This document shows positions 1 to 64,000 of a DNA stretch of 64,000 nucleotides, in pieces. Numbering within the stretch: position 1 is the stretch's first letter; every line of letters begins with the position of its first letter. The stretch comes from Candidatus Woesearchaeota archaeon (GTDB lineage Archaea; Nanobdellota; Nanobdellia; Woesearchaeales; JAWBMQ01): contig JAWBOS010000001.1 in NCBI GenBank assembly GCA_038825875.1, positions 14,881-78,880 on the forward strand, given 5' to 3'. Both the position numbers and the translations under genes were made by a program. Below the pieces are notes generated by a model. That model had not been told where the DNA came from, ran no database searches, and saw only the letters and a list, made by a program, of their open reading frames with translations.

Positions 1-276
1 TATTCTAAAACCATCAAATGCCATGGTTCCATAATTTTTTACTGTAAGATTAATTGATGCATTATTACTAACATTTACTATTCTTATATCCAACAACTCA
101 TATAGGATCTTACCACAATAATCCATCTTCACTGCATTTTGTCTTGCTGTATCCATCTGGCTCCCTGTAAGACTAGTAACAAATCCTATAAACATTGCTG
201 TTAAAGCCACAGCAACTGCAACTAACAACACAGTAATTATTAAACCGGACATTGATCTTTTTTTAATATTTCCCAT
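1..276 (-). CDS. Pilin-like protein with class III (archaeal type IV pilin) signal peptide; 3' partial, start codon at 276..274
   Basis: Minus-strand translation MGNIKKRSMSG|LIITVLLVAVAVALTAMF: basic N-terminus, Gly, then hydrophobic helix. GGTGA RBS 5 nt upstream (revcomp of ttatctcacc). Runs off window start. Confidence 0.45.
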   Translation of the reverse strand, partial: MGNIKKRSMSGLIITVLLVAVAVALTAMFIGFVTSLTGSQMDTARQNAVKMDYCGKILYELLDIRIVNVSNNASINLTVKNYGTMAFDGFRI

Positions 277-361
277 TTATCTCACCCACTAAGCGCATTA
301 TTTTAAATTGAACGTAACCATATATAAATTTTTTTTATTACTTTAAGATGATAAAGATAGT

Positions 362-1066
362 TCATTTAACCTTAACATTCTCTACTCTAAATCTTATATA
401 ATCTGCTTTTGAATATAGCGTAATATATAGATCATAATCCAGTTTCTGGGTATTCATTGAAACTTTGACTGTTGAAGAAACTAAAAAATTGCCAGATTCC
501 AATAGCTTAATCTCACCAGTTCCTGTTTCTGTAGTTGGATCATTCAAAAGATAAAATCTATATTTAGGACTAAAAGTTTTGTTGTTTATTTTAAGAGTGA
601 TAGATTCCACAATCTGAGAAACATTAACTGGATCCAAATCTTTCCTTATTCTAACTTGAATATAGGAATTTTCCATTATTATATGAGTCTCATTTTCGTA
701 TGAAAAAACATCAGCTTCAGATGCTATAACAACACCTCCCTGTTCTATCCTCGTATATGGTTCTACTAATTTTTCTTCAAATCTTCCACTCCAGAGAAGT
801 GCATTTTCTGAAAAATTAATTGCTCCTGAAGGAATGTTTAGCTCTACAATTCTTTGAGAACCTGGTCCTTCCTTAATTACGGTATCAATTGAAGTTTTCA
901 AATTTTGAAATTCACTAACCACTTGTTGAAAAGCAATTTGTTCTCTTGTTCTTCTAAATAATGGAAATCCAAAACTTAAGAGAATGCCCAATACCAACAA
1001 ACCTATAAGAATCCATAACACTACTGAAACCCAAACTTGTGATTTTTTCATAATTTCACCAATCAA
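362..1066 (-). CDS. Secreted/pilin-like protein with N-terminal hydrophobic anchor (possible class III signal peptide MKKSQ|VWVSVVLWIL)
   Basis: N-terminal KK then long hydrophobic segment; 4-nt overlap with upstream pilin-like gene; N-x-S/T sequons; no recognisable catalytic motif. Confidence 0.4.
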   Translation of the reverse strand: MIGEIMKKSQVWVSVVLWILIGLLVLGILLSFGFPLFRRTREQIAFQQVVSEFQNLKTSIDTVIKEGPGSQRIVELNIPSGAINFSENALLWSGRFEEKLVEPYTRIEQGGVVIASEADVFSYENETHIIMENSYIQVRIRKDLDPVNVSQIVESITLKINNKTFSPKYRFYLLNDPTTETGTGEIKLLESGNFLVSSTVKVSMNTQKLDYDLYITLYSKADYIRFRVENVKVK

Positions 1067-1575
1067 ATATTAAAAAATAAGATATTTTGACATTTTTCAA
1101 TTTTTCCTTTTAAAATAGATATTGAAACATCTGCACATCTTTTAAATGAACCATCAGACATCAACAATACGGGAAAAATGTATATTTCACTAAAATCATT
1201 TAATTGAGAATAATCTATTATAATTCTTTTAACTTCTCCTGTTTCAAGTTCTACATTCTGCTCTTGAACAATAAGATGATTTGTAAGATTTGAAAGTCTA
1301 ATATAAAGTCTATCTATCTTTCTACCTGTATTTTCTAGATATACTTGAACAAACTTTGAGGTTTCATTGTAACAAACCATAGAAATCTGATTTCTCATCC
1401 AAATCTTAAAAGAAACCTGAGCTTGACAGTTTATAATCTGTGTTCTTGTCTGATCTGCCGTTTCTTTTGTAGAAAAGATAAAAGAATTTGACCAACCTAT
1501 GATCAAAGCACCAACAGCTACTACAAAAGCAACCAGTAAGATTTCAGTAACTATTGTTGAAGCGCCATATTTCAT
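1063..1575 (-). CDS. Archaeal type IV pilin-like protein (class III signal peptide MKYG|ASTIVTEILLVAFVVAVGALI)
   Basis: K-Y-G then Ala/Ser and hydrophobic helix with Glu near +7, typical of FlaK/PibD substrates; ATGA overlaps on both sides. Confidence 0.5.
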   Translation of the reverse strand: MKYGASTIVTEILLVAFVVAVGALIIGWSNSFIFSTKETADQTRTQIINCQAQVSFKIWMRNQISMVCYNETSKFVQVYLENTGRKIDRLYIRLSNLTNHLIVQEQNVELETGEVKRIIIDYSQLNDFSEIYIFPVLLMSDGSFKRCADVSISILKGKIEKCQNILFFNI

Positions 1576-2060
1576 TTTTCATCACAAAAAGGAACTTTTT
1601 CATATACAATCTTTCTAGAATTACAATAAACCCTATAAACATCATCTCCACTTTTCTCAAGATAAAAAGGAATAACCTCTAACGAAAAAATCACATTATC
1701 CTTAAGCACTTTGAATTCTCTCTGATAAGTTGATCTTGGAAGTTTATCTTCGATCAATTTTGTATAAACATTGCCATAAATGTCATAGGTAATAATTTTA
1801 AAACCATCTACTGTTCTGGAAGATGGATTTGAAAGAAGTAATTTTACTACACTTTGCTCTTGACAGTACTTTTCTGTTCTTATCCATAGATATGCACATA
1901 ATTCTCCATCTACTCGCTCCTTCATGTTTTTAACGCTTTCCTTAGTTGAAGATATCATCCAACCGCCAACGATTGAAGCACCTACAACTAGCAATAAAAT
2001 CAAGAGTACCCATGAAACCCACAAACTCACTCCCTTTTTATTAATTGTGTTCATTTTCAA
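1572..2060 (-). CDS. Archaeal type IV pilin-like protein (class III signal peptide NKKG|VSLWVSWVLLILLLVV)
   Basis: KKG followed by hydrophobic helix; translationally coupled in the pilin/adhesin operon. Confidence 0.5.
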   Translation of the reverse strand: MKMNTINKKGVSLWVSWVLLILLLVVGASIVGGWMISSTKESVKNMKERVDGELCAYLWIRTEKYCQEQSVVKLLLSNPSSRTVDGFKIITYDIYGNVYTKLIEDKLPRSTYQREFKVLKDNVIFSLEVIPFYLEKSGDDVYRVYCNSRKIVYEKVPFCDEK

Positions 2061-2527
2061 TAAAGCCCCATTGAAACAAAGTACTCATGCTTATTTAAAA
2101 AGATAGTATTAATCTTACCATCATACACATACTGGAAGTACTGATCAGGTATACTAGTAAAAGTACTATTTAAATTTAAAATACTACCATTTGATAACAA
2201 ACGAATCTCTAATTCTTTATCAACATATACCCATGTTACGTTTCCATCACTTAAAAACACCAATATCGATGAATTCAAACCCTGAGATGAAAGAAATTTT
2301 TTGTAATCCTGAATATAAGCAATAAGAGCACTCCCCAAGTCTAATTGATTAAATAAAGCATAATTAACTATTACCGGAATTTCTTTTTGAAAATTTTCAA
2401 TAAAATAAGCTCCTACAATAACATCTTTTTTAATACTAGATCTTATAAAATATGCGAAAATTGCAACTATCAAAATCACAAAAAGTAGGAAAAATTGGCC
2501 TTTCTTGTTAAGACCTTTCATTTTCAT
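2057..2527 (-). CDS. Archaeal type IV pilin-like protein (class III signal peptide NKKGQ|FFLLFVILIVAIF)
   Basis: Textbook KKGQ + hydrophobic stretch; N-x-S/T sequons; 4-nt overlap with giant upstream gene. Confidence 0.5.
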   Translation of the reverse strand: MKMKGLNKKGQFFLLFVILIVAIFAYFIRSSIKKDVIVGAYFIENFQKEIPVIVNYALFNQLDLGSALIAYIQDYKKFLSSQGLNSSILVFLSDGNVTWVYVDKELEIRLLSNGSILNLNSTFTSIPDQYFQYVYDGKINTIFLNKHEYFVSMGLY

Positions 2528-5500
2528 TCAACAACCTCAAAGTCCAATAAAGGATTTCCAAAGGAATCATAACCAATATTTACTATTCTTATTTTTCTCA
2601 CACCTGAATCAAGTTTAAAATTTTTGGTTTTAAACTTAAAGTTCTGTAAAGGAATAAAGACCAAAAGATTGTCTTTTTCAATGCTCCTCAAATTTCCAAA
2701 TGTAATCTGCTCAGTTTCAATTAGATTTTTATACAAATATGATTCAACTGTTCTAGGATTGAAATCAGGCGTAGTGACAAAAAGATAGAATGATCCTGAA
2801 GAAAGATCTCCCTTAATAGCATTAGCTCCCTCAACAGCAAAAACTCTAGAATCATCAACACCAATTCCATAAGCATAATCCTGAGTTACATTGTAAAGCA
2901 TTTTGAACAAAGAATTACTTGTTTCCTCTAATTGAAAATAACCTATAAACTCATCTACTGGTGATGTTATTGACCTAGCAAATGTATTATATCCATCAGA
3001 AAGTACAATAGTAAAAGTAAATTCATTGCTAAGGAATTCCATGGAATTATATCTCGGAGCCTTAAATGTCAAAAGATATTGACCGCCACCAAAATCAATC
3101 ATTGAAAAGTCCTTGACTTCATAGTTCACATCAATAGAATTAACTATTATCTTGAACCAGTTTCTAGGAATATTTGCGATTCCCATCCCATCTTTTAAAA
3201 CCTGCACATTAATAGACATAAGAGTTTCTGAAACTATAGGAGTAGTAGCAAGTGATACTGTTAATGATGCACCTGCAAGTGTATTTTGAAGAGCCTTATT
3301 GAAAACGATTTGTGTAGTGTTAAATAATCCGACTTTGTTTATACACACAACATCAACTATAACATTTCCACTTCCCGGCAAGTATACCATTGTTTCATGA
3401 AATGTAGAATCACTATAAAGGAAATTGTAATATGTTGAACCACCATCAATAGAATACCTACAATAAGCAACCTCATCAGTCTTTACTGTTACTTTTACTT
3501 GATCATTTATCACTATACCTGATGGCGTAGTATAGAGGAAAAGCGGTGGTGTAGTATCTAGCTCAGTAAAAGTATTATCGCTCCAATAAGATGGATTTAG
3601 AGCAGCATCATAACTTCTTACTCTAACATAGTAGTTCTTATTTTCAGGCAATCCACTGATATTCAAAGCAAAGTACTGATCAAGATCTACCAATTCTGAA
3701 AGAGTATAATTTTTTGAAAATACAATCGAGGAAAAATTTAACACTTGAACTTCATAAAATCTTATGATCTTTGATTCAAAATCAAGTGATTTAGTAAATG
3801 CAAGAGTCAATATGGTGGTGTTCTCAATTTGATACGCATAAATCAACTTTGGTTGTGTAGGCATAGTGAAATCAGAACAAATTCTAAAAACACCTAAATC
3901 ACCGATATTACCTGCAAGATCTCTAGCAGCAACATAAAAATAGAGCTCTCCATCAACACTCAAGGGCATTGAAACATTAGTTGAATTCACAAAAGAATAA
4001 ACAAAACTCACATTGTATGCTGAAATGTTGTAAGTATAAAGCCCGTATGCATAATCCTGAACTCCTGAACCTAAATCATTTGCAGTCCAATTTGCAGAAA
4101 ATATCTTTGCATTTGTCCAATAATTTCCTTGAGGAGCTATACAGTTCATGTGAGTAGTTGACAAAATTAAAGGAACTGAAGGTGGGGTAAGATCTGCTGT
4201 AACGTTATCACTTATAGACCAATTACTACAATAACCTGCAAGATTACAACTTCTAACTTTTATATAAAATCTATCATCCTGTTGATAAGTACCATTGTAG
4301 TAAAATATTATCTTTGTTGAATTTGTTATTCCCGTAGCGTTTAAATTTTCATTTTTATATAATTCATATTCATATTGTAATGGCAGATTGAGTAGAGATT
4401 GCTCAAAATCATAGCTACCAACAAAAGCAAATTCTATATAATCTGTCAAATTAATCCATTTTTTAGGCACTACAATGCTAGGTTCTGATGGTGGAGTTAT
4501 ATCCAATTTTGCTCCTGTTCTATCAAGCAAAATTTTATTTTGTGTAATATTAACATTTCCTGCAAGATCTCTTACTACAGCAAAAACAGTTTTGTTACCA
4601 TCATAAGTTGTGAGATAAAGTCCTCCAGAACACTGCTTATAACTGAAATCCTTTTGTAAAGAAGGAGTAATTACTATTCTATCAATTGTTACATTTATTC
4701 CTGAAACCTGAGATAAAACAAATCCACTGCAAGCATATAAGTATCCATCGAGATAAACAACTGAAGAAGTTTCGTTAAATTGAACGATTATCTCATGCCA
4801 ACCTCGATCAAGTCTAATACTGTGTGAACAAAAGTTAAGGTTTGATCCGTTGTATATAAAGTTAACTCCTAAGTCCATAGAAAATTTGTTTTGTGGTTCA
4901 ATGTAAAATCGTGAAAAAATCGTACCGTTGTTTAAAGAAATAGACTTTGAAAAATTTCCTTTTAAAGCAAAATCCTTAACCAATGGCCTACCAATAAATT
5001 CGCCTGAATATAAGATTTGATTATACTCCAACGTTACGGGAGAAAATTCATCAATTAATACACTTTCCATAACTAAACATTCATCTAAAGAACCTGTAGC
5101 CACATCATAATATATAAATGGTAAAGCAGTAACTGATTGATTATATTGTACAAATCCTCTTGCTGATAAAGTATGCAAATTTAATGCAGGCGTTGGAATT
5201 ATGTTGTCAACAGAAATGTATTTTCTAAAAATATAACTAAATCCAAAAAGATCTGTAACAGAAAGCAAAAATTCAAATACTCCATTCTGATTGGGAACTG
5301 TAATATTTCTCTGATACAAATAACCTTCTATCGTGTAATCATCAAAATATAAAGGATAGACTGCCCCAAAAGCAGTTAAATTAACAAATAATGTTCTATT
5401 ATCAAATGCTAAAAATCTCACTGTGATTATGTCATTAGGTTTTACAATTTCCTCAGAAATGCTTAAAACTCCTATCACTCCATATCTTCTAACTTCAGTT

Positions 5501-8500
5501 ATATTGATATTACTTTTCATCCCTTCTTTATTAGCCGCATCAATTGCAACAACATAATACTTATACACACCATCTATTACATAGTCAAAGTATTGTGTAG
5601 AAGTAGTATATGTAAGCAAATAAAAGACGTCATTTTCAAATGCTCTGTAGATAGCATATCTCACTGCTCCAGAGATTGGATTCCAACTGAGATTTATAAT
5701 TCCATCCCGATCATATCTATCAAGAACTTGCAAGACCGGAGCTGGTAAGATTGCATTTAGAATAAAAAACCTATAGGAAACATTTGCAAGCAAATTGTTT
5801 AAATTATCTCTTGCCTCTAACCACATAAGATATGCTCCATCTGGAAATTGGGTTGTATTGAGTATAAAAGAAGTTTCTAAACCATCAAAAATTTTTGTAG
5901 GAATGGTTGTATTTAAAAAGATCTTTAGATTATAGGTATTTTGTGGTAAATGAACCACATATGTCTTTAAACCATAAATATAAGAATCATTAACAAGATC
6001 ATAAACAAATAGTGAATAGTTTCCTATTAAATTGTCAAATATCACAAAGTACAATCTACTGCAACCAGTATTATTTAATTCATCTTTAGCACAGGCATAA
6101 ATCTGATGTGAACCCTGCAAATAATTTAAAGTGTTAACCTCAATAAAATTTTGATTTAAAAATGTGCAGTTTCCATCTATACAAAAAGTATAATTTACAA
6201 TAGAGCTATCATCGCTTGCAATAATATCAAATCTAACCATTCCCTTGAAGATTTGATTATTAGTTACTTCTTTTCCATCATGATAAACACTTACTAATGG
6301 AGCGCTAAAATCAATAAATGTATTCTTAGTTACACTTAAAGTATTTCCTGCTCTGTCATACCCTACAACCATAACAGAACATAGTCCATATGAAGATGGA
6401 TTAACATATGCACTTCCACTGATTCTAGTCAAAAATATATTGCAAATATAGATATCATAGTACTGAATATCTGGATCCCCCACAGGATCAATCAAAAAAG
6501 GAACATTAACCCTTGATGGCAAGCTAAAGTCAAAATTAATTTTACCATCTATCGTTATATTTGAAACATTAGTTTCTGCCAATAAATTATTCTCAAAATC
6601 ATAAGCTTTTGCAATAATGTAACAATTTTCAACTTCTGATCCAGAATATTGGGAAATTCCCCAGATCGTTGTTAAAGAATAAATTGTAGGACTTAAAAAA
6701 CCACAATTAGTATTTAAAGTAATGTATTTAGTATTTGAAGGAGCCAAAAATCTTAATGTAAAATTTTGTGCTTTTAGAATCGCATTATCCTCTAAATTCA
6801 AGATTCTTAAAATTTCTCTAAAATTATTGACATATTTTGAAAAAGAGACTTCTGCAAAATTATTGAAATCATCTCGTACAACAATTCTAAAGTAATGCAA
6901 ACCATCAGAGAATAAAGTTGTATCTAATGGAAAATAAGCATTAAATGCCCTTTGTTCAAAGGTATATGCAAAATCAGGAAATATAACTAATTCATCAATA
7001 GCACCTGAATAATAATCAGAAGAACCATCATTACATCCTATAAAAAGATTCTCCGTAGGTTGAACATTGCCAGAAAAACTACCTGCGTGATATTTTGAAC
7101 CATCAATAACGATTTCTACTCTCTTATTAGTGTTATCTATTAAAAAAAGTACATGATGCCATTGATCATCATTTATTGAATTTTCTGTTTGCAAAACTGT
7201 TTGTCCATTTACAAAAGCTTCCAATCGACCATTATTTAATCTTAGCATATATCCCGATGTTGTTGACATCTTATCAATCAATACTCCACTGGTTGCCGTT
7301 GTTTTGATCCAAAAACTTATACCCAAATTAGGATTAGGATTCAATAAAGAATCATGATTAACCCTCAAACAATTTGAAGAAAAATAAATAGCCGATCCGT
7401 AATAACCAGGACCATAAGTAAAATCAGAACCTATTTGAGTGACAGTTCTAGCATAAAAAGATCTATCTGCGTATGTACCATCAAATGGCAAAGTTAGCGA
7501 AGAGTTTTTATATTCTGTAAACCTTGAAGAATCAACAAAAAGCTGAAAATCATATTTTGGATTTATATCAAAATAATAAAAACCAAAAACTGATTTGTTG
7601 TAAACATAATATGCATCTAATGTCTGAAACAAACTGGGTTTTGTAAAATCTGCATACAAATTAAAATTCCCTGAAACAATATTTCCAGCTATGTCTTTAC
7701 AAGCATAATATATTGTGTTTATTCCTTCATTAAGAATAAAACTTATCGTATGTTTTCTAAGACCACTCAGGATATAAGGCATATTATCAAAAGGAAGATT
7801 AGATCTTGAGATCCTACACTCAGCATCTTCGTTTGTGTCAAATTCTATAACTATTGGATTATAGTTATACTTTTGATCAAAAGGGATGTTATAGACAATA
7901 GGAGCACTTGAATCAATTTCTAAAATTTTAGCAACCTTCAAAACATTTCCTTGTCGATCTAAAGCAGTAATGTTCACCAAAAAATTTCCACTACTTATTG
8001 ATGGAACTGTAAAATTAAAACAATAGACACCATCATTAGCAACTGAATCGCAATCTGTTCCATCATCTCTCATTTTTCCTGTAATTGGAGAAAAGAAGTG
8101 TATTGTAATATTTACATCATAATTAATGTCATTTTGATAATAAACTATTGCATTATCTCCAGGTTTAAATTTTTGCTTAGAAAAATAAACAATTCCAACT
8201 GAACTAGGAGCAACACAAGAATAAATTTGAGACAAGAAGAAGGATCCAACATAAACATAGCCACAATATCTAATAATCCCATCATACAAAATATTATCTC
8301 TAACATCTCCAAATTCCACTATTAGATTGTTTATTGTAGAATTTAGAATATGAGAATATAGAATAGTTGAGTTTAAAACAGTTGATGAATCTACTACAGA
8401 ATGGTTTATTATAGAATTAACAACATTAGAATTAATCACAATGCTGTCTGGGCTGATGTATGACTCTGAAAAACCTGAAAAAAGTGTAAACAACAGGAAA

Positions 8501-8547
8501 ATTAATAAAAACAACCATTCTTTTCTTTTAAATAACAAATCAGTCAT
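2524..8547 (-). CDS. Giant (2007 aa) secreted surface/adhesin-like protein with Sec signal peptide, LamG/concanavalin-like lectin domain and FN3-like repeats; heavily N-glycosylatable
   Basis: N-terminal MTDLLFKRKEWLFLLIFLLFTLFSGFS signal; LamG-like signature about aa 385-540 (ISFWIKTT..GVLI..LRLNNGRLEAFVNGQ..NDDQWHHVLF..VEIVIDG..LFIGCNDG..YSGAIDELVIF); FN3-like LSWNPISGAVRYAIYR; dozens of N-x-S/T; no C-terminal TM anchor. Confidence 0.6.
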   Translation of the reverse strand: MTDLLFKRKEWLFLLIFLLFTLFSGFSESYISPDSIVINSNVVNSIINHSVVDSSTVLNSTILYSHILNSTINNLIVEFGDVRDNILYDGIIRYCGYVYVGSFFLSQIYSCVAPSSVGIVYFSKQKFKPGDNAIVYYQNDINYDVNITIHFFSPITGKMRDDGTDCDSVANDGVYCFNFTVPSISSGNFLVNITALDRQGNVLKVAKILEIDSSAPIVYNIPFDQKYNYNPIVIEFDTNEDAECRISRSNLPFDNMPYILSGLRKHTISFILNEGINTIYYACKDIAGNIVSGNFNLYADFTKPSLFQTLDAYYVYNKSVFGFYYFDINPKYDFQLFVDSSRFTEYKNSSLTLPFDGTYADRSFYARTVTQIGSDFTYGPGYYGSAIYFSSNCLRVNHDSLLNPNPNLGISFWIKTTATSGVLIDKMSTTSGYMLRLNNGRLEAFVNGQTVLQTENSINDDQWHHVLFLIDNTNKRVEIVIDGSKYHAGSFSGNVQPTENLFIGCNDGSSDYYSGAIDELVIFPDFAYTFEQRAFNAYFPLDTTLFSDGLHYFRIVVRDDFNNFAEVSFSKYVNNFREILRILNLEDNAILKAQNFTLRFLAPSNTKYITLNTNCGFLSPTIYSLTTIWGISQYSGSEVENCYIIAKAYDFENNLLAETNVSNITIDGKINFDFSLPSRVNVPFLIDPVGDPDIQYYDIYICNIFLTRISGSAYVNPSSYGLCSVMVVGYDRAGNTLSVTKNTFIDFSAPLVSVYHDGKEVTNNQIFKGMVRFDIIASDDSSIVNYTFCIDGNCTFLNQNFIEVNTLNYLQGSHQIYACAKDELNNTGCSRLYFVIFDNLIGNYSLFVYDLVNDSYIYGLKTYVVHLPQNTYNLKIFLNTTIPTKIFDGLETSFILNTTQFPDGAYLMWLEARDNLNNLLANVSYRFFILNAILPAPVLQVLDRYDRDGIINLSWNPISGAVRYAIYRAFENDVFYLLTYTTSTQYFDYVIDGVYKYYVVAIDAANKEGMKSNINITEVRRYGVIGVLSISEEIVKPNDIITVRFLAFDNRTLFVNLTAFGAVYPLYFDDYTIEGYLYQRNITVPNQNGVFEFLLSVTDLFGFSYIFRKYISVDNIIPTPALNLHTLSARGFVQYNQSVTALPFIYYDVATGSLDECLVMESVLIDEFSPVTLEYNQILYSGEFIGRPLVKDFALKGNFSKSISLNNGTIFSRFYIEPQNKFSMDLGVNFIYNGSNLNFCSHSIRLDRGWHEIIVQFNETSSVVYLDGYLYACSGFVLSQVSGINVTIDRIVITPSLQKDFSYKQCSGGLYLTTYDGNKTVFAVVRDLAGNVNITQNKILLDRTGAKLDITPPSEPSIVVPKKWINLTDYIEFAFVGSYDFEQSLLNLPLQYEYELYKNENLNATGITNSTKIIFYYNGTYQQDDRFYIKVRSCNLAGYCSNWSISDNVTADLTPPSVPLILSTTHMNCIAPQGNYWTNAKIFSANWTANDLGSGVQDYAYGLYTYNISAYNVSFVYSFVNSTNVSMPLSVDGELYFYVAARDLAGNIGDLGVFRICSDFTMPTQPKLIYAYQIENTTILTLAFTKSLDFESKIIRFYEVQVLNFSSIVFSKNYTLSELVDLDQYFALNISGLPENKNYYVRVRSYDAALNPSYWSDNTFTELDTTPPLFLYTTPSGIVINDQVKVTVKTDEVAYCRYSIDGGSTYYNFLYSDSTFHETMVYLPGSGNVIVDVVCINKVGLFNTTQIVFNKALQNTLAGASLTVSLATTPIVSETLMSINVQVLKDGMGIANIPRNWFKIIVNSIDVNYEVKDFSMIDFGGGQYLLTFKAPRYNSMEFLSNEFTFTIVLSDGYNTFARSITSPVDEFIGYFQLEETSNSLFKMLYNVTQDYAYGIGVDDSRVFAVEGANAIKGDLSSGSFYLFVTTPDFNPRTVESYLYKNLIETEQITFGNLRSIEKDNLLVFIPLQNFKFKTKNFKLDSGVRKIRIVNIGYDSFGNPLLDFEVVE

Positions 8548-8597
8548 TTTAGAAATTATGTGAAGATTTATTAAAAAATTTTAATAATCATTTACTA

Positions 8598-9770
8598 GTG
8601 GTTAAAATGTCTCAAAACTGCATAGGAATTTTAAAAACCTATCCAAAACTTGAAAAGTACTGTGAAATAGAACTTGAAAGATACTGCAAGAATTACAAAA
8701 TTGAAGAAATTTTTGATGGTTGTGTTGTCTTTTCTGCTCAAAATTTTGAAAGTTTTGAAAAATTGGCTTATTTCACTCAAAGCTCAGAACATGTTTCATA
8801 TTTACTAGCACAAAAAGAAAATGATAGGTGGCAAAAAATACAATTCTTCCTTCTAGACATATTAAAAAAAACAGGAAAAACAAAGTATTGGATTGAAATC
8901 TCACATGATCCTTCAATTCCCATAAACGAAGAAACTTACAAGAGAAAAATCCAAGAATGCACAGCATTACTTGATTCTGATTTTATCCTGAATCCAAAAG
9001 ACAAAGATTTTACATTAACAATATTCATAACTAAAACAAAAGAATTGTTAGGTTTAAACATTCTACAAGGAGACTTGAGTAAGAGATCTTACAAAATATA
9101 TCTCCTTCCAAACTCGATTAAAGGTACTTTAGGATTCTTACTGAGTGCCATGTGTGGAATATGTCACAATAAACCAAATTCTATAAATAAAGTATTGTAC
9201 CTGTTTTCTGGAGATGGTATTTTACCTATTGAATTTTCTCTTTGGACTAAGGGATTGTCTGTAAGATATTATGATAAGAGAGTGCTAAAAAAATCCTTCC
9301 TAAATATTAGCAATCATACTTTTGAAGATTTTGATAAAGAAATAGCCTCTTTTGTGAAATCTTTGAATCAAAATTTTGAAATCACATCATGTGATAGTGA
9401 ATTAAAACATCTTACCTTTGCCCAACGAAATGCAAAATTGGCAGGAGTAGAAAAAGATATAATTTTTAGAAAAATATCCTTAGATCTTTTGGATTTAAAA
9501 TTTGAAGAAAATTATTTTGATGCAATAGTCTCTTTTCTCCTTTTATTTAATAATCGAACAGAAGAAGAAAAAATAAACAAATTCTACAAGTATTACTTCT
9601 ATCAAACAGAGTACATTCTAAAGAAAAATAAAAACACAACTATTCTTGTCAGAAATGCACATCTTGAAAGAATTAAGGAAATCGCAAAGGAATTTAATTT
9701 TTCCCTGGAAAGAATAGAACCAATTAGAGAAGATATTGCAATCTTGTTATTAAAAAACAACAAAAAATAA
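8598..9770 (+). CDS. Trm14/RlmL-like THUMP-methyltransferase homolog (motif I-like LYLFSGDGILPIEF; NPPY catalytic motif apparently replaced)
   Basis: RSYKIYLLPNSIKGTLGFLLSAM resembles RGYR..APLKETLAAALL of Trm14/RlmL; SGDGILPIEF resembles CGSGTILIEAA; the expected D-[LI]-I-V-T-NPPYG position reads DAIVSFLLLF. Confidence 0.35.
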   Translation: MVKMSQNCIGILKTYPKLEKYCEIELERYCKNYKIEEIFDGCVVFSAQNFESFEKLAYFTQSSEHVSYLLAQKENDRWQKIQFFLLDILKKTGKTKYWIEISHDPSIPINEETYKRKIQECTALLDSDFILNPKDKDFTLTIFITKTKELLGLNILQGDLSKRSYKIYLLPNSIKGTLGFLLSAMCGICHNKPNSINKVLYLFSGDGILPIEFSLWTKGLSVRYYDKRVLKKSFLNISNHTFEDFDKEIASFVKSLNQNFEITSCDSELKHLTFAQRNAKLAGVEKDIIFRKISLDLLDLKFEENYFDAIVSFLLLFNNRTEEEKINKFYKYYFYQTEYILKKNKNTTILVRNAHLERIKEIAKEFNFSLERIEPIREDIAILLLKNNKK

Positions 9771-9841
9771 CAAAATAACAAAAATGTTCCACTCTAAAAG
9801 AGTAATAAAACTTTAATAAAAATAAAATCCAAAATCTTCTC

Positions 9842-11161
9842 ATGAAAGAAATTGTAGTAGGAAGAAGCCCTTCAGATTTGAAAAAATTAGGCTTGAAGGG
9901 ATGTGTAAAGATTGGAAAGATGTACATTAGAATGGGAGAAAACCTTTCTCTATCAAATCCTGTTTACGTGGATTTATCAACTAGTCACGTAATCCTCATA
10001 GTGGGAAAACGTGGTTCTGGTAAATCCTATACAATGGGAGTTGTAGCAGAAGGATTTGCATTACTTGAGCCTGAAATTCGAAAGAACATAGCTATAGTGA
10101 TGATAGACACTATGGGAGTATATTGGACTATGAAGTATCCAAACAAACAGCAAGAGGATGAACTTGAAAGTTTTGGACTAAAGCCGCAAGCGGTTGATTG
10201 CATAACCTATGTCCCGTATGCATATTTTGATAGATACAAAAATGAAGGAATTCCTGTGGATCAGAGATTGATATTACCTGCTTCAGAAATTAGTCCTGAA
10301 GAATGGGCAAGTGCATTCAGAATTAGTCCATTTTCAAGAGAGGGAGTTATTATTTCAAAAACGGTTTTAACACTAAGAGAAAAAATTCAAGAATATACTT
10401 TAGATGATATGATTTCTTTTGTCATGAAGGATGAAGAAGCAGACAGTATTACAAAAATGTCAGTAGTTAACTTATTTAAAATGGCGAAGGGATGGGGATT
10501 ATTTGGAAAACCTTCAACTAAGATAGTAGAATTGTTTAATGCTGGTAAAGTTTCAGTCATAGACATATCTCCATATGCTACAATGCCAGGAGGTTGGCCA
10601 ATCAAAGCACTTGTTACTGGTTTAATCGCACAACATGCATTCAAAGAGAGAATGAAATTTCGAAAAGATGAAGAATTTCAGGAGTTATCTTCTGTAAATA
10701 GTTTTTTTACATTTGAAAAAAAAGAAAAAAAGAACATTCCTCTTATTTGGCTTGTTATTGATGAAGCACATGAATTTCTGCCAGTTGATGAAAAGGATGC
10801 AAATGCGGCCACAGAACCACTGAAAATAATTCTTAGAGAAGGAAGACAACCAGGAGTAAGTTTAATTCTTGCAACTCAGCAGCCAGGAAAAATACATACT
10901 GATGCAATAACTCAAGCCGACATAGTAATAGCACACAGGGTGACTTCAAAAATAGACATTGATGCATTACAACTCCTTGCTCAATCGTGGATGAAAGAAA
11001 GTATCACAGCTTCAATGAATCAGTTACCCAGTGCTAAGGGCTCTGCAGTTCTCTTTGATGATACTAATGAAAGATTATTTTCTATTAGAATAAGACCTAG
11101 AATAAGCTGGCATGGTGGAGGAAGTCCATCTGCAATTCCATCTATTTCTTCACAACAGTAG
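9842..11161 (+). CDS. HerA/DUF87-family (COG0433) P-loop ATPase
   Basis: Walker A VGKRGSGKSYT about 50 aa from N-terminus after a short barrel-like segment, Walker B LIWLVIDEAHEF, arginine-finger region; FtsK/HerA-like architecture. Confidence 0.6.
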   Translation: MKEIVVGRSPSDLKKLGLKGCVKIGKMYIRMGENLSLSNPVYVDLSTSHVILIVGKRGSGKSYTMGVVAEGFALLEPEIRKNIAIVMIDTMGVYWTMKYPNKQQEDELESFGLKPQAVDCITYVPYAYFDRYKNEGIPVDQRLILPASEISPEEWASAFRISPFSREGVIISKTVLTLREKIQEYTLDDMISFVMKDEEADSITKMSVVNLFKMAKGWGLFGKPSTKIVELFNAGKVSVIDISPYATMPGGWPIKALVTGLIAQHAFKERMKFRKDEEFQELSSVNSFFTFEKKEKKNIPLIWLVIDEAHEFLPVDEKDANAATEPLKIILREGRQPGVSLILATQQPGKIHTDAITQADIVIAHRVTSKIDIDALQLLAQSWMKESITASMNQLPSAKGSAVLFDDTNERLFSIRIRPRISWHGGGSPSAIPSISSQQ

Positions 11162-12530
11162 TACATATCTTTCTTACAATTGTCATGTCTACACTTACTT
11201 GTCCATCTACTGAAATTGTTAAAGGTAAAGATTTTATTTCTGGTTTAGGTATGATTTTAATCTGTTCAACCTCTTTCAAATTTGTTTTAAAAAACTCAGG
11301 ATTTCTGGGATCCCACGAAACCAAAACCTGTTTAGTAGAAACCAATCTACTAATTTTAATATCATATAAAGAATCAATAAAGGAATAGAGATTGTCAAGA
11401 TTATAGAAATTGAGATTCACATAATTACAACCAGGTTTATACTCCCCAAGAGATTGATTTTCAGAGAATCTGACAATTATAAATTCAATTCCATAATTTC
11501 TAAAAATATCACAGTACTCTTGATGGGAAATATTTTGAATATTTGTAAAAAGAACTACAATTCTTCTTATTTGAGAAGCATTAATATTCTTTGCCAGTGT
11601 TGTGTGTGACTCAATTGTCTTAAGAGCATACACAAAATTTGAATAATCCTTTTGCTCTGATTCATTAACATATTTTAATTCGTTTTTTAGAAGTTCATAG
11701 TAATTTAATTGTTTATCTTTTTGGTATGTAAAAATCTTCGAGGTTCCTCTAAAAAAATCAAAATAGATAGTCTGATTAGAAAGAAACTCAAAAAACTTTA
11801 TTATGAGGTATCTGTATATATTTTCCTTTGCCGAAGTACAATAAAAGTAATTAGGAATTTCAAAGCAAAAATTCTTACACTGATTTTTATATTTCTCAAT
11901 TTCCTCGATTGAAGAAATAATTATAGGATTAGTACAATTGGATTTAGAAACTAAGTTTTGATTACAAACCAGCTTTTCACCCAAAGTACCTACCTTAACG
12001 CCTTTTTCTTGCCATACCAAACAATCAAAATCATATCTTCTGAATAAATTATCTGGCGTATCACAACTTAAAACAACTCTAGTATTATTCACAATTAAAG
12101 AATACTTTTCACTTGGAATCTCATCACATAAAAATCCATCTAGCAATTTTATACTTTCTCGTGTTTTTATTGTCCTTGGAATCGAATCTGGTGCCAAGAA
12201 AAATGAAAGTAGAAAAATGGGATATAGCGAAAATTGCTTTGCTTCTTCAATGGTATTTGCTGGTGTAAATGTGAGATTAATATATTCTATTGTCTGTGGA
12301 TTATCAAAATTTATAGATTTAGTAGATGAAAGTAAAAAGGATTCAGTAGTTACGATATTTTCACAAAAAGTTTCTATTTCCCTTCCTGAAAGTTTCTGAA
12401 GGTTTTGCTGAACAGATCTCTGATAGGATAACTTTGAGTATTGCACATAACCCGCATAGATAGTTAATCCCAGTAAACCAATTCCAACAATTAATGCAAA
12501 CAATAACGTATATTGAAATAAATCTTTCAT
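11142..12530 (-). CDS. N-terminally membrane-anchored, Cys-rich, N-glycosylatable extracytoplasmic protein of unknown function
   Basis: TM helix LLFALIVGIGLLGLTIYAGY at N-terminus; many Cys and N-x-S/T; last gene of a three-gene minus-strand operon. Confidence 0.4.
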   Translation of the reverse strand: MKDLFQYTLLFALIVGIGLLGLTIYAGYVQYSKLSYQRSVQQNLQKLSGREIETFCENIVTTESFLLSSTKSINFDNPQTIEYINLTFTPANTIEEAKQFSLYPIFLLSFFLAPDSIPRTIKTRESIKLLDGFLCDEIPSEKYSLIVNNTRVVLSCDTPDNLFRRYDFDCLVWQEKGVKVGTLGEKLVCNQNLVSKSNCTNPIIISSIEEIEKYKNQCKNFCFEIPNYFYCTSAKENIYRYLIIKFFEFLSNQTIYFDFFRGTSKIFTYQKDKQLNYYELLKNELKYVNESEQKDYSNFVYALKTIESHTTLAKNINASQIRRIVVLFTNIQNISHQEYCDIFRNYGIEFIIVRFSENQSLGEYKPGCNYVNLNFYNLDNLYSFIDSLYDIKISRLVSTKQVLVSWDPRNPEFFKTNLKEVEQIKIIPKPEIKSLPLTISVDGQVSVDMTIVRKICTTVVKK

Positions 12531-13447
12531 CTTTCTTGATAAATCTCCTGGACTAACTCTTTAATCTTTTTAGAATTATATTTTTTACTCAAATGTTCTA
12601 TTAATATCTCTTTAGGAATACCCTTTAATTTTGAAAGAAAGATTGTCTTTCTTATCAAGTTTAGATCTAATGTTTGTTTGACTTTGTTTTCAAAGTTAAA
12701 CTCTTTCTTCGGTTTCATATCAAACGCATTAAGTAATGTATCCTCAATATAATTCAGTTCTATTTTTCTGTTTAACTCTTCAAGATTTATCTCTGGCAAT
12801 TTCTTCTCTTCTTTTGATTCTTCTACAACGTTTTTCTTTTCTTCAGAAACCTCTTGTTGATTTCTCTGCCTTTCCTTTTCAATCATTTCTATAATTCTAT
12901 CTATTTCTGCACCATACTTATACTTTCTTTTTGTATAAACAAGCTCATAGATAAACAATGATCCTAGTAAAACCCCTACAAAAATTAAATAGTAAGTATT
13001 GAACCTTGTAACTCTTTGAGCAAAATCATCTATTGTTAATGATTTTGAAGGAAGATTTGTTTCATTAACCTTCATCTTTGGCAATGTAAAATTGAATGTA
13101 TAAAGTTTTTTATTCACTAGTATTGCTGAAAGAACTAGAGGATCTTTAAGGGGAACAATCAAAAATTCTGCTGACCCATTATACTGCAAAACACTCCATG
13201 ACAAAAATTGAGCATTTGGTGTTCCTAACAAAATAAAATCTTCTGAAAACGGAAAGATTATTACTGAATCATTACAATACAAAGAAACCTTACAAAAAGA
13301 GGAAACATTACAGTTATCGTGCAAACAAATAGTAACATTATCTTCTGTTTGACAAATTTCTGCATTAATTAAAGAAAAGGGAATGGAAGAGTATAAAAAT
13401 ATCAAAAAAAGATAAATTCTAAAAAAGCGCTTTTGAAAATTCATCAA
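12527..13447 (-). CDS. Type I membrane protein (signal peptide, Cys-rich ectodomain, one TM, highly charged cytoplasmic tail), unknown function
   Basis: Signal IYLFLIFLYSSIPFSLINAE; TM YLIFVGVLLGSLFIYELVY; K/E-rich C-terminal tail; 4-nt overlap with downstream gene. Confidence 0.4.
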   Translation of the reverse strand: MMNFQKRFFRIYLFLIFLYSSIPFSLINAEICQTEDNVTICLHDNCNVSSFCKVSLYCNDSVIIFPFSEDFILLGTPNAQFLSWSVLQYNGSAEFLIVPLKDPLVLSAILVNKKLYTFNFTLPKMKVNETNLPSKSLTIDDFAQRVTRFNTYYLIFVGVLLGSLFIYELVYTKRKYKYGAEIDRIIEMIEKERQRNQQEVSEEKKNVVEESKEEKKLPEINLEELNRKIELNYIEDTLLNAFDMKPKKEFNFENKVKQTLDLNLIRKTIFLSKLKGIPKEILIEHLSKKYNSKKIKELVQEIYQER

Positions 13448-13487
13448 TAATTCTTAGAATTCGTATTTTAAAAAACTTTTGAAAATC

Positions 13488-13775
13488 TCAATCTTCTCTT
13501 GATAAAAATCCCACTAACTCTGATAAAGCCTTGCCCACTCTTTTTCCCTTCTCTGTTAGCTCCAAATAATTTAACCTACCGCTTCTCTTTACCTCTACAA
13601 TCCCTTTCTGTTCAAACAACTTAAGAATCTTAATTACATGAGAATAAGTGCAATCAATTCTCTTAGCAAGAGTAGATCCATAGATAGGTTCTTGGGAATT
13701 GATAAACATCTCCACCAATATTTTGGTTGGTTTATCTTGTAAAAACATGTCGATTAGAGAGATATTTTTCTTCAT
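13488..13775 (-). CDS. Small winged-helix transcriptional regulator (ArsR/MarR-like)
   Basis: 95 aa; helix-turn-helix-like GSTLAKRIDCTYSHVIKILKLFEQKGIVE followed by a wing; first gene of operon with the two membrane proteins. Confidence 0.5.
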   Translation of the reverse strand: MKKNISLIDMFLQDKPTKILVEMFINSQEPIYGSTLAKRIDCTYSHVIKILKLFEQKGIVEVKRSGRLNYLELTEKGKRVGKALSELVGFLSRED

Positions 13776-13909
13776 AGTGCTTCACCTCAAAAATCAATAT
13801 AGGAAAAAATAATACAATTCTTTCTTTTGTAAGATGAGTAAAAATTAAAAATATTGTGTTTTTTAAAAAACAAAACACTTAAAAATACCAAGAATTCCTT
13901 TTATTAAAA

Positions 13910-14019
13910 GGGGACGTGGTGTAACCAGGCAGCACGGCTGGCTCCAGAAATTGGAGCGCTGAACAATGATGCAGCCTTGAAGAAACCAGCAAATTAGGGT
14001 TCAAATCCCTACGTCCCCA
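13910..14019 (+). tRNA. tRNA-Trp (anticodon CCA) with a 37-nt intron at the canonical 37/38 position (13948..13984); no encoded CCA
   Basis: Acceptor GGGGACG/CGTCCCC, D-arm GTGT/GCAC, anticodon stem GCTGG/CCAGC split by the intron, loop CUCCAGA, T-arm TAGGG-TTCAAAT-CCCTA, discriminator A73. Intron contains CTGA-ACA-ATGATGC. Confidence 0.8.
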
Positions 14020-14059
14020 AGATTAATATTAACAAACAACATAACAATATTAAATTAGT

Positions 14060-14132
14060 GGGCCGGTGGTCTAGTGGCTATGACGTCGCCCTTACAAGGC
14101 GGAGGTCGCCGGTTCAATTCCGGCCCGGCCCA
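14060..14132 (+). tRNA. tRNA-Val (anticodon TAC), no encoded CCA
   Basis: Acceptor GGGCCGG/CCGGCCC, anticodon stem TCGCC/GGCGG with loop CTTACAA, T-arm GCCGG-TTCAATT-CCGGC, discriminator A. Confidence 0.85.
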
Positions 14133-14254
14133 TCGCTTTTTAACATATTAGCAGATAATTGGTCTAATTGTCTAATTAATAAGCAAAGACTTAAAGTGTT
14201 TTATAAACAACAATATTTAAAAATAAGACAGAACTCCCTGCATATGGTGATATT

Positions 14255-14779
14255 ATGGCAAAGTTAAGGAAAGGTGTATGTTACAGAAGACTTGAAAGAC
14301 CTTATACTAGAAAATCAAAGTATAATGAATACTCCTTTGTAAGAGGTTCTCCTCCTTGCATAATTACAAAATTTGATATGGGAAATGAAAAGGGTGATTT
14401 TGAGTATGAAGTAAATCTAATAAGTTTAGATTCTCTTCAACTTAGACAAAATGCTATAGAATCAGCAAGAAAGACCATCATTCGAAGACTTGAAAAAAAT
14501 ATTCCACAGACAGATTTTCATTATAAGATCTATCCCTATCCTCATCATGTTTTAAGAGAAAATCCCTTGGGTATGACTGCCGGGGCTGACAGAACAAGCA
14601 AAGGAATGAAACTCGCATTTGGAAAGCCAATAGGACTTGCCGCTCGAGTATATGCTGGAGATGTTATATTCAAAATAAGAACCAAAGAAAAATACCTAAA
14701 TGTTGCAAAAGAAGCATTAGAAGTTGGAAAAACAAAATTGCCTATGAGATACAAGATAGAAGTAAAAAAATTGAAGTAA
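14255..14779 (+). CDS. rpl10e: 50S ribosomal protein L10e (uL16)
   Basis: MAKLRKGVCYRRLERPYTRKSKY..GMTAGADRTSKGMKLAFGKPIGLAARV is the conserved L10e/L16 signature. Confidence 0.9.
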   Translation: MAKLRKGVCYRRLERPYTRKSKYNEYSFVRGSPPCIITKFDMGNEKGDFEYEVNLISLDSLQLRQNAIESARKTIIRRLEKNIPQTDFHYKIYPYPHHVLRENPLGMTAGADRTSKGMKLAFGKPIGLAARVYAGDVIFKIRTKEKYLNVAKEALEVGKTKLPMRYKIEVKKLK

Positions 14780-14822
14780 AAAAACAGTATAAATTTTTAA
14801 ATCTTTTTTTCCTTTCTTTGAA

Positions 14823-16625
14823 GTGATGATAATTGAATTTTTAGACAGATTGCAAAAAATATATCTTGAAAAAGGAACTTTAGACAATGAAATCATTGAG
14901 AAAATAAAGCGAGAGCTTGCAAAAAAATATCAGTTAAATGAATTCCCACCAAATTATGAAATCTGGTTATCTCTTTCTGAAAAAGAACGAAAAAAGTATT
15001 CAAATATATTAAAATTCCTAAAGAGAAAGCCAACGAGAACAGAATCTGGAGTTACTCCTGTAGCAGTAATGACTGAACCATTTCCTTGTCCACATGGAAG
15101 ATGCATCATGTGTCCTGGTGGAAAAGATAGCGTGTTTGGAGATGTGCCTCAAAGTTATACTGGAAAAGAGCCGGCAACATCAAGAGCAATAAGAAACAAA
15201 TTTGATCCCTATTTACAAGTATTTAATCGATTACAACAATATGCCATAAATCTCCACAATTTCCAAAAAGTTGAAGTCATTGTAATGGGTGGAACATTTC
15301 TCTCCTACCCTGAAAACTATCAAGAAGAGTTTATTAAGAACATTTACAAAGCATTAAATGATTTTTCTGATCTTTTTATAACTAAAAAAAACAGTTTAAA
15401 TGAGAAAAAATTCATTGAATTTTTTGAGATGCAAACAAAAAAAGAAACAAATTCATTAACTGAAAAAATCCTCTCATTGAAAAACAAAAACCAGACTTCT
15501 CTTGTAGAAGAACAGAAAAGAAACGAAAAAAGTAGAATAAGATGCGTTGCACTTTGCATTGAGACAAGACCAGATTTTTGCTTAAAAGAACACATCAACA
15601 AAATGCTTAATTATGGAACTACGAGAGTAGAAATAGGAGTCCAGGCGCTTGATGATGAAATTCTAAAAATTATTGAAAGAGGTCATGATGTAAAAACAGT
15701 AATAAAAGCAACACAACTAGCAAAGGATTCCTTTTTGAAAGTTACATACCATATGATGTTAGGTTTGCCAGGAAGTAGCTATGAAAAGGATCTAAATATG
15801 TTTAAAAAGTTATTTGATGATGAAAATTTTCGACCTGATGCGCTAAAAATCTATCCCTGTGAAGTAATCAAGGGAACAAAACTTTACGAAATGTGGAGAT
15901 CTGGAAAATATAATGCTCTAGAACTTGATAAAACAATAGATTTATTGATCAGAATTAAGCAAATAATACCCAAGTATTGCAGAATCATGAGAATTCAAAG
16001 AGATATACCTAGCAATGTTATTGATGCTGGCATAAAAGTGACAAATTTACGACAAATCATTAACAACACAATTAATGAACTTTTAGAAATACAAGAAACC
16101 GAAAATTGGCATAAACTAAAAGATATTAATATAAACTTATCTAATGAACTACTTGAGATGCTAAAGAATAAAAAATTAAAAAGATGTGAATGCATCAGAT
16201 GCAGAGAGATCAGCAGAAGAAAGATAGATCCAAAAAACATAAAGATTGAGTTTAATCAAATAAGATATAAAGCTTCAAAAGGTGAAGAAATCTTTCTTGA
16301 GTTGGTAGAAAAAAATACAGATTCATTGATAGGTTTTGCAAGAATTAGAAAGCCTTATGCCCCTTTTAGACCAGAAATAGATAATGACACATTAGGAATT
16401 AGACAACTTCACGTATATGGAGAATCATTAAATATAAGTGAAAAAAGTGAAAAAAGTTTTCAACATCGAGGATTTGGAAGGAGTTTAGTAATGGAAGCAG
16501 AACGAATAGCTAAAGAAGAATTTCAAGCAAAAAAGATGTGTATAATTAGTGGAGTAGGTGTAAGGGAATATTACAGAAAACTAGGATACAGTAAACAAGG
16601 CGTTTATATGGTTAAGAAAATATGA
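14823..16625 (+). CDS. elp3: ELP3-family tRNA uridine(34) acetyltransferase (radical SAM + GNAT)
   Basis: FPCPHGRCIMCPGG radical-SAM cluster region; C-terminal GNAT motif HRGFGRSLVMEAERIAKEE; carries lineage-specific insertions. Confidence 0.85.
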   Translation: MMIIEFLDRLQKIYLEKGTLDNEIIEKIKRELAKKYQLNEFPPNYEIWLSLSEKERKKYSNILKFLKRKPTRTESGVTPVAVMTEPFPCPHGRCIMCPGGKDSVFGDVPQSYTGKEPATSRAIRNKFDPYLQVFNRLQQYAINLHNFQKVEVIVMGGTFLSYPENYQEEFIKNIYKALNDFSDLFITKKNSLNEKKFIEFFEMQTKKETNSLTEKILSLKNKNQTSLVEEQKRNEKSRIRCVALCIETRPDFCLKEHINKMLNYGTTRVEIGVQALDDEILKIIERGHDVKTVIKATQLAKDSFLKVTYHMMLGLPGSSYEKDLNMFKKLFDDENFRPDALKIYPCEVIKGTKLYEMWRSGKYNALELDKTIDLLIRIKQIIPKYCRIMRIQRDIPSNVIDAGIKVTNLRQIINNTINELLEIQETENWHKLKDININLSNELLEMLKNKKLKRCECIRCREISRRKIDPKNIKIEFNQIRYKASKGEEIFLELVEKNTDSLIGFARIRKPYAPFRPEIDNDTLGIRQLHVYGESLNISEKSEKSFQHRGFGRSLVMEAERIAKEEFQAKKMCIISGVGVREYYRKLGYSKQGVYMVKKI

Positions 16626-16628
16626 AAA

Positions 16629-17297
16629 ATGAAAAGTAAAGAAAAGAAAATATTGCTTGAAAAATTTGAAGATGAATTTATAGTAAATAAACTTCTCCAA
16701 TTCCCACTAAGAAAGTTTCAAAAGGAATCTTTGAAGTATATATTTGATAAAAACGTTCTAATTTGTGCTCCTACAGGAAGTGGAAAAAGTTGGATTGCTG
16801 AGGTCGCATCTTTTTATTGCGCATTGAAAAAGAAGAAAAAAGCAATATATGCTGTACCATTAAAAGCATTGGCAAGGGAAAGATATGAAAAATTTCTAAG
16901 TTATAATATCAAAGATATAAAGATAGCACTAACAACTTCGGACTATGATGAATCTTCTGACAGTCTTAAAAATTATGATATAATAATCGCAACTTCTGAG
17001 AAAATCGATTCAATCTTGAGACATAATGCTTATTGGCTAGATGATGTGGCATTATTTATTGCAGATGAAATCCATCTTTTAAATGATATCGAGCGAGGAC
17101 CAGTATTAGAATATGTTATAACTTCCTTCAAATTAAAGGGGAAGCAGATTATTGGATTATCTGCAACTATTGGAAATGCTGAACAAGTAGCAGATTGGTT
17201 AAAAGCAAAATTAATAATATCTAAAGAAAGGCCTGTAAAATTATATTATGGTGTGCTTAATAATAACAAAATTTATTATCTAAAAGAAACCTCATAA
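16629..17297 (+). pseudogene. Truncated Ski2/Hel308-like helicase: only RecA1 domain (motifs Q, I, Ia, II, III), terminating at the RecA1/RecA2 boundary
   Basis: CAPTGSGKS (I), VPLKALARE (Ia), DEIHLL (II), SAT (III), ends ..ERPVKLYYGV.. right where RecA2 should start; no continuation in any frame downstream. Confidence 0.5.
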
Positions 17298-17306
17298 AAT
17301 CTAAAA

Positions 17307-18635
17307 ATGAGAATACTTGTTTTAAATCTGCCCTTTGAAAAACCCATTATAAGAAGATATTCCTGCAGTTATTATGCACATGGTTTTCTTTATGAACCTC
17401 ATGAATTGTTGAGAGTTGCTACAATTCTCAAAGAAGGAAAGAATGAAATATTATTCCTTGATTGCATTGCGGAAAAGAAAAATGTAACTTCTACCATTGA
17501 ATACATAAAGAAGAAAAGGATTGATTTGATAATTACTATGTTAGGAATTGACTTTGTTACTGAAGATTATAAAACAATAACTACTATAAAAAAGAATTGT
17601 AGAGTGAAGATTGTAGGAATAAGTTATATTGCGTCTCTTTTTCCTGAAATGTTCAAAAATCTTGATGCAATCTTAAATAAATTTTTCGAGGAAAAAATAG
17701 CAAATGCAAAAAATGAAACAACATTAGACCGATTTCTAAAAAAATTAAAGATTGATGTAAAAGAAAAGAATCCAGACATAATAAAGAAAGTAGACAGATC
17801 TTTTTTAAATTTCAAAGACTATACTGAACTTTTAACTTCAAAATGCGCATTCATTTATTTTGGATTTGGATGCCCATTTAAATGCAATTATTGTATAAGA
17901 TCCTATGATCTGAATGAGTATAAAATTCGAAGCAAGGAATTTGTATTTGATGAATTAAAAACTATTTTTTTGGAAGGGTATAGAAATGTAAGAATTATGG
18001 ACGATAACTTTACATTGAACTCAAATTTTCTTATGGAACTTTCAGAATTTCTAAAAAAAGAAAATATTCATCTCAATTTTTATGGACTTAGTAGAATTGA
18101 TCTTTTAAACGACAAAACTATCGAACTCCTAAGAAGAATAAACGTTAAGCGTCTTTACATAGGACTTGAAACTTTTAAGCAAGATATGCAAAAATACTAT
18201 GACAAAAACATAAAGATAGATATAGAAAAATTCACGGAAATCTTTAAAAAATTAAGATCCTCAAAAATTGAAACAGGGGTTTGGTTGCTTTATCATCCAA
18301 TAAAGGACAGAAAAGAAGAAATATTAGATTGGATCAACATTCTATTAAAATTAAATCCTGACTTTGTAAACTTGAGTATAATCACTCCATATCCCAACAC
18401 TTTGTTTTTTGAAATGGAAAAATCAAATTTTGTTTTCTCCATAAATCCATTCAAATCTGAATTTTCCATAACAAATTATGAAGATGTTGAAAAGGAATTC
18501 TTCAGAAGATATCTTTTCCATCCGAAAAATGTACTAAAACATATCAAACTAGCAATAAGAAACCCAAATTTACCAGCGGAACTTCTACTAGATCTTCTTT
18601 CTAAAAAAAGAACTCAAAGAAAAGACTTAATTTAA
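17307..18635 (+). CDS. B12-binding-domain radical SAM protein (class B rSAM-like)
   Basis: N-terminal Rossmann-like cobalamin-binding-type region followed by FGFGCPFKCNYCI (CxxxCxxC). Confidence 0.6.
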   Translation: MRILVLNLPFEKPIIRRYSCSYYAHGFLYEPHELLRVATILKEGKNEILFLDCIAEKKNVTSTIEYIKKKRIDLIITMLGIDFVTEDYKTITTIKKNCRVKIVGISYIASLFPEMFKNLDAILNKFFEEKIANAKNETTLDRFLKKLKIDVKEKNPDIIKKVDRSFLNFKDYTELLTSKCAFIYFGFGCPFKCNYCIRSYDLNEYKIRSKEFVFDELKTIFLEGYRNVRIMDDNFTLNSNFLMELSEFLKKENIHLNFYGLSRIDLLNDKTIELLRRINVKRLYIGLETFKQDMQKYYDKNIKIDIEKFTEIFKKLRSSKIETGVWLLYHPIKDRKEEILDWINILLKLNPDFVNLSIITPYPNTLFFEMEKSNFVFSINPFKSEFSITNYEDVEKEFFRRYLFHPKNVLKHIKLAIRNPNLPAELLLDLLSKKRTQRKDLI

Positions 18636-19370
18636 ATTCTGATCATCTTTTTTCATAATTCTGTTAATTATATCCTGCAAGGTGTTATCAAAGTTTCTTC
18701 TTAAAACATCCTTACTAGCTCTATCAAGATCTAGCTCTGTGCCCTTTCTTAAAAAATTCATTCTCTTAGCGTATTCTTGCAAACTTATTCCAAACCTTTT
18801 AAGAACTATCTCAGCAGGAGTAATAGAATCTTTCAAATCTTCTGGATTTCTAGCACCCAATATAGCCAAGATATTTTCATCTTCAATTTCCAAATCAACT
18901 CCTGGTGCATCCCAGAGATATATTTGATTATCTATTTTTATTCTCTGAATACCTTTGGTAAAACCTGCAAAAGAGCTAACTTTGGCTGATCCTTTCCCTT
19001 TTAGAGCACTTATCACACTAGATTTTCCTACATTGCTATATCCCAAAACACATGCATTAATTATCTGCTTGTTGACAGATTCTTTAATTTTTTTTCTCAA
19101 AACGTTCACATTCCAATATTTCTTTGCAGAGAAAAGAACATAAGGATCTGTGAAAAATTTATCCAATCTTTCTTTGATTTGATCTTCCTCTTCTCTTGAT
19201 AGAAGATCTACTTTATTAACAACAAATATAATTTTTTTCTGTTTATTTCTTATATACTGTACCCACTTTTCCGAATATGTGTAATCAATATATCTTGCAT
19301 CAAGTACATATAAAACTACATCAACTTTTTCTATCAAATCTTTCAAAATTTTAAGATACTTTGGATTCAT
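18627..19370 (-). CDS. Circularly permuted GTPase (YlqF/RbgA/Nug-type ribosome biogenesis GTPase)
   Basis: G4 NKVDLL precedes G1 GYSNVGKSS and G3 DAPG: permuted G-motif order typical of the YlqF/YawG family. Confidence 0.7.
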   Translation of the reverse strand: MNPKYLKILKDLIEKVDVVLYVLDARYIDYTYSEKWVQYIRNKQKKIIFVVNKVDLLSREEEDQIKERLDKFFTDPYVLFSAKKYWNVNVLRKKIKESVNKQIINACVLGYSNVGKSSVISALKGKGSAKVSSFAGFTKGIQRIKIDNQIYLWDAPGVDLEIEDENILAILGARNPEDLKDSITPAEIVLKRFGISLQEYAKRMNFLRKGTELDLDRASKDVLRRNFDNTLQDIINRIMKKDDQNLN

Positions 19371-19371
19371 C

Positions 19372-20589
19372 TTAAAAACTTACACCTTTCCAAGTTTCTT
19401 CTATTTCTAGCAACCTATTGTATTTTGCTAATCTTTCTCCTCTTGAAAATCCTCCAATCTTTGCTTGTCCACATCCCAAGCCTACACATAAATCGCTTAT
19501 GAAGTCATCATTTGTTTCTCCAGATCTATGGCTAACCATCACGTTCCATTTTGCCCTAAAAGAAAGTTTTGCAGCATCTATTGCTTCACTCACACTTCCT
19601 ATCTGATTAACTTTTAAGAGAAGTGCATTAACTAAGTTGTTTTTTATTGCAAATCTAATCCTTTTAGGATTTGTGACTAATAAATCATCTCCTACAACCT
19701 GAATTTTTGGTTTGAATAATTTATAACTCTCATAATCATCTTCTGCAAAAGGATCCTCAATAGAAATAATTGGATAATTAGCAATAATGTCTTCATAATA
19801 ATTAATAAGTTCGGTATTCTTTAGAATCCTACCTTTTTCAATTTCATAACCCTTGTTTGTCTTTATTTCTGTAGCTGCTACATCTAAAGCAATTTTTAAT
19901 TTTCCAGTAGAATTGTTTATTACTTTTTGAAGTAAATCCAATGCCTCTAATGGAGATTTAATATTTGGGGCAAATCCTCCTTCATCTCCAACATTTATAG
20001 CACTAGATCCATATTTTTTCTTAAGTAACTCTTTAAGGTTCATATATGCTTCTTGCAAAGTTTTTACATCTTGATGAAAGTTTTTTTCTTGAGGAACCAA
20101 CATAAATTCTTGGAACATTAGATCATTTCCTGCATGTAAGCCTCCGTTGATAACATTACTGTATGGATGCGGAAGTTTTGGTGTTCTTCTAGTTATTTTA
20201 GAGATATATTGCCAAAGCTCCATATCTTGATTAGACGCTTTTGCTCTGTACATAGCCATTGAAACCCCTAGTATTGCATTTGCTCCTAACCTTGATTTAT
20301 TAGGAGTACCGTCTAATTCTAGTAAAAGGCTATCATCTACTTCATCAATAGTTTTACCTATCAAGGCTCTAGAAATAATTTTATTAACATTTTCAACAGC
20401 TTTTAGAACTCCCTTTCCTTTAAATTCTTTTAAATTGTCTCTCAGTTCTAATGCTTCATAAGATCCTGTAGATGCGCCACTTGGAACGCCTGCCTTAAAA
20501 ATACCCTTATCTGTTACTAATTTTACCTCAACTGTTGGATTTCCTCGAGAATCAAATATCTGTCTTGCTTTGACATCTTTTATTCTCAT
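19372..20589 (-). CDS. eno: Enolase (phosphopyruvate hydratase)
   Basis: N-terminal IKDVKARQIFDSRGNPTVEV and conserved enolase core motifs throughout. Confidence 0.9.
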   Translation of the reverse strand: MRIKDVKARQIFDSRGNPTVEVKLVTDKGIFKAGVPSGASTGSYEALELRDNLKEFKGKGVLKAVENVNKIISRALIGKTIDEVDDSLLLELDGTPNKSRLGANAILGVSMAMYRAKASNQDMELWQYISKITRRTPKLPHPYSNVINGGLHAGNDLMFQEFMLVPQEKNFHQDVKTLQEAYMNLKELLKKKYGSSAINVGDEGGFAPNIKSPLEALDLLQKVINNSTGKLKIALDVAATEIKTNKGYEIEKGRILKNTELINYYEDIIANYPIISIEDPFAEDDYESYKLFKPKIQVVGDDLLVTNPKRIRFAIKNNLVNALLLKVNQIGSVSEAIDAAKLSFRAKWNVMVSHRSGETNDDFISDLCVGLGCGQAKIGGFSRGERLAKYNRLLEIEETWKGVSF

Positions 20590-20683
20590 TTTCTCACCTT
20601 TTTCAAAAAATACATGTTAATTAGATTTTGAGTTAAATGCTTGTTAACAAAACATATAAACTTATAAATATTACACTTATATC

Positions 20684-21733
20684 ATGTCAAGTATCCTGCC
20701 AGCTAATACAAAATCAATAAGTTTCACTGAAAACGTGAATATTGAAAAAATTAAAGAAGAATATTTAAGGACTGGTTTAATACCTGAGGAATTAAAAAAG
20801 ATTTTTCAACATCAGCATTATGTAATTGTAGGAAACCATTCTGCTGTAGAAATATGTTCTTGGACAAAAAAAAGTCTAACTAACAGAGGATTTTGTTACA
20901 AGCAAAAATTCTATGGCATAAGAAGTCATCTTTGTTGTCAAATGACTCCTTCTGTGGCTTGGTGTGATCATCTTTGTATTTTCTGTTGGAGAGCAACGCA
21001 TATAAACTTAGATAAAGACATGAGCAAAGCAAAGATAGATGATCCAAAAACAATAATAGAAGGATGTATTTTAGCACAAAGAAAGCTCTTAAGTGGTTTT
21101 GGAGGAAATCCTAAAGTTGATAGATCCAAGTTAAGAGAAGCTCAAGAACCTATGCATTTTGCTATTTCTTTATCTGGAGAACCAACCTTATATCCAAAAT
21201 TACCAGAACTGATTCAAGAATTACACAAAAAAGGAAAAACAACATTTTTAGTAAGTAACGGCCAACATCCAGAGATGATAGAAGAATTAATTCAAAAAGA
21301 TCTATTGCCAACTCAACTTTATATTTCTGTAGATGCACCAAATGAAGAGCTTTACAAAAAAATTGATGTTCCCCTAAACAAAAACGGATGGCAAAGATTA
21401 ATGAAAACTCTTGAAATGATAAAGAACTTATCAGGTTATAGAACTGTACTACGAATTACACTTATAAAGGGAATAAATGATCTCTATCCAGAGAAATATG
21501 CAGAACTTATCCAATTTTCAAGACCTATGTTTGTTGAAGTAAAAGCTTACATGTGGGTGGGACATTCGAGAAAAAGGTTAAAATTTGAAAATATGCCGAG
21601 TCACAAAGACATTATGGATTTTTCTAAGAAAATTGCTAAATTTCTGAAATGGGAAATAATAGATGAAAAAAAGGAGTCAAGAGTTGCACTAATAATGGAA
21701 AGAGATATTCCTAGCAGGATTATGAGTTTTTAG
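20684..21733 (+). CDS. taw1: tRNA 4-demethylwyosine synthase Taw1/TYW1 (radical SAM)
   Basis: GNHSAVEICSWTKKSL auxiliary-cluster region, then ..SHLCCQMTPSVAWCDHLCIFCWR (CxxxCxxC followed by W) typical of TYW1. Confidence 0.6.
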   Translation: MSSILPANTKSISFTENVNIEKIKEEYLRTGLIPEELKKIFQHQHYVIVGNHSAVEICSWTKKSLTNRGFCYKQKFYGIRSHLCCQMTPSVAWCDHLCIFCWRATHINLDKDMSKAKIDDPKTIIEGCILAQRKLLSGFGGNPKVDRSKLREAQEPMHFAISLSGEPTLYPKLPELIQELHKKGKTTFLVSNGQHPEMIEELIQKDLLPTQLYISVDAPNEELYKKIDVPLNKNGWQRLMKTLEMIKNLSGYRTVLRITLIKGINDLYPEKYAELIQFSRPMFVEVKAYMWVGHSRKRLKFENMPSHKDIMDFSKKIAKFLKWEIIDEKKESRVALIMERDIPSRIMSF

Positions 21734-22619
21734 ATGAATCTTCAAAAATAATCTTGTATTGCAAAGAACTCATGAGAATAAGTTGTTGAAATACTAAAAA
21801 AGGATTAACGTTCTCAAAAATTTCTGAGATCATTTTTAATTCTGATTTTAATCCTTTTATGACTCCCTGTTTCTTTGCTTTAACTGTATTTTTTGCAGAT
21901 ATCGAGATAGATGCAATTTTTAGATGCTTCTTTAAAATTCTCTTATTCATTACTACTTCTATTCCAAATCCTGACACATCTTTCCAAATTCCATTAAGTA
22001 ATGATTTTTTCATACATCTTTCTCCACTTATGAAATCACAGTTTAGCATCTTAAAAATTCCTAAGGAATTTTTTCTAAGAGAGATAGTAACATCAACCAG
22101 CTCTGAGATAACTGGCATGATTAATTTGTCTATATCTGAAACTTTTAAACCTATTAGATCTGCATCTAAAAAAAGAACATACTCATATTTGCTTGCATTA
22201 ACTCCTGTTTCCATAGCTCCTGCTTTTCCTTTATTCTTTTGAGATATTAAAATCAATTTTTTCCCCAAATGTTTATGTCTTTCTTTGAATTCTCTCACAA
22301 CTTTAGCAGTATTATCTTTTGATCCATCATCAACAACGATAACCTCTCCCACAAATTTGCTTTGCAATGAAGGTTTAACAACCTTGAGAATTCTTTTTTC
22401 TTCGTTATAAGCTGGTATGATTACTGAAACCTTTTTAATAGGAACGCTGTTAACATCTAAAACAAGTGCCTTTCTTCTCAGGGATTCTTTAACATAATCT
22501 GAAAACTCTCTTATTTCTCTTTCAAAAAGATGCAGATATTTTATAAGATATTGCTTAAATCTTTTTTTATGAAATTTAAATTTAACTTCCAGAACGGGTT
22601 TTTTCTTTTTTGATTTCAT
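21720..22619 (-). CDS. Family 2 glycosyltransferase (dolichyl-phosphate sugar transferase-like)
   Basis: VSVIIPAYNEE, VIVVDDGSKDNT, KGKAGA..LFLDADL GT-A fold motifs. Confidence 0.75.
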   Translation of the reverse strand: MKSKKKKPVLEVKFKFHKKRFKQYLIKYLHLFEREIREFSDYVKESLRRKALVLDVNSVPIKKVSVIIPAYNEEKRILKVVKPSLQSKFVGEVIVVDDGSKDNTAKVVREFKERHKHLGKKLILISQKNKGKAGAMETGVNASKYEYVLFLDADLIGLKVSDIDKLIMPVISELVDVTISLRKNSLGIFKMLNCDFISGERCMKKSLLNGIWKDVSGFGIEVVMNKRILKKHLKIASISISAKNTVKAKKQGVIKGLKSELKMISEIFENVNPFLVFQQLILMSSLQYKIIFEDSSKNS

Positions 22620-23743
22620 TTTTTCACCTCATTAGGGATCGGATATAGGTAATTATCAATCTTTTCTATTCTTTTTCTTTTCTCTTGATGTTCCTTTAAG
22701 AAGTTAACAATTCTTTCAATGAGTTCTGTTTTGCATTGTCCACAGAGCAATGAACCATTTTTACACCTATTAAATCTATCTTTCAGTTTTTCATCATCTG
22801 ACTCAAAAAGAAAGGTATAATATGAAAAAACAACACATTTCTCTGGTTCTCCTCCATACTTTCTTTGCATTTCTATTGTTTCCCTTCCTCCTGTAATCAT
22901 ATATTTCATAACCTTTTGTTTAACTTCTTTTTCTGAATCTGTTAAGAAAATTGCATTTTCTGCAGAACTGGAGCTTTTAGATTCACCTGTTAATGATGGC
23001 AAAAGTTTGTTTTGGATAGAAGATGGTTTATAATAGCCTAATTTTGGCAGTATATCTCTAGAAATTCTAAAGTGTGGATCCTGATCAATTCCATGAGGAA
23101 TCAGACAAGGTATATTTTTATTTAATTCCCATGATTTAAGTACTGCAGGAACTGTTTGCAATGCTGTATAAAAAATCTGGCCGATATTATTTTCGTTTGT
23201 AAATCCAAAAACAGACTTAACTGTAGAAAAATTTATCTTTTTTGCAACTTGAATAGCCAATGGATAAAGTATTGAGATATGCTTAGTATCAATTATAAAC
23301 TTAGTATTTTTTGCATCAAATCCCAGAGCGATGATATCTTTAATATTCTCCTCTGCTTGTTTTTTTACTTCTTCAAGCGAAAGATCCTTAAACAAAAATT
23401 TTTCATCATCGGTAATTTGAATTATTAATTCAACATCAAACTTCTCTTGGAACCATTTAGTAAACAGAAAGGGCAATAAATGGCCCAAATGCATCTTACT
23501 TGATGGTCCTCTACCCGTATAAAGATAAAACTTATTTCCTTTCTCATACTCATCTAGAATCCAATCCAAATCCCTGTGCACAAAGAAAATCTCTCTTCTT
23601 AAAAAGAAATGTAAATCCTTAGCAATTTTTTCAATTCTGCTTAACAAATATTTATCAATCTTCTTCAATCCAAATTCTTTAATAACTTTATCATAATCAA
23701 TTTCTCCCTTAACTTCCCAAGGAGTTATTGTCATCATAATCAT
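22616..23743 (-). CDS. trpS: Tryptophanyl-tRNA synthetase (archaeal/eukaryotic type)
   Basis: N-terminal TPWEV motif, HIGH motif HLGH, KMSKS-like KSSSS; class I Rossmann layout. Confidence 0.85.
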   Translation of the reverse strand: MIMMTITPWEVKGEIDYDKVIKEFGLKKIDKYLLSRIEKIAKDLHFFLRREIFFVHRDLDWILDEYEKGNKFYLYTGRGPSSKMHLGHLLPFLFTKWFQEKFDVELIIQITDDEKFLFKDLSLEEVKKQAEENIKDIIALGFDAKNTKFIIDTKHISILYPLAIQVAKKINFSTVKSVFGFTNENNIGQIFYTALQTVPAVLKSWELNKNIPCLIPHGIDQDPHFRISRDILPKLGYYKPSSIQNKLLPSLTGESKSSSSAENAIFLTDSEKEVKQKVMKYMITGGRETIEMQRKYGGEPEKCVVFSYYTFLFESDDEKLKDRFNRCKNGSLLCGQCKTELIERIVNFLKEHQEKRKRIEKIDNYLYPIPNEVKK

Positions 23744-23944
23744 TAAGAAGCCTTTAGATTTTTATATTTTTTTATTACAAAAAGCAAAAAAACAAAAAGA
23801 AAAATAAAAAACTCATAAAAACTAACAGAATATAGCTCTGGTTCATCATTCTCAACTCATATTAAATAATCATTTAACCATTCTAGTTGAAATATACTTT
23901 ATGTGCTCATGAAAAAGAAAAACAACATATTTTTAAATTAAGAA

Positions 23945-24952
23945 GTGATTCATGTAATAATGAAGACCAGATTTGTGGAAAAAAAGGAATATGATTTTAT
24001 AACTGTTGGGAGTGCAACAATAGATATCTTCTTGACTCCTGATCCAGAGGAAACAGAAATAATAAAGATCTCACATAAAACACAAGACTTTGAACTAATT
24101 GCTTATCCTTTAGGTAGCAAAATTTTGATAGAGAAGATTGATTATGAAATTGGAGGCGGTGGAACGAATTCTGCTGCTTGCTTAAGAAAACTAAATTTCT
24201 CTGTTGGTTTTTTTGGATGTATAGGAACAGATGAATATGGTGAAGAAATATTAGATTATCTCAAAAAAGAAAACATAGATTTCATTGGAAAAAGATCCGG
24301 AAAAACAGGTTTAAGCATAATCCTAAATTCATTTACAAACGAACGAACAGTATTCACATATAAAGGTGCAAATGATCTTGTCGATGGAAATCTAAACTTT
24401 AAGTGTAGAGCATTGTATTGTGCATCATTAACAAAAAACGCATTTAAAGCGCAGCCAGAAATCTTTAAGAAAGCAAAAAGAGAAGGAAGTGTTATATTCT
24501 ATAACCCCAGCGCCTATGTAGCAAAGATGGGACTTAAGGAATTGAGAAATGTTCTTTCCTATGTTGATATATTAATAATGAACAAGGAAGAATCTCAACT
24601 CTTATCAGGAAAAACAGAGTTATCTGAGATTTTTAGAATTCTTAACAAGATTGTAAAAATTGTTATAATCACTGACGGCCCAAATGGGATCTATTTTTAT
24701 GATAAAAGAATTTACAATGTAAAAGCACACAAAGTAAAGGTTTTGGAACCAACAGGAGCAGGAGATGCCTTTGCTAGTACGTTTGCAGGATACTTATTAA
24801 AAACTAATTCTATTTTAACAAGCATAAAATATGGAATTCTTAATGCAGAATCAGTAATTCAAAAAATTGGACCAAAAAAAGGTTTGTTAAGTGAAAAAGA
24901 ACTTGAAAAGTTAATGAAAAATACAAAATTCGAAATAGTGGCAATAGACTAA
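23945..24952 (+). CDS. PfkB-family carbohydrate/nucleoside kinase (ribokinase fold)
   Basis: GGGGTNSAACL substrate-lid motif and C-terminal EPTGAGDAFASTFAG anion-hole motif. Confidence 0.75.
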   Translation: MIHVIMKTRFVEKKEYDFITVGSATIDIFLTPDPEETEIIKISHKTQDFELIAYPLGSKILIEKIDYEIGGGGTNSAACLRKLNFSVGFFGCIGTDEYGEEILDYLKKENIDFIGKRSGKTGLSIILNSFTNERTVFTYKGANDLVDGNLNFKCRALYCASLTKNAFKAQPEIFKKAKREGSVIFYNPSAYVAKMGLKELRNVLSYVDILIMNKEESQLLSGKTELSEIFRILNKIVKIVIITDGPNGIYFYDKRIYNVKAHKVKVLEPTGAGDAFASTFAGYLLKTNSILTSIKYGILNAESVIQKIGPKKGLLSEKELEKLMKNTKFEIVAID

Positions 24953-26190
24953 GATATGAAGGAACTTAAACTTCCTTGCAACATTTTTTTTATCTTTTCA
25001 ATATCAATTCTTCCATAAACCCCATCGTAACCTGGAATTACAGGAATAGATGATTTTCTATTTAAGATTAAAAGATTCAAAAATAAAGGATTTGAGAACT
25101 TTTTTCTAATCTCTTCAATAGGAACTGAAAACAGCACCTCAAACTCAGATCCAAAAGATGACACTAAATCAAAATATTTTTGTTTTACATCCTTATTTTC
25201 CAGAGGTTTGTTAATTGTAGTCGCAATCAATTCTGCAAGTGGTAATGCCTTTACATATGGTTTTTTTGAAAAAAAATCCATGTTAAGAACCTGATCTTCA
25301 GAAAAATCTGAAAGTTCTTCTACTCTATGTTCTACACCTAAAGTTAGAGGTTTATTACAAACAGGACAAATATTATTCAATTTTATGCTTTCTTTACTAC
25401 TTAAAGATATTCCACATTTTCTATGTCCATCATAATGATATTTTCCATAAGAAGGATCAACTTCTAATGTTTTTTCCACATAATTATGTCTTATTGCTTT
25501 AATGATGTCCTGATATTCAAATTCTTCCTTTAATCTAAAGCATGTTGCTTCTCGACCAATTCTCCACGGCCAATAACTATGACTATCTGAAAATGAAAGA
25601 ATTGTTTTTTCTTGTAATTCCTTAATTCTCCAATTCATTAATGGATCACTACTTAATCCTGTTTCAATAGCATGAATCTTATTACTCTTATCTTGAAATG
25701 CTTCTTTTAAGCTATTGTATCCTGATTTACTTCCAAAGATTCCAAACCAAGGGGTCCAAACATGTGCAGGAATTATCTCTATTTTATCATCTAGTTGAAG
25801 CATATCCTCTACAAATTCTGCACAGGAATAATTAGCTATTGTAGGTCTGCCATCAGAATTCAAATTAGTTTTTTTTCCTAAAAATTCCGTTATTTCCTTA
25901 ACTTTAGAATATGGAGAAAGTACAATCAAATGCACTTTTCTAGGAATTTTTTCATCAACATATACCAAATTTACCTCTGTTTGAAACACAAATTTAACAT
26001 TGCCTTGAACAATCTCTCCTTCAATTTGTTTTTTTTTGAACTCATCTAACCAAAGAGGATGAGTAAAGTCTCCTGTTCCCAATAGCTTCAAACCCTTTAT
26101 TTTTGCGGATTCTGAAAGAGTAAAAAAAGAACTATTCTTACTACAACCTCTTGAATATTTTCCATGAATATGTAGATCTGCCCAAATCAT
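24949..26190 (-). CDS. PHP-domain metal-dependent phosphoesterase with internal Zn-ribbon
   Basis: N-terminal WADLHIHGKYS (PHP motif I), further His clusters, CPVCNK Zn-ribbon. Confidence 0.55.
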   Translation of the reverse strand: MIWADLHIHGKYSRGCSKNSSFFTLSESAKIKGLKLLGTGDFTHPLWLDEFKKKQIEGEIVQGNVKFVFQTEVNLVYVDEKIPRKVHLIVLSPYSKVKEITEFLGKKTNLNSDGRPTIANYSCAEFVEDMLQLDDKIEIIPAHVWTPWFGIFGSKSGYNSLKEAFQDKSNKIHAIETGLSSDPLMNWRIKELQEKTILSFSDSHSYWPWRIGREATCFRLKEEFEYQDIIKAIRHNYVEKTLEVDPSYGKYHYDGHRKCGISLSSKESIKLNNICPVCNKPLTLGVEHRVEELSDFSEDQVLNMDFFSKKPYVKALPLAELIATTINKPLENKDVKQKYFDLVSSFGSEFEVLFSVPIEEIRKKFSNPLFLNLLILNRKSSIPVIPGYDGVYGRIDIEKIKKMLQGSLSSFIS

Positions 26191-26193
26191 AGT

Positions 26194-26832
26194 TTATTTA
26201 TTTTTAATAATTAACAAAAGATCTTCTAGCCAAGCTTTAGGCAATCCTAAATAAGGAATTCTAAAAAAGGCTACACCTAGCAATCTATTCTGATGAATTT
26301 TAAATTCTTGGATACTATGATCTTTAGCAATTCCCAAATTCGCATCTCCTTTTGTAGTAAAATACCAAACATCATCCTCGTTCCATTTTGCAACACATCT
26401 ATGAATTACTGCCTTTCCTGATGGTGTTGAGAATACAATAACATCGCCTATTTCTATTTCTTCAGGTGATTTTCCATACAATAAAATAACATCTCCTTTC
26501 TTAAGTCCATTTGGAAAAGGAAATGATTTGAATTGTTGTAAAGTTATATTAAATGATCCATATATTTGGGATTGTGTTATATTATACATTCCTGAGTTCC
26601 ACCATTCCTCAAAGGAACCTTTGTGTTCCATACTTCTTGAAACGACTGCAACGATAGGATATGGTGTTTTCAAAAAAAATCCCAAAGTAGGATATAAAAC
26701 ATATCTCATAGAAACATAGATTATTACTAACCAAACAATTGTAGCGAGAATAGAATCTGATGTATTTAACCACCTCCAGAATTTTTTTAACGTATAAACA
26801 AAAGATTGTTTTTTGGTATTTTGAGATCTCAT
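26194..26832 (-). CDS. Archaeal signal peptidase I (Sec11/SPC18-type, S26B)
   Basis: N-terminal TM, catalytic Ser motif VVSRSMEH, GDVIVFS box, catalytic His. Confidence 0.75.
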   Translation of the reverse strand: MRSQNTKKQSFVYTLKKFWRWLNTSDSILATIVWLVIIYVSMRYVLYPTLGFFLKTPYPIVAVVSRSMEHKGSFEEWWNSGMYNITQSQIYGSFNITLQQFKSFPFPNGLKKGDVILLYGKSPEEIEIGDVIVFSTPSGKAVIHRCVAKWNEDDVWYFTTKGDANLGIAKDHSIQEFKIHQNRLLGVAFFRIPYLGLPKAWLEDLLLIIKNK

Positions 26833-26875
26833 TGATTAGGTTTGTGGAATCAAAAAGAATAAAAATATTTCTCTG

Positions 26876-27178
26876 TTATGCTCTCAAAAATAACAGTAAA
26901 ACCAGAAAGATTCCAATAATTCCTCCAAAAACCAAAAGAAAAAGAAAGAAAACTCTTAGAAAAACAGCCCATGGACTTGTTGAATTCAATTTCAAGAAAT
27001 CCAATTTAATCTTTGAACTCTGTTTTTCTGATTTAAGTTTAACCTTAGGAATTTTTTCTTCCTTTATAGGTAATTTAACCTCTTCCTTAATACTCTTTTC
27101 GACAGATCTCTTGAATTGCGAAAAATATACTCTGTCAATCTCTTCCAACTCTAATTTGATCTTATCAAACCAGTCCAT
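26876..27178 (-). CDS. Small tail-anchored membrane protein (K/E-rich cytosolic part, C-terminal TM), unknown function
   Basis: 100 aa; C-terminal AVFLRVFFLFLLVFGGIIGIFLVLLLFL helix; immediately upstream of signal peptidase on the same strand. Overlapping plus-strand ORF 26760..27182 judged spurious. Confidence 0.35.
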   Translation of the reverse strand: MDWFDKIKLELEEIDRVYFSQFKRSVEKSIKEEVKLPIKEEKIPKVKLKSEKQSSKIKLDFLKLNSTSPWAVFLRVFFLFLLVFGGIIGIFLVLLLFLRA

Positions 27179-27261
27179 TTAATTATTCACAACTAATTCA
27201 ATATTTAAATATTTTCTTTTATTTCTTTTTCTACTCCCAAATTCCTTACAACTTTTAGCTT

Positions 27262-27591
27262 TTACTCATACTCTCTCCAAACATAGCCACACTTAGTACA
27301 CTTAAAGAATCTTGTAGGCGGTTCGTCTGGAGATCTTGTTTGAAGCATAGTATAGTATGCTTCTTTATTTTCACATTTTGGACATTCGACCTGTGCAACA
27401 GGAAACACAGAAAGTTCTTGATTTTCGAAGGGTATTAAGGGAATATCTCCATTTCCCTTTATTTTCTCCTCAATTTTTACATCTGCATCTTTTGCTTTTT
27501 CCTCATATCCACATTTTTTGCAGTAAAATACAGCATTATTTTTTACATTTTTAACGAATAGAATTGCACCACATTTAGGACAAAATTTCAT
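27262..27591 (-). CDS. tfs: Transcription factor S (TFS) / RNA polymerase subunit M-like, two Zn-ribbons
   Basis: CPKCG..CKKCG N-ribbon; C-terminal CPKC..QTRSPDEPPT..CTKCG with acidic DE hairpin typical of TFIIS-type cleavage factors. Confidence 0.8.
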   Translation of the reverse strand: MKFCPKCGAILFVKNVKNNAVFYCKKCGYEEKAKDADVKIEEKIKGNGDIPLIPFENQELSVFPVAQVECPKCENKEAYYTMLQTRSPDEPPTRFFKCTKCGYVWREYE

Positions 27592-27666
27592 GATCTCACC
27601 TAGGAAAATTCAAATCCATATGTGGTTCTGTCAAAATTTATAAATTTTTAGATTCATCAAGAATAG

Positions 27667-28419
27667 ATGAAACACCTTATTGGCATTGATGAAGCTGGAC
27701 GAGGTCCTGTAATCGGCCCTATGATTCTTGCTGGAACTCTAATATGTGAAAACAATTTAGACTCTGTGATTAAAGAATTTCAAATAATAGGTGTAAAAGA
27801 TTCAAAAAAACTTACAAGAAAAAAAAGAGAAGAAGTATATGAAAAATTAGTAGAATTGAAAAAGAAGAATCTTATTGATTTTGATTTCATAATAATTCAA
27901 CCTTCGGAAATTGATGAATTTGTAGAAGGTTCAGGGCTAAATCTGAATCGATTAGAGATAATAAAAATGATTGAAATAATACATACTCTCCTAAAAAAGT
28001 ATAATGGAACATTTGAGATTTACATTGACTGTCCTAGCACGAATATAAAATCTTACATCTCTGATTTCTTTTCATTCCTTAGAAAGAATCATGAAATAAT
28101 TTATCAATCCAAGAATGAAGTAAAGGTAAAGTCTTTAGATCTTGATATGTACTTTATATTTTCTCATAAAGCAGATCAAAAATATCCTATAGTATCTGCG
28201 AGTAGCATTATTGCAAAAGTAACAAGAGATAGAATTATAGAAGAAATAAAGAAAAAAATAGATTATGACTTTGGTTCAGGCTACAGCTCGGATCCGAAAA
28301 CAATGAAGTTCATTAAAGAGAATTTTGACAAATATGATATTTTTAGAAAATCTTGGGAAACGTGGAAAAGACAAAAAGAGAAAAAGATAATTGATTTTTT
28401 AAAAGAAAATGATGCCTAA
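27667..28419 (+). CDS. rnhB: Ribonuclease HII
   Basis: IGIDEAGRGPVIGPMILAG catalytic DEAG motif at N-terminus. Confidence 0.9.
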   Translation: MKHLIGIDEAGRGPVIGPMILAGTLICENNLDSVIKEFQIIGVKDSKKLTRKKREEVYEKLVELKKKNLIDFDFIIIQPSEIDEFVEGSGLNLNRLEIIKMIEIIHTLLKKYNGTFEIYIDCPSTNIKSYISDFFSFLRKNHEIIYQSKNEVKVKSLDLDMYFIFSHKADQKYPIVSASSIIAKVTRDRIIEEIKKKIDYDFGSGYSSDPKTMKFIKENFDKYDIFRKSWETWKRQKEKKIIDFLKENDA

Positions 28420-29132
28420 AGAATCCTTCTTTTTTTGAGCTCATCCAATATCTCAAAATAAAGCTTATTTTCATCTGTTTCAAAAAATTTACTAAAAAAT
28501 CTGCATATCTTCTCTATGTCTCTTTTCATTAATTGCAATCCAAGACTAGAATTAACCTCTGTACCTTGAGAGAAATCAATAAAGACAGGAATGTCTCTGT
28601 AGTTTAGAATGTTAAATTCCGATAAATCTCCGTGAACAATCTTTCCATCTAAAACTAACCGCTTATAGTTGTCAATAATTAACTTAAAGAAATTTTCAGG
28701 ATCTTGAGGATGATGATTCTTTAATTGTCTTGCAGGCATATCATCTCCTATAAATTCCATTACTATAACATATTCCCTATGTGCTATAGGTCTTGGAACT
28801 GAAACATTATTACGATATGCAATAAGCATATTTCTAAATTCTCTCTTTACCCACTCTAAGAATATTTTTCTTTTATTCTTCAGTGCAACAGAAAATTTGG
28901 GATCTTGACTAATATAATCATAAATCTTTTTAAAATTGCAACTTTTAACTCTGAATATCTTTATTGCTACAATTTCGTTTGCTACTTTTCCTTTGTATAC
29001 TACTGCCTCTTTTCCAACAGAAATTTCAGTGTCTATTTCATCGATAACGTGCTGAGAAATCAATTTATTGACTAACCTTACTGTGTATTCATCAAAGAGA
29101 TTTTTTGAATCTGTAAAGTATGATCGATCCAT
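28416..29132 (-). CDS. RIO-type serine/threonine protein kinase
   Basis: Gly-loop ISVGKEAVVYKG, catalytic IHGDLSEFNIL, flexible-loop layout of RIO kinases. Confidence 0.8.
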   Translation of the reverse strand: MDRSYFTDSKNLFDEYTVRLVNKLISQHVIDEIDTEISVGKEAVVYKGKVANEIVAIKIFRVKSCNFKKIYDYISQDPKFSVALKNKRKIFLEWVKREFRNMLIAYRNNVSVPRPIAHREYVIVMEFIGDDMPARQLKNHHPQDPENFFKLIIDNYKRLVLDGKIVHGDLSEFNILNYRDIPVFIDFSQGTEVNSSLGLQLMKRDIEKICRFFSKFFETDENKLYFEILDELKKRRIL

Positions 29133-29174
29133 TCAAGAGAAAAAATAAAAGAAATTGATAAATGTTTTGAAATG

Positions 29175-29393
29175 TTATTCCACTTTTTCGTAAATTTTTA
29201 TACACATGTAGGCAATTACTAGCAGCAACACTATCATTACTAGATTTAATTCAAATAACACTATAAAGAAATACTCAAAAAGTCCGCTCATTCCTTTAAA
29301 GAATATGTACAATGCAGCAAAGCCGGCAATCAAAATCAACACAAACACTATCTTTTCGAAGAGATGGCTTTTTACTCTTTTCTTAAATAGCAT
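29175..29393 (-). CDS. Small membrane protein (2 TM), unknown
   Basis: 72 aa, two hydrophobic helices; no homology recognised. Confidence 0.3.
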   Translation of the reverse strand: MLFKKRVKSHLFEKIVFVLILIAGFAALYIFFKGMSGLFEYFFIVLFELNLVMIVLLLVIAYMCIKIYEKVE

Positions 29394-29537
29394 ATCTTCA
29401 CCCCCTAACTAATGAATCATCTTTGCAATTTAAATAAATTATTTACCACTTGAAAGTTTAAATAAAAAGTAACGTCAAATAAACATAATAATAAACTAGA
29501 GATAAATTTTATATACTATTATCTATACTTCTAAGAA

Positions 29538-29789
29538 ATGCTCAATTCCATCGACATAAATTCCTTATTTAGAAAAACAATGCAAGAACTTGAGGAGGAT
29601 AGATACTTAAATCTAATGCATCTCATTCTAAGTATCATAAGTTCAAAAAAGCAAACGCTTTTAGAAGAGATTATTATCGAAGGAAAAATGAATGGTTTTT
29701 CTGAACCTGAAATTTACAAGGTCTTAGACAAATTAATAGAAGACAAGATAATCGAAAAAAGCGATAATGGATATATTAAAAAAATTTGA
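29538..29789 (+). CDS. Small hypothetical protein, possibly winged-helix
   Basis: 83 aa; C-terminal EPEIYKVLDKLIEDKIIEK..GYI resembles a recognition helix plus wing. Confidence 0.3.
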   Translation: MLNSIDINSLFRKTMQELEEDRYLNLMHLILSIISSKKQTLLEEIIIEGKMNGFSEPEIYKVLDKLIEDKIIEKSDNGYIKKI

Positions 29790-29793
29790 GAAT

Positions 29794-30180
29794 TTATTCC
29801 TCTAACTTTTTTATTCTTTCATCCAAAAGCCTTAAGCTTTCATAAAGTTTATCCATTCTAGATTTTCTTTCTGGTTTTTTAGAAGATTTTTCTAATTTCT
29901 CTTCCTTCTCTTCCACATCTTCTATCATAGTTTCTACTATCGGCATTTTTTCTAATAGTCTTGCAGAGATCTGTTCAATTTCCTTTAATTTTTGTTGAAG
30001 TTCAGAAACTTTATTTAACAATTGTTCTCTAATTAAATTTACTTTTTCATGATAGAGAAGATTTTGAACCAAAAACTTTGAAGAATATAATATTGATTTC
30101 CTCAACTCTATAGGATCCTCTATAATTATAAATCTTGTTTCTTCTGATTTATTGCGGGATTTTTCTGATTTCTTTGCCAT
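29794..30180 (-). CDS. Coiled-coil protein, unknown function
   Basis: 128 aa, basic N-terminus, long heptad-like helix, K/E-rich C-terminus. Confidence 0.35.
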   Translation of the reverse strand: MAKKSEKSRNKSEETRFIIIEDPIELRKSILYSSKFLVQNLLYHEKVNLIREQLLNKVSELQQKLKEIEQISARLLEKMPIVETMIEDVEEKEEKLEKSSKKPERKSRMDKLYESLRLLDERIKKLEE

Positions 30181-30184
30181 TTTA

Positions 30185-30397
30185 TCACTCTAATACACTT
30201 TTAATAATCCTCAATTTATCCTCTACCTCTTTTAAAGTATCATGCCAAGCATCAATTTCCTTTTTTTCTTCAAGATGAAGATCATTAATCTCATTCAAAA
30301 GGTTCTTTGCTTCCAAGAATTTGTTCTCCAAAACTCTCACGAGATCCTTAATTTCTTCATAATCCTTTATTTGAATAAACAATGGTTTTTTCATCAT
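30185..30397 (-). CDS. Small coiled-coil protein, unknown function
   Basis: 70 aa, single long amphipathic helix; 4-nt spacing from neighbours in a three-gene operon. Confidence 0.35.
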   Translation of the reverse strand: MMKKPLFIQIKDYEEIKDLVRVLENKFLEAKNLLNEINDLHLEEKKEIDAWHDTLKEVEDKLRIIKSVLE

Positions 30398-30405
30398 CTT
30401 TCACC

Positions 30406-31065
30406 TCAATCTTTAAAAATCTGTTTATCTAATCTCAAAATCTCTCTATTTAGTTCATCAATCATTATTCCATAGTTCTCAGCTAACACTGAAAACTTAT
30501 TCTCTGTAACAAACAATTCCAATGCCTTTAACCATGATTGAACGATATAATTTGAATCTTTTATTGCTAAGTAAAGAGAAGCATAATTTTTTGAATTTAC
30601 AAAGAGCACATCATCCTCCACAAATTTGTTTAATCCATAAGGTTCTTCTAGAAGGATTGGTGTTTTCTGTTCTAAACTTTTTTCTTGCAGAACCGAATCT
30701 TTAGGCTCAGGAACTTTCTGATTATATGTTTGTAAAGGTGGTAAACGTGGTAATTTCATTTGAGACTGTTCTGGCATATATGGTTCTTGCTTAGAGGATT
30801 CTTGCAAAGTAGTGGGCTTTGAAGGTTCGGACATTTTTGTAGTTTCTAAAGAGTCGGGTATTTTATTTATTGAAAGTTCTTGACTTGTTTGATTTTGAAC
30901 CATTGTGCTTTGGTTTTTTTGACCCCACAAAGAATCTGCAGAAGGTAAAGGAGGCAGTGGAATTTCAGAACTCGGCAGTTGCTGAGTTTCTGTAGTTGAT
31001 GCTTTCACAGGATTAGATTCTTCTAGCTTTTCTTTCTTTTTTCCTAAAAATCCTAAAAACCCCAT
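30406..31065 (-). CDS. Hypothetical protein: N-terminal amphipathic MGFLGFLGKKK, Pro/Gln/Ser-rich low-complexity linker, C-terminal helical domain
   Basis: Composition and layout only; first gene of the coiled-coil trio operon. Confidence 0.4.
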   Translation of the reverse strand: MGFLGFLGKKKEKLEESNPVKASTTETQQLPSSEIPLPPLPSADSLWGQKNQSTMVQNQTSQELSINKIPDSLETTKMSEPSKPTTLQESSKQEPYMPEQSQMKLPRLPPLQTYNQKVPEPKDSVLQEKSLEQKTPILLEEPYGLNKFVEDDVLFVNSKNYASLYLAIKDSNYIVQSWLKALELFVTENKFSVLAENYGIMIDELNREILRLDKQIFKD

Positions 31066-31163
31066 GATAGTTAGATTAAAATATATTTATATATAAAATT
31101 TTTTTATCACCTTGAAATAACTAAAAAGATGATTTAATACAAAAACATAAAAAAAAGAACTGA

Positions 31164-32399
<1,236 letters not shown>

Positions 32400-32421
32400 T
32401 AACTCAATTCAATAATAAAAA

Positions 32422-33063
32422 ATGACTAATACTGAATATATAAGAACATATATCCTCAAAAAGATAGAATCTGAAATAGATGATTTGCAAATAAATGTGA
32501 TTTTTTCTGGAAGAAACTTCAACATATCACTCATAAAAAAGCAGAAAACACTCACAATAAGAATTGGTAGAAGATGGAAAAATATTAGCGAAAAAATTAT
32601 AATTGGTGGGATAGAACTACTTCTAAAAAAGATTTTTAAGGGATATGAAATTAACAAAGATTTAGTTGAACTGTATGATTCTTTCATAAAAAATCTCTCT
32701 GACTTGGAAACTGTGAAGTATACTGATGATAGGTTAAAACATTTATACGAAGAATTAAATTTGAAGTATTTTAATAATGAACTTTCTGAAACAAATCTGA
32801 TTTGGAAAGGAAAAAGTAAGAGCATTGTTGCAACATACAATTACCTTACAAACACAATAAAAATAAATGAAAAATTCAAAAATGCAAGTGATGAAGTACT
32901 TAAATACATTCTATATCATGAGATGCTTCATAAATACTTGAAGTTTCATGGCACAGAGAGAAAAATACATCACACCAAACAATTCACAATGCTTGAAAAA
33001 AGTTATCCTAATGCTGAAAAATTGGAAAAAGAGATTAAAAAAATTCTAAAAAATCAAGGCTAA
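32422..33063 (+). CDS. YgjP/SprT-like (DUF45) zinc metallohydrolase
   Basis: C-terminal HEMLH (HExxH) followed by H..F, as in the DUF45/M48-like family. Confidence 0.5.
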   Translation: MTNTEYIRTYILKKIESEIDDLQINVIFSGRNFNISLIKKQKTLTIRIGRRWKNISEKIIIGGIELLLKKIFKGYEINKDLVELYDSFIKNLSDLETVKYTDDRLKHLYEELNLKYFNNELSETNLIWKGKSKSIVATYNYLTNTIKINEKFKNASDEVLKYILYHEMLHKYLKFHGTERKIHHTKQFTMLEKSYPNAEKLEKEIKKILKNQG

Positions 33064-33914
33064 ATTTGATTAGCCTCTTTTTCTAATTCTTCAAAAAGCT
33101 TATTTGCAATGAAGTTTTTATCACCAAATACATCTTTCTTAATACATATTGAAAGTTTATTTGCTAATTTTCTTGCCATTTTTCCCTTATCCTTTACCTT
33201 AGCAACAAGAGGATGAGCATATAAAAAACCATATTTGGGAGGTTTTGAACCTGTTTTTAAGAATCTAAACATTGCCTTTTCAGCTCCTAGTGTTTGTAAA
33301 GTTGATGAAGGCATTAAAGCTAATTCTCTCAGACTGCCAGCAACATTAAGCATTCTTGCAGCAATAGTGGGCCTTGCTAGATATGCAAAATTTGGAGCTA
33401 TCTCGCTCATAATCCGCTCGATTTCCAACTTAAGGGTATCTTCAAACTTCTGAAACGTTTCAAATTGATCAATCATAGAATAGAATCCTATCAAGTCCTT
33501 TGTATCAAAATTTCCTCCTAACTCGGTTTCTCTTTTTACTTCTTTAACTTTACGAATAATACTCTCAATGCTGTTTTCCTTTATTTCTGGCCAAAAGATT
33601 TCAATAAAATCTCTTATCCTTTTTCCAATGATGTTCTTTATCTTTGTCAAATCGTCGTACATTTTGATGTATTCTTTAACTAAATCTTCTTTTGTATACT
33701 TTTCGGATATCTTTTTTGAAGTAAATTTTAAAACATCTTTCTGAGAAACCTGAAATTTTAACATTTGCCTTAATATTTTTATCTCCTTATCACTCAAAGA
33801 GTAATAGTCCAGTTTATTAAACAAAACTGCATCTTCTGGAATTGTTTGAGAAGTGTATATTTTTCCATCTTCAAAGATGACAATATTGTTAAGTCTAACT
33901 AACGCATATTTCAT
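33060..33914 (-). CDS. nop5: Nop5/Nop56/58-family C/D box snoRNP protein (short, 284 aa)
   Basis: Nop domain ..FAYLARPTIAARMLNVAGSLRELALMPSSTLQTLGAEKAMFRFLKTGSKPPKYGFLYAHPLV; N-terminal fibrillarin-binding-like domain present, coiled-coil region short. Confidence 0.8.
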   Translation of the reverse strand: MKYALVRLNNIVIFEDGKIYTSQTIPEDAVLFNKLDYYSLSDKEIKILRQMLKFQVSQKDVLKFTSKKISEKYTKEDLVKEYIKMYDDLTKIKNIIGKRIRDFIEIFWPEIKENSIESIIRKVKEVKRETELGGNFDTKDLIGFYSMIDQFETFQKFEDTLKLEIERIMSEIAPNFAYLARPTIAARMLNVAGSLRELALMPSSTLQTLGAEKAMFRFLKTGSKPPKYGFLYAHPLVAKVKDKGKMARKLANKLSICIKKDVFGDKNFIANKLFEELEKEANQI

Positions 33915-33976
33915 GTCTTTTAAAAAATTTGGGAAATATATAAAATTTTATATATGATGGATTTTTCTTTTTTCTA

Positions 33977-34633
33977 ATGAAAAGTTTGAGGAATCTCCTA
34001 ATTCAAGGTAAAAAAGTTTATACTAAAAACAAAACGCCCGGAAAATCTGTTTATGGAGAAAAACTGATAAATTTTAATGGCATAGAGTATCGTATTTGGG
34101 ATCCTGAAAAAAGCAAGATATGTGCTGCATTCCTTAAGGGCCTTGAAATAGAACTAAAACCTGAAGATAAGATTCTATACTTAGGTGCTGCAAGTGGTAC
34201 AACCATAAGTCATCTTTCTGATCTTTTGGAAAATGGTAAGATCTTTGGAGTTGAGATTTCTGCCAGGGTTTTAGCAAATTTAGTTTTACTTTCAAAAGAG
34301 AGAGACAATATTTTCCCAATTCTAGCAGATGCAAACAATCCTTTGGAATATGTTAACATTGTTCCATTAGTTGACGTCGTTTTCCAGGATGTAGCCCAAA
34401 AGAACCAACTAGAAATTTTCTTAAAGAATTGCAGGATTTTTTTAAAAGAAAGTGGAATTGGGATCCTTGCATTAAAAACAAGAAGCATTGATGTAAGCAA
34501 AAAACCTTCAGATATTCATCAAGCTGTTTTAAGGGAACTTAAAAACCATTTTGAAACTGTAGAATTTGTAAATCTAGAACCATTTGAAAAAGATCATTAT
34601 GCATATCTTTGCAAGAACTTTAAGATGTTTTAA
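33977..34633 (+). CDS. flpA: Fibrillarin (rRNA/tRNA 2'-O-methyltransferase)
   Basis: GEKLINFNGIEYRIWDPEKSKICAA..LYLGAASGTTISHLSD SAM-MTase motif I; typical length. Confidence 0.9.
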   Translation: MKSLRNLLIQGKKVYTKNKTPGKSVYGEKLINFNGIEYRIWDPEKSKICAAFLKGLEIELKPEDKILYLGAASGTTISHLSDLLENGKIFGVEISARVLANLVLLSKERDNIFPILADANNPLEYVNIVPLVDVVFQDVAQKNQLEIFLKNCRIFLKESGIGILALKTRSIDVSKKPSDIHQAVLRELKNHFETVEFVNLEPFEKDHYAYLCKNFKMF

Positions 34634-35227
34634 TTACTTCTTCTGTGATTCTTGTTCTTTTTTAGAACCTGTGGTCGGTTCTCTTACAACTAACCAAATC
34701 GCTCCTAGGGTTAAAGCAAGCATTAAAATGCCATAAAAAACATCTTCCCAATCTATGCTTATCCTTCCAAAAAGAAGCCTTAAAAAATTGATATTGGGAT
34801 TTGAAAGAATTTCATTAAAATCAATGACCATAAAAAGTATGACACCCACAGAAACAAAAACCGCAATGAGAAACCATTTCCTGTATTTAGGATCAATCTT
34901 AAATTGATCTTCTCCACTATAACCGTATAAAGATGCTGCAAGAATAACTAACAAAGAGATTATTATGAAAATAATCATAACTTTGGGAATAAAAGAAACT
35001 AAAAAGGAAACTGCCTTAGCTGAAGAAATTACCAAGAATGCAATGCTAAACGCCACGATAGCATTTAGATTTTTCTTTCTTACTGTTTCTGTTTTTGTAA
35101 AATAGCCAAGTATGTTAGTCCTATCCAGTACAGCATAAAGTAATGTAAAAATAAGCAAAAATGGTAAAATCACATCAAAGAATCCTAACCTTGCCAAAAA
35201 AAGTAGTGAATTTCCAAAAGCACTCAT
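34634..35227 (-). CDS. Polytopic membrane protein, unknown
   Basis: 197 aa, about 5 predicted TM helices. Confidence 0.4.
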   Translation of the reverse strand: MSAFGNSLLFLARLGFFDVILPFLLIFTLLYAVLDRTNILGYFTKTETVRKKNLNAIVAFSIAFLVISSAKAVSFLVSFIPKVMIIFIIISLLVILAASLYGYSGEDQFKIDPKYRKWFLIAVFVSVGVILFMVIDFNEILSNPNINFLRLLFGRISIDWEDVFYGILMLALTLGAIWLVVREPTTGSKKEQESQKK

Positions 35228-35282
35228 AATAACTCTTTAGACAAATAAATTTATAAATTTTGCTTACCATACATTAACTATC

Positions 35283-35927
35283 ATGAACTACGAAAATGTT
35301 GAATTGCACTGGTTAGGTCATGCCACATTTCTCATAAAATGGCAAAATCTTAGAATATTTATAGATCCATTTAAATTAAAGGATAATGTAAAAAAGGATG
35401 CTGATTATGTATTTATTACTCATTCTCACTATGATCACCTTAGTTTAGATGATCTTTCAAAGATGAACATAAAAACGATTGTTGCACCTGTAGATTGCAT
35501 GAGTAAGTTAAGACGATTATCAAGTGAATTAATCCTTGTACATCCTAATGAAGAGCACAAACTAAAATATTTCTCCTTTAAAACTGTACCTGCATATAAT
35601 AATCAAAAGGATTTTCATCCAAAAATAAATGAATGGGTTGGATACTTATTAATGCTTGATAATATAAGTATTTATCATGCAGGTGATACAGATACAATTC
35701 ATGAGATGTCAAATCTTACTGGTAAAGTAGACATTGCTTTGCTTCCTATTGGAGGCACTTACACTATGGATGCAGAAGATGCAAGTTATGCAGCAAAGTT
35801 AATCAAACCTAAGATCCTAATTCCTATGCACTACGGTAAGATTGTTGGAAGTAGGAAAGATGTTGAAAAATTAAGAGAATTATTAAAAAATGAAAAAATT
35901 GAAATTATAGAACTAGAAGAGGAATAG
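35283..35927 (+). CDS. Metallo-beta-lactamase-fold hydrolase (UPF0173-like)
   Basis: LGHATFLI, HxHxDH motif ITHSHYDHL, downstream His/Asp ligands. Confidence 0.75.
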   Translation: MNYENVELHWLGHATFLIKWQNLRIFIDPFKLKDNVKKDADYVFITHSHYDHLSLDDLSKMNIKTIVAPVDCMSKLRRLSSELILVHPNEEHKLKYFSFKTVPAYNNQKDFHPKINEWVGYLLMLDNISIYHAGDTDTIHEMSNLTGKVDIALLPIGGTYTMDAEDASYAAKLIKPKILIPMHYGKIVGSRKDVEKLRELLKNEKIEIIELEEE

Positions 35928-35950
35928 CAAATTCTTTTAGGCTATTCTTG

Positions 35951-36937
35951 CTATTCTTTAGGATGCTCAAAAGTCAAATATTTAGTTATTTCATCTCTTA
36001 TTAAGGGGTTTAACTCCATAGGTCTAACAAGTGCCATATAGAAAAAAGTAAAATACACAGTTTTAACGCCACTAATGAAGTTTTTCATAACATCTGCTAT
36101 AACAATAGCAATTATTACAAAAACAATTAGAGGTATAGCTGATATTTTAAGCGCTCCAATTGAAAAAACCAGAGCATTGGAAATCATAGCAACTAGAATC
36201 CCTAAAACAAAAGAAAGAGCCAAAAAAACCAAGAAAATTCCACCTAGTAGCATTACCATTACTTGTCCCATAAAATCCAAGCCTAATACTCCTACTATTG
36301 TTGCAGGAATGTTTCTTTTTACTTCTTTAAGTCTAAAAACAACCTCTTTTAAAGATTTCTGTTCAATTATCATTGCAGGAATCAAGAAATGTTTAGCAAG
36401 ATCCCAAACTTCCAAAATAAAAGAAAAAAACATTAGCAATAAAACATTAATAAAATTACTTCTTTTGTTTGAATTTTTTGTATTTGCATGAGATAATAAA
36501 TAGTCAACAAAGGCTATTGTAATCATAGATCCAGTATGTTTGAATTCCTTAGCAGCATCAGATAATGCAACTTTATCTCCTTTAGCGAACTTATAAGCAT
36601 AAGCAGATATCAAAAATTTTTGTCTAACAGAATAATAGAAACTGAAGGGGTATAAAACAAAAAGATCAATTAATAAGAAAATTAATCCAAGGAGGAAATA
36701 ACTTGGAAAAAAGACAAGAATCAGAATTGAAACCAATAACATTAAAAGAACTATTAATGACATAATACTCATATTTATTATAGGTCTAAAAATTTCTAGT
36801 TTATTTCCAAATAGAAGAAACGTATGCTTTAACAAATAAATTGTATCAGAAAATTTTTCTTTTGTAGTTTTTCCTTGAAGGCTCTTATAAAAGGATTGTG
36901 GAAATTCCATGAGTTTCAATAAAAGTAAAGTAAACAA
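35951..36937 (-). CDS. Polytopic membrane protein, unknown
   Basis: 328 aa, multiple TM helices; antisense ORF 36075..36491 considered spurious. Confidence 0.4.
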   Translation of the reverse strand: MFTLLLLKLMEFPQSFYKSLQGKTTKEKFSDTIYLLKHTFLLFGNKLEIFRPIINMSIMSLIVLLMLLVSILILVFFPSYFLLGLIFLLIDLFVLYPFSFYYSVRQKFLISAYAYKFAKGDKVALSDAAKEFKHTGSMITIAFVDYLLSHANTKNSNKRSNFINVLLLMFFSFILEVWDLAKHFLIPAMIIEQKSLKEVVFRLKEVKRNIPATIVGVLGLDFMGQVMVMLLGGIFLVFLALSFVLGILVAMISNALVFSIGALKISAIPLIVFVIIAIVIADVMKNFISGVKTVYFTFFYMALVRPMELNPLIRDEITKYLTFEHPKE

Positions 36938-36996
36938 TTTAAAAATTTATTGTTTATGCTTCGTTAGTTTAAAAATAGTTTAAAAATTATTAAAGA

Positions 36997-37944
36997 TCAT
37001 TCAGATTTGTGCTTTAAAACACTTAACATCGCTCTGATTCGTTCTGAAATCTCATTAATAGTGTTCTGATCATAAATCATACAAACAATTCCTTTCTCAT
37101 CCTTTGAAAAATTATTAACATACTTCTTCTGAATTCTATGATACTCCTTCAAGAAATACATGTAGTTATCTGCTAAAATCTCAATATCCTTATATGGGTA
37201 AATTAGATCTCCTAAAAAATACAATCTATCCACAGTATTGGTTGGCAATGCCAAAAGCAGGTTAGCATCATCTTGGGATTTTAGTATTTTTATTAACCGA
37301 TAAGCAATATCATACTGTACGCTTCTCAGTGGACCATACTTGAAGCCCCATCTAACATTATTATCATAAAAAATTGTTCTATCCTTTAGATTATAGTGAG
37401 TAATTCTTTCTCCCTTAAAGTTTGCCCAGCCTTTTTCAAGAATTCTCATCACATAGCCTCTTTTTTCTTTTATTTTAGATTTTATTTTGCTGTATTCTTC
37501 TTTTAATTCATTAAAAAACTTCTTCTTTTCTAGCACAAATCTGTCATAATTACCGTTCAAAAACAATAGATCTATTACGCGCATTGGAAAAACTCGATGC
37601 TCATCATTCATATATAAATAAGATTTCTGATCGATTCTTTTAAATTCTACAGCAGGATGAAAAACATTACTAAAGGTATTAACTAAATCCATATAGTATT
37701 TTTCATTTGAACAATCATTTAGCAGTACTATTAATTCTATTTTTGATGCATAGCCTTTCTCAAGTCTTGCATCACTACCTACTGTACAAATCGCATCGTT
37801 ATCGCATTGAAGAAGTTTCTTGAATTCTTCTAACACTCTAAGATTCTTTTCTTTTATTTTTAAATAGTAATCTTGATAAGGTTGTTCAAAAGATACCTGA
37901 TGTGACAATGCATCTATTAGATTTGAGATCTCATAATGAACCAT
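36997..37944 (-). CDS. Hypothetical protein with possible Pol-beta-superfamily nucleotidyltransferase fold
   Basis: TVGSDARLEKGYASKIELIV loosely fits hG[GS]x9-13[DE]h[DE]h; the acidic pair is incomplete. Confidence 0.3.
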   Translation of the reverse strand: MVHYEISNLIDALSHQVSFEQPYQDYYLKIKEKNLRVLEEFKKLLQCDNDAICTVGSDARLEKGYASKIELIVLLNDCSNEKYYMDLVNTFSNVFHPAVEFKRIDQKSYLYMNDEHRVFPMRVIDLLFLNGNYDRFVLEKKKFFNELKEEYSKIKSKIKEKRGYVMRILEKGWANFKGERITHYNLKDRTIFYDNNVRWGFKYGPLRSVQYDIAYRLIKILKSQDDANLLLALPTNTVDRLYFLGDLIYPYKDIEILADNYMYFLKEYHRIQKKYVNNFSKDEKGIVCMIYDQNTINEISERIRAMLSVLKHKSE

Positions 37945-38056
37945 GGGTGTTATGATTTTAAAAGATATTTATATTTTTTGCTACAAAATGATGGTAAAAG
38001 ATAGTAAAAGGAAAAATCCAAAAAATTTATATATAAGTTCCTAATATAATAATATG

Positions 38057-38077
38057 TTGTCAAGTTAAACTTGACAA
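38057..38077. promoter_or_regulatory. Perfect inverted repeat TTGTCAAGT-taa-ACTTGACAA between an A/T-rich TATA-like element (TAATATAATAATA) and the hsp20 RBS: candidate heat-shock operator
   Basis: 9-bp arms are exact reverse complements; located about 12-32 nt upstream of the hsp20 ATG. Confidence 0.4.
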
Positions 38078-38088
38078 GGGGTGAGACC

Positions 38089-38529
38089 ATGAGAAGAAAA
38101 CCCTTTGATGAAGACTTTTTTGACATTTTTGATGCATTTACTAGGAGATTTTTTAGAGGTTTTAGAGACTTTGAGGATTTTTTTGAGGATGAATCCGGCA
38201 TGAGCAGCAGAAATATAGTGTATGACATAACAGAAGATGAAAACAACGTTTATGTAAGCATTGAATTGCCGGGGGTGGAAAAAGAAGACATTGATTTGAG
38301 AGTTGATCCTGATGCAATTGAACTAAAGGTAGAATCAAAGAAAGAATCTAGTGAAGAAAAGGAAGGGTTCAGAAGCTCCAGAAGAAGTTTTTTCAAGATT
38401 TATCGAAGATTCACATTGCCTGTAGAAGTTGACCCAGACAAAGCAAAAGCAACCTACAAGAATGGAGTGCTTGAGATTGTAGCTCCAAAAGTAAGTGAAA
38501 GGGGCAAGAAAAAGATAAATATTGAGTAA
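38089..38529 (+). CDS. hsp20: Small heat shock protein (Hsp20/alpha-crystallin family)
   Basis: Alpha-crystallin domain ..YVSIELPGVEKEDIDLRVD..LEIVAPKV; ATG at 38089 preceded by GGGGTGAG RBS (the ORF track's upstream TTG extension is unlikely). Confidence 0.85.
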   Translation: MRRKPFDEDFFDIFDAFTRRFFRGFRDFEDFFEDESGMSSRNIVYDITEDENNVYVSIELPGVEKEDIDLRVDPDAIELKVESKKESSEEKEGFRSSRRSFFKIYRRFTLPVEVDPDKAKATYKNGVLEIVAPKVSERGKKKINIE

Positions 38530-38628
38530 ACTTTGTCCATTTATTTTTTTATATTTTTTGTTGGGCGTTCATTTAAGCTGTTTATTAATCTTTTATAATT
38601 GGTTATGTTCATATTTCATCTCATCTTT

Positions 38629-38645
38629 TCATCTATGATAGATGA
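38629..38645. promoter_or_regulatory. Perfect palindrome TCATCTAT-g-ATAGATGA about 40 nt upstream of the cdc48 start and about 30 nt downstream of a TTTTATAATT TATA-like element: candidate operator of the cdc48-groES-groEL operon
   Basis: 8-bp arms are exact reverse complements with a 1-nt spacer; position is consistent with overlap of the transcription start site. Confidence 0.4.
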
Positions 38646-38663
38646 GAACTAAAGTTTAGATAA

Positions 38664-40985
<2,322 letters not shown>

Positions 40986-41002
40986 ATTTAGGGGGTGAGA
41001 AG

Positions 41003-41272
41003 ATGAAATTAAAAGCATTAGGTGATCGTGTAATTTTAAAAGTTATTGAAGAAAAAGAAAAACAATTACCAAGTGGCTTATATGTCCCTGAAACAGCTCA
41101 GGAGAAAAGTATTGTAGGTGAAGTACTTGATGTTGGTGAGGATGAGAGTATAAAAGTGAAGCCAGGGGACAGAGTGGTATATGATAAATACTCTGGTACT
41201 GAAGTAGAAATAGATGGAGAAAAATATCTTATAGTTAAGTATAAAGATATCTTGGCCAAAATTGAAAAATAA
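41003..41272 (+). CDS. groES: Co-chaperonin GroES (bacterial Hsp10 type)
   Basis: LKALGDRVILKV..mobile loop..GDRVVYDKYSGTEVEIDGEKYLIV; GGGGGTGAG RBS. Confidence 0.9.
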   Translation: MKLKALGDRVILKVIEEKEKQLPSGLYVPETAQEKSIVGEVLDVGEDESIKVKPGDRVVYDKYSGTEVEIDGEKYLIVKYKDILAKIEK

Positions 41273-42898
<1,626 letters not shown>

Positions 42899-43031
42899 AC
42901 TTTTTCTTTTTTATTCTTTTTAATATATTTTTTGATTGTCTTTTTGATTCTATTATAATTACAACTATAATTGCAACAAATTAAAACACCCTAAATTGAG
43001 AAATTCTGAAAAATAAAAATTCTGAAAAATC

Positions 43032-43781
43032 CTAAAGTCTCATCCTTTTAAAAATGTCCGCTAAATCATTAGGCATAAGTACAACAATCTTTTGTGCTGG
43101 ATCTTTCGCTATATCTTTTAAGGTCTGAAGCATTTTTAATTGCAATGTTAAAGGATTCCTAGAAAGTTCTTCTGCTGCAAGTCTCATATTTTTTGCAGAT
43201 TGAAATTCTCCTTCAGAACTTATGATCATTGCTCTTCTATCTCTTTCTGCTTCAGCTTGTTTTGCCATTGCTCTCTTCATACTTTCTGGTAACTCAATTT
43301 CTTGAATTTTTATTGATTGAATATCAATTCCCCATTCATCAGTTTCCTTATCTACAATTTTTCTTATCTCTTCTGCAATTCTTTCTCTTTCTGCAAGAAT
43401 AACGTCCAATTCCTCATTACCAATGATATCCCTAATTGCAGCCTGGGTATATTGTTGCACAGCATAAAAATAATCCTTAACTCTAAGAACTGCCTTTACA
43501 GGATCTATAACTCTGAAGTATACTACAGTATTAACCCTCACAGGAACGTTGTCCTTAGTCATTGCTTCGTGTGGTATAATGTCAACAGTTCTAATTCTTA
43601 AATCAATGATCTCTACTTTTTCAATATATGGAATTATAAGTCTTAAGCCAGGTTTAAGAATTCTTGAAAATTTTCCAAATCTAAAAACAATGCCCACTTG
43701 ATACTCGTATATTATCCTTATTCCAGGAATTACTATAGCTAGAAATACAATAATTATACCAATAATAACTGATGTTATCAT
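43032..43781 (-). CDS. SPFH/Band-7 (stomatin/prohibitin-like) membrane protein
   Basis: N-terminal TM followed by SPFH core and coiled-coil C-terminus. Confidence 0.8.
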   Translation of the reverse strand: MITSVIIGIIIVFLAIVIPGIRIIYEYQVGIVFRFGKFSRILKPGLRLIIPYIEKVEIIDLRIRTVDIIPHEAMTKDNVPVRVNTVVYFRVIDPVKAVLRVKDYFYAVQQYTQAAIRDIIGNEELDVILAERERIAEEIRKIVDKETDEWGIDIQSIKIQEIELPESMKRAMAKQAEAERDRRAMIISSEGEFQSAKNMRLAAEELSRNPLTLQLKMLQTLKDIAKDPAQKIVVLMPNDLADIFKRMRL

Positions 43782-43973
43782 GCGCTCACGTTCAGAATAT
43801 GAACTATTCCATATTTAAATATTTCTAAATATTAGTAAAACTTGAGTAATAAATCATTGAAAAATTTAAAAAGTAAGCAAAAACTTAACATTCAAACAGA
43901 AAAATTTATAAATGTGACAATTTTACTATAAAATGGTGGTTACAATATCAATGCAAAGTATTGATTGATTTGA

Positions 43974-45953
43974 GTGGTGAAAAAAATGGAAAATAAATAC
44001 TATCAAAAATTTGTAAGGGGTATTTTATTTTTAATATTTGCAAATGTTCTTATGTACTTTGCACATGGTCTGAGTATTGTGGATTTGAGCACATTTGACT
44101 TATTAAACAGAAGTTTTGGAAACGTGACATTGAGAGCAAATCTAAGTGAAGGAACTCATGAATATTTCTCTTGCTCGTTGTACCTTAATGACAATTTAAA
44201 TGAAACAAAAATTGCTCAAAATAACACTATTGTTTCATTTGTCAAACTAAACCTCAACTCATCTAGTTATAGTTACAGAATAGAATGTTCAAACGATACT
44301 GAAACAGCAAGCTTATCTGGCAATTTTTTTGTTAATCGAGTATTTAGTGCAAGATCAAATGCAGAAGTAATTGTTTACAAAAATTATCCATTCAGATTGA
44401 ATTTAACCTCTATTTTTAATGTAAATGATCCAGAAAGAGATGTTATTGGTTTTGAACTTTTAACTGAAAATGATGAAGTTTCCCTCAGCGAAAACATTCT
44501 CGAAGGAAATTTTTCAAAAGAGGGTATTTTTGTTTTAAATTTTTCATTATATGAGGTAAATGTCGAACCAAAATTCCAAAGAATTGGCACGTTGACCATA
44601 AAATCAATGATTCCTCAAGGTAGTTTAGAATATAATAAAAGCATTACTTTAAATGATGATGAAGCTAAAAAACAAGGAGAAAAGGTCTATGGCAGATTTA
44701 CGCTAATTAACACAGGAACAATTCCCTTAGAAATTAAATTAACATCTAGCACTGATTCCTTAAAGGTAGAAAACAAAAAAACATATTCTTTTTCAATATC
44801 TCCTAATGAAGAAGCAAGGATTAATCTTGAATATCTCATTGATTTTAATCTTCCCTCAGGAGTAAATGAAATTGCCACACTCACTATTGAAGCCAACAAT
44901 TCCCAATTCAATTTTAAAATGAGTGATTCGATAAAGGTTTTTGTTTTTGTTCCATCTTTATTAGAAGTAAACGAACTATATCTTTCCGCAGAATTATCTA
45001 ATGAAGAAATCAATCTATTAAGCTCAGATTTCGAAAGGAAAGAGAATAAATACACTATAAAATCTTCATCTAATTATTTACCAGTAAAACCAGGAGATCA
45101 AGTAAGAATTGAGGTCTTATTAAAAGCAAATCTTCTCAATTTTTATGACATCTACGGAAAATTGAAAATAGACAAAGATGAATTTGATATTGAAACTGAA
45201 AATGAAGAAAGTTACATTGAAATAAAGAAGGATAAAACAGACAAGATTTCATTTTCGTTTGACGTGCCTCAAAGAGTAAAATCTGATACAACATATCCAT
45301 TTGAAATCACAATTGAAGGAAAAGACTCCACTTATCGCAGAAGACATAGAATCACAATTCTTGGTTATCTAACTATAGACAAAGATTCAAAGTCAATTTA
45401 TGTAAAGGACATAACACTTAATCCTACCGAAATAGATTGCAAGTATAGCACAACCTATTTGACAGGTACTATTTACAATACCGGATACTCGCAAATAACA
45501 TTAAACTACAGATTAATAAATAGAGATCTTAATTTCACAATAGAGAATTCTTGTACATTGCGAGAGTATACATCTTCAAGAAGAAGCGATGATTACTGTG
45601 ATATATTTGAAGAGATCTCTTTTAACAAAAACATAAACCCAGGAAATTACCGATTTGAATTCGGAGTAACTGACAATTCTGGAAGATTGCTCTATGGACC
45701 TCAGTATATTGCACTAAAAGTAAAGGAATGTCCTGTAATTCAACCAACCTTACCAGAAAAACCAGCTGAAGAGAAAAAGAATGAATCAATAGTTGTCATA
45801 GAAGTTCCCACGAATCAAACAGAAACACCAACCGTTATAATAGAAGAACCCAGCAAAACTCAATTAAAAGAAGTAATACTATACACTGCGATCATTATAC
45901 TTTTGATTTCAGTAATCGTTATGACCATAATCTTAATAAGGAATCTTAAATAA
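43974..45953 (+). CDS. Cell-surface (S-layer/adhesin-like) glycoprotein with signal peptide, Thr/Pro-rich stalk and C-terminal TM anchor
   Basis: Signal ILFLIFANVLMYFAHG; many N-x-S/T; stalk PTLPEKPAEEKKNES..TNQTETPTV; C-terminal helix ILYTAIIILLISVIVMTIILI + basic tail. Confidence 0.55.
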   Translation: MVKKMENKYYQKFVRGILFLIFANVLMYFAHGLSIVDLSTFDLLNRSFGNVTLRANLSEGTHEYFSCSLYLNDNLNETKIAQNNTIVSFVKLNLNSSSYSYRIECSNDTETASLSGNFFVNRVFSARSNAEVIVYKNYPFRLNLTSIFNVNDPERDVIGFELLTENDEVSLSENILEGNFSKEGIFVLNFSLYEVNVEPKFQRIGTLTIKSMIPQGSLEYNKSITLNDDEAKKQGEKVYGRFTLINTGTIPLEIKLTSSTDSLKVENKKTYSFSISPNEEARINLEYLIDFNLPSGVNEIATLTIEANNSQFNFKMSDSIKVFVFVPSLLEVNELYLSAELSNEEINLLSSDFERKENKYTIKSSSNYLPVKPGDQVRIEVLLKANLLNFYDIYGKLKIDKDEFDIETENEESYIEIKKDKTDKISFSFDVPQRVKSDTTYPFEITIEGKDSTYRRRHRITILGYLTIDKDSKSIYVKDITLNPTEIDCKYSTTYLTGTIYNTGYSQITLNYRLINRDLNFTIENSCTLREYTSSRRSDDYCDIFEEISFNKNINPGNYRFEFGVTDNSGRLLYGPQYIALKVKECPVIQPTLPEKPAEEKKNESIVVIEVPTNQTETPTVIIEEPSKTQLKEVILYTAIIILLISVIVMTIILIRNLK

Positions 45954-46054
45954 CTTCTTCTCTTTTTCTCTACTTTTTCTTTTTTTTGAATTTAAATTTT
46001 TTTGAATTTAATGTTTTAGAGTGTATTTCTGGTTTAATTCGTTTGGATTGTGTT

Positions 46055-46074
46055 TTTGAATGCTTGCATTCAAA
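46055..46074. terminator. Bidirectional terminator-like hairpin TTTGAATGC-tt-GCATTCAAA flanked by T-runs between convergent genes
   Basis: Perfect 9-bp inverted repeat with 2-nt loop, TTTTT upstream and TTTTT downstream, in the 146-bp convergent intergenic region. Confidence 0.4.
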
Positions 46075-46099
46075 TTTTTAAAACATAAAAAATGCATTT

Positions 46100-47677
46100 T
46101 TATTGATATTTCTTTAGGACTGAAGACATATAAGGAATCATATCCTTTTTTCTGGAAATAAAAGGTGTCTTTATTAAATCATTTTCTTTGAATTGAGAAA
46201 AAATGTAATCCCTATTAGTAAAAATATACGAACAATGATTTAGTATATCGGTAACCATAAAAACGAATATGTCCAAAAAATTGTCCTCTAAAAAAGCAGG
46301 AATTTCTTTAATTATCTCTTCTCTTCTTAGTAATATTTTTTCCACATTAACCAATTGAATTTGCGAAATTGCAACATCAAATTTTCCAATCTTTAATTTT
46401 TTAATATCATATTCAAAGATCTTTTTCAATGGCAGATCTGTTATAGTCTCATTGCTTTCAAAAATTTTTTTCCCAAAATCTATATAAGAAATACCAAAAT
46501 TATTTGAGATTTCCTTGGCTGCTATAATATCTTCTTGGGTGGTTGTGGAGGATGATAAAATCACAGTATCTGAAAGAATTCCTGCAAGTAATAATTTTGC
46601 AATTTGAGATGGCACTTCAAGTTCACATTCTTTAAACTTTTGATATATCAAAGTGCTTGTACTCCCAACCGGTCTTATGGTAACTTCGATTGGCTTAAAA
46701 GTAACGATATCCCCTAAATTGTGATGATCAATAATTTCTACAATATTATTCTCTTCGATTCCATCAATAGCTTGAGAAAGAGTATTATGATCAACTAGAA
46801 TAACATTAAACTTATTATCAAGATATATTTCCCTTTTACCAACAACGCCAATAACCTTATTATCTTCTACAACTGGTAAAACAAAATTTTTTCTTAGCAC
46901 TTTTTCTCTTACATCCTTTATAAGATCTTCATCTACTAAAAAGCTAACATCTTTTTTTACAAAATTTTTTATAGAATGCTGGAAATGTAATAGTTGAATC
47001 ACTTCCTGTGTTCGTCGGTTAGTAACAAAAAGATTGAAATCATATGCTCTTCCTCTATAGGGACTATCATCAGAGGCATTTGTAATAATTAATGTATCAA
47101 GTAATGAAGAGAATAAATATGGCAATCTTTTGCTATCTGCCGAAACCACTACTATGCCTGTTTGAATTGCCTCTACGGAAAGATCACTAGCTAGGTTTAT
47201 TTCTCCTTTTACTATTTCAGATTTCTTGTAACTAAATATAGGCATTAGAGAAGCTTTTAATTTATCAAAAGAAACTTCTAAATAATTCAATTCTTTTGTG
47301 TACATATTTCTAACCAAAGCATTTGCTAAAAATTCGGAAGTTATTATGCCTTCAAAATTATCATTTTCATCACAAACTGGCAAAGATTTAACATGATAAT
47401 TAAAGAATATATCAAAGGCCTCTTGAAAGGTCATATTGCTCTTAATTGTTAATGGATTAACTCTAATATCCCTTACTCTTAAAAACAAATCGTTTCTCTT
47501 AGCGGGCATTTCTATATTCAATTCTGACAGTATGTACTTTACCTCATTGGTAGGCTCTCCACACATGATGGGTTTAAACTCAACACCTTGTAAAGATTTT
47601 AAATAAGCATAACTAATTGAACTTGCAACACTATCTAGATCTGGATTCTTATGACCAATCACAAAATTTCTATGCAT
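46100..47677 (-). CDS. DHH-CBS-DHHA2 phosphoesterase (CBS-regulated family II inorganic pyrophosphatase-like)
   Basis: N-terminal VIGHKNPDLDSVASSISYAY (DHH motif I), DHH, central CBS-pair insertion, C-terminal DHHA2-like region. Confidence 0.65.
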   Translation of the reverse strand: MHRNFVIGHKNPDLDSVASSISYAYLKSLQGVEFKPIMCGEPTNEVKYILSELNIEMPAKRNDLFLRVRDIRVNPLTIKSNMTFQEAFDIFFNYHVKSLPVCDENDNFEGIITSEFLANALVRNMYTKELNYLEVSFDKLKASLMPIFSYKKSEIVKGEINLASDLSVEAIQTGIVVVSADSKRLPYLFSSLLDTLIITNASDDSPYRGRAYDFNLFVTNRRTQEVIQLLHFQHSIKNFVKKDVSFLVDEDLIKDVREKVLRKNFVLPVVEDNKVIGVVGKREIYLDNKFNVILVDHNTLSQAIDGIEENNIVEIIDHHNLGDIVTFKPIEVTIRPVGSTSTLIYQKFKECELEVPSQIAKLLLAGILSDTVILSSSTTTQEDIIAAKEISNNFGISYIDFGKKIFESNETITDLPLKKIFEYDIKKLKIGKFDVAISQIQLVNVEKILLRREEIIKEIPAFLEDNFLDIFVFMVTDILNHCSYIFTNRDYIFSQFKENDLIKTPFISRKKDMIPYMSSVLKKYQ

Positions 47678-47734
47678 AGGATATCTTACATCTTAAAATT
47701 TTTAAATATTATTTATCATCTTAGAATCCTAAAA

Positions 47735-48469
47735 ATGAATATAAACTCTGAAAAAGAAGATTTAAAGCAGCTAATACAAAATATTTACAATATTCTGCTA
47801 AAAAATTATGGTTATCAAGGATGGTTTCCATTAATAAGATTTCCTGGAACTAATCCAACAAAAAGTGGCTCTATAAGAGGTTATCATCCAAATAATTATG
47901 ATCTCCCAAAAACAATTGATGAGATTTATGAGGTATGTATTGCTTCTATATTAACCCAAAATACTAACTGGATAAATGCTGAAAAAGCCTTATTAAATCT
48001 CTACAAAAACAATGTTTTAAATCCAAACATCATAGCTATTTTAGATATTAAGAAGCTAAAGGAATTAATTAAATGTGCAGGGTTTTATAATCAAAAGTCA
48101 GTGAGAATCAAGGAATTTACTCATTGGTTTTTATTGAACTTAGATAGATTGAATAGTATAAAAAGAGAGGAATTGTTAAAGATAAAGGGTATTGGTAAAG
48201 AAACAGCAGACACAATACTATTATATGCTTTGAAAAAACCATTTTTTGTAATAGATTCCTATACCATGAGATTTTGTTATCGATTAGGCATTAATTTTAA
48301 GAATTATGATGATCTGCAAGAAATATTTCAAATTTCTCTAGAGCAAGATTTTAGGATTTATAATGAGTATCATGCATTAATAGTGGAGCACTGTAAAAGA
48401 TTTTGTAAAAAAACTCCTAATTGTGATATCTGCATACTCAAAACTATTTGCCAAAAACGCCTAGATTAA
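47735..48469 (+). CDS. nth: Endonuclease III-like HhH-GPD DNA glycosylase with [4Fe-4S] loop
   Basis: ILTQNTNW, HhH IKGIGKETADTILLYAL, C-terminal C-x6-C-x2-C-x5-C (CKRFCKKTPNCDICILKTIC). Start at ATG 47735 preferred (track start 47651 overlaps neighbour). Confidence 0.75.
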   Translation: MNINSEKEDLKQLIQNIYNILLKNYGYQGWFPLIRFPGTNPTKSGSIRGYHPNNYDLPKTIDEIYEVCIASILTQNTNWINAEKALLNLYKNNVLNPNIIAILDIKKLKELIKCAGFYNQKSVRIKEFTHWFLLNLDRLNSIKREELLKIKGIGKETADTILLYALKKPFFVIDSYTMRFCYRLGINFKNYDDLQEIFQISLEQDFRIYNEYHALIVEHCKRFCKKTPNCDICILKTICQKRLD

Positions 48470-49909
48470 ATGTTCATACTTTTTTCTCTCTTCATTACTA
48501 AGATTTTCCAACCAAATTCTATCAAACCCTTCTTCATAGTTTCTTCTTTTTTTGTTCCAATTGCTCTGTATATCTCCAAAAATAGAGCAAAAAAAAGGAT
48601 CCAACACTGTTTTAACCTGATTGGAATATTCTCTCAAAGAATCCTTAATTTCCATAATTCTATTTTCATAATTATTGTCTGTGGAAATTGGTTTATATTT
48701 CTCAATTAAATTAAGAATGTTTTTAGGATTATCTATGATCATACATGGCATTAGTAAGTTGTTTGTATGTGGTTGATGGAGTCTTATTGCCTTAAAAAAC
48801 TCGCTATCCCATGCGTCTTTTAATGTAACTTCCTTCAGATTATGGGTAGCTAAATGAACAAATATACATGGTTCAAGATAACCATCATTTGTCACATGTG
48901 CATATCGTCTTGCTGCAATACAACCACCTACTGCTGGTGCATCATTCCAAAAATCCATTAAGAAAAAGGGTTTATTATTTCGTACATAATTAACAACCTC
49001 GTACATATTCTTTCTTTGTTCAGGAGTGGGCATAAGTTCTAAATTACTACCTTTTGAAACAGGCATATACAAGAAAATCCAACCAAATAAAGCTCCCCTA
49101 TTAATCCAATCATCATAAAACTTTTCATTACTGAGAGTATTGTAATTTGAAGATGTCAGAACTAAGGAAATTCCAAATAATCTTCCATTATTATATAATT
49201 TCTCGGCCAATGAAGAAACCTCTTTATAAACACCTTTTCCTCTCAAGCTATCTGTTTCACTTTCTGTGCCATCTACACTTAGCGCAGGGATAAGATTAGG
49301 TATTTCCAATAAATCTTCTAAAGTTTTTTTATTTCTGTTTAGATAGGTTCCATTTGTGAACATCTGAAAAATGCTCCGGTTATGTTTTTTGAAAATATCC
49401 TTAAAATCACTTATTTTCAAACTTGGCTCTCCACCTAAGATTGTAAAGAAATGTGTGCCCATCTGCTCAGCTTGACTAATTATTGAATCAAAAAATTCTT
49501 TACTCATATCATTTTTTCTATCATATGTTTTTGCATAACAACCATCACATTCAAGATTACAAGCCATGGTAGGACTTATTAATAATGTAAATGGTGCAGG
49601 AAATTCCTTAGAAGAATCCAACTCCTTGTTTTTTCTTAACCATTCCAAACCAGAGTAGAGAATCATATTTCTAAAGAAGATGCGAACCTGTTCATAATCT
49701 CTATTGAATATATTAATGAACAATTTTCTTGGTCCTGGATTTTCAAGAATCCATGCAAAAAACTTTTTACCTGTTTCATTCTCTGTCAAAGAATAGAACT
49801 TTTTGAAAAGTTTGTCCAAATTTTTCTCAGGATTATGATAAATCTTTGAAACATAATGATCTACAACACTTTCTAGAAGTTTTTCTCTTATCCTTTCAAT
49901 CAATCTCAT
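48461..49909 (-). CDS. Radical SAM protein with about 110-aa N-terminal extension and Twitch/partial-SPASM-like C-terminal Cys region; function unknown
   Basis: TMACNLECDGCYA (CxxxCxxC) at about aa 117; later GGCIAARRY...EPCIF...MPCMIID cysteines; no precursor peptide nearby. Confidence 0.6.
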   Translation of the reverse strand: MRLIERIREKLLESVVDHYVSKIYHNPEKNLDKLFKKFYSLTENETGKKFFAWILENPGPRKLFINIFNRDYEQVRIFFRNMILYSGLEWLRKNKELDSSKEFPAPFTLLISPTMACNLECDGCYAKTYDRKNDMSKEFFDSIISQAEQMGTHFFTILGGEPSLKISDFKDIFKKHNRSIFQMFTNGTYLNRNKKTLEDLLEIPNLIPALSVDGTESETDSLRGKGVYKEVSSLAEKLYNNGRLFGISLVLTSSNYNTLSNEKFYDDWINRGALFGWIFLYMPVSKGSNLELMPTPEQRKNMYEVVNYVRNNKPFFLMDFWNDAPAVGGCIAARRYAHVTNDGYLEPCIFVHLATHNLKEVTLKDAWDSEFFKAIRLHQPHTNNLLMPCMIIDNPKNILNLIEKYKPISTDNNYENRIMEIKDSLREYSNQVKTVLDPFFCSIFGDIQSNWNKKRRNYEEGFDRIWLENLSNEERKKYEHLI

Positions 49910-49968
49910 GGTTTTGAAATAACTGTAGTTATTTAATAAGAATAAGAAAGAAAGTATATAAATTTTTT

Positions 49969-52005
49969 TTAGACTTCTTTAAACCTTCTAATCATGTCTT
50001 TTATTTCTTTTTCTCTTCCCTGAAAATCAAAAATATGCTCAAAAACCTCAGAAATATGCTCTACTGTCACAATCTCAATATCCGGTTTCTGTAAAACAGA
50101 CAAAACAACATCAGATTCATTACTTTTAGGTATAATAACTTTTTTCATGCCGCTTTCAATTGCGCCTTCTATCTTATAGGTTACTCCTCCCACAGGCAAC
50201 ACATTACCTCTAACTGACAAACTGCCTGTAACAGCTACTTCTTGTCTTACAGGAATTCTTTTTATTGCTGATAACACAGCTATTGCTATTGCTAAGCTTG
50301 CACTATCTCCCTCAACACCTTCGTATGTTTGTAAGAATTGAATAAATACTTCCTTCTTTTTCAAATCAATTCCATATACTTTCTTTATAAGTGCTGAAAT
50401 ATTAATGACTGCTTCTTTTGCAATATTTCCCAATTGTCCTGTTGCAACAAACTTATTTTCTCCTGAACCATCTGTAACTATTGCCTCAATTGGAAGCACT
50501 AATCCTGACATTCTTGTTCCGCTTCCTATCACTGCTAATCCATTAACTCTTCCAACAAGTTTACCTGTATTTAAAATTATTTGATATTCCTTTTTCCTTT
50601 CAATAAACTCATCTGCCAATTGTTTTTCTAATGGTCTTGCAATCTTTAAAGCATCAATTACATCTTCCTTGAGAACATACTTATGACCTTTTTCTAAAGC
50701 AATATCTCCTGCACATCTTATCAATCCCCCCAAATCCCTAAGTCTTAATGTAATATGCCCTTTTCTGTTAGCTAATCTCATCCCTTCTTTTATTATCTCA
50801 ACAACTCCTTCTTTTGTGAAGTGTGGAATTTTACCATCTCTTCTTACCTCTTGAGCAACGAATCTGATCATTTTCTCAATATTTTCTCTCGTTGCAGGCA
50901 TTGTTTCGTTCATAAAAACCTCATAACCATAACCAATAATTCTACTTCTTAAAGCTGGGTGCATGTGTTTTATAGTTTCCAGATTTCCTGCTGCAACAAG
51001 AATAAAATCACAGGGAACAGGTTCTGTTCTTACCATTGCACCGGCACTTCTTTCAGACTGGCCTGTAATAGGGAATTCTTTTTCTTGTAAAGCAGTCAAC
51101 AATTCTTGTTGAGTCCTTCTAGATAGAGTAGAGATTTCATCAATAAATAAAACTCCTTTGTTTGCTTTATGTATCAATCCTGCAACAACTCGCTCATGTG
51201 CTGGAGTTCCTAAACCTCCACTTTGAAAAGGATCATGCAAAACATCTCCCAATAATGCACCAGCATGTGCACCAGTAGCATCATAAAAAGGAGCTTGTTT
51301 CTTGTCTTTATTATCAACTAATAGCTTCGGAACCATAACTTGAGTAGGTTTCTTAGTCATTGATAATGAGATACTCATCGCAAAAACAAAAAGCATGCCA
51401 CCGATAAAAGTAGCTGCAAATACAATGTCACCATATTCTCTTCTAAACCACCAAGGTAAAAGAAGCGAAAGAATAATCAAGAAAAACATGAACCAGTTTT
51501 GACTTGCCCTTGCTTTCAATTCTTCTAGCTTTGCTTTTTCAACAATTTCCTTTCCCTTTCCTGCATCAACAGTTCGAATTAATGGATTATTTTCATCCAG
51601 AGGATTAGGAAAAACAAGAATATCCTTTAATTTTTCAACTGGCAAGAGTTCTGCTAATGCCTTACCTAGCATACTTTTTCCGGTTCCTGGTTCTCCAATT
51701 AAGAGGACATGTCTTCTTTGTAATGCAGCCTTTTTTATCACTTCTACTGCAAAATCCTGCCCAATTATTTGATCCACTAACTTCTCTGGTATTTTAACTT
51801 CTTCTGTTGTTTTTATATTAACTATTGAATCTATCTCTCCTATTGAAACTAACTTCTTCTCAATTGAGTTTTTGTTAATTTTTTGATTTTTTTTCATTTT
51901 TGACTTGAATTGCTTAGAAGAAAACGAAAAGTATTTTAAAATATTTTGATTCTTATATAAAATATGGCCACAAATGCTGGTGTGGAATTTGTACTTGCTC
52001 AACAA
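49969..52005 (-). CDS. lonB: Archaeal membrane-bound Lon protease (LonB)
   Basis: Walker A LIGEPGTGKSMLGKALAELL; two TM helices inserted in the AAA module (FMFFLIILSLLLPWWF, FAATFIGGMLFVFAMSIS); C-terminal Lon Ser-Lys protease domain. True start may be the internal Met (MKKNQKIN). Confidence 0.85.
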   Translation of the reverse strand: MLSKYKFHTSICGHILYKNQNILKYFSFSSKQFKSKMKKNQKINKNSIEKKLVSIGEIDSIVNIKTTEEVKIPEKLVDQIIGQDFAVEVIKKAALQRRHVLLIGEPGTGKSMLGKALAELLPVEKLKDILVFPNPLDENNPLIRTVDAGKGKEIVEKAKLEELKARASQNWFMFFLIILSLLLPWWFRREYGDIVFAATFIGGMLFVFAMSISLSMTKKPTQVMVPKLLVDNKDKKQAPFYDATGAHAGALLGDVLHDPFQSGGLGTPAHERVVAGLIHKANKGVLFIDEISTLSRRTQQELLTALQEKEFPITGQSERSAGAMVRTEPVPCDFILVAAGNLETIKHMHPALRSRIIGYGYEVFMNETMPATRENIEKMIRFVAQEVRRDGKIPHFTKEGVVEIIKEGMRLANRKGHITLRLRDLGGLIRCAGDIALEKGHKYVLKEDVIDALKIARPLEKQLADEFIERKKEYQIILNTGKLVGRVNGLAVIGSGTRMSGLVLPIEAIVTDGSGENKFVATGQLGNIAKEAVINISALIKKVYGIDLKKKEVFIQFLQTYEGVEGDSASLAIAIAVLSAIKRIPVRQEVAVTGSLSVRGNVLPVGGVTYKIEGAIESGMKKVIIPKSNESDVVLSVLQKPDIEIVTVEHISEVFEHIFDFQGREKEIKDMIRRFKEV

Positions 52006-53067
52006 GAATATCAGAAAGCTAAAACACCCTTAGAAAAGATAAAAGCTTTAGAAAGGATGTATGCAACAGTCCCAAAGCACAAGGGCACAGAAAATCTCAG
52101 AGCAGATATTGCAAAAAAAATGGCTTATTGGAAAAGAGTTCTTGAGCAAGAGGAATCTAAAAAAAGTGCAAGAACTTCATTTAGTATTCAAAAAGAAGCT
52201 CCTTGCATAGGTGTAGTTGGTTTACCAAATTCTGGCAAATCTTTGCTTGTTAAAAAGCTAACAAATGTCAACACTACGATAAGTGAGTATGAATTTTCTA
52301 CGAAAGTTCCTGTTGTAGGAATGCTGAAGTATAAAGATGTTAGTCTTCAAATGATTGATTTTATTCCAATTTTTGAAGGAATTGCATTTAATACAAAACT
52401 AAGGCAATACTTATCTCCCCTAAGGATTTGTGATATTCTGCTTATTCTTATAAGAAAGGATGAAGAATTCGAAATAATACGAAAGGAATTGGAAAATTTT
52501 AAAATAATACTTGGAAGAAGAAAATTGCTAAAAATAAGAAAATCAGATCATTTAGAAATTATAGGATTTGAATTAATTAAAGATTCTTCATATGATGAAA
52601 TACTTACAATTGCTAGGGACAAAAAACTTCACAATCACGTTATTCAAATAATGGAAGAAATGACAATAGATGAATTTCTCAAGCTAATAGATGAAAGTTA
52701 TTATTTTGTTGATTATATCATTGTAAAAAATTTAATCATTGATCGAGAGCCTTCAAAAATTGCTGATTTCTCAATTGATATCTTAAAAGAAACAAATTTT
52801 GATCCTATGTTGGAAAAGATTTTTGAAAAAATGAACCTTATCAGAGTTTACACAAAAGACAAATCAAAGAAGATTTCAGATAAACCCATAGTTGTAAAAA
52901 AAGGATCAACAATAAGAGATGTAGCTGAAATAATTCACAAAGATTTCGTAAAAAATTTTGATTATGCAAAGATATGGGGAGATAAGGCAAAATTCCCAGG
53001 CCAAAAGGTAGGATTAGATTATGAAGTTTTTGATGGCTGTGTAGTTGAATTCTTCTTAAAATTTTAA
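51964..53067 (+). CDS. DRG/Rbg1-family GTPase homolog with C-terminal TGS domain; G3/G4 motifs degenerate
   Basis: N-terminal helical KGTENLRADIAKKMAYWKR, G1 GLPNSGKS, G2 FSTKVPVVG, TGS-like VVKKGSTIRDVAEIIHKDF..KIWGDKAKFPGQKVGLDYEVFDGCVVEF; no clean DxxG or NKxD. Confidence 0.55.
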   Translation: MATNAGVEFVLAQQEYQKAKTPLEKIKALERMYATVPKHKGTENLRADIAKKMAYWKRVLEQEESKKSARTSFSIQKEAPCIGVVGLPNSGKSLLVKKLTNVNTTISEYEFSTKVPVVGMLKYKDVSLQMIDFIPIFEGIAFNTKLRQYLSPLRICDILLILIRKDEEFEIIRKELENFKIILGRRKLLKIRKSDHLEIIGFELIKDSSYDEILTIARDKKLHNHVIQIMEEMTIDEFLKLIDESYYFVDYIIVKNLIIDREPSKIADFSIDILKETNFDPMLEKIFEKMNLIRVYTKDKSKKISDKPIVVKKGSTIRDVAEIIHKDFVKNFDYAKIWGDKAKFPGQKVGLDYEVFDGCVVEFFLKF

Positions 53068-53139
53068 AAACTTAAAAACTTAAATAAAAAATTAAAAACA
53101 AAAAATATAAATTTACTGTTACTCCAACATAGTGATCCT

Positions 53140-53973
53140 ATGAAAAAGAATATACTCTTGTATGATGTTGATGACACATTATTTAACTCTGTTTCTCACT
53201 TTTACATTGTTTATGACCTCTTAACTCTTCTAACATATACCAGAACTACAGGAATAAAGGAAAATAGTACAGTAATTGATGTTGATTTATGCAAAGAAAA
53301 CCTTCCAAAAAGATACATCTATTCAGGTCTAACCAAAAAACTAAAAATAGAAGATCTAAAAAATTATTTGTCAAAAGAACTTGAAACTAAAGATGTTCTT
53401 ATCATGAAAGAATGGAAAAGAAAAAAAGAAAACCCCTATAGTATAGACTGCTATCATGAATGTATTACTCAGCTAAGAGACGAATTGAAATTACCTATTA
53501 GAAATAGAGAAACAAAGTTATTGAGTGAAATAGCCTTTAGTGTAGATCTTAAACCAATTATTTGCTATTATGATATCTTTAAGATTAAAAAAACAATGGA
53601 CTGTGATCTAGGAGTTGTAACTAAAGGAACTTACACAATTCAGAGTTTAAAGCTTGAACGCTCTGGATTGAAAGAGATCCTAGATAGAAAACATATTCAA
53701 GTACTACCTGAGAAAGATTTGTCTCATTGGCAAGAGCTTCTGGAGTATTATTCTCCAAAGTATTATAAAGTTGTAAACATTGGTAATTCGCTAAATGACG
53801 ATATCTTGCCGATAAAAAAACTTGGGGAAAAGTTTCAGAATGCAAATGCAGTATGGTATGTAACTCACGATTTTTTCACTCACAAAAAAGAGTATGAACA
53901 ATTAAAAAAATCTAATGAAGTGTTAAAATACTCGTTAGATAATCTAAAAAAATTGCTTCTGGAAAGGTATTGA
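53140..53973 (+). CDS. HAD-superfamily hydrolase-like protein
   Basis: Motif I LLYDVDDTL near N-terminus, C-terminal VVNIGNSLNDDIL motif IV-like. Confidence 0.45.
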   Translation: MKKNILLYDVDDTLFNSVSHFYIVYDLLTLLTYTRTTGIKENSTVIDVDLCKENLPKRYIYSGLTKKLKIEDLKNYLSKELETKDVLIMKEWKRKKENPYSIDCYHECITQLRDELKLPIRNRETKLLSEIAFSVDLKPIICYYDIFKIKKTMDCDLGVVTKGTYTIQSLKLERSGLKEILDRKHIQVLPEKDLSHWQELLEYYSPKYYKVVNIGNSLNDDILPIKKLGEKFQNANAVWYVTHDFFTHKKEYEQLKKSNEVLKYSLDNLKKLLLERY

Positions 53974-54010
53974 AAAACTTTTTTAAACAATAAATCATTT
54001 CTTAGAGTTT

Positions 54011-55009
54011 ATGGCAATCATAGAACAAATAGAGGAAAAATTGAACAAAGATTTTTTAAGTAATATTATTGGTTTAGAAGAAGAAAAGGAACTAATTAAA
54101 TCTGCATTATTGTCTGAACATCACATTCTATTTGTTGGTCCTCCGGGTACTGGAAAAACCACAATAGCAAAATCAATTGCAAATTTATTACCAACAATAG
54201 AAATGTATGAAGTTGGAGGATTTATCTTTGAGAAAGACTCTGAACTTTATGAACTATTTAAAGACAAGGCAAAAAAAACGATTAAAAAGGGGATTGACAG
54301 ATTTGTGCGCATTCAAGGAAGTCCTGATTTGATTGTTGAAGATCTACTAGGTGATATTGATCCTGAAAAAGCATTAAAATACGGGGCTTTTAGCTTGGAA
54401 TCGTTTAAGCCTGGAAAAATCTTTAAAGCGAATAAAGGAATTCTGTTTTTTGACGAGATCAATCGTGCTCCTGAAAAGGTTCAAAATGCCCTGCTTCAGG
54501 TATTAGCTGAAAAAAGAATAACACTTAGTGGTTATGAAATAGAATTTCCTTTAGAATTTATTCTTATAGGCACTATGAATCCTGATGATTCTTCAACTGA
54601 GAATCTATCTGATGTTATGCTTGACAGATTTGATGTGATATACATTGATTATCCAAAAACTATAGAAAATGAAATAAAAATTGTACAATTAAATGGAAAA
54701 AATTTTGGAATAAATGTAAGTAAAGAAATGATGAATCTCATTGTTGGATTTGTAAGAAGTTTAAGAACTGAGGAATTTGAAAAAAAACCTAGCATTAGAG
54801 CAAGTATAAATCTGTTTTCCCGAAGTTGTGCTACTGCAAAAATAAAAAACCGAAATTACTTATTAATTGAGGATATTGAAGAGAACATAATTTCTACATT
54901 ATCTCACAGAGTAAGACTAAAACCATCATACAGATATTCAAAAAAGATTGAGGACTACATAATTCAAAAATGGCATTCTTATATAAAGAAAGGGAGTGAT
55001 TTTCTTTAG
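54011..55009 (+). CDS. MoxR-family AAA+ ATPase
   Basis: Walker [18 protein letters not shown], Walker B ILFFDEINRA, sensor regions; classic pairing with the downstream VWA protein. Confidence 0.8.
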   Translation: MAIIEQIEEKLNKDFLSNIIGLEEEKELIKSALLSEHHILFVGPPGTGKTTIAKSIANLLPTIEMYEVGGFIFEKDSELYELFKDKAKKTIKKGIDRFVRIQGSPDLIVEDLLGDIDPEKALKYGAFSLESFKPGKIFKANKGILFFDEINRAPEKVQNALLQVLAEKRITLSGYEIEFPLEFILIGTMNPDDSSTENLSDVMLDRFDVIYIDYPKTIENEIKIVQLNGKNFGINVSKEMMNLIVGFVRSLRTEEFEKKPSIRASINLFSRSCATAKIKNRNYLLIEDIEENIISTLSHRVRLKPSYRYSKKIEDYIIQKWHSYIKKGSDFL

Positions 55010-56141
55010 CATAGATTCTCAGAAAAATGAAAAATTAAGCCCTGAACAACCCACACGATCTTTTCAGAAAACTCAAGATAAGAGAGAAGGAGAAGGCCTA
55101 AAAGTGATTAAAAATGAAGAAGAATTGCTTAATAAATCATTTATTTTGAATGAACTAACCAATTCAGGTACAAAAATTGAAATTGATAGTTTACCAAGTT
55201 ATATTGTAAACAATTTTAACAACATAAAGGAAAAATTTTCATCGGAATTCTTTAAATGTCTAACTGGTTACAGCAAAAATGAGATTGAGAAAAATCTAAA
55301 GTATGATGAGTTTAAGAAAAATATCGAAAAGGAAATAAAAAAGAAAATAAGAAAATTGCCAATAGAGGATGAAATTGATTTGAGAATGTTGCTTTACTTG
55401 AAAGATCTTGATATACTTGATTTAAAGGAAACGTTTAGTCACAGAAAAGGAAAAATAAAAGGACATTATGGTGAAGAAATAGACGTTGAAAGATACAAAA
55501 ATCATGCATATAGACAAATAGATATAAGAAAAACCATAAAAGAATTGATAAGGCACAATAAAACAAAAATAGAAGACATAACAAAAAATGACATCGTAGT
55601 AAAAACTTTTGGCACAACGCAAGAGAATCTGTTATACATTTTATTGGATTGTAGCTCGAGTATGTCTGGAAAAAAGATACATCTTGCTAAGAAAGCAGCT
55701 TTAAGTGTATCATATAAAGCAACCAGTGAAAAAAATAGAACTGGATTTATTGCATTTAACAATCAGATTATCACACACATAAAATTAACTAAGAATTTTT
55801 ATGAATTATTAAAAACCATAATTTCAATCTCTCCTTTTGGAAGAACGAACATATCAAATGCTCTGAAGTTGTCTGTTGAAGAATTAGCTAGAAAACAAGG
55901 AACAAAACACATAATCCTAATTTCTGACGCATTAGAAACTGAAGATTTTGATAAAGTATATGATGCTGCATCAATTGCTAAAAGTGAAAAAATAACAATA
56001 AGTATTATTGGAACTGAATTGAATGAACAAGGAAAAAAACTTTCGCAAGACTTAGTAAACATAACTGAAGGAAAGTATTATCAATTTGTACTAGAAGATT
56101 TAGAAAAAATTGTATTAGAGGATTATTATTCATTTTACTAG
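54996..56141 (+). CDS. von Willebrand factor A domain protein, MoxR partner
   Basis: MIDAS DCSSSMSG, downstream ILISDALET; overlaps the MoxR gene end. Confidence 0.75.
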   Translation: MIFFSIDSQKNEKLSPEQPTRSFQKTQDKREGEGLKVIKNEEELLNKSFILNELTNSGTKIEIDSLPSYIVNNFNNIKEKFSSEFFKCLTGYSKNEIEKNLKYDEFKKNIEKEIKKKIRKLPIEDEIDLRMLLYLKDLDILDLKETFSHRKGKIKGHYGEEIDVERYKNHAYRQIDIRKTIKELIRHNKTKIEDITKNDIVVKTFGTTQENLLYILLDCSSSMSGKKIHLAKKAALSVSYKATSEKNRTGFIAFNNQIITHIKLTKNFYELLKTIISISPFGRTNISNALKLSVEELARKQGTKHIILISDALETEDFDKVYDAASIAKSEKITISIIGTELNEQGKKLSQDLVNITEGKYYQFVLEDLEKIVLEDYYSFY

Positions 56142-56149
56142 GTTATTGT

Positions 56150-57199
56150 TTAGTCTATAAAATCTATTCCTAAATCTTCTTCATCCAATTCTCTGTATGG
56201 TCTTCCCTTACCAAATATTTGCCTTGATTTTACTCCTGTAACTATTAAAAGAACTTTAAGATTTTTTCCTAAATCTTTACTTATATATGCTCCCCAGATA
56301 ATTAATGCTTCAGGATTTAATTGGCTTGCTACTGCATCAACCACTTTCTTTGCTTCATCCAAAGTTAAATCTTCACCGCCCATGACATTTATAAGGGCTG
56401 CTTTACCATTAGATATATCCACATCTAGCAGAGGATTGTTCAATGCTTTTTCTACAGCTTCTTCTGCTCTTTTTTCAGTATCACTTTCCCCCAAACCAAT
56501 TAAAGCAACGCCACCTTCTTTCATAACTGTTCTAACATCTGCAAAATCCACATTAATTAAGCCTGCCTTAGTTATCATTTCTGAAATTCCCTTCACTGCA
56601 TTTGTAAGTATTTCATCAGCAATCTTAAATGCCAGATTTATAGAAACATTGGGTATAAGTTCTAACAACTTATCATTAGGAATAACAATCACTGTGTCAG
56701 AATTTTTTTCCAGCTTCATTAAGCCTTGCATTGCATTTTCTCTTCTAACAGCTCCCTCCATAGAAAAAGGCAAAGTAACAACAGAAATTACAAGTGCACC
56801 TATTTTTTTAGCAACTTCTGCAATGACTGGTGCTGCTCCAGTTCCAGTTCCTCCACCTAAACCACAAGTGATAAATACCAAATCAGTATTTTCTAGTGTA
56901 GTTCTAATCTCTCCCAAACTCTCTTTAGCTGCTTCTTCACCAATTTTTGGGTCGGATCCTGCTCCCAATCCCCTTGTTAACTCTTTTCCAATCAAAATTT
57001 TCTTATGTGCTGGAGTATAGAGCAAATCTTGGGCATCAGTATTAACTGCAATTATTTGGGCTCCTTCTATGCCTTCTCGATAGATTCTTTCAACTGTATT
57101 ATTTCCTGCACCTCCAACACCAATAATCTTAATCCTTGTTTTTTGGTTTTCTACATATTTTAACAATTCCTCATCGATATTATTATAAGTAGGAGCCAT
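56150..57199 (-). CDS. ftsZ: Cell division GTPase FtsZ
   Basis: IIGVGGAGNN, tubulin signature GLGGGTGTGAAPVIAEVAK, T7 loop region. Confidence 0.9.
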   Translation of the reverse strand: MAPTYNNIDEELLKYVENQKTRIKIIGVGGAGNNTVERIYREGIEGAQIIAVNTDAQDLLYTPAHKKILIGKELTRGLGAGSDPKIGEEAAKESLGEIRTTLENTDLVFITCGLGGGTGTGAAPVIAEVAKKIGALVISVVTLPFSMEGAVRRENAMQGLMKLEKNSDTVIVIPNDKLLELIPNVSINLAFKIADEILTNAVKGISEMITKAGLINVDFADVRTVMKEGGVALIGLGESDTEKRAEEAVEKALNNPLLDVDISNGKAALINVMGGEDLTLDEAKKVVDAVASQLNPEALIIWGAYISKDLGKNLKVLLIVTGVKSRQIFGKGRPYRELDEEDLGIDFID

Positions 57200-57282
57200 A
57201 TTATCCCTCTTCTATATAACAACACAAAAATTTATAAATTTTCTTAAGTAAAAATAGAAAAAAGAAAAGAATTAATTCCTAA

Positions 57283-57966
57283 TCACTGGCTTTCTTGAGT
57301 GTTACTTTTTAAAGACACTTTAGGGGTATAATTATTAACTTCACTCTCAAATTTAGAAAAAAGCACATGATCTCTATTTGTAGGATTTTCAAGCAATTTA
57401 AAAACCCTAATTTTAAAAGTTTCGATTGCTGTGATTTTGTTCAAAGGCTTTTTTAATTCGTTTTGCAATTTCTCTTTTATAATATCATTTACAAAATCAA
57501 CATAGGTTGTCTTTTTAGCATAGTCATAAATTAAGTATCTTGTTAATTTTCTTAGTTCTGATTTTACTGAATTACTAACCTTTGAAACTGTAACAATTAG
57601 AGGTTTACATCGCAACAACCTATTATCTGAAGTTTTTATTAAAAAAGAATCGTCAATTTTGCTTCTTCTCTTTCTGACCAATTTTTTTACCATTGCTTCT
57701 AGCATATTCATACCCACAATCATTGCGATTGCAGAATTTCCCTCTGTAGAGGTTATCTTAAATTTAAGGTTATATGTTTGTTTTCTAGGATCTCCTGTTA
57801 ATGTCATGAGATTTAGAGTGAGTGTCCTGCCGATGAGTTGTTGAACCTCCTCAGAAAGAACCTCTCCAATAATTTGTTCTCCAAAGATTTCCTTACATTT
57901 TACTGGAAACCATTTCTTCTTCTTCCACTTGAGCATTAAATCCGAAGTACTTCTTTTTTGAGCCAT
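57283..57966 (-). CDS. rps3ae: 30S ribosomal protein S3Ae (eS1)
   Basis: N-terminal KWKKKKWFPV..IGEV..LIGRTLTLNLMTLTGD matches the S3Ae signature. Confidence 0.75.
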   Translation of the reverse strand: MAQKRSTSDLMLKWKKKKWFPVKCKEIFGEQIIGEVLSEEVQQLIGRTLTLNLMTLTGDPRKQTYNLKFKITSTEGNSAIAMIVGMNMLEAMVKKLVRKRRSKIDDSFLIKTSDNRLLRCKPLIVTVSKVSNSVKSELRKLTRYLIYDYAKKTTYVDFVNDIIKEKLQNELKKPLNKITAIETFKIRVFKLLENPTNRDHVLFSKFESEVNNYTPKVSLKSNTQESQ

Positions 57967-58162
57967 GGTATCACCAAAGGAAAATTAAAGTTTAAAGAGT
58001 TACACGTAAAGATTGGAAAAAGGATTTATTTTTAAAAGTTTTCTAAATTTAAGAATTTGTATTGGATTTTAAGCTATATTGAGTAAGCAAAGGTTTAATA
58101 AAAGACCATAAATCCTAACAAAAACACCTAATTTTTAAATAATATTACACTTTTTACCTGAT

Positions 58163-58690
58163 ATGAAATCAGAGTATGAATTAAAGCAAAAAAGTGAACT
58201 CTCGAGCACCAAATTAAAAATTTTAAAATTGATTGCTATAAAACCCAGAACATTAACTGAACTAAGTGAATTGTTATCTATTGCAAAGCCTTCGGTACTT
58301 GAGCATCTAAGGATTTTAGAAGAAAAACATTTGATTGAAAGAGAAGAAACTGACAGAAAATGGAAATACTACCAATTAACTTTAGAAGGTAAAAGACTAC
58401 TAAGAAATCTCTCTTTAGTTGATATTTATTCAAATATTTTCATTTCAGCAATGTTGGGAACTTTCTGGACAATACTGAACTTTTTACCCAACAAAACAAT
58501 ACAAAAGCAAGAAGTGAAAAGAGTTTTAGTAGAATCATTTTCAGTAAGAGAACCATCAGTAAGTCAAAATATACCTTTAATACTTGAAAAAATCACCTTT
58601 GTACTGTTTATTATTTCTCTAATCTCGTTAATTATCTTGATTATATGGAAATATTCCAGATATAAAAAGTTAAAAAATATTGAGGTGTAA
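58163..58690 (+). CDS. Winged-helix (ArsR-like) transcriptional regulator fused to C-terminal transmembrane helices
   Basis: HTH ..LTELSELLSIAKPSVLEHLRILEEKHLIERE.. then two hydrophobic helices. Confidence 0.5.
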   Translation: MKSEYELKQKSELSSTKLKILKLIAIKPRTLTELSELLSIAKPSVLEHLRILEEKHLIEREETDRKWKYYQLTLEGKRLLRNLSLVDIYSNIFISAMLGTFWTILNFLPNKTIQKQEVKRVLVESFSVREPSVSQNIPLILEKITFVLFIISLISLIILIIWKYSRYKKLKNIEV

Positions 58691-58692
58691 TC

Positions 58693-59415
58693 ATGGATGT
58701 ACCAAGAAAATATGAAAAAAGCACTATTGGAAATGTTTGGGTTGTAGTATGTGTTGTTTTGATATGCCTCTTTGCAGGCTATTATTTTGGTCAAACGCAA
58801 AGAAAAGAAATAAAAAAAGTAAACCTATATGAAACTGTAGAAAAAAAGGTTTTGCCAGATGAAGGGATTGTAGTTTTTGTCATTGAAACAGAAAGTGAAA
58901 ATCCAAATCTAGCAATTGAAGAAAACACAAAAATAAACAATAAAGTTTTAAGAGCATTATCTAACTACAAAGTTGAAACAACACAATATAATCTTGAAAG
59001 AATTCAGAAATGGGACAAGGAAAAAGAGGAATTTATTGAAACAGGTTACAAAGTTAGAAACACAATAAAGGTAACTTCATTACCTGAAGAAATGGGCACA
59101 ATAATAAAAACAGGAATTGAAAATGGAGCAAATAGAATAGAATACATTAGTTATCAGATTTCTCAACAAAAATTACAAGAAATAAAGGCAAATTTATTGA
59201 AAGAGGCAATAGAGAATGCAAGAAATCGAGCAGAAGCCATAGCAATAGCATCAAACACAAAACTAGGAAAAATTTTAGAAATAAGTCCATCTGAAGCATA
59301 TGTTCCAATTTTCAGATACGAAGCAATCTCTTCCTATGAAAAGGACATTCCACAGATAAGTCCTGCAGAACAAACTGTAAGATATGGAGTTTCTATTGTT
59401 TTTGAGCTAAAATAA
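58693..59415 (+). CDS. Membrane-anchored SIMPL/DUF541-family protein
   Basis: N-terminal TM; C-terminal ..ARNRAEAIAIASNTKLGKILEIS...VRYGVSIVFEL resembles the SIMPL/YggE family ending. Confidence 0.45.
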   Translation: MDVPRKYEKSTIGNVWVVVCVVLICLFAGYYFGQTQRKEIKKVNLYETVEKKVLPDEGIVVFVIETESENPNLAIEENTKINNKVLRALSNYKVETTQYNLERIQKWDKEKEEFIETGYKVRNTIKVTSLPEEMGTIIKTGIENGANRIEYISYQISQQKLQEIKANLLKEAIENARNRAEAIAIASNTKLGKILEISPSEAYVPIFRYEAISSYEKDIPQISPAEQTVRYGVSIVFELK

Positions 59416-59420
59416 AAAAG

Positions 59421-60542
59421 TTATCCAAACATATTTCCAGCAATATTTTCTTCTTTCTTTTTCTTTATTTTGTCGATAGCTTTCAGAAAATCACCTGTAT
59501 TAACATAAGATCTGTTTTCTCTTATTGCAAAATATCCTGCTTCTGTACATACTGCTTTTATTTCTGCGCCACTAAATCCTAACAGTTTTTCTGCAATAGC
59601 TTCTAAATCAACTTTCTTTAATTTCATATTTCTAGTATGGATTAGTAATATTGACAATACTTGTTCCTTCATTTTTGGTAAACCAACTTCAATAATTCTA
59701 CTAAATCTACCAGGTCTAAGAATTGCTGGATCAAGTATATCTAATCTGTTCGTAGCAGCTACAATTTTAACATTGTCCAATGAATTAAATCCATCCATCT
59801 CTGCAAGTAATTGCATAAAAGTTCTTTGAACCTCTCTTTCACCAGATGTTCCCAACTCAATTCTTTTTGCAGCAATTGCATCAATTTCATCTATAAAAAC
59901 AATTGCAGGGGCTTTTTTTCTAGCCAATTCAAATACATTTTTAACCATCTTTGCTCCATCACCAATAAATTTTTGTACTAATTCTGATGCTACAATCTCT
60001 ATAAAAACAGCATCTGTATGATTAGCAACTGCTTTAGCAATTAGAGTTTTTCCCGTACCAGGAGGACCATAAAGCAAAACGCCTTTTGGTGGTTCAATTC
60101 CGATCTTCCTAAATATGTCGGGATTTTTCAATGGTAATTCTAATACTTCTCTCACTTCTTGTATAACCTCATCTAATCCTCCGATATCATTCCAAGTGAC
60201 TTTAGGTTTTTCTAAAATAATAAAAGATTCCACATTCATTTCAAAACCAACATCTATTTTATCGAGGATATTTAGATTATTTCTATCAACTAAAACCATA
60301 TCTCCTGCTCTAATCTGTAAAGACGGATTCACAATTGAAACATAAAAATAGTTTCCATTTGGGATCCTGATAGTTGCATTATTACCATTTACAGAAACAA
60401 CTTCACACACCATCATAGGTGGTTTCATCAATTCGTTTAATTGTCTTCTTAAAGATTCAACGGTTTGTCTAAGAAACTTGTTTTCCTGAATAAGAGACTC
60501 AACATAATAGTTTTGTTCTATGTTGTTAGCATTTGTTCCCAT
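59421..60542 (-). CDS. pan: Proteasome-activating-nucleotidase-like AAA+ ATPase (coiled coil, OB domain, AAA module); no C-terminal HbYX
   Basis: N-terminal coiled coil, OB-fold region, Walker [17 protein letters not shown], Walker B IVFIDEIDAI; C-terminus ..AGNMFG. Confidence 0.75.
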   Translation of the reverse strand: MGTNANNIEQNYYVESLIQENKFLRQTVESLRRQLNELMKPPMMVCEVVSVNGNNATIRIPNGNYFYVSIVNPSLQIRAGDMVLVDRNNLNILDKIDVGFEMNVESFIILEKPKVTWNDIGGLDEVIQEVREVLELPLKNPDIFRKIGIEPPKGVLLYGPPGTGKTLIAKAVANHTDAVFIEIVASELVQKFIGDGAKMVKNVFELARKKAPAIVFIDEIDAIAAKRIELGTSGEREVQRTFMQLLAEMDGFNSLDNVKIVAATNRLDILDPAILRPGRFSRIIEVGLPKMKEQVLSILLIHTRNMKLKKVDLEAIAEKLLGFSGAEIKAVCTEAGYFAIRENRSYVNTGDFLKAIDKIKKKKEENIAGNMFG

Positions 60543-60631
60543 AATGATGTTAGAAATTATTAGGGATTTTTAAATTTTTTTAAATATAACAATATCTTCT
60601 GATTCTATTTTAAATTAAATTGTGTTAAATA

Positions 60632-60763
60632 TCACTCTATGCTTGATCTATCACAACACCATCTATCATCCCATCCGTCATTTATCCAACCTCCATTATT
60701 TTGGCCCCAGTCATCCCAATTGGGATGGGAATTGGTTCCATTCACAAAATTTGTCAATTCCAT
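60632..60763 (-). CDS. Unannotated 43-aa Trp/Asp/Gly/Asn-rich peptide MELTNFVNGTNSHPNWDDWGQNNGGWINDGWDDRWCCDRSSIE: candidate RiPP precursor
   Basis: ATG (60763..60761) 2 nt after the stop of the upstream PEP-utilizer gene, with GGAGGTGA RBS inside that gene's 3' end; TGA stop at 60634..60632 followed by a T-run. 6 Trp in 43 aa in a 30%-GC genome; repeated WDDW / GWDDRW units and a CC pair. Confidence 0.45.
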   Translation of the reverse strand: MELTNFVNGTNSHPNWDDWGQNNGGWINDGWDDRWCCDRSSIE

Positions 60764-60765
60764 TC

Positions 60766-61113
60766 TTATTCACCTCCTTCGTGAACTTGAATTGTTCCAT
60801 CTTCAAAATTAATAACTAATTTATCACCTGTTTTAATTACTGTATCAGCATTCTCAACGCCAACTATTGATGGAAAATTAAGTTCTCTAAAAATAATTGA
60901 AGCATGACTCAACAATCCCCCAAAAGATGTAACTACACACTTAAACTGTAAAATTTTTTCAATATAATCCAAATTAACTCTTTTACAAATCAAAATTTTC
61001 TCACTAGGATGATTGGGCAAATTTTCACAAAATGGATCAACATATGCAATACCTTCAATAATATTATTATGGGGTTTTACGACTACAGATCCTTTAAGTA
61101 TCATTTTTCTCAC
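60766..61113 (-). CDS. Stand-alone PEP-utilizing-enzyme mobile (phosphohistidine swivel) domain protein
   Basis: VVTSFGGLLSHASIIFRELNFPSIVGV matches the PEP-utilizers signature (GG..SHAAI.ARE.G.P.VVG) with the phosphorylatable His; 115 aa only. Confidence 0.7.
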   Translation of the reverse strand: MRKMILKGSVVVKPHNNIIEGIAYVDPFCENLPNHPSEKILICKRVNLDYIEKILQFKCVVTSFGGLLSHASIIFRELNFPSIVGVENADTVIKTGDKLVINFEDGTIQVHEGGE

Positions 61114-62029
61114 ATACTATTTCTTCTTGAATCCTTAATATTGTAGGACTAAGAGAGGGATAATTCTCAATAACATCACTAACCTTAAAATAAGGTAATC
61201 TAAAATATCTGCTTATTGTTATAAAATAAGAAAGTTTTGAATCAAAATCATTATCTGGTAACATAAAATAGAATGCATTGTTGTAATACTTGCAGTTGAT
61301 TATGGGGTCTTGAACATATATATTTTCAGGTGGTTCTAAATTCAAAAGGATTTTTCTTAATTCTTCTGCAGAAATTTTTTTTCTTTCAAAAATTTCTAGG
61401 AAAAGTCTTGTAATATCATAATAACAATCCAAATAAAATCTATTGTAATCAACAAAAGAAAAAAGGTAATAATAATTCAAATTTTCTTTCAATTTCTTTT
61501 TTCGAAATCTCAATATCTTTTTTGTGTTTTTTGAAATTTTCGACTGATCCAAAAACAGATAATGACGTGGCAATGCATAAAAAACCCATCTAAAGGAGAA
61601 AAGAGGTGTATCAAAAAAAGAAGAATCTAAATTTGCATTCAAAATTTCCTTCTCTAATGAATGATAAACTAGGATATAGAGATGATAATAAGTAAGAAAA
61701 TTCAAATAAGATTGAAACATTTTAGAAATTTCAGAGGTATAATTTGCTAAAAATCGATAAAAATAATAATCTAGATTCATTTTTACAATTTCTAATCTGG
61801 GTTTAAATTCAAAATTCTTGGGAACAAGATGATACTTCAATCTATCGTTTAAATCAAAGTATTCCTTATCATCAATTTTAGTCAAATAAAACTTATCATT
61901 CTTCTCTATTATCTCAATTTTTGGTTTTTCATGAAAAAAGCAAGATCTGAATCTAAAGGCAATCTGATTAACAATATCTACAATGTTTTCATTTTTTATT
62001 TCTAACAAACTTGAATCTTTCATTTTCAA
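61094..62029 (-). CDS. Hypothetical Tyr/Phe-rich 311-aa protein, translationally coupled between the rSAM and PEP-utilizer genes
   Basis: No recognisable motif by eye; 4-nt overlap with rSAM gene, about 11-20 nt overlap with PEP-utilizer gene. Confidence 0.4.
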   Translation of the reverse strand: MKMKDSSLLEIKNENIVDIVNQIAFRFRSCFFHEKPKIEIIEKNDKFYLTKIDDKEYFDLNDRLKYHLVPKNFEFKPRLEIVKMNLDYYFYRFLANYTSEISKMFQSYLNFLTYYHLYILVYHSLEKEILNANLDSSFFDTPLFSFRWVFYALPRHYLFLDQSKISKNTKKILRFRKKKLKENLNYYYLFSFVDYNRFYLDCYYDITRLFLEIFERKKISAEELRKILLNLEPPENIYVQDPIINCKYYNNAFYFMLPDNDFDSKLSYFITISRYFRLPYFKVSDVIENYPSLSPTILRIQEEIVCEKNDT

Positions 62030-63258
62030 GATATTCTTTTTGGAGTTTTATAAAATAAATCACTATGTTCATATTTCTTAAAAAATGTTTTTGAAAAGTA
62101 AAACAACAAAGCAGGATTTCTTGTTACATACTCAAAAAAAATCTCTAACCAAATCTTATTATATTCACAAGAGTGTTTCAAAGATTTAAAGGAAAACAAA
62201 TATGCTTTTCCAACACAAGGATGTCTGCATATATAATTAAATTTACAAGTCTCACATCCCAAAGTATCTGAGATTTTCTTTGAAAGGTTTAAAATCTTCT
62301 TTCTATTATCTTGAAAATCCTCAGAATTCATTAAAAAATCCTCTAATCCAATAACACTATCACATCCGTATATTTTTCCATCCATAGAGAATCCTATAAT
62401 CCACTTAAATGCTCCGCAGTTTTCATCATAACACAAAGAACCAGTCATCCCCAGTATTCTTTCAGCATATAATCTAACAGGATCTAATGTTATACTCAAT
62501 CTTTTTCTTAGATAGTAATCAATTAGTAATTCGACATTCCTCCTCACATTTTTTAAATCAGGTAGCAAAGAAAGATTATCTGTTTCCACAATATTATAAA
62601 GCACTCCTTTAAACATCTTATAGTTCAACAGTTTTTTGAAATCTTCAAAGATTTTAGAATCGTTAGTAGTATTAATTAAGTAAATAATTCCAAAGGGAAT
62701 TTTTAATTTTTCAAGAACATTCATTGCTTGAATTGCATAATTAGGATTTCTGGCACAATTCTCACCAAACCCATCAAAACTTAGACCAATTGAAACGTTC
62801 TTTTTATGCAAAAATATGGAAAATTCTTCATCCAATCCATAACCAGAGGTCTGAATTTCAAATCTAACATTTTTCAAGTTTCTTGATTCAAAAACCTCTA
62901 TAGTTTTTCTAATTCCATCTTTGTTTGTAAGTGGTTCAGCGCCATGGAATATAAGAACAACGGGTTTTTTCAGACTTTCAACAAATGAAGATAACTTATT
63001 AATTGTTTCATCTGTTAATTTGTACTCTTTTCTTGTCTCATTCAAAGTATCTAATCGTTTTACAAAGCAATAAGTGCAATTTAGAAAACAATCGTGAGAA
63101 ACATCAAACACAATAGTTAAATGTGGCTCTGCATAATTGTGTGCATTATATTCACTAATCTCTTCTTGAACGACAGGTTCATAACCTGTTCTAGTAATGT
63201 AAAAATGATTTTTAATATTCCAAATCGACCAACACTTGGAATTATAGACTAAATTCAT
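62026..63258 (-). CDS. Radical SAM enzyme with C-terminal SPASM domain (peptide-maturase-like)
   Basis: HDCFLNCTYCF (CxxxCxxC); C-terminal CDENCGAF..GCDS..CETCKFNYICRHPCVG SPASM-type cysteine pattern. Start trimmed to internal Met at 63258 to avoid overlap with aIF2-beta. Confidence 0.7.
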   Translation of the reverse strand: MNLVYNSKCWSIWNIKNHFYITRTGYEPVVQEEISEYNAHNYAEPHLTIVFDVSHDCFLNCTYCFVKRLDTLNETRKEYKLTDETINKLSSFVESLKKPVVLIFHGAEPLTNKDGIRKTIEVFESRNLKNVRFEIQTSGYGLDEEFSIFLHKKNVSIGLSFDGFGENCARNPNYAIQAMNVLEKLKIPFGIIYLINTTNDSKIFEDFKKLLNYKMFKGVLYNIVETDNLSLLPDLKNVRRNVELLIDYYLRKRLSITLDPVRLYAERILGMTGSLCYDENCGAFKWIIGFSMDGKIYGCDSVIGLEDFLMNSEDFQDNRKKILNLSKKISDTLGCETCKFNYICRHPCVGKAYLFSFKSLKHSCEYNKIWLEIFFEYVTRNPALLFYFSKTFFKKYEHSDLFYKTPKRIS

Positions 63259-63392
63259 ATGAGCATAAGTTAATAAGAAATAAAAATTTAAATTAATAAA
63301 TATTACCTTAAGACCACACATTGAAAGTAAATTTAAAGTTGACAACCAAGTTTCCAAAAAATATTTAAAAGAACAGGTAATCCAGCAACGAA

Positions 63393-63806
63393 ATGGAATC
63401 AGATTATCTAAGATTACTTGATAAAGCATACACACAATTGCCTGAAGTTGAAGAGGCTTCTATGAGACTTAAGATACCAAAAGTTGAAGCTGAAATTGAA
63501 GGAAATAAAACCATCATTAGAAATATTCGTCAAATTGCAAAAATACTAAATCGAGATCCTGAACACCTATTGAAATATTTTATGAAAAAATATGCAACAC
63601 CTGGACAATTGTTACCAAAATTTGGGGTACTAAACAGAAAGGTTTTATTGAATGAGCTTGACAAAGTTGTCTTACAATATCTTGAAGAATTTGTGATTTG
63701 TCCAGTGTGCAAAAGCCCAGACACGATAATCATAAGCAATGGAGCATATGGAACTTTAACCTGTAAGGCATGTGGAGCAAAGACCACAATTAAAGTTAAA
63801 TTATAA
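63393..63806 (+). CDS. Translation initiation factor 2 beta subunit (aIF2-beta)
   Basis: eIF2-beta/eIF5 core with C-terminal C4 Zn-ribbon CPVC..CKAC. Confidence 0.85.
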   Translation: MESDYLRLLDKAYTQLPEVEEASMRLKIPKVEAEIEGNKTIIRNIRQIAKILNRDPEHLLKYFMKKYATPGQLLPKFGVLNRKVLLNELDKVVLQYLEEFVICPVCKSPDTIIISNGAYGTLTCKACGAKTTIKVKL

Positions 63807-63909
63807 ATTCTTTCCAATTTTCTCTCCTCAAAAATAAAATTTAAAAAAGAACTTTTCTTACTTATAAATACCCAAAAACTAAAAATAAAAACTAAAAATA
63901 AAATAGGTT

Positions 63910-63982
63910 TGCCTCAGTAGCTCAGCTGGTAGAGCGGTTGCCTCGTAAGCAACAGGTCGGGGGTTCGAATCCCCCCTGGGGC
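63910..63982 (+). tRNA. tRNA-Thr (anticodon CGT), no encoded CCA
   Basis: Acceptor GCCTCAG/CTGGGGC (one G-U), D-arm GCTC/GAGC, anticodon stem GTTGC/GCAAC with loop CTCGTAA, T-arm GGGGG-TTCGAAT-CCCCC, discriminator T. Confidence 0.8.
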
Positions 63983-64000
63983 TTTTTAGTTTAGATTAAA

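Follow-up and report, generated by a model that had tools for sequence, protein, structure and literature searches.

Earlier work has described large adhesin-like proteins at the pilus loci of archaea, and LamG proteins at such loci in DPANN. The clade-1 type IV pilus (T4P) loci of archaea encode large predicted tip adhesins and at least five minor pilins (Makarova et al. 2016, PMC4858521). M. maripaludis has standalone pilin genes at a site apart from its main pilus cluster (10.64898/2026.04.22.720090). In DPANN, LamG proteins linked with T4P loci have been described for Mia14 ('ARMAN'; Golyshina et al. 2017, PMC5498576).

The locus described here is a minus-strand operon at the start of a 64-kb stretch of DNA (the window) and consists of a gene for a giant protein followed by seven small genes, S1-S7. 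It resembles the clade-1, or System 1, loci (Epd-type, Methanococcus/Thermococcales; PMC4858521, 10.64898/2026.04.22.720090), a system reported in DPANN, in that many class-III-signal pilin-like genes and a large secreted predicted adhesin form one operon. The related loci L036 and L041 also have a FlaI-like ATPase, and L041 has a platform protein split over two genes. However, the giant has a LamG domain (PF13385) and an unannotated C-terminal module, and a domain profile search gave no match to DUF2341. Moreover, none of the loci examined has a recognisable dedicated gene for an EppA-like peptidase, and the Pfam model Class_IIIsignal/DUF361 was not matched.

The bacterial type IVa tip complex (fimU-pilVWXE and PilY1) likewise combines a large Sec-exported non-pilin with several pilin-like proteins of low similarity in one operon. 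The giant family shares with it a constant C-terminal part, a variable N-terminal 'business end' and the proposed role in assembly priming and adhesion at the tip. However, homology was seen neither in sequence nor in domains (the PilY1/Neisseria_PilC beta-propeller was not matched in the domain profile search of the giant), the pilins are of archaeal type, as is the FlaI/FlaJ-like machinery, and there is neither an outer membrane nor a secretin here. The likeness is an organisational analogy, not membership.

The LamG jelly-roll proteins of Mia14 also lie beside T4P genes in a small-genome archaeon, and a role in host-cell interaction was proposed for them (PMC5498576). That organism belongs to the Micrarchaeota and not the Woesearchaeota, the likeness drawn here is one of description, and the available part of the account mentions neither the C-terminal module nor the fixed S1-S2-pilin-S4 order. 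S3, S5 and related pilins are weakly similar at the N-terminus to the UpsA/UpsB models, a likeness to the Sulfolobus Ups and Aap pili, and the ATPase and platform of related loci gave secondary matches to BasE, BasF and UpsF (Ups/bindosome, Bas). However, every score was far under the equivalog cut-offs and the locus lacks UpsX and sugar-binding proteins. Since related operons elsewhere adjoin a pilus-assembly motor, the operon very probably supplies the adhesin and pilins, one half of an archaeal adhesion pilus of a known kind.

Operon layout and the small proteins

The earlier note had described six minus-strand genes, five of them small, coupled throughout by ATGA overlaps. The common strand was borne out, whereas ATGA overlaps were found at two junctions only, giant/S1 and S2/S3, and the small genes number seven. 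As had been stated, the operon runs past the window edge; it continues for ~1.4 kb in the near-identical contig L027 (99% identity), from which S5 (172 aa) was completed and S6 (167 aa) and S7 (113 aa) were added. S1 and S2 are separated by a 2-nt gap, or overlap by TTGA if a TTG at 2060 is the start of S2, which would then have 162 aa. S3 and S4 are 11 nt apart, with a Shine-Dalgarno-like GGTGA in between; alternatively, a start at the TTG at 1066 would give a TTGA overlap and an S4 of 234 aa. The 85-nt spacer between S4 and S5 is promoter-like: an archaeal TATA-like box, TTTATATA, lies at 321..328 and is preceded by an A-run, and GGTGAG lies at 281..286, 5 nt upstream of the S5 ATG. The A/T box and GGTG are conserved in L029 and L030, and the spacer is probably an internal promoter with a ribosome-binding site. 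Orthologues of the giant were found at 99%, 61% and 41% identity, and since the gene order of the whole operon is kept in the relatives at 61% and 41%, the operon genes are judged to be real genes.

Table 1. Features of the operon within the window (a slash marks the predicted cleavage site).
Feature	Position	Strand	Description	Basis
Giant protein	2524..8547	-	secreted surface protein, 2007 aa	ORF
LamG domain	6976..7350	-	concanavalin-like lectin domain, giant residues 400-524	PF13385, PF02210
C-terminal module	2527..4614	-	giant residues ~1312-2007	HMMER search, alignment A5
S1	2057..2527	-	156 aa, pilin-like, NKKG/QFFLLFVILIVAIF	ORF; ATGA-coupled to giant
S2	1572..2054	-	160 aa (ATG), pilin-like, NKKG/VSLWVSWVLL	ORF, BLASTP
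S3	1063..1575	-	170 aa, pilin, MKYG/ASTIVTEILLVAF	ORF, BLASTP; ATGA-coupled to S2
S4	362..1051	-	229 aa (ATG, GGTGA upstream), pilin-like, MKKS/QVWVSVVLWILIG	ORF, BLASTP
S4-S5 spacer	277..361	-	TATA-like box and GGTGAG	sequence
S5	1..276	-	first 92 of 172 codons (edge cuts gene), KKRS/MSGLIITVLLVAVAV	pilin paralogue

In six of the small proteins a K/R/N-G/A/S site precedes a hydrophobic helix. The prepilin-like N-termini that had been claimed held in their basic-then-hydrophobic pattern; the cleavage register SG/L given for S5 did not, since alignment with canonical relatives places the site at K-R-S/MSG. Across orthologues of the small proteins, position -1 varies among G, A and S only. Several sites have Ser at -1, against the textbook G/A, and S3 has G at -1 with Y at -2 and no K/R there. 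The S1-like genes that directly follow the module protein in nine loci keep the N-terminus [KR][GAS]/Q[FIY][YF]. DUF361/Epd pilins typically have Q at +1, and its presence in all nine S1-like proteins is a further likeness to System 1.

Related proteins were identified by BLASTP for S1 (L036_161, 2e-7), for S2 (L034_159, 2e-18; L036_155, 6e-14; L041_162, 2e-12) and for S3 (L036_172, 3e-16; L034_175, 5e-12; L041_192, 6e-10). S4, the largest small subunit, matched over its full length L036_241 (9e-26) and L041_241 (4e-25), with the motif EGxGSQR in common. S1 and S2, the latter with two conserved Cys, are candidate minor pilins by sequence, and S5 is a candidate abundant pilin. Compact related operons have one canonical pilin, and S3 is its nearest paralogue; the BLASTP targets of S3 pass TIGR02537, and S3 itself gave weak Arch_flagellin, UpsA and TIGR02537 matches.

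S2, S3, S5 and S6 are paralogous: they have a conserved helix in common, and two Cys, an N and a P are invariant among them. A profile built from the four finds proteins annotated as archaellin/type IV pilin N-terminal domain (E=2e-14 to 4e-5) as well as proteins carrying PF07790, and the annotated pilins reached carry KKG/VSPxIATVLLV. Their single counterpart in the compact operons scores 32.1 and 28.7 bits with NCBIfam TIGR02537, above the cut-off of 20. No window protein alone reached a curated pilin-model threshold (PF07790, 16.3 vs 25.2 bits; TIGR02537, 12.4 vs 20). Eight of the best 10 PDB sequence matches were archaeal pilins or archaellins, each individually weak. The AF2 model of the full-length S5 orthologue P0003 (pLDDT 83) has a long helix, 11-54, and a beta-sandwich; when the S5 model was compared with the PDB by Foldseek, the matches were Kir channels (TM ~0.33) and not pilins.

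The giant protein and its C-terminal module

Several features that had been proposed for the giant were confirmed, among them the 2007-aa minus-strand ORF itself. By inspection its N-terminus, MTDLLFKRKEWLFLLIFLLFTLFSGFS, is Sec-like, which predicts export. It is followed by a variable N-terminal part of ~1300 aa that includes the LamG domain, and by a conserved C-terminal module of ~690 aa. The concanavalin/LamG-like domain was detected with Laminin_G_3 (PF13385) at 67 bits (cut-off 27.6; E=2.7e-18) and with PF02210 (E=8.2e-10, above its cut-off); tblastn matches to this stretch were bacterial LamG domains only. The potential for heavy N-glycosylation is evident from 49 N-X-S/T sequons, compared with 26 +/- 4.6 in shuffles. 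FN3-like repeats fared less well: fn3 scored 14.2 bits (cut-off 25) and BLASTP found no internal repeats, although the homologous stretch of a relative, P0049, passes fn3 at 39.7 bits.

The C-terminal module is the part of the giant common to all family members. An exhaustive HMMER search with it gave 1395 matches at E<=1e-3, of which 47 reached E<=1e-30, C-terminal in the proteins, and alignment A5 has 25 invariant columns. With domain names transferred from relatives, the module reads as an Ig/Big_13-like domain, an fn3-like domain, an Ig with the motif TDExAxC...TNxTYHE, a filamin-like Ig and an unannotated terminal domain of ~170-200 aa with the motif ..PSFGY.. Of 268 retrieved proteins, 66, with lengths of 520-6033 aa, have the terminal domain, which ends at a median distance of 13 aa from the C-terminus. 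On these sequence grounds the module, found in at least 66 protein clusters of that size range, defines a large protein family. Structure prediction, suggested earlier as a check on the giant's domains, gave a model of the module with a pLDDT of only 33.

Gene neighbourhood and assembly machinery

The order module protein, S1, S2, pilin, S4 recurs in distant DPANN-type contigs, where counterparts of S1, S2, S3 and S4 are detectable by BLASTP with their order preserved. An S1-like gene directly follows the module protein in 9 of the 11 loci examined. Some module-family members occur as tandem pairs or without adjoining pilins (L036, L042, L043); no pilin genes follow at L042 and L043. In the compact operons of L036 and L041, the S4-like gene is immediately followed by a T2SSE ATPase (PF00437, E=7.7e-31), which is FlaI-like over its full length (416 bits). 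In L041 the ATPase gene is followed by two T2SSF platform genes that match the N-terminal and C-terminal halves of FlaJ. The reading as an adhesive type-IV-like pilus or tip-adhesin system is supported because the same gene order runs into these machinery genes.

As the earlier note had observed, no assembly ATPase or platform gene is adjacent in the window: neither these nor an A24 peptidase were found among the ~60 ORFs scanned, nor in the ~6 kb past the window in L027.

Reading of the locus

The locus probably encodes the structural part, adhesin and pilins, of a DPANN (Woesearchaeota-type) type IV filament system, for which we infer tip location, adhesion and signal-peptide cleavage. The possibility was considered that the pilin-like proteins, instead of growing into a long fibre, build a short membrane-anchored stalk, similar to the T2SS pseudopilus or the Sulfolobus bindosome, that anchors or presents the giant at the cell surface. 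The giant has no C-terminal transmembrane anchor and therefore needs a partner to remain on the cell. The distinct small subunits are many, compared with one canonical pilin in the compact operons; such a device would use the same ATPase and platform genes, and archaeal TFF machineries that display binding proteins have been discussed (10.64898/2026.04.22.720090). However, the canonical pilin belongs to the widespread KKG/VSPxIATVLLV family, which includes annotated archaeal pilins. Its triplication, with at least one copy behind a promoter-like element, fits a bulk filament subunit, and no substrate-binding-protein or ABC-transporter genes adjoin the locus. A stalk of this kind is unlikely.

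Somewhat less likely still, the giant family may be S-layer-like or other cell-envelope proteins co-encoded with pili, for example as a collar or patch that lets the pilus through, and not pilus-borne adhesins. Lengths from 520 to >6000 aa, with a C-terminal module that stays constant while the N-terminus is hypervariable, are typical of adhesins and not of a lattice-forming S-layer. The LamG lectin domain, the missing membrane anchor and the ATGA coupling of the giant gene to S1 also argue against an envelope role, although an adhesin and an S-layer protein have both been proposed as readings of the large secreted proteins in archaeal T4P loci (PMC4858521), and the glycosylation potential and the tandem or pilin-free family members would suit such a role. 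That the small proteins are uncleaved, N-terminally anchored (type II) membrane proteins in a surface complex with the giant, independent of any type IV filament machinery, is very improbable: the window proteins pass no curated pilin model, the window has no machinery genes and the fold search gave no pilins, but the conserved operon is continuous with the ATPase (L036, L041) and platform genes, the profile links to annotated pilins, and -1 is limited to G, A and S.

In the preferred reading, an adhesion filament, S1-S6 would be membrane-inserted pre-pilins from which a FlaK/PibD/EppA-type peptidase would cut the short basic leader after [K/R/N]-[G/A/S]. The giant, presumably exported by Sec, may use its C-terminal module of ~690 aa to dock onto a complex of low-abundance S1, S2 and S4 that primes assembly or forms the tip, as suggested by strict co-occurrence and translational coupling. 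A FlaI-like ATPase and a two-gene FlaJ/TadC platform would polymerise the canonical pilin underneath, represented here by three paralogues, S3, S5 and S6, of which S5 apparently has its own promoter. The assembly machinery is adjacent in related operons; in this lineage its genes would lie at another site. The N-terminal part of the giant, variable and presumably heavily N-glycosylated, would be displayed with its LamG domain away from the cell, where it may bind a partner-cell or substrate surface.

Gene order of the operon and features of the surface protein

The window has a G+C content of about 30% and carries archaeal housekeeping genes (ELP3, TYW1, RIO1, L10e, S3Ae, Nop56/58, fibrillarin, thermosome, CDC48, LonB and FtsZ), and the closest database proteins are annotated as Candidatus Woesearchaeota, which identifies the source as an archaeon of the DPANN type. 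At its left edge, the gene for a 2007-aa surface protein, referred to here as the giant, is followed by a series of small genes, S1 onwards. An earlier note on this DNA had counted five small genes and noted that the operon runs past the window edge. The continuation was seen on the related contigs L027, L029 and L030, the last from a third MAG, where the giant is followed by S1 (156 aa), S2 (160), S3 (170), S4 (229), S5 (172), S6 (167) and S7 (113). Since the whole operon is visible on these contigs, the number of small genes is seven rather than five. Beyond the 3' end of S7 lie a DUF424 gene on the opposite strand, an HTH_3 gene and gyrB. The small proteins of L027 and L029 are 37-59% identical. 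In a fourth, more distant MAG (L037), a giant of 41% identity is followed by S1 to S6 in the same order.

Coordinates of the operon genes in the window and of the small single-pass membrane proteins of the related operons
Feature	Sequence	Coordinates	Strand	Remarks
Giant	window	2524..8547	-	ORF, 2007 aa
S1	window	2057..2527	-	complete ORF, 156 aa
S2	window	1572..2054	-	complete ORF, 160 aa
S3	window	1063..1575	-	complete ORF, 170 aa
S4	window	362..1051	-	complete ORF, 229 aa
S5	window	1..276	-	initial 92 codons, ORF cut by the window edge; 172 aa in full
S7	L027	19324..19665		single-pass membrane protein
Membrane protein	L036	7266..7685		single-pass membrane protein
Membrane protein	L041	13765..14178		single-pass membrane protein
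Membrane protein	L034	4970..5293		single-pass membrane protein
Membrane protein	L040	3775..4131		single-pass membrane protein

The coupling of all operon genes by ATGA overlaps, also proposed earlier, is present at the giant/S1 and S2/S3 junctions but not at S1/S2, S3/S4 or S4/S5. S1 and S2 are separated by 2 nt, and S3 and S4 by 11 nt that include a GGTGA element; at both junctions a TTGA overlap is possible with a TTG start. The S4-S5 spacer of 85 nt contains an A-run, then TTTATATA, and GGTGAG 5 nt ahead of the ATG. These elements, together with the conservation of the A/T box and GGTG in two relatives, make it probable that S5 has its own promoter. A sigma-70 promoter and terminator scan, a model that is uninformative for an archaeon, gave nothing above shuffled sequences.

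The N-terminus of the giant is Sec-like by inspection. The protein has no C-terminal transmembrane segment. The lectin/LamG-like domain attributed to it was located at residues 400-524, where both Laminin_G_3 (PF13385, 67 bits, cut-off 27.6) and PF02210 (39.7 bits, cut-off 22.9) scored above threshold. A second LamG-like stretch seen by eye near residues 1200-1280 was dropped, because BLASTP of the giant against itself revealed no internal repeats. The protein is heavily N-glycosylatable, as suggested, with 49 N-X-S/T sequons compared with 26 ± 4.6 in composition-preserving shuffles. The FN3-like repeats reported from the sequence fared less well: fn3 was sub-threshold in the giant (residues 1566-1650, 14.2 bits, cut-off 25) and repetition was absent, but the aligned region of the relative P0049 passes the fn3 model at 39.7 bits. 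Ig-like Pfam families were likewise sub-threshold in the giant, and the Pfam search found neither DUF2341 at E≤1 nor a PilY1/PilC beta-propeller. A phmmer search of PDB sequences returned nothing at E≤1, and the AlphaFold model of residues 808-2007, built on a 3-sequence alignment, gave no usable fold (pLDDT 33).

A word-indexed search of 5.8 billion proteins recovered only two relatives of the giant (99% and 61% identical), both from Woesearchaeota MAGs, and comparison with GTDB genome contigs gave bacterial LamG domains and no relatives. The family became visible only in an exhaustive HMMER search with residues 808-2007, which returned 1395 proteins at E≤1e-3, over 300 clusters at E<1e-10 and 47 proteins at E≤1e-30. 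The common part corresponds to giant residues ~1312-2007, a module of ~690 aa at the C-terminal end of proteins ranging from 520 to >6000 aa; many members of ~760 aa consist of a signal peptide and the module with little else. An alignment of 15 module sequences has 25 invariant columns. Parts of the module score in relatives as Big_13/Y_Y_Y, fn3 or Filamin, and no Pfam family matches the final ~170-200 aa in relatives. An HMM of this terminal domain matched 66 of 268 retrieved proteins, and the median distance between the end of the domain and the C-terminus was 13 residues. When the module alignment was used to repeat the word-indexed search, generic Big_13/Ig proteins swamped the output and P0047 and P0165 were the only true members; for the locus search the 15-sequence alignment was too diverse, and a narrower one (A6) led to two loci. 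Module proteins also occur as tandem pairs (L036 513..5742, 977 and 760 aa; L042 1..3360, partial and 771 aa), an indication that the putative adhesin has duplicated and diversified at a single locus.

Small proteins and their relation to pilins

The proposal that the small proteins have pilin-like class III N-termini was examined with a regular expression and a hydropathy proxy. S1 to S6 have a basic leader, a small -1 residue and about 20 hydrophobic residues, and their predicted cleavage sites align in register: KKG↓QFF in S1, KKG↓VSL in S2, KYG↓AST in S3, KKS↓QVW in S4, KRS↓MSG in S5 and KKG↓LSS in S6. The -2 residue of S3 is non-basic, and throughout the orthologues the -1 residue is only G, A or S. 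The proposal thus holds for S1 to S6; S7 has a plain N-terminal membrane helix only. Outside the operon, the motif scan flagged a single ORF, at 43974..45953 (+). Its product of 659 aa, a candidate for another surface protein, has an N-terminus that is first basic and then hydrophobic (..KFVRG↓ILFLIF..) and a C-terminal membrane helix, and it matches DUF1573 weakly.

Alignment showed that S2, S3, S5 and S6 are paralogues with a common N-terminal hydrophobic helix, two invariant Cys residues and an invariant Asn and Pro. In the space of 5.8 billion sequences, their profile reached a protein annotated as 'archaellin/type IV pilin N-terminal domain-containing' at E=2e-14 and PF07790 proteins at E=1e-7 and 4e-5. 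The annotated pilin relatives have the canonical N-terminus KKG↓VSP(V/L)IATVLLV and the same two-Cys pattern. Against PDB sequences, archaeal pilins and archaellins made up 8 of the 10 best matches of the profile, at E values of 0.03-3 and with coverage of the helix only. None of the window proteins passed a curated pilin model (PF07790, 16.3 bits, cut-off 25.2; TIGR02537, 12.4 bits, cut-off 20). The AlphaFold model of a full-length S5 orthologue, from a 14-sequence alignment, has a pLDDT of 83 and consists of a helix at residues 11-54 followed by a beta-sandwich. Foldseek of this model against the PDB gave generic helix-plus-Ig matches only (Kir channels, Asf1) and no pilins.

Counterparts were identified by BLASTP in operons of related loci. 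S4 matched 241-aa S4-like proteins over the full length (9e-26 and 4e-25), S2 its counterparts at 2e-18 to 2e-12, S3 canonical pilins at 3e-16 to 6e-10, and S1 its counterparts at 2e-7 to 1e-3. The canonical pilins corresponding to S3, S5 and S6 pass TIGR02537 (L036, 32.1 bits; L034, 28.7 bits; cut-off 20). Judged by these matches, the compact operons have one canonical pilin where the window's lineage has three paralogues of it, S3, S5 and S6.

Related operons and the assembly machinery

The compact operons, which have one canonical pilin, preserve the gene order. In L036, two tandem module proteins are followed by an S1-like gene (KKA↓QFYIF), an S2-like gene, the canonical pilin (NNKA↓VSPLIATVLLIAF), a 139-aa membrane protein, an S4-like gene and an ATPase of the FlaI-like T2SSE family. 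L041 has a module protein, S1-like, S2-like, canonical pilin, a 137-aa membrane protein, S4-like, the T2SSE ATPase and two genes of the T2SSF platform family. In L034 and L040 the module protein is followed by S1-like, S2-like and canonical pilin genes, in L035 and L039 by an S1-like gene and the contig end, and in L042 and L043 by no pilin genes. The S1-like gene lies directly after the module protein in 9/11 loci when the window clade is taken as three loci. Small single-pass membrane proteins lacking a class-III-like motif were also observed, one or two per operon; by BLASTP, those of the other operons have no similarity to S7 of the window's lineage.

For the L041 ATPase, the PF00437 match has E=7.7e-31, and the match to the FlaI model, which is full-length, reaches 416 bits, below the cut-off of 550. 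The two T2SSF genes (16681-18384 and 18385-19317, E~1e-16) cover FlaJ model positions 24-233 and 196-378, the N- and C-terminal halves. An archaellum was rejected on the basis of the FlaI score and of the finding that the window, L036 and L041 have no FlaH, FlaF/G, FlaC/D/E or FlaX. Upstream of the L041 pilus operon (114..8620), radical SAM/SPASM- and glycosyltransferase-like genes were recognized by eye, with a 586-aa polytopic membrane protein that has no Pfam match; these genes may form a glycosylation cluster for the sequon-rich adhesin and pilins.

Linkage of pilin genes to T2SSE and T2SSF was found in the homologous operons and is absent within the window. It had been noted that no ATPase or platform gene adjoins the operon, and T2SSE, T2SSF and A24 peptidase are indeed missing among the ~60 window ORFs; nor is an ATPase, platform or peptidase gene present in ~6 kb of downstream sequence in L027. 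In the window's lineage, the operon no longer adjoins the genes for the ATPase and platform. The polytopic ORFs at 34634..35227 and 35951..36937 were ruled out as prepilin peptidases, having no GxGD.

In all four related MAGs, a HerA/DUF87-FtsK-like P-loop ATPase of 439 aa (9842..11161, +) is encoded upstream of the giant's operon, on the opposite strand. The ATPase of the most distant MAG (L037 3..1310) is 63% identical and directly adjoins the operon, with no methyltransferase gene between. It is absent from the compact operons, which use T2SSE, and was rejected as the assembly motor as belonging to the wrong ATPase family; its adjacency may be either functional or merely inherited synteny.

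Several further features of the window were recorded. A conserved trio of genes with no Pfam assignment (11142..13775, -), whose order L027 and L029 share, encodes a 95-aa winged-helix protein, a 306-aa protein with a signal peptide, one membrane helix, a charged coiled-coil tail and a weak TadB/TadC_N match (E=0.004), and a 462-aa protein that has a membrane helix at its N-terminus. Shortly before tRNA-Val (14059..14134), a 110-nt Rfam tRNA match (13910..14019, +, 51 bits) with no ARAGORN call probably represents an archaeal tRNA that contains an intron. At 54011..56141 (+), the gene for a MoxR-type AAA ATPase is overlapped by the next one, for a vWA/DUF58 protein; the two are a classic MoxR-vWA pair.

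Proposed role of the module family

In archaeal type IV pili (T4P) of the Methanococci and Thermococci type, large tip adhesins and at least five minor pilins have been predicted (Makarova et al. 2016, PMC4858521). System 1, which is present in DPANN, has a two-gene platform, many pilins and adhesin-like proteins (2026 preprint, 10.64898/2026.04.22.720090), and Golyshina et al. (2017, PMC5498576) reported an expansion of LamG-like proteins in DPANN, with a link to T4P loci for some of these proteins. The locus described here belongs with the known archaeal kind of T4P with large adhesins, but differs in its triplicated pilin and its separation from the machinery. The two-gene platform of L041 resembles System 1 / clade 1 (Epd-like), whereas the giant has LamG and an unannotated module instead of DUF2341. 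The bacterial fimU-pilVWXE and PilY1 minor-pilin operon is an organizational analogue only, because the giant has no PilY1 domain.

The adhesive type IV-like pilus or tip adhesin first proposed for this locus is supported: genes for a FlaI-like ATPase and a split FlaJ platform are linked to the orthologous operon, and there is relatedness to the pilin family. The giant would be exported by Sec, and the leaders of S1 to S6 would be cleaved by a prepilin peptidase. S1, S2 and S4 may make up a tip or priming complex to which the constant C-terminal module would bind, S3, S5 and S6 may polymerize as the fibre, and the variable N-terminal part could mediate attachment through its lectin domain. A short display pseudopilus, presenting the giant at the cell surface, is an unlikely alternative. 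Slightly less likely again is an envelope or S-layer-like role of the giant: large secreted proteins in T4P loci may be either adhesins or S-layer proteins (Makarova et al. 2016, PMC4858521), but the hypervariable N-terminus combined with a constant C-terminal module, and the translational coupling to S1, favour an adhesin carried by the pilus over a lattice protein. That the small proteins are uncleaved membrane anchors is very improbable.

For the adhesin reading, a more specific possibility was considered, which is put forward tentatively. The ~690-aa module defines a family with no dedicated Pfam or NCBIfam model, spread widely among DPANN-type contigs. It may dock proteins of 520 to >6000 aa onto the minor pilins S1, S2 and S4 at the pilus tip, and interchangeable 'warheads' at the N-terminus, such as LamG in the giant and Cys-rich repeats or Ig arrays in other members, would set the range of hosts or partner cells to which the episymbiont can attach.

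DPANN archaea live attached to other cells, and little is known of how hosts are recognized and held. Large adhesins of type IV pili have been described before, as have LamG proteins close to DPANN pilus loci; what is gained is therefore a defined family and an operon architecture and not a new principle. The locus and its relatives provide a testable gene set: a family of canonical pilins, three accessory pilin-like proteins that are conserved, and a surface protein of modular build, in which the C-terminal module is constant and the N-terminus hugely variable between lineages. Of most use is that the module family has been defined, together with the fixed order module-S1-S2-pilin-S4-(ATPase-platform). 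If the module does dock onto the pilus, it would be a functional counterpart of PilY1 in archaea and, for DPANN, a candidate determinant of host range; the N-terminal domains would be candidates for determining host specificity, and the module family could be used to predict or compare host ranges from metagenomes.

What the first reader, a model, noticed from the sequence alone, without database searches (positions are those of the whole stretch)
60632..63258. Candidate archaeal RiPP cluster: rSAM/SPASM enzyme, unknown protein, PEP-utilizer domain, Trp-rich 43-aa peptide
Four minus-strand genes are translationally coupled: rSAM-SPASM (62026..63258), a 311-aa unknown overlapping it by 4 nt, a 115-aa stand-alone PEP-utilizer phosphohistidine domain overlapping that, and, 2 nt after its stop, an unlisted 43-aa ORF encoding MELTNFVNGTNSHPNWDDWGQNNGGWINDGWDDRWCCDRSSIE. 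An rSAM-SPASM enzyme beside a short aromatic/Cys-containing peptide is the classic layout of sactipeptide, streptide and darobactin-type RiPP loci. The WDDW / GWDDRW repeats recall the Trp-centred cross-link substrates of DarE-like enzymes. No peptidase or transporter lies in the operon, and archaeal RiPPs of this kind are essentially undescribed.
Basis: partly seen in the sequence, partly recalled or inferred. Interest (0 to 1): 0.85.

Follow-up and report, generated by a model that had tools for sequence, protein, structure and literature searches.

The report
Trp-rich peptide maturation cassette, DPANN archaea
A tiny symbiotic-type archaeon carries a four-gene cassette in which a radical-SAM enzyme, a protein of a previously unseen fold and a phosphate-carrying domain travel together with a small tryptophan-rich peptide. 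The same set recurs in distant relatives, so it is very probably a new family of enzyme-modified peptide, though its product is unknown.

Summary
Four tightly packed minus-strand genes lie between the housekeeping genes PAN and aIF2-beta: a three-cluster rSAM-SPASM enzyme, a 309-aa unknown protein ("partner"), a stand-alone PEP-utilizers phosphohistidine domain, and a 43-aa ORF. That ORF follows a perfect 8-nt Shine-Dalgarno site and has 5 Trp in 43 residues, against 0.7% Trp in the window's proteins.

The key test, conservation, is passed. An exhaustive HMMER search with the partner found distant homologues in other DPANN-type metagenomic contigs.
- The partner is always next to a PEP-utilizers gene.
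- It lies next to, or is fused with, an rSAM-SPASM 35-54% identical to ours.
- It is accompanied by small "MEL..." peptides with the same Trp/Asp core (BLASTP E 2e-9; three invariant Trp; dN/dS 0.18).
- The two Cys are not conserved.

A sister Woesearchaeota species with the same synteny lacks the cassette, so it is accessory. The partner models confidently (pTM 0.84) but matches no solved fold. The rSAM belongs to no curated maturase family.

Best reading: a new DPANN RiPP-like family, with rSAM cross-linking at Trp and an unprecedented phosphohistidine accessory. The chemistry is inferred, not shown.

The parts
62026..63258 (-). Radical SAM / SPASM enzyme, 410 aa, with three predicted [4Fe-4S] clusters. 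It is the first gene of the cassette.
   Evidence: PF04055 E 3.7e-13. TIGR04085 SPASM scores 31 bits against a cut-off of 27. CX3CX2C is present. Eight Cys are invariant across the family: C276-x4-C281, C299, C335-x2-C338-x5-C344-x3-C348 and C364. The ATG at 63258 fits the N-termini of family members. Best PDB sequence matches are CteB 5wgg and anSME 4k36.
61094..62023 (-). 'Partner' protein, 309 aa (311 aa from the TTG at 62029). It belongs to a new, mostly helical domain family that is fused to the rSAM in one relative.
60766..61104 (-). Stand-alone PEP-utilizers phosphohistidine 'swivel' domain, 112 aa (115 aa from the GTG at 61113). The catalytic His motif GGLLSHASIIFRE is present.
   Evidence: PF00391 E 2.3e-14. 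The best PDB match is the C-terminal His domain of Listeria rifampin phosphotransferase 5fbs, with the His aligned. The same motif is kept in every homologous cassette.
60770..60777 (-). Shine-Dalgarno site GGAGGTGA for the peptide gene. It lies inside the end of the PEP-utilizers gene.
   Evidence: The sequence is shown. It is one of two copies in the window. Comparable sites precede the 'MEL' peptide genes of L006, L009 and L019.
60632..60763 (-). Precursor peptide, 43 aa: MELTNFVNGTNSHPNWDDWGQNNGGWINDGWDDRWCCDRSSIE. The putative leader is about residues 1-12. The conserved Trp/Asp core is about residues 13-35.
   Evidence: Searches cover the ORF and its composition. Homologues lie beside homologous rSAMs. 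BLASTP gives E 2e-9. Three Trp are invariant in the 8-sequence alignment. dN/dS is 0.18 in the L006/L019 pair. The only strain difference is a synonymous change.
63286..63293 (-). A/T box ATTTAAAT, 28-35 nt upstream of the rSAM ATG. It is a possible archaeal TATA box for the cassette (inference only).
   Evidence: Read from the sequence. It lies in cassette-specific DNA that is absent from the sister species. No promoter test was possible, and such strings are common at 30% G+C.
60579..63354 (.). Extent of the DNA present here but absent between PAN and aIF2-beta in the sister species (about 2.8 kb).
   Evidence: L005 (JAWBMQ010000004.1) has PAN and aIF2-beta 140 nt apart in otherwise identical synteny. 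Flank alignment places the conserved edges at about 63355-63370 and 60566-60578.

Best explanation
This is an accessory four-gene cassette of a Woesearchaeota (DPANN) archaeon that makes a ribosomally synthesised, post-translationally modified peptide.

Shown here:
- The four genes are co-transcribed-looking and translationally coupled.
- The same set recurs in other DPANN-type lineages: a Trp/Asp-rich 'MEL...' peptide, an rSAM-SPASM, the partner domain and a phosphohistidine domain. Gene order varies, and in one lineage the rSAM and partner are fused.
- The peptide is under purifying selection, with its Trp positions fixed and its Cys positions not.

Inferred:
- The partner (new helical fold, basic and Tyr-rich conserved motifs) docks on the rSAM and presents the acidic precursor. 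It would stand in for the missing RRE/PqqD-type domain.
- The three-cluster rSAM-SPASM cleaves SAM, abstracts a hydrogen atom from an sp3 carbon of a residue next to a Trp (Asp/Asn is the recurrent neighbour), and joins it to the indole ring. That would give several small cyclophane-type rings, one per [D/N]-x-W / W-x-[D/N] unit, each with -2 Da.
- The phosphohistidine protein keeps the catalytic His in all members. It carries a phosphoryl group to the peptide held on the partner, either phosphorylating it or activating an Asp carboxylate.
- The phosphoryl donor is not encoded in the cassette.

The biological role of the product (antagonism or host interaction of an episymbiont) is unknown.
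For: Gene set and coupling.

Family recurrence:
- Partner homologues.
- P0017, an rSAM::partner fusion followed by PEP-utilizers and preceded by two Trp-rich ORFs.
- Lineage L009/L014, with two MEL peptides, rSAM, partner, a 620-aa paralogue and PEP-utilizers.
- Partner followed by PEP-utilizers in L007.
- PEP-utilizers with partner in L012.
- rSAM followed by partner in L013.

Other support:
- The rSAM family is coherent at 35-54% identity, with 8 invariant SPASM Cys.
- Peptide homology and selection.
- Shine-Dalgarno sites before the peptide genes.
- Trp-rich ORFs occur only at these loci.
- The best curated neighbours are peptide maturases, and the nearest outgroup is CbpB with CbpA.
- The catalytic His aligns to RPH His.
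- The cassette is absent from the syntenic sister species.
- The partner is a confident model without a known fold.

Precedents from the literature (PMC11851443): rSAM cyclophane synthases act on repeated Trp motifs, and one needs a non-RRE helper protein (WprB/WprC).
Against: - No modification has been observed.
- The rSAM is below the cut-off of every curated cyclophane, sacti or ranthi maturase model, so Trp cross-linking rests on the peptide's conservation pattern alone.
- The [D/N]-x-W spacing is not uniform across lineages.
- No protease or exporter lies in the cassette.
- No ATP-grasp or PEP-binding domain is present to load the phosphohistidine, and the partner does not resemble one. 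A phosphotransfer role is therefore unproven, and the domain could be structural.
- Only three lineages give full context, and all the data are metagenomic.
- Any RRE-like function of the partner is a guess.
Confidence: 0.7

Rival explanations
1. Peptide-derived cofactor pathway, in the manner of PQQ or mycofactocin. The Trp-rich peptide would be a sacrificial precursor: the rSAM-SPASM cross-links it, and it is then processed into a small redox-active or quinone-type molecule used by the cell, not a secreted natural product.
For: The layout of a small peptide with an rSAM-SPASM and a helper protein is that of PqqA/E/D and MftA/C/B (established knowledge). There is no exporter or immunity gene in the cassette. 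Trp-derived quinone cofactors exist. QhpD is among the weak hits at 54 bits.
Against: The cassette is absent from a syntenic sister species, which suits an accessory trait better than a cofactor. No dependent oxidoreductase or further tailoring enzymes lie in any of the loci. Peptide genes are duplicated and diverging, as for natural-product precursors. PqqE and MftC models are not among the top matches.
Confidence: 0.1
2. The peptide is the substrate, but the chemistry is not Trp cross-linking. The rSAM might epimerise, hydroxylate or otherwise alter Asp/Asn or backbone carbons, while the Trp residues serve only for recognition or for the product's activity. The phosphohistidine protein would be a structural or regulatory subunit without phosphotransfer.
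For: The rSAM is equidistant from many SPASM families of differing chemistry. Asp/Asn and Gly are as recurrent as Trp in the core. No phosphoryl-loading domain is present. PEP-utilizers-like domains without a known transfer role exist, for example the C-terminal domain of Geobacillus pyruvate kinase 2e28.
Against: Trp is the only strictly invariant core residue type, with three invariant columns. It is 16-fold enriched in a genome where its codon is rare. The catalytic His motif is kept in all seven PEP-utilizers copies seen, which argues for retained catalysis.
Confidence: 0.15
3. The small ORF is a chance ORF, and the rSAM/partner/PEP-utilizers proteins act on a protein or small molecule, as an anSME-like or metabolite-modifying system would.
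For: anSME is the third-best curated hit and a good full-length PDB match. The peptide has no database family.
Against: Homologous peptides occur beside homologous enzymes in three lineages despite rearranged gene order. dN/dS is 0.18. The Shine-Dalgarno site is perfect. The composition is extreme. The anSME score is 65 bits against a cut-off of 349.
Confidence: 0.03

Closest known systems
rSAM cyclophane-type RiPPs: triceptides (XyeB, GrrM/OscB, FxsB, YhhB), WprB, WgkB/tryglysin, StrB/streptide and DarE/darobactin
   Same: An rSAM with a C-terminal auxiliary-cluster domain sits next to a short precursor. The precursor's core repeats an aromatic residue at short spacings with a recurrent aliphatic or polar partner. 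Several rings per peptide are known (three WPR motifs in WprA). Some systems need a small non-RRE helper protein (WprC) (PMC11851443).
   Different: - The enzyme fails every curated model: YhhB 53/445, DynA 52/450, XyeB 40/450 and FxsB 34/370 bits.
- The host is a DPANN archaeon.
- The helper is a 300-aa new-fold domain, sometimes fused to the enzyme.
- A phosphohistidine domain protein is an obligatory neighbour.
- The motif is Trp with Asp/Asn rather than Lys/Arg, and its register is not a fixed W-X-X.
CbpA/CbpB (TIGR04164 / TIGR04163), the bacterial 'cobo' peptide and its rSAM maturase
   Same: This is the nearest sequence relative outside the family (about 25% identity, 85 bits). It is likewise a small peptide gene abutting an rSAM-SPASM.
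   Different: The score is 85 bits against a cut-off of 375. CbpA (…RKSCNPDGIGLSHYVLMDKK) is unrelated to the Trp-rich peptides. CbpB loci have no partner or PEP-utilizers gene.
Swivelling phosphohistidine domain of the PEP synthase / PPDK / rifampin phosphotransferase (RPH) / PigC family
   Same: PF00391 is matched at 53 bits. The GG-x-x-(S/T)-H-(A/G)-x-I-x-x-RE motif is kept, with the catalytic His aligned to that of RPH.
   Different: Here it is a free-standing 112-aa protein. No ATP-grasp (PPDK_N) or PEP-binding barrel lies in the cassette. Its constant neighbour is a helical domain unlike the RPH substrate domain or any solved fold. In the literature I searched it is never mentioned together with rSAM/SPASM enzymes.
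PQQ (PqqA/D/E) and mycofactocin (MftA/B/C) cofactor pathways
   Same: A small precursor peptide, an rSAM-SPASM and a separate peptide-binding helper protein that is fused to the rSAM in some genomes.
   Different: No PqqD-type RRE was detected. The precursor lacks the Glu/Tyr or C-terminal Val-Tyr motifs. There are no downstream tailoring enzymes. The cassette is dispensable between sister species.

Membership tests
Radical SAM / SPASM peptide maturase (generic RiPP rSAM) | CX3CX2C radical SAM cluster motif and the radical SAM core fold | tested here: met
   C-F-L-N-C-T-Y-C is present. PF04055 scores 50 bits against a cut-off of 29.5.
Radical SAM / SPASM peptide maturase (generic RiPP rSAM) | SPASM domain with the Cys set for two auxiliary clusters (C…GX4C…CX2CX5CX3C…C) | tested here: met
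   TIGR04085 scores 31 bits against a cut-off of 27. Eight Cys are invariant in the family alignment.
Radical SAM / SPASM peptide maturase (generic RiPP rSAM) | A cognate small precursor peptide gene that co-occurs and co-evolves with the enzyme | tested here: met
   Homologous Trp-rich 'MEL' peptides flank the homologous rSAM in L006/L016/L019 and in L009/L014. BLASTP gives E 2e-9. dN/dS is 0.18.
Radical SAM / SPASM peptide maturase (generic RiPP rSAM) | RRE (PqqD-like) leader-binding domain in the enzyme or a partner | tested here: inconclusive
   The rSAM core starts at about residue 47 against about 89 in CteB, which is too short for an RRE. The partner has a small N-terminal alpha/beta unit, but no RRE or wHTH match was significant.
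Radical SAM / SPASM peptide maturase (generic RiPP rSAM) | Demonstrated modification of the peptide | not testable with these tools
   This needs co-expression and mass spectrometry.
Triceptide three-residue cyclophane-forming enzymes (XyeB, GrrM/OscB, FxsB, YhhB) | Enzyme passes the family HMM | tested here: not met
   YhhB 52.9/445, XyeB 39.5/450 and FxsB 33.5/370 bits. GrrM is not among the top 25.
Triceptide three-residue cyclophane-forming enzymes (XyeB, GrrM/OscB, FxsB, YhhB) | Precursor with repeated aromatic-X-X motifs | tested here: inconclusive
   W-D-D, W-I-N and W-D-D occur here, but the register differs between lineages. [D/N]-x-W fits about as well.
DarE / DynA (darobactin, dynobactin) | Enzyme passes the family HMM, and the precursor has a W-x-W-x-K-type heptapeptide core | tested here: not met
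   DynA scores 52.2/450, and DarE/DarW are not in the top 25. There is no conserved Lys in the core.
Sactipeptide / ranthipeptide maturases (AlbA, CteB, PapB) | Conserved Cys donors in the precursor, and the enzyme passes the family HMM | tested here: not met
   The CC of the window peptide is replaced by D-N or S-N in L006/L019. PapB scores 68/340 and SCIFF 48/425.
Anaerobic sulfatase-maturating enzyme (anSME) | Passes TIGR03942, with a sulfatase substrate carrying C/S-x-P/A-x-R | tested here: not met
   The score is 64.8 bits against a cut-off of 349. No such motif is in the peptide, and no sulfatase is nearby.
CbpB (TIGR04163) | Passes the equivalog HMM and is paired with CbpA (TIGR04164) | tested here: not met
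   The score is 85 bits against a cut-off of 375. The genuine CbpB proteins P0003-P0007 score about 700 bits, each with CbpA upstream.
PEP-utilising enzyme phosphohistidine (swivel) domain | PF00391 above the gathering score, with the catalytic His in the GG-x-x-(S/T)-H motif | tested here: met
   The score is 53.2 bits against 23.1. The His aligns with that of RPH 5fbs. The motif is kept in all family copies.
PEP synthase / PPDK / RPH-type dikinase (whole enzyme) | An ATP-grasp nucleotide domain (PPDK_N) and/or a PEP/pyruvate TIM-barrel that loads the His | tested here: not met
   Neither is present in the cassette or its homologues. The partner model has no ATP-grasp or RPH-like match. Whether one is encoded elsewhere in the genome was not tested.

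The most novel reading that the evidence does not exclude
A new RiPP class confined to DPANN archaea, in which radical-SAM cross-linking of a Trp/Asp-rich peptide is obligatorily coupled to phosphohistidine-mediated phosphoryl transfer on the same peptide. The transfer might phosphorylate the peptide or form an Asp acyl-phosphate that drives a further Trp/Asp linkage. It would be organised by a domain of a fold not seen before that replaces the RRE. This combination of radical and phosphotransfer chemistry has not been described for any RiPP.
Probability: 0.25. Interest if true: 0.85.

Novelty: new variant of a known kind. Interest (0 to 1): 0.72.

Why it matters
No radical-SAM-modified peptide from any archaeon has a known structure. 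DPANN archaea are reduced-genome episymbionts for which almost no specialised metabolism is known.

This cassette is small (2.8 kb, four genes) and self-contained. It comes with natural variants, namely a fusion, duplicated precursors and a degenerate paralogue, which define what is essential. It is therefore directly testable by heterologous co-expression.

It adds two things to the RiPP field:
- a 300-residue helper domain of unknown fold that always accompanies the enzyme;
- a free-standing phosphohistidine domain that is not described with rSAM/SPASM enzymes in the literature I could search.

If the phosphohistidine protein acts on the peptide, that would be a new way of tailoring ribosomal peptides. 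The product might also mediate DPANN-host or DPANN-competitor interactions.

Tried and rejected
- **Word-indexed protein searches.** The partner and the peptide found only themselves, and the rSAM found only CbpB at 25% identity. The family was invisible until the exhaustive HMMER search.
- **AlphaFold on the partner alone.** This gave pLDDT 39 and was useless.
- **PDB sequence searches with the partner.** Neither the single sequence nor the profile found anything.
- **Pfam on all partner members at E up to 10.** Nothing was found.
- **Hypothesis that the partner is the missing ATP-grasp or an RPH-like substrate domain.** Rejected on the fold searches.
- **Hypothesis that the 269-aa protein paired with a second PEP-utilizers gene in L006 is a partner homologue.** Rejected: hhalign probability 0.2%.
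- **Metagenome scans.** The scan with the partner alignment failed for lack of conserved stretches or found nothing. The second scan, with the rSAM alignment, returned only lineages already known plus one unrelated SPASM.
- **Defence-system and phage libraries.** Only generic rSAM or kinase matches.
- **Viral contigs.** No family member.
- **Rfam.** Nothing in the region.
- **Bacterial promoter/terminator scan.** Uninformative for an archaeon.
- **Literature.** No paper combines PEP-utilizing with radical SAM/SPASM/RiPP.
- **Thioether (Cys) chemistry.** Considered and dropped because the Cys are not conserved.


Full report
**1. What is in the window**

Between 60632 and 63258 the minus strand carries four ORFs packed end to end.

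The first, 62026..63258, is a 410-aa radical SAM enzyme.
- It has the CX3CX2C motif and matches Pfam PF04055 at E 3.7e-13.
- It has a full SPASM domain: TIGR04085 scores 31 bits against a cut-off of 27.
- The domain shows the pattern C-x4-C … G-x4-C … CX2CX5CX3C … C.

The second is a 309/311-aa protein with no Pfam or NCBIfam match.

The third is a 112/115-aa stand-alone PEP-utilizers mobile domain (PF00391, E 2.3e-14).

It is preceded at 6 nt by GGAGGTGA, a perfect 8-nt Shine-Dalgarno site and one of only two copies in 64 kb.

With the start codons chosen by NCBI and Prodigal:
- the second gene begins 2 nt after the rSAM stop;
- the third gene overlaps the second by 11 nt.

The coupling is therefore as tight as described, with small differences of detail.

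The source is a MAG labelled Candidatus Woesearchaeota archaeon, a DPANN lineage. The four proteins, including the 43-aa one, are in NCBI as MEM2115412-15 and MEM4500204-07.

**2. Is the small ORF real?**

Its composition is very unusual for this genome.
- It has 5 Trp in 43 residues (11.6%), against 0.73% in 51 long ORFs of the window. The binomial P is about 1.6e-5.
- No 43-residue stretch of those proteins has more than 3 Trp.
- The ORF is 41% G+C in a roughly 30% G+C genome.

A six-frame scan found no other ORF in the window with 5 Trp in 30 residues.

A strain 99.1% identical (L002) differs in the ORF by a single synonymous change. That comparison is too close to say much.

**3. Finding relatives**

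Word-indexed searches of 5.8 billion proteins returned only the same organism for the unknown protein and for the peptide. For the rSAM they returned only bacterial proteins about 25% identical. These proved to be genuine CbpB maturases (about 700 bits on TIGR04163), each with a CbpA peptide gene abutting it. The window's rSAM scores 85 bits against the CbpB cut-off of 375, so it is not a CbpB.

The exhaustive HMMER search of 1.84 billion representatives with the unknown protein found five true homologues: P0017 (736 aa), P0018, P0019, P0020 and the fragment P0021. I call this protein the "partner".

P0017 is a natural fusion. Its N-terminal 445 residues are an rSAM-SPASM and its C-terminal 290 residues are the partner domain.

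**4. Genomic context of the relatives**

| Lineage | Loci | Gene order |
|---|---|---|
| DPANN close to 'Candidatus ainarchaeum' MAGs, by a neighbouring Csa3 protein | L006/L016/L017; related L019 | Two small Trp-rich ORFs, then the rSAM::partner fusion, then an overlapping 111-aa PEP-utilizers gene |
| Third lineage | L009, L014, L015, L008, L010, L011 | Two small ORFs, rSAM (429 aa), partner (320 aa), a 620-aa protein, PEP-utilizers (112 aa) |
| Short contig | L007 | Partner, then PEP-utilizers (E 1.9e-20) |
| Short contig | L012 | PEP-utilizers, a 42-aa ORF, partner |
| Short contig | L013 | An rSAM 54% identical to ours, then partner |

In the third lineage the C-terminal half of the 620-aa protein is partner-like (hhalign probability 96%, E 3e-9). 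Its N-terminal half is a weak, cluster-less rSAM-like region.

The partner is therefore always beside a PEP-utilizers gene. Wherever the upstream DNA is available, it is also beside or fused to an rSAM of one coherent family. That family shares 35-54% identity and eight invariant SPASM Cys.

**5. The peptides**

| Locus | Peptide |
|---|---|
| Window | MELTNFVNGTNSHPNWDDWGQNNGGWINDGWDDRWCCDRSSIE |
| L006 | MELIDKNNEKYRFDHPNWGDNWGTNHGGWNGDGWTDKWDNNNK |
| L019 | MELLNKNDEKYRCDHPNWGDNWGNDHGGWNSDGWNDKWSNSSK |
| L009 | MELCVVDNKFLKENGPVVGDTWSDWTGDYWNNDWSSDYN |
| L009 | MELCVTNKKFINFTEEITVTDTWQGDKWNNSWSSDWSCDY |

L006 and L019 also carry a second, more divergent Trp-rich paralogue.

Evidence that these peptides are homologous and under selection:
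- The window peptide against the L006 peptide gives BLASTP E 2e-9 with composition correction, and 67% identity over the 24-residue core.
- In the eight-sequence alignment three Trp columns are invariant. The consensus reads MEL…PNW-GD-W…W--D-W-D-W.
- The two Cys of the window peptide are not conserved.
- Between L006 and L019 the peptide gene has dS 0.67 and dN 0.12, so dN/dS is 0.18. That is comparable with the enzymes (0.12-0.14). The paralogue gives 0.35.
- Strong Shine-Dalgarno sites precede the MEL peptide genes in four lineages.
- In these A+T-rich loci, Trp-rich ORFs occur essentially only beside the rSAM.

**6. The cassette is accessory**

A genome scan with the neighbouring aIF2-beta found one related species, JAWBMQ010000004.1 (Woesearchaeota, 82% identity). 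It has the same gene order: FtsZ, S3Ae, an HTH-membrane protein, a SIMPL-like protein, PAN and aIF2-beta. There, PAN and aIF2-beta are only 140 nt apart.

Aligning the flanks places about 2.8 kb (roughly 60579..63354) as DNA present only in the window. Its G+C content equals that of the genome. No family member was found in viral contigs.

**7. The enzymes**

*rSAM.* Its best curated matches are peptide maturases, all far below their cut-offs:

| Model | Bits | Cut-off |
|---|---|---|
| CbpB | 85 | 375 |
| PapB | 68 | 340 |
| nif11 | 61 | 518.7 |
| HxsB | 58 | 370 |
| YhhB | 53 | 445 |
| DynA | 52 | 450 |
| anSME | 65 | 349 |

The best solved relatives are CteB and anSME. The N-terminal extension before the core is about 45 residues, too short for an RRE.

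*PEP-utilizers protein.* It aligns best to the C-terminal His-swivel domain of Listeria rifampin phosphotransferase (5fbs), with the catalytic His conserved: GGLLSHASIIFRE against GGLMTHGAVIAREY. All seven copies seen in the family keep GG-x-LSH-x-x-I-x-x-RE.

No ATP-grasp or PEP-binding domain occurs in any of the loci.

*Partner.*
- Folded alone it gave a useless model (pLDDT 39).
- With the 7-sequence alignment it gave pLDDT 82.9 and pTM 0.84. The model has a small N-terminal alpha/beta unit followed by long helices.
- Foldseek against PDB gave a best E of about 1.
- BFVD, PDB sequence profiles and Pfam gave nothing.

The partner is thus a new domain family with no recognisable solved fold. 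It is neither an ATP-grasp nor like the RPH substrate domain.

**8. How it most likely works**

*Shown here:*
- A conserved functional unit comprises precursor peptide(s), an rSAM-SPASM, the partner and a phosphohistidine protein.
- The rSAM and partner are physically linked in one lineage.
- Selection acts on the peptide's Trp positions.

*Inferred:*
- The partner docks the acidic, aromatic precursor onto the rSAM. A non-RRE helper being required has a precedent in WprC (PMC11851443).
- The rSAM forms bonds between Trp rings and sp3 carbons of nearby residues at several sites, as rSAM cyclophane synthases do on repeated three- to five-residue motifs (same paper).
- Asp/Asn is the recurrent neighbour, in [D/N]-x-W or W-x-[D/N] units.
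- The phosphohistidine protein transfers a phosphoryl group to something held on the partner, most simply the peptide.
- The donor is not in the cassette.

I put about 0.7 on the RiPP-like system as a whole. I put about 0.4-0.5 on Trp cross-linking specifically, and about 0.3 on a true phosphotransfer to the peptide.

**9. Rivals**

- A PQQ/mycofactocin-like cofactor pathway has the same layout. It fits poorly with the cassette's absence from a sister species and with the duplicated, diverging precursors.
- Chemistry other than Trp cross-linking, with a merely structural His-domain protein, cannot be excluded.
- A chance ORF with a protein or small-molecule substrate is effectively excluded by the conservation data.

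**10. Comparison with what is known, and novelty**

The general kind, an rSAM-SPASM plus a short precursor, is well known. rSAM RiPP clusters have been predicted in DPANN by antiSMASH surveys (PMC12144867).

What is new:
- the precursor family;
- the enzyme clade, which passes no curated model;
- the helper domain of unknown fold;
- the obligatory phosphohistidine domain.

For the last of these, no paper in the searchable library mentions PEP-utilizing enzymes together with radical SAM/SPASM or RiPPs. I therefore rate it a new variant of a known kind.

**11. Limits**

- All the evidence is from sequence.
- Only three lineages give full context, plus three partial ones.
- The AlphaFold database could not be searched.
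- The rest of the genome was not examined for a phosphoryl-loading domain.

Noticed in passing
L006 10973-12065 and L019 4268-5373: A second conserved gene pair lies just downstream of the cassette: a 269-aa protein with no family, followed by a 92-aa PEP-utilizers domain that keeps the His motif (GSKLSHISIFLRE). The 269-aa protein is not a partner homologue (hhalign probability 0.2%). The pair is under purifying selection (dN/dS 0.14-0.17). It may be a second type of 'unknown protein plus phosphohistidine domain' module.
   Followed up: partly
L008 1783-3645 (also L009, L010, L011, L014): This 620-aa protein sits between the partner and the PEP-utilizers gene. Its C-terminal half is partner-like (hhalign 96%). 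Its N-terminal half weakly resembles the rSAM barrel but lacks the cluster Cys. It looks like a degenerate duplicate of an rSAM::partner fusion.
   Followed up: partly
L006 1-6808 and 12066-13400: In the Iainarchaeota-like contig the cassette sits among defence or conflict-type genes. These include a Csa3-like CARF protein, two SLFN/AlbA_2 plus HATPase proteins, a UvrD helicase with a PD-(D/E)XK nuclease, a Bro-N protein and an ASCH protein. An M16 peptidase (404 aa) lies 2.5 kb upstream on the other strand and could be a leader peptidase.
   Followed up: no
L012 447-575: A 42-aa basic ORF (MNERRVKEKKNWLNEATKREVLLAYSRPSRGFKVKELIEVLK) overlaps by 4 nt both the PEP-utilizers gene before it and the partner gene after it. 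It is not Trp-rich, and its role is unknown.
   Followed up: no
window 13910-14019 (+): Rfam's tRNA model matches a 110-nt stretch at 51 bits that ARAGORN does not call. It is probably an intron-containing archaeal tRNA, and it lies just upstream of tRNA-Val (14059-14134).
   Followed up: no
window 63891-63903: A 13-nt A/T-rich indel separates this strain from the 99%-identical strain L002. It lies in the spacer between aIF2-beta and tRNA-Thr. The rSAM gene shows 6 synonymous and 6 non-synonymous differences between the two strains, a higher non-synonymous share than in its neighbours.
   Followed up: partly
L003 5849-7380 and L004 5846-7377: These bacterial CbpA/CbpB pairs have the peptide gene overlapping the maturase gene by 4 nt. 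They have near-identical CbpA cores (…IAVRKSCNPDGIGLSHYVLMDKKAAK) in two unrelated contexts. CbpB chemistry is, to my knowledge, still uncharacterised.
   Followed up: no
window 58163-59415 and L005 5466-6720: A conserved pair sits between S3Ae and PAN in both Woesearchaeota species. It comprises an HTH protein with a C-terminal membrane segment and a SIMPL/DUF541-like protein. It is unrelated to the cassette but is part of the stable synteny that frames it.
   Followed up: no

Follow-up and report, generated by a model that had tools for sequence, protein, structure and literature searches.

A Trp-rich peptide gene beside a radical-SAM/SPASM enzyme and a swivel-domain protein, a probable RiPP precursor of DPANN archaea

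Several described groups of RiPPs resemble the locus that we report here. The triceptides (XyeB, YhhB, GrrM/OscB, FxsB, ChlB, and HtkB) share with it short precursors, repeated aromatic-x-x motifs, and a maturase of the radical-SAM (rSAM)/SPASM type; their motif is a repeated aromatic1-X2-X3, with the crosslink made to the C-beta of X3 (PMC11499958). More generally, known rSAM cyclophane synthases join an aromatic ring to a side-chain carbon within motifs of three to five residues (PMC11499958). Darobactin and dynobactin (DarE, DynA), streptide, tryglysin (WgkB), and WprB are further cases in which an rSAM/SPASM enzyme crosslinks Trp within a short core. The ranthipeptides (PapB/PapA) also have repeated motifs, of the form Cys-x3-Asp, which place an Asp a few residues from its partner, and PapB makes Cys-Asp thioethers (PMC10739248, PMC9413430). 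A different resemblance is to the dikinases (rifampin phosphotransferase, HpeHI/CreHI/PpsAB, PEP synthase, and PigC/RedH), which have in common the swivel signature T/SxxGGxxxH, the mark of phospho-His carriers (PMC12167813). Split, multicomponent dikinases are known, and rifampin phosphotransferase itself is built from ATP-grasp, substrate-binding, and swivel domains (PMC4844700).

We analyzed a 64-kb stretch of DNA (the window; GC content, 30.4%) from a Candidatus Woesearchaeota MAG. Woesearchaeota belong to the kingdom Nanobdellati, i.e., to DPANN. Four genes of the window lie on the same strand with overlaps or 2-nt gaps between them, and they encode an rSAM/SPASM enzyme, a 311-amino-acid (aa) protein, a stand-alone swivel-domain protein, and, in last place, a small Trp-rich peptide (Table 1). 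The flanking genes are housekeeping genes, with a divergent aIF2-beta gene followed by those for a PAN-like AAA ATPase, S3Ae, and FtsZ; the mechanical rSAM ORF extends to a GTG at 63435, and at that length it would overlap the aIF2-beta gene. We conclude that the small ORF is a real, conserved gene and that it probably encodes the precursor of a RiPP pathway seen so far only in DPANN archaea, and we put the probability of this reading at roughly 75%. That the peptide is a RiPP precursor modified by this particular rSAM we consider likely, judging from the conserved gene neighborhood and motif described below.

Table 1. Features of the four-gene cluster, with coordinates counted from the first nucleotide of the window
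Feature	Coordinates	Strand	Length	Basis or remark
Radical-SAM/SPASM peptide-maturase-like enzyme	62026..63321	(-)	431 aa as called in L002	PF04055, TIGR04085
311-aa protein, undescribed mostly helical family	61094..62029	(-)	311 aa	No Pfam/NCBIfam/PDB match
Stand-alone PEP-utilizer mobile ("swivel") domain protein	60766..61113	(-)	115 aa (gene callers: 112 aa)	PF00391, E 2e-14
SD-like site GGAGGTGA	60770..60777	(-)		6-nt spacer to ATG; within 3' end of swivel gene
Predicted precursor peptide gene	60632..60763	(-)	43 aa	Translation, related-locus ORFs, motif specificity, dN/dS

The small ORF translates to MELTNFVNGTNSHPNWDDWGQNNGGWINDGWDDRWCCDRSSIE, and its boundaries are unambiguous, as the stop-to-stop frame holds just two codons 5' of the ATG. 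An initial annotation of the window had called the ORF unannotated; GenBank already lists it as hypothetical protein QXD62_02585 of the Candidatus Woesearchaeota MAG, and all six peptide ORFs of the family described below have been called independently as genes in public collections, under names that never go beyond "hypothetical protein." The same annotation had counted six TGG codons and estimated a Trp enrichment of about 10-fold. We count five in-frame TGG codons, and the enrichment is indeed strong, at about 17-fold (11.6%, compared to 0.69% in the window's long ORFs). The window has 793 stop-to-stop segments that span 30 codons or more, and the peptide ORF is the only one with more than 3 Trp in any 25 aa; at the window's Trp frequency, the probability that an ORF of 43 aa contains 5 Trp by chance is about 1e-5 by an arithmetic estimate. 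Residues 1 to 15 have a leader-like appearance, with a conserved N-terminal MEL, while residues 16 to 43 form an acidic core that is rich in Trp, Asp, Asn, and Gly and contains five W-x(1,2)-[D/N] motifs. The two quasi-repeats that had been pointed out, NWDDWG and DGWDDRW, are both present. A CC pair described as C-terminal is present as well (Cys36-Cys37), although DRSSIE comes after it; the peptide further contains many Asp and no Tyr.

The strong ribosome-binding site claimed for the ORF, with its 6-nt spacing, held up on inspection, and its 8-mer has just two occurrences on both strands of the 64-kb window. Since this site lies inside the last codons of the swivel gene, and since the swivel stop codon is only 2 nt before the peptide ATG, translation of the peptide is probably coupled to that of the upstream swivel gene. 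Coupling of peptide and swivel is also likely in one of the related loci (L008), and SD-like sites precede five of the six family peptides. The T-tract said to follow the stop codon is weak: there are only T3 runs in AT-rich DNA, and a promoter/terminator scan, which is based on a bacterial model and thus carries little information for an archaeal host, found no terminator-like site.

Used directly as the query of a sequence search, the 43-aa peptide matched only itself, and an NCBIfam scan of all six peptides gave no match, such that no curated precursor family fits them. The 311-aa protein also retrieved only itself in a word-indexed search; an exhaustive HMMER search with it across 1.84 billion representative proteins recovered five distant relatives. 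We located related genomic loci through pattern scans with an alignment of the 311-aa family, and further contigs through exact look-ups. The family as described here comprises five lineages, with about eight different peptides among them. The enzyme set and Trp-rich peptides recur in all five of these divergent lineages (the window and four further ones), two of which are named DPANN archaea and three of which are only inferred to be archaeal. Every related locus that covers the region carries the enzyme set together with one or two adjacent Trp-rich ORFs of 39 to 46 aa, in agreement with the initial annotation's expectation of conserved small ORFs beside rSAM genes; in the distant loci these ORFs are homologous or analogous to that of the window. 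Closer to the window, contigs of four strains from other samples (99.1 to 99.97% identical) have the frame intact and encode the same peptide; two of the contigs differ by a single synonymous substitution in the ORF. An absent or disrupted frame in close relatives had been named as the outcome that would speak against the gene, and none of these strains shows it.

The order of the genes differs from lineage to lineage. In the window (30% GC) it is rSAM, 311-aa protein, swivel, and peptide; in a Nanobdellati MAG with 43% GC (L008/L012), it is swivel, peptide, rSAM, and 311-aa protein. In metagenomes with 22% GC (L010/L011/L027), two peptide genes, a and b, are followed by an rSAM-311 fusion and the swivel gene, and in an uncultured archaeon and metagenomes with 24 to 26% GC (L013/L014/L009), peptides a and b are followed by rSAM, 311-aa protein, a 620-aa ORF, and swivel. 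The peptide gene can thus be last (window), between other genes (L008), or first (L010 and L013), and two paralogous tandem precursors per cluster are common. The peptides of these loci are MDLSLGTTTYGGWEADGWEKDNWKSDSDGIDHWKATDRGQGQ (L008), MELIDKNNEKYRFDHPNWGDNWGTNHGGWNGDGWTDKWDNNNK (L010a), MILHINNQVGYNNWKGNVWDNEAPSPWSGDCWPDNNYSDSWIDSSP (L010b), MELCVVDNKFLKENGPVVGDTRSDWTGDYWNNDWSCDYN (L013a), and MELCVTNKKFINFTEEITVTDTWQGDKWDNHSWSSDWSCDY (L013b). Among the related-locus ORFs, HPNWGDNWGTNHGGWNGDGWTDKW is a clear homologue; the L010a peptide is 50% identical to that of the window, with a Trp spacing of 4, 7, 5, 4 compared to 3, 7, 5, 4. L010 and L027 also have a second swivel ORF, which follows a conserved 269-aa ORF unrelated to the 311-aa family. 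The C-terminal half of the 620-aa ORF in L013 is a paralogue of the 311-aa family (hhalign probability, 96%), and neither its N-terminal half nor the 269-aa ORF of L010 has a PDB or Pfam match. The sole locus without a peptide, L016, keeps the swivel and 311-aa genes and a 42-aa C-terminal remnant of the rSAM; unless it is misassembled, the peptide and the rSAM core were lost together.

Constant among the peptides are a MEL start (M-[E/D/I]-L), all Trp residues that lie in the part that can be aligned, and an Asp or Asn soon after each Trp. In the six peptides, 25 of 26 Trp have a D or N at position +2 or +3, and the count rises to 34 of 35 when two later variants (P0081 and L027 pepB, in which 9/9 Trp follow the pattern) are included. 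The D/N falls at +2 for 11/26 Trp and at +3 for 19/26 in the six peptides, positions that fit a ring of three to four residues, and the commonest unit is W-x-G-[D/N]-x-W. None of 20,000 shuffles of the cores matched the observed D/N counts, a comparison in which the six peptides are not fully independent. Each peptide carries three to five of these motifs. A search for at least 4 Trp in 30 aa together with any W..[DN] returned only cluster-adjacent ORFs when run, as a control, across 288 kb of DNA (5,105 stop-to-stop segments).

The rSAM of the window is one of four orthologues that are 35 to 37% identical to each other. The CxxxCxxC radical-SAM motif (C78, C82, and C85) is invariant in all four, as are eight Cys of the SPASM region, which make up the complete seven-Cys SPASM motif, C302-x12-G-x4-C320...C356-x2-C-x5-C-x3-C369...C385, plus C297, and the TIGR04085 SPASM model gives a score of 30.7 bits, above its cut-off of 27. 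The best curated models for these rSAMs are a mixture (PapB, CbpB, HxsB, anSME, YhhB, DynA, and others), all of them far below cut-off, and the top matches span thioether, cyclophane, and sulfatase-maturase families. Given that the scores are below cut-off and spread over several families, the chemistry of the enzyme cannot be read from homology. Its best PDB relatives are CteB, anSME, and ChlB, the closest proteins in a word-indexed search are CbpB-like, at about 25% identity, and in viral contigs the rSAM alignment matched nothing beyond remote rSAMs of a generic kind. Only about 50 to 70 residues precede the radical-SAM core, which seems too short for a typical leader-recognition element, and there was no PqqD/RRE match in the rSAM or in the 311-aa family, for which the structural model is of low confidence.

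We considered whether the Cys residues might be the site of modification. The product would then be a Cys-dependent thioether RiPP (a sactipeptide or ranthipeptide), with the rSAM joining the two adjacent Cys to Asp, or to residues of another kind, much as PapB joins Cys to Asp. The window peptide has the Cys pair and the abundant Asp that such chemistry would use, the full-length NCBIfam model that the orthologous rSAMs match best is PapB (68 to 104 bits), and CteB is the best PDB match. However, every PapB score is far below the cut-off of 340, and whereas all of the peptides have Trp and D/N, two of the six precursors (L008 and L010a) contain no Cys, and neither does the variant P0081. A further point, albeit weak, is that with eight invariant Cys in the SPASM region, both auxiliary clusters could be fully ligated, a state more typical where no thiolate of the substrate is bound by the enzyme. 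Given that Cys is missing from L008, L010a, and P0081, and that Tyr is missing from the window peptide, neither Cys nor Tyr can be the residue whose modification defines the family. As Cys is not conserved, we reject a Cys thioether as the chemistry that defines the family, and we regard the thioether reading overall as improbable.

We compared rates of evolution between L010 and L027. Peptide a has a dN/dS of 0.18 (74% aa identity) and peptide b has a dN/dS of 0.35 (53%), compared to 0.12 (93%) for the rSAM-311 fusion and 0.14 (91%) for the swivel protein. The peptides are under purifying selection, and yet they evolve much faster than the enzymes encoded beside them; RiPP precursors usually evolve faster than their enzymes. 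The precursor reading of the initial annotation, which had also proposed dN/dS across homologues as a check, is upheld by these values below 1, by the co-operonic rSAM/SPASM gene, and by the Trp-rich small ORFs in all of the related loci that cover the region.

The same data bear on whether the peptide might instead be the precursor of an intracellular cofactor or metal-binding factor (PQQ- or mycofactocin-like, or a Trp-derived quinone) and not of a secreted product. Trp-derived quinone cofactors and rSAM-matured quinohemoprotein subunits do exist, and a quinohemoprotein maturase model is among the matches of the enzyme (54 to 67 bits). The housekeeping neighbors, the small DPANN-type genome of the host, and an acidic, Asp-rich core suited to cation binding could all be accommodated by this idea, as could the finding that the window cluster includes no protease, exporter, or immunity gene. 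However, the precursor of a cofactor is normally strongly conserved and present in one copy, whereas these peptides diverge much faster than their enzymes (53 to 74% versus 91 to 93% identity), vary in the number of Trp motifs, and are commonly found as two paralogues per cluster. The rarity of the system (six representative clusters in 1.84 billion proteins) also argues against a core role in metabolism. We therefore see little likelihood that a cofactor is the product.

In one of the five relatives that the HMMER search recovered, the 736-aa protein P0075, the rSAM is fused to the 311-aa domain, Rosetta-stone evidence for joint action of the two proteins. The 311-aa family has no Pfam match (E up to 10, no consistent match, and hence no sign of an RRE or dikinase domain) or NCBIfam match, and a PDB profile search gave 0 hits. 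From an alignment of five sequences, AlphaFold gives a mainly helical model of low confidence (pLDDT, 55; pTM, 0.50), and a fold search with this model returned only generic helical bundles. We propose that the 311-aa protein is a peptide- or substrate-binding partner of both the rSAM and the swivel protein. The swivel protein of the window carries the signature T-S-F-G-G-L-L-S-H70, in which H70 is the predicted phospho-His; G65, G66, and H70 are invariant in four orthologues, with Thr or Ser at position 62, and PF00391 matches the four cluster-adjacent swivel proteins with E values of 2e-14 to 3e-21. Among solved structures it aligns best to 5fbs/5hv1, entries of the Listeria rifampin phosphotransferase, and there to the C-terminal His domain. 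No ATP-grasp domain (PPDK_N type) was found in the cluster genes of the window, L008, L010, and L013, and a scan for ATP-grasp or PEP-binding donor domains, including PPDK_N, found none in the minimal cluster or in ten other large ORFs of the window.

Alternatively, the ORF could encode a small, unmodified Trp-rich protein whose gene is transcribed together with those of the enzymes but which is not their substrate; a subunit for binding or regulation would be an example. Translational coupling between peptide and swivel, as in the window and L008, is what one would expect of subunits of a complex, and modification of the peptide is a prediction. However, peptides or proteins are the substrates of the rSAM/SPASM enzymes in this clade, the position of the peptide gene relative to the enzymes varies, tandem paralogues occur, and variable sequence around a fixed, repeated motif is a precursor-like pattern, all of which makes an unmodified subunit very unlikely. 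The initial annotation had offered a metal- or lipid-binding micropeptide as its own alternative; an unmodified micropeptide is less likely than a precursor, and metal or lipid binding could still be the activity of a mature product. Finally, a chance ORF in AT-rich intergenic DNA, which the shortness of the frame and the lack of a homologue in the direct protein search might suggest, is effectively refuted by the low probability of its Trp content, the strong SD site, the single synonymous substitution between strains, the motif-specificity control, and the homologous ORFs that lie, under purifying selection, beside the same enzymes in distant genomes.

Returning to the RiPP precursor reading, we propose the following pathway. 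The peptide would be the substrate of the rSAM, with its N-terminal 15 or so residues, beginning with MEL, acting as the leader. Because the N-terminal extension of the rSAM is only about 50 to 70 residues long, the leader might be bound by the 311-aa protein. The rSAM would then take a hydrogen from the side chain, probably at C-beta, of the Asp or Asn at +2 or +3, and this carbon would be joined to the indole of the preceding Trp, giving up to five small cyclophane rings. The interchangeability of Asp and Asn in the motif fits such C-H chemistry better than it fits carboxylate chemistry, and abstraction from an Asp C-H by PapB would be a second analogy for the proposed crosslink (PMC10739248). 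We hold a Trp-centered crosslink at the W-x-x-D/N motif to be plausible, at somewhat short of even odds.

The swivel protein most likely shuttles a phosphoryl group, and together with the 311-aa protein it may pass this group on to the peptide or an intermediate, drawing on a donor encoded outside the minimal cluster. Their cooperation is modeled here on the substrate-binding and swivel domains of rifampin phosphotransferase or HpeH. Phosphorylation of the peptide by the swivel domain is a more tentative suggestion than the crosslink. The full combination, in which a W-x-x-D/N-crosslinked precursor and a phospho-His swivel that acts on the peptide with a 311-aa peptide-binding protein would define a new archaeal RiPP class, is more doubtful still, and we put it forward as a speculation.

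The genomes of DPANN archaea are very small, and these organisms are considered host-dependent. A dedicated, conserved peptide-modification operon in such organisms suggests a molecule for interaction with a host or with competitors, and, if our reading is correct, the product would be a specialized metabolite of genome-reduced DPANN symbionts, possibly used in host interaction. The W-x-x-D/N motif, in three to five copies, amounts to a testable prediction of a new type of crosslink, and the enzymes are small enough to be reconstituted heterologously.

How the pathway stands relative to described systems can be seen from its maturase, its motif, and its accessory proteins. For the triceptides, a three-residue motif is defining, whereas the dominant spacing here is +3, which makes a four-residue motif. 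Nor does the maturase reach the cut-offs of the triceptide and cyclophane models, with scores of 52 to 63 bits against 445 for YhhB, 39 against 450 for XyeB, 38 to 43 against 310 for GrrM/OscB, 33 to 46 against 370 for FxsB, and 39 to 48 against 425 for AmcB. Unlike the triceptide pathways, this one is archaeal and adds both a 311-aa partner from an undescribed family and a phospho-His swivel. The known darobactin-type precursors are bacterial, and each contains just one short core, such as WNWSKSF, in which the partner residue is Lys, Arg, or Trp; the window, L008, and L010 rSAMs score 50 to 52 bits with the DynA model (cut-off, 450), and for none of these three enzymes does WgkB appear in the top 25 family matches. 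In the ranthipeptides, the partner residue of the Asp is Cys, whereas here it would be Trp, and the PapB scores given above fall well short of their threshold. CbpB (TIGR04163, "peptide-modifying radical SAM enzyme CbpB"), the closest relative by word-indexed search, gives 84 bits against a cut-off of 375. We rejected the CbpB loci that we examined as instances of the same system, as their upstream small ORF is a different one that is not Trp-rich and they have neither the swivel nor the 311-aa gene.

The comparison with the dikinases concerns the accessory proteins. In rifampin phosphotransferase and HpeH, the substrate-binding domain is followed by the swivel domain, an order that equals the gene order here, helical protein then swivel. 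In contrast to the dikinases, the swivel here is a stand-alone protein of about 112 aa with no ATP-grasp donor encoded nearby, and the 311-aa protein has no detectable similarity to the rifampin-binding domain. In the literature that we searched, we found no paper that connects a PEP-utilizer domain to RiPPs or to the maturation of peptides by rSAM enzymes, none on a RiPP of this kind from a DPANN archaeon, and none that reports the swivel or 311-aa proteins in RiPP biosynthesis. The pathway resembles that of an rSAM cyclophane RiPP, yet it falls outside every named family because its scores are far below their cut-offs, its dominant spacing is not that of a triceptide, and its Cys residues are not conserved. 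What is new here is the predicted precursor family, the accessory protein family, and the presence of a putative phospho-His component within an rSAM/SPASM RiPP. A ribosomal peptide, the presumed substrate, would be new for the dikinase enzyme class, and the pathway, if confirmed, would be the first case of PEP-utilizer/dikinase phosphotransfer chemistry in the maturation of a ribosomal peptide.

Locus L016 retains swivel and 311-family genes, and both the peptide and the rSAM core were absent from it together. We found that the 42-aa ORF at this locus is a remnant of the rSAM C-terminus (..VLLAYSRPS..), and we conclude that L016 is a degenerate or else misassembled form of the cluster.

Additional ORFs were found at distant loci with the same gene set. 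At the metagenomic loci L010 and L027, the second swivel-domain ORF was shorter, at 92 aa, and matched PF00391 at an E value of 1e-11. The 269-aa protein encoded with it showed no relationship to the 311-aa family and had no match in Pfam or the PDB. This 269-aa protein is a candidate for a missing phosphoryl-donor component. At L013, residues 334-619 of the 620-aa ORF, its C-terminal half, proved paralogous to the 311-aa family (96% probability in hhalign), and its N-terminal 333 aa had no match anywhere. The 144-aa ORF of L008, a locus in a Nanobdellati MAG, gave weak matches to retropepsin-like aspartyl proteases at an E value of ~4e-5, near or under the cut-off, and is a candidate leader peptidase.

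Coordinates of the features at the related loci and in the window
Sequence	Positions	Strand	Feature	Placement or domain
L016	106..1384		swivel gene, 42-aa ORF, 311-family gene	in that order
L010	7551..8643		conserved 269-aa ORF, then second swivel-domain ORF	downstream of cluster
L027	4268..5373		conserved 269-aa ORF, then second swivel-domain ORF	downstream of cluster
L013	5616..7478		620-aa ORF	between 311-family gene and swivel gene
L008	3599..4033		144-aa ORF	directly upstream of swivel gene
window	2524..8547	-	very large ORF, 2007 aa	
window	17307..18635	+	radical-SAM ORF, 442 aa	PF04055
window	43974..45953	+	659-aa ORF	
window	48461..49909	-	second rSAM/SPASM ORF, 482 aa	
window	62026..63435	-	mechanical rSAM ORF	
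window	63393..63806	+	aIF2-beta gene	divergent
window	63891..63903		13-nt indel	intergenic, beyond aIF2-beta gene

Read mechanically, the rSAM ORF of the operon comprises 469 aa from a GTG and would share 43 nt with the aIF2-beta gene. Its start is placed further downstream by gene callers, for a protein of 410 or 431 aa. The 13-nt indel, which is AT-rich, distinguishes the window from the near-identical strain contigs L001 and L002.

Elsewhere in the window, a Pfam scan of the 659-aa ORF returned no match, and its sole match was a weak one (26 bits) to PACE-CTERM-PROT, a putative S-layer protein model. We sought a Trp-rich small ORF beside the 482-aa rSAM/SPASM ORF, and there was none there. 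Among NCBIfam models, the 442-aa radical-SAM ORF most closely matched HpnR and BchE (~71 bits), and the 482-aa ORF the mycofactocin rSAM maturase (55 bits), in each case far under the cut-off.

What the first reader, a model, noticed from the sequence alone, without database searches (positions are those of the whole stretch)
60766..62029. Stand-alone PEP-utilizer phosphohistidine domain plus an unknown 311-aa partner inside the candidate RiPP operon
The swivel His domain (GGLLSHASIIFRELNFP) normally sits inside PEP synthase, PPDK or rifampin-phosphotransferase-type enzymes between an ATP-grasp and a substrate-binding domain. Here it is a separate 115-aa protein overlapping a 311-aa Tyr/Phe-rich unknown that could be a diverged ATP-grasp-like (PPDK_N) partner. 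Together they could form a split phosphotransferase that phosphorylates the peptide or an intermediate, an unusual tailoring step for a RiPP.
Basis: inference. Interest (0 to 1): 0.55.

Follow-up and report, generated by a model that had tools for sequence, protein, structure and literature searches.

The report
Phosphohistidine domain in archaeal peptide-maturation cassette
A tiny-celled (DPANN) archaeon carries a tightly packed four-gene cassette in which a radical-SAM peptide-modifying enzyme is paired with a new all-helical protein and a free-standing phosphate-carrier domain.

Summary
On the minus strand, a 309-aa Tyr/Phe-rich protein ("X", 61094-62023) overlaps by 11 nt a 112-aa stand-alone PEP-utilizer swivel domain (60766-61104; PF00391, E 2e-14; catalytic-type His intact). 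A radical SAM/SPASM maturase lies 2 nt upstream, and a 43-aa Trp/Asp/Asn-rich precursor 2 nt downstream.

X has no Pfam, NCBIfam, PADLOC or PHROGs hit and only five relatives among 1.84 billion representative proteins. All five lineages place X next to a stand-alone swivel. All three with enough sequence also carry the same rSAM subfamily and homologous precursors. In one lineage X is fused to the C-terminus of the rSAM. The pair therefore belongs to a conserved RiPP cassette.

The ATP-grasp interpretation fails. The AlphaFold model (pTM 0.77) is all-alpha, Foldseek finds no PDB match, and profile comparisons with PPDK_N, PpsA-like and rifampin-phosphotransferase-like proteins are null. No ATP-grasp or PEP-binding domain lies in the 64-kb window or the related loci.

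My best reading is that X is a new rSAM-bound, peptide-handling subunit that docks a phospho-His carrier charged in trans. The phosphoryl donor and its target remain unknown. I class it as a new variant of rSAM RiPP systems; interest 0.6.

The parts
62026..63258 (-). Radical SAM/SPASM peptide maturase, 410 aa from the ATG at 63258. The mechanical ORF extends to 63435.
   Evidence: PF04055 at E 2.6e-13. SPASM domain TIGR04085 scores 30.7 against a cut-off of 27. The best NCBIfam hits are peptide maturases (CbpB, PapB, anSME, cyclophane formers), all far below their cut-offs. The CX3CX2C motif CFLNCTYC and the SPASM cysteines are conserved in the alignment with homologues, and the 410-aa start agrees with them. 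Only about 55 residues precede the cluster motif, which leaves no room for a canonical N-terminal RRE.
61094..62023 (-). Protein X, 309 aa: founding member of a new all-alpha, Tyr/Phe-rich family that partners the rSAM enzyme and the swivel domain.
   Evidence: No hit in Pfam, NCBIfam, PADLOC or PHROGs. Only 5 relatives among 1.84 billion representative proteins. Fused to the rSAM C-terminus in P0003. A paralogous copy forms the C-terminal half of a 620-aa protein. AF2 model is all-alpha with a small N-terminal beta-alpha-beta-beta-alpha unit, pTM 0.77. No structural match. Conserved residues are N13, E78, D85, Y86, Y106, R174, K175, K179, D192, Y247, Y252 and Y288-P289.
60766..61104 (-). Stand-alone PEP-utilizer (phosphohistidine swivel) domain, 112 aa. 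The putative phospho-acceptor is His67 in LSHASIIFRE.
   Evidence: PF00391 at E 2.3e-14. Closest solved relatives are the swivel domains of archaeal PEP synthase (8a8e), rifampin phosphotransferase (5fbs) and Geobacillus pyruvate kinase (2e28), at E 1e-15 to 1e-16. G62, L65-S66-H67, I70, R73-E74 and P78 are invariant in six stand-alone homologues. The gene overlaps the 3' end of X by 11 nt.
60632..60763 (-). 43-aa precursor peptide MELTNFVNGTNSHPNWDDWGQNNGGWINDGWDDRWCCDRSSIE (Trp 11.6%, Asn 16.3%, Asp 14.0%).
   Evidence: A GGAGGTG site lies 7 nt upstream of the ATG. The peptide is 50% identical to a 43-aa ORF beside the L004 cassette (MEL...HPNWGDNWGTNHGGWNGDGWTDKW...). It shares the MEL start and the WxGDxWxxxW core with two peptides in L007. 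It is identical in other assemblies, with one synonymous change.

Best explanation
The region encodes two co-translated subunits of a conserved four-gene radical-SAM RiPP cassette (rSAM/SPASM maturase, X, swivel, Trp/Asp/Asn-rich precursor) found in a few DPANN-type archaeal lineages.

X is a new all-alpha protein that works physically with the rSAM enzyme and is fused to it in one lineage. It most likely serves as the peptide-handling or specificity module, which would fit an rSAM that lacks room for a canonical N-terminal recognition domain.

The 112-aa protein is an intact phosphohistidine swivel domain that docks on X. This is the same order (variable domain, then C-terminal swivel) seen in rifampin phosphotransferase, PigC/RedH and phenylphosphate synthase alpha. 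No ATP-grasp or PEP-binding domain is encoded nearby. His67 would therefore be charged in trans by an unidentified donor, then pass the phosphoryl group to the X-bound peptide or to an intermediate made by the rSAM enzyme.

**Shown:** operon packing, co-occurrence, the fusion, conservation of the His motif, the fold class of X, and absence of a cis ATP-grasp.

**Inferred:** formation of an X-swivel complex, phosphorylation of His67, and the phosphoryl donor and acceptor.
For: - **One operon.** The four genes are packed with 2-nt, -11-nt and 2-nt junctions.
- **X and swivel are linked.** X is adjacent to a stand-alone swivel in all five lineages that contain X: the window type, L004/L013/L014, L007/L011/L012/L070, L005 and L010.
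- **Link to the rSAM and precursors.** The same rSAM subfamily and homologous precursors are present in all three lineages with enough sequence.
- **Specific to this subfamily.** X and the swivel are absent from 45 loci that carry more distant rSAM maturases.
- **Fusions.** P0003 is an rSAM-X fusion followed by an overlapping swivel gene. The 620-aa protein of L007-type loci is a degenerate rSAM-like half plus an X paralogue, again followed by the swivel.
- **Swivel looks catalytic.** The His motif is invariant, and the domain is most similar to catalytic swivels of PEP synthase and rifampin phosphotransferase.
- **The architecture recurs.** Other 'unknown ~270-300 aa protein, then stand-alone swivel' pairs occur in neighbouring rSAM cassettes of the same kinds of archaea: L012 5029-7230, L071 214-3537, L004 12973-14065 and L123 5015-6231. 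This matches the modular logic of variable substrate module plus constant phospho-carrier.
Against: - No phosphoryl donor module was found. Three PPDK_N queries and the PpsA C-terminal domain hit nothing in the 64-kb window or any cassette locus, although the PPDK_N queries hit about 60 control bacterial loci.
- X has no recognisable nucleotide-, PEP- or peptide-binding fold.
- It has no PqqD/RRE signal.
- No hydroxyl residue is conserved at a fixed position across the precursors, so no obvious phospho-acceptor exists.
- The rSAM-X fusion model was poor (pTM 0.42).
- In Geobacillus pyruvate kinase (2e28), a swivel-like domain with no assigned phosphotransfer role is known (my recollection of the literature). 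An intact motif therefore does not prove catalysis.
Confidence: 0.4

Rival explanations
1. Non-catalytic adaptor. X plus the swivel act only as a leader-peptide recognition and chaperone unit, replacing an RRE for an rSAM enzyme that lacks one. The swivel has been co-opted as a structural or regulatory domain, and no phosphoryl group reaches the peptide.
For: The rSAM has only about 55 residues before its CX3CX2C motif, too few for a canonical RRE. X is fused to the rSAM in one lineage. No phosphoryl-donor domain lies in cis. No acceptor residue is conserved in the precursors. A swivel homologue of unknown role exists at the C-terminus of Geobacillus pyruvate kinase (2e28).
Against: The complete catalytic-type motif (GG-x-LSH-x-x-I-x-x-RE-x-x-x-P) is invariant across swivels only 30-42% identical to the window's. 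A pure scaffold would not be expected to keep it. X shows no PqqD/RRE signal. Its N-terminal beta-alpha-beta-beta-alpha unit does not have the canonical RRE topology.
Confidence: 0.25
2. Self-sufficient new kinase. X is itself a nucleotide- or PEP-binding enzyme of a new all-alpha fold. It charges His67 and also binds the peptide, so X plus swivel form a complete two-component phosphotransferase.
For: Charged and polar residues are invariant or nearly so: R174, K175, K179, D192, E78, D85, N13. X and the swivel are translationally coupled. No other donor lies in cis.
Against: There is no P-loop, ATP-grasp, GHKL or other known nucleotide-binding signature, no structural match to any kinase, and no family hit. 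All-alpha domains that phosphorylate a His from ATP or PEP are not known to me.
Confidence: 0.15
3. One reading: X is a diverged ATP-grasp (PPDK_N-like) domain, and the pair is a split PEP-synthase or rifampin-phosphotransferase-type enzyme.
For: X is about 310 aa, similar in size to PPDK_N. Split PPDK_N / central-swivel systems do exist, for example the haloarchaeal and bacterial 'PEP-utilizing enzyme' plus 'PEP/pyruvate-binding protein' pairs.
Against: The AF2 model is all-alpha and lacks the beta-sheets of an ATP-grasp. A second model of the X domain in P0003 is again all-alpha. Foldseek finds no PDB hit, although the sequence search shows that PEP synthase, PPDK and RPH structures are deposited in the PDB. 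hhalign probability is below 1% against PpsA, PPDK_N proteins and PpsA-like N-domains.
Confidence: 0.03
4. Not a RiPP system. The rSAM, X and swivel mature a protein or cofactor, or act in metabolism, and the small ORF is incidental.
For: The cassette sits among housekeeping genes (eIF-2beta, PAN, S3Ae, FtsZ). No peptidase or exporter is present in the window cassette.
Against: Homologous small ORFs accompany the cassette in three lineages, at different positions relative to the rSAM gene; they share the MEL start, and four of the five share the WxGDxWxxxW core. The window peptide has a strong ribosome-binding site. The rSAM's best family matches are peptide maturases with a SPASM domain.
Confidence: 0.05

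Closest known systems
Rifampin phosphotransferase (RPH) and the PigC/RedH family: ATP-grasp, then a variable substrate-binding domain, then a C-terminal His swivel
   Same: The window swivel aligns end to end with the C-terminal swivel of RPH (5fbs residues 774-865, E 1e-15). It also hits the RedH, PigC and Rph models. A variable domain immediately N-terminal of the swivel is mirrored by the gene order X then swivel, with overlapping genes.
   Different: There is no ATP-grasp anywhere nearby. X is unrelated in sequence and predicted fold to the RPH central domain, and unrelated in sequence to a Bacillus PPDK_N-swivel protein. The parts are separate polypeptides. The presumed substrate is a ribosomal peptide in an rSAM cassette.
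Phenylphosphate-synthase-type split dikinases: a PpsA-like 'PEP-utilizing enzyme' (~600 aa, N-domain plus swivel; PRK08296) with a separate PPDK_N subunit
   Same: The best NCBIfam match of the swivel is PRK08296.1-5 (E 8e-15). These systems show that PEP-synthase-like enzymes can be split into separate subunits.
   Different: Those systems always carry an adjacent PPDK_N gene, and this cassette has none. The X profile against a 7-sequence PpsA-like N-domain profile gives probability 0.1%. Here the swivel itself is also split off.
PTS Enzyme I N-terminal domain (swivel plus helical HPr-binding subdomain)
   Same: A swivel domain paired with an all-helical module that docks a protein substrate for His-to-substrate phosphotransfer (established knowledge). 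EI swivels are detectable homologues of this one (E 4e-9 to 1e-8).
   Different: EI is charged by its own PEP-binding C-terminal barrel, which is absent here. X (309 aa) has no detectable similarity to solved structures, and no EI entry is among the Foldseek matches listed.
Radical SAM/SPASM RiPP maturases with accessory RRE partners (PqqE/PqqD, three-residue cyclophane 'triceptide' maturases, ranthipeptide PapB)
   Same: A CX3CX2C plus SPASM enzyme sits next to short precursors. It makes weak hits to CbpB, PapB, XyeB, YhhB, DynA and AmcB. The Trp-rich repeated core suits aromatic cross-linking (inference).
   Different: All family scores are far below their cut-offs. The accessory proteins are a new helical family and a phosphohistidine domain rather than a PqqD-like RRE. 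No paper in the searched library links PEP-utilizer domains with rSAM RiPPs.
C-terminal swivel-like domain of Geobacillus/Staphylococcus pyruvate kinase (2e28, 3t05)
   Same: It is a homologous swivel domain occurring outside a dikinase (E 2e-15).
   Different: There it is fused to a metabolic enzyme. Here it is a free 112-aa protein in a peptide-maturation operon.

Membership tests
PEP-utilizers mobile (phosphohistidine swivel) domain, PF00391 | Profile match above Pfam's gathering score, covering the whole domain | tested here: met
   53.2 bits against a cut-off of 23.1; model positions 3-71 of 72.
PEP-utilizers mobile (phosphohistidine swivel) domain, PF00391 | Conserved phospho-acceptor His in the GG-x-x-S/T-H-A-x-I-x-x-R-E motif | tested here: met
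   GGLLSHASIIFRE in the window. G62, L65, S66, H67, I70, R73, E74 and P78 are invariant in six stand-alone homologues. The motif aligns to the TSHAAI of PEP synthase 8a8e.
PEP-utilizers mobile (phosphohistidine swivel) domain, PF00391 | His is actually phosphorylated and transfers the phosphoryl group | not testable with these tools
   Needs 32P labelling or intact-mass spectrometry.
PPDK_N / ATP-grasp nucleotide-binding domain (proposed for X) | Sequence or profile similarity to PPDK_N | tested here: not met
   No Pfam or NCBIfam hit at E<=1. hhalign probability below 1% against E. coli PpsA and a haloarchaeal PPDK_N protein.
PPDK_N / ATP-grasp nucleotide-binding domain (proposed for X) | Alpha/beta ATP-grasp fold with antiparallel beta-sheets | tested here: not met
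   AF2 model with pTM 0.77: 14 helices and only three short strands at the N-terminus. No Foldseek hit at E<=0.001 in the PDB.
Split PEP-synthase/RPH-type dikinase (ATP-grasp + substrate domain + swivel) | All three modules encoded together | tested here: not met
   Only the swivel is found. PPDK_N queries hit about 60 control loci but none of the window, L001-L014, L070 or L071; the PEP-utilizers_C (PpsA C-terminal) query hit nothing in any locus.
Split PEP-synthase/RPH-type dikinase (ATP-grasp + substrate domain + swivel) | Central substrate-binding domain homologous to RPH or PpsA-like N-domain | tested here: not met
   hhalign probability 0.1% against the PpsA-like N-domain profile. No RPH structure appears among the listed Foldseek matches. 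Caveat: the PpsA-like N-domain has no solved homologue detectable by sequence.
Radical SAM/SPASM RiPP maturase cassette | CX3CX2C radical SAM core plus SPASM auxiliary-cluster cysteines | tested here: met
   PF04055 at E 2.6e-13. TIGR04085 scores 30.7 against 27. The cysteines are invariant in the three-lineage alignment.
Radical SAM/SPASM RiPP maturase cassette | Co-located, conserved short precursor peptide(s) | tested here: met
   43-aa ORF with a ribosome-binding site. Homologous peptides accompany the L004 and L007 cassettes.
Radical SAM/SPASM RiPP maturase cassette | Membership of a named maturase family (CbpB, PapB, XyeB, etc.) | tested here: not met
   The best hit, CbpB, scores 84 bits against a cut-off of 375. 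All others are also far below their cut-offs.
RiPP recognition element (PqqD-like RRE), considered for the X N-terminus | PqqD-family profile match or beta3-alpha3 winged-helix topology | tested here: inconclusive
   No PqqD hit at E<=1. The predicted N-terminal unit is beta-alpha-beta-beta-alpha, which is not the canonical order. Peptide binding was not tested.

The most novel reading that the evidence does not exclude
A previously unrecognised RiPP tailoring logic in DPANN archaea. Radical-SAM cross-linking of Trp/Asp/Asn-rich peptides would be coupled to a phosphohistidine relay, in which free-standing swivel domains serve interchangeable, fold-novel specificity subunits. These subunits include X, the 271/299-aa family, and the N-domain of the 650-aa rSAM protein. 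The phosphoryl group would be delivered to the peptide, for example as a phospho-ester or an acyl-phosphate on the abundant Asp residues, or used to drive a step of maturation.
Probability: 0.3. Interest if true: 0.8.

Novelty: new variant of a known kind. Interest (0 to 1): 0.6.

Why it matters
Radical-SAM RiPP pathways are known to use RRE domains, peptidases, methyltransferases and similar accessories. I found no described case with a phosphohistidine swivel domain (literature searches were negative). If His67 is functional, this would be a new way to bring phosphoryl chemistry, or an energy or status signal, into peptide maturation.

It would also define at least one new protein fold family (X) whose only known context is this cassette. 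In addition, it gives a concrete and very small (about 2.6 kb) candidate natural-product cassette from DPANN archaea, whose secondary metabolism is almost unexplored. The cassette is small enough to synthesise and test in E. coli.

The recurrence of 'unknown domain plus swivel' pairs in DPANN archaea and CPR bacteria suggests a wider, unstudied use of the swivel module in ultra-small microbes.

Tried and rejected
**Searches for relatives of X**
- A word-indexed homologue search with X, the swivel and an X alignment returned only self or near-self hits. The exhaustive HMMER search was needed.
- The search for related loci with the X alignment or the six-sequence swivel alignment failed for lack of a conserved stretch.
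- The rSAM alignment found nothing in the GTDB genomes.

**Family and structure libraries**
- Pfam, NCBIfam, PADLOC and PHROGs give nothing for X.
- A PDB sequence search with the X profile gave only a chance proteasome hit at E 0.45.
- Foldseek against the PDB and BFVD gave no hit at E<=0.001. The top MarE/I-DmoI hits have TM<=0.16-0.2 and were rejected as noise.

**Profile comparisons**
- hhalign of X against E. coli PpsA, the haloarchaeal PpsA-like and PPDK_N proteins, a Bacillus PPDK_N-swivel protein and a 7-sequence PpsA-like N-domain profile was null in every case.
- A superficially similar 'R..K(E/K)R...YYY' stretch aligned at E 0.47-0.49, and I rejected it.
- The other swivel partners (L012 271 aa, L004 269 aa, L123 299 aa, L071 650-aa N-half, twelve CPR N-domains) are unrelated to X. 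Only L123-299 against L012-271 shows a weak link (E 6e-5).

**Modelling**
- AF2 of the natural rSAM-X fusion was too poor to read domain docking (pTM 0.42).

**Other**
- dN/dS between strains is uninformative because only 1-12 codons differ per gene.
- A pseudogene or decayed PEP-synthase remnant was rejected. The ORFs are intact in 4 assemblies, are conserved across 5 lineages, and X shows no similarity to any PEP-synthase part.
Full report
**Observation**

The window is AT-rich (about 30% GC) and archaeal. It encodes LonB, PAN, FtsZ, S3Ae and eIF-2beta. An NCBI MAG named Candidatus Woesearchaeota carries a 99%-identical copy of the swivel protein in the same gene context.

On the minus strand four genes are packed head to tail.
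- A radical SAM/SPASM enzyme at 62026-63258, 410 aa from the ATG that agrees with homologues.
- A 309-aa protein, here called X, at 61094-62023.
- A 112-aa PEP-utilizer domain at 60766-61104.
- A 43-aa ORF at 60632-60763.

The junctions are 2 nt, an 11-nt overlap, and 2 nt. The small ORF has a GGAGGTG site upstream.

The 112-aa protein matches PF00391 over the whole model (E 2.3e-14, 53 bits against a cut-off of 23) and contains GGLLSHASIIFRELNFP. X is 19% Tyr+Phe against 10% background and has no Pfam or NCBIfam hit.

**Comparative evidence**

X is very rare. The word-indexed search found only itself. An exhaustive HMMER search of 1.84 billion representative proteins found five relatives at E 3e-15 to 6e-7. 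Their genomic contexts are informative.
- **P0003 (L004, also L013/L014)** is a 736-aa fusion of the same rSAM/SPASM subfamily to X. An overlapping 111-aa stand-alone swivel gene follows it, and two Trp/Asp/Asn-rich small ORFs precede it.
- **P0005 (L006-L009, L011, L012, and L070 from an 'uncultured archaeon' MAG)** lies in the order peptides, rSAM, X, 620-aa protein, swivel.
- **P0004 (L005)** is followed directly by a swivel gene.
- **P0006 (L010)** lies just downstream of one.

The 620-aa protein is a second, degenerate copy of the fusion. Its C-terminal half is an X paralogue (hhalign E 3e-9). Its N-terminal half weakly resembles the rSAM barrel but lacks the cluster cysteines (E 5e-5).

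I ran HMMs of X, the rSAM and the swivel over every ORF of 59 loci. X and stand-alone swivels occur only in these five lineages, and never in 45 loci with more distant rSAM maturases.

The precursors are homologous. The window peptide and the L004 peptide are 50% identical (MEL...HPNW.D.WG.N.GGW..DGW.D.W). The L007 peptides share the MEL start and a WxGDxWxxxW core.

The cassette is therefore a real, conserved unit, and X, the swivel and the rSAM are functionally linked.

**What X is not**

An AlphaFold2 model built from the six-sequence family alignment is reasonably confident (pLDDT 77, pTM 0.77). It is almost entirely helical, with only a small beta-alpha-beta-beta-alpha unit at the N-terminus. 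A second model of the X domain inside P0003 is again all-alpha.
- Foldseek finds nothing significant in the PDB (best E 0.49, TM 0.16), although PEP synthase, PPDK and rifampin phosphotransferase structures are deposited there (shown by the sequence search). It finds nothing in BFVD either.
- Profile comparisons of X are all null, with probabilities below 1%. The targets were E. coli PpsA, a haloarchaeal split pair (a 632-aa PpsA-like 'PEP-utilizing enzyme' and a 360-aa PPDK_N protein), a Bacillus PPDK_N-swivel protein, and a profile of seven PpsA-like N-domains.

X is therefore not an ATP-grasp or PPDK_N domain. It is also not detectably the substrate domain of known swivel enzymes. One caveat applies: the PpsA-like N-domain has no solved structure detectable by sequence, so a fold-level relationship to that domain is not fully excluded.

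**The swivel**

Its closest solved relatives are catalytic swivels of archaeal PEP synthase (8a8e, 9dae) and rifampin phosphotransferase (5fbs), plus the pyruvate-kinase C-terminal domain (2e28). Its best NCBIfam match is the C-terminal swivel of PRK08296-type proteins.

Across six stand-alone homologues only 30-42% identical to the window's, the G62 / LSH / I70 / RE / P78 residues are invariant (the first motif Gly, G63, is Ser in the short L004 copy). That argues for retained phospho-His chemistry.

The donor is missing. phmmer with E. coli PpsA, and with three PPDK_N queries and the PpsA C-terminal domain, finds no ATP-grasp or PEP-binding barrel in the 64-kb window or in any cassette locus. 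The same PPDK_N queries hit about 60 bacterial control loci, including CPR genomes.

**A wider pattern**

The same kinds of archaea carry further 'unknown partner then stand-alone swivel' pairs.
- L012 5029-7230: a Cys-rich small ORF, a 359-aa rSAM, a 271-aa unknown and a 101-aa swivel.
- L071, from the same MAG as L070: a 42-aa ORF, a 365-aa rSAM, a 650-aa protein with an unknown N-half and an rSAM/SPASM C-half, and a 109-aa swivel.
- L004 12973-14065: a 269-aa unknown plus a 92-aa swivel.
- L123, a Woesearchaeota MAG: a 299-aa unknown overlapping a 106-aa swivel, in a non-rSAM cluster.

These partners are unrelated to X. Only the 299-aa and 271-aa proteins show a weak link (E 6e-5).

CPR bacteria carry tandem arrays of 300-520-aa proteins with unknown N-domains and C-terminal swivels. 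The constant swivel with a variable partner matches the modular logic of the PEP-synthase superfamily (variable substrate module, constant phospho-carrier). That is the main reason I favour a carrier role over a purely structural one.

**Mechanism**

My best reading, at about 0.4 confidence, has three parts.
- X is a new rSAM-bound, peptide-handling or specificity subunit. This would fit an rSAM with only about 55 residues ahead of its cluster motif, too few for a canonical RRE.
- The swivel docks on X.
- His67, charged in trans, passes a phosphoryl group to the peptide or to an rSAM-generated intermediate.

The rSAM itself probably cross-links the repeated Trp-containing motifs. This is an inference from weak hits to cyclophane, ranthipeptide and other peptide maturases, all far below their cut-offs.

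The rivals are as follows.
- A non-catalytic adaptor or chaperone role for X plus the swivel (0.25).
- X as a fold-novel kinase that charges the swivel itself (0.15).
- A system that is not a RiPP system (0.05).
- The original ATP-grasp idea (0.03).

**Comparison with known systems, and novelty**

The pair works most like the C-terminal two-thirds of rifampin phosphotransferase, PigC or phenylphosphate synthase alpha, or like the Enzyme I N-domain (a helical docking module plus swivel). It fails membership of those families because it has no ATP-grasp or PEP barrel and X is not homologous to their domains.

The cassette as a whole is a radical-SAM/SPASM RiPP system, which is a known kind, with an accessory pair I could not find described. 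I therefore rate it a new variant of a known kind, interest 0.6.

**Limits**

No complex model could be made. No whole-genome search for a donor was possible. All functional steps beyond gene linkage and fold class are inference.

Noticed in passing
L012:4835-7230 (also L004:12973-14065): A second cassette lies next to the first in the L007-type lineage: a Cys-rich 64-aa ORF, a 359-aa radical SAM, a 271-aa unknown and a 101-aa stand-alone swivel, followed by a third rSAM (432 aa, 7578-8876). L004 has a 269-aa unknown plus a 92-aa swivel near its cassette. These partners are unrelated to X.
   Followed up: partly
L071:79-3537 (same MAG as L070): A further rSAM cassette with a stand-alone swivel: a 42-aa ORF ending in CGC, a 365-aa rSAM/SPASM, a 650-aa protein (unknown ~300-aa N-domain fused to an rSAM/SPASM domain) and a 109-aa swivel.
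   Followed up: partly
L123:3172-7276 (Candidatus Woesearchaeota MAG): A 299-aa unknown protein overlaps (ATGA) a 106-aa stand-alone swivel. The cluster also holds an AMP-binding enzyme, a split methyltransferase-like ORF and a CN-hydrolase-like protein, with no rSAM. The 299-aa protein is weakly related to the L012 271-aa partner (hhalign E 6e-5).
   Followed up: partly
L108:5299-8905, L116:3424-7396, L133:499-5190, L124, L139 (CPR/Patescibacteria MAGs): Tandem arrays of two or three 300-520-aa proteins. Each has an unknown N-terminal region (no Pfam hit in those scanned) and a C-terminal PEP-utilizer swivel. The N-domains are unrelated to X, to PpsA-like N-domains and to PPDK_N.
   Followed up: partly
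L007:3033-4895 (also L006, L008, L009, L011, L012, L070): The 620-aa protein between X and the swivel looks like a degenerate duplicate of the rSAM-X fusion. Its C-half is an X paralogue (E 3e-9). Its N-half weakly resembles the rSAM barrel (E 5e-5) but lacks the CX3CX2C cysteines, so it may be a pseudo-enzyme subunit.
   Followed up: partly
L010:106-1384: In this short contig the order is swivel, a 42-aa basic ORF (not Trp-rich), then X. X ends about 45 residues early relative to its homologues. This could be a frameshift, an assembly error or a decaying copy.
   Followed up: no
window:13910-14019: This tRNA match spans 110 nt for a 71-position model, so it probably contains an intron, as is common in archaea. 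A second tRNA lies at 14060-14132 and a third at 63911-63983.
   Followed up: no
L004:5994-7998: An M16-family peptidase pair (404 aa with Peptidase_M16 and M16_C domains, plus a 250-aa protein) lies on the opposite strand about 1.7 kb upstream of the first precursor ORF of the L004 cassette (about 2 kb from the rSAM-X fusion gene). It is a candidate leader peptidase and is absent from the window cassette.
   Followed up: no
L062:2147-8276 (Bacillus mycoides plasmid p539): A 718-aa PPDK_N...swivel protein sits directly upstream of a hypothetical protein, a B12-binding radical SAM, an adenylate-forming enzyme and a carrier protein. This is another, unrelated co-location of a swivel enzyme with a radical SAM enzyme.
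   Followed up: no
window:54011-56141: A MoxR-type AAA+ ATPase (332 aa) is followed by an overlapping VWA-domain protein (381 aa), a typical MoxR-VWA chaperone pair. It is unrelated to the cassette.
   Followed up: no
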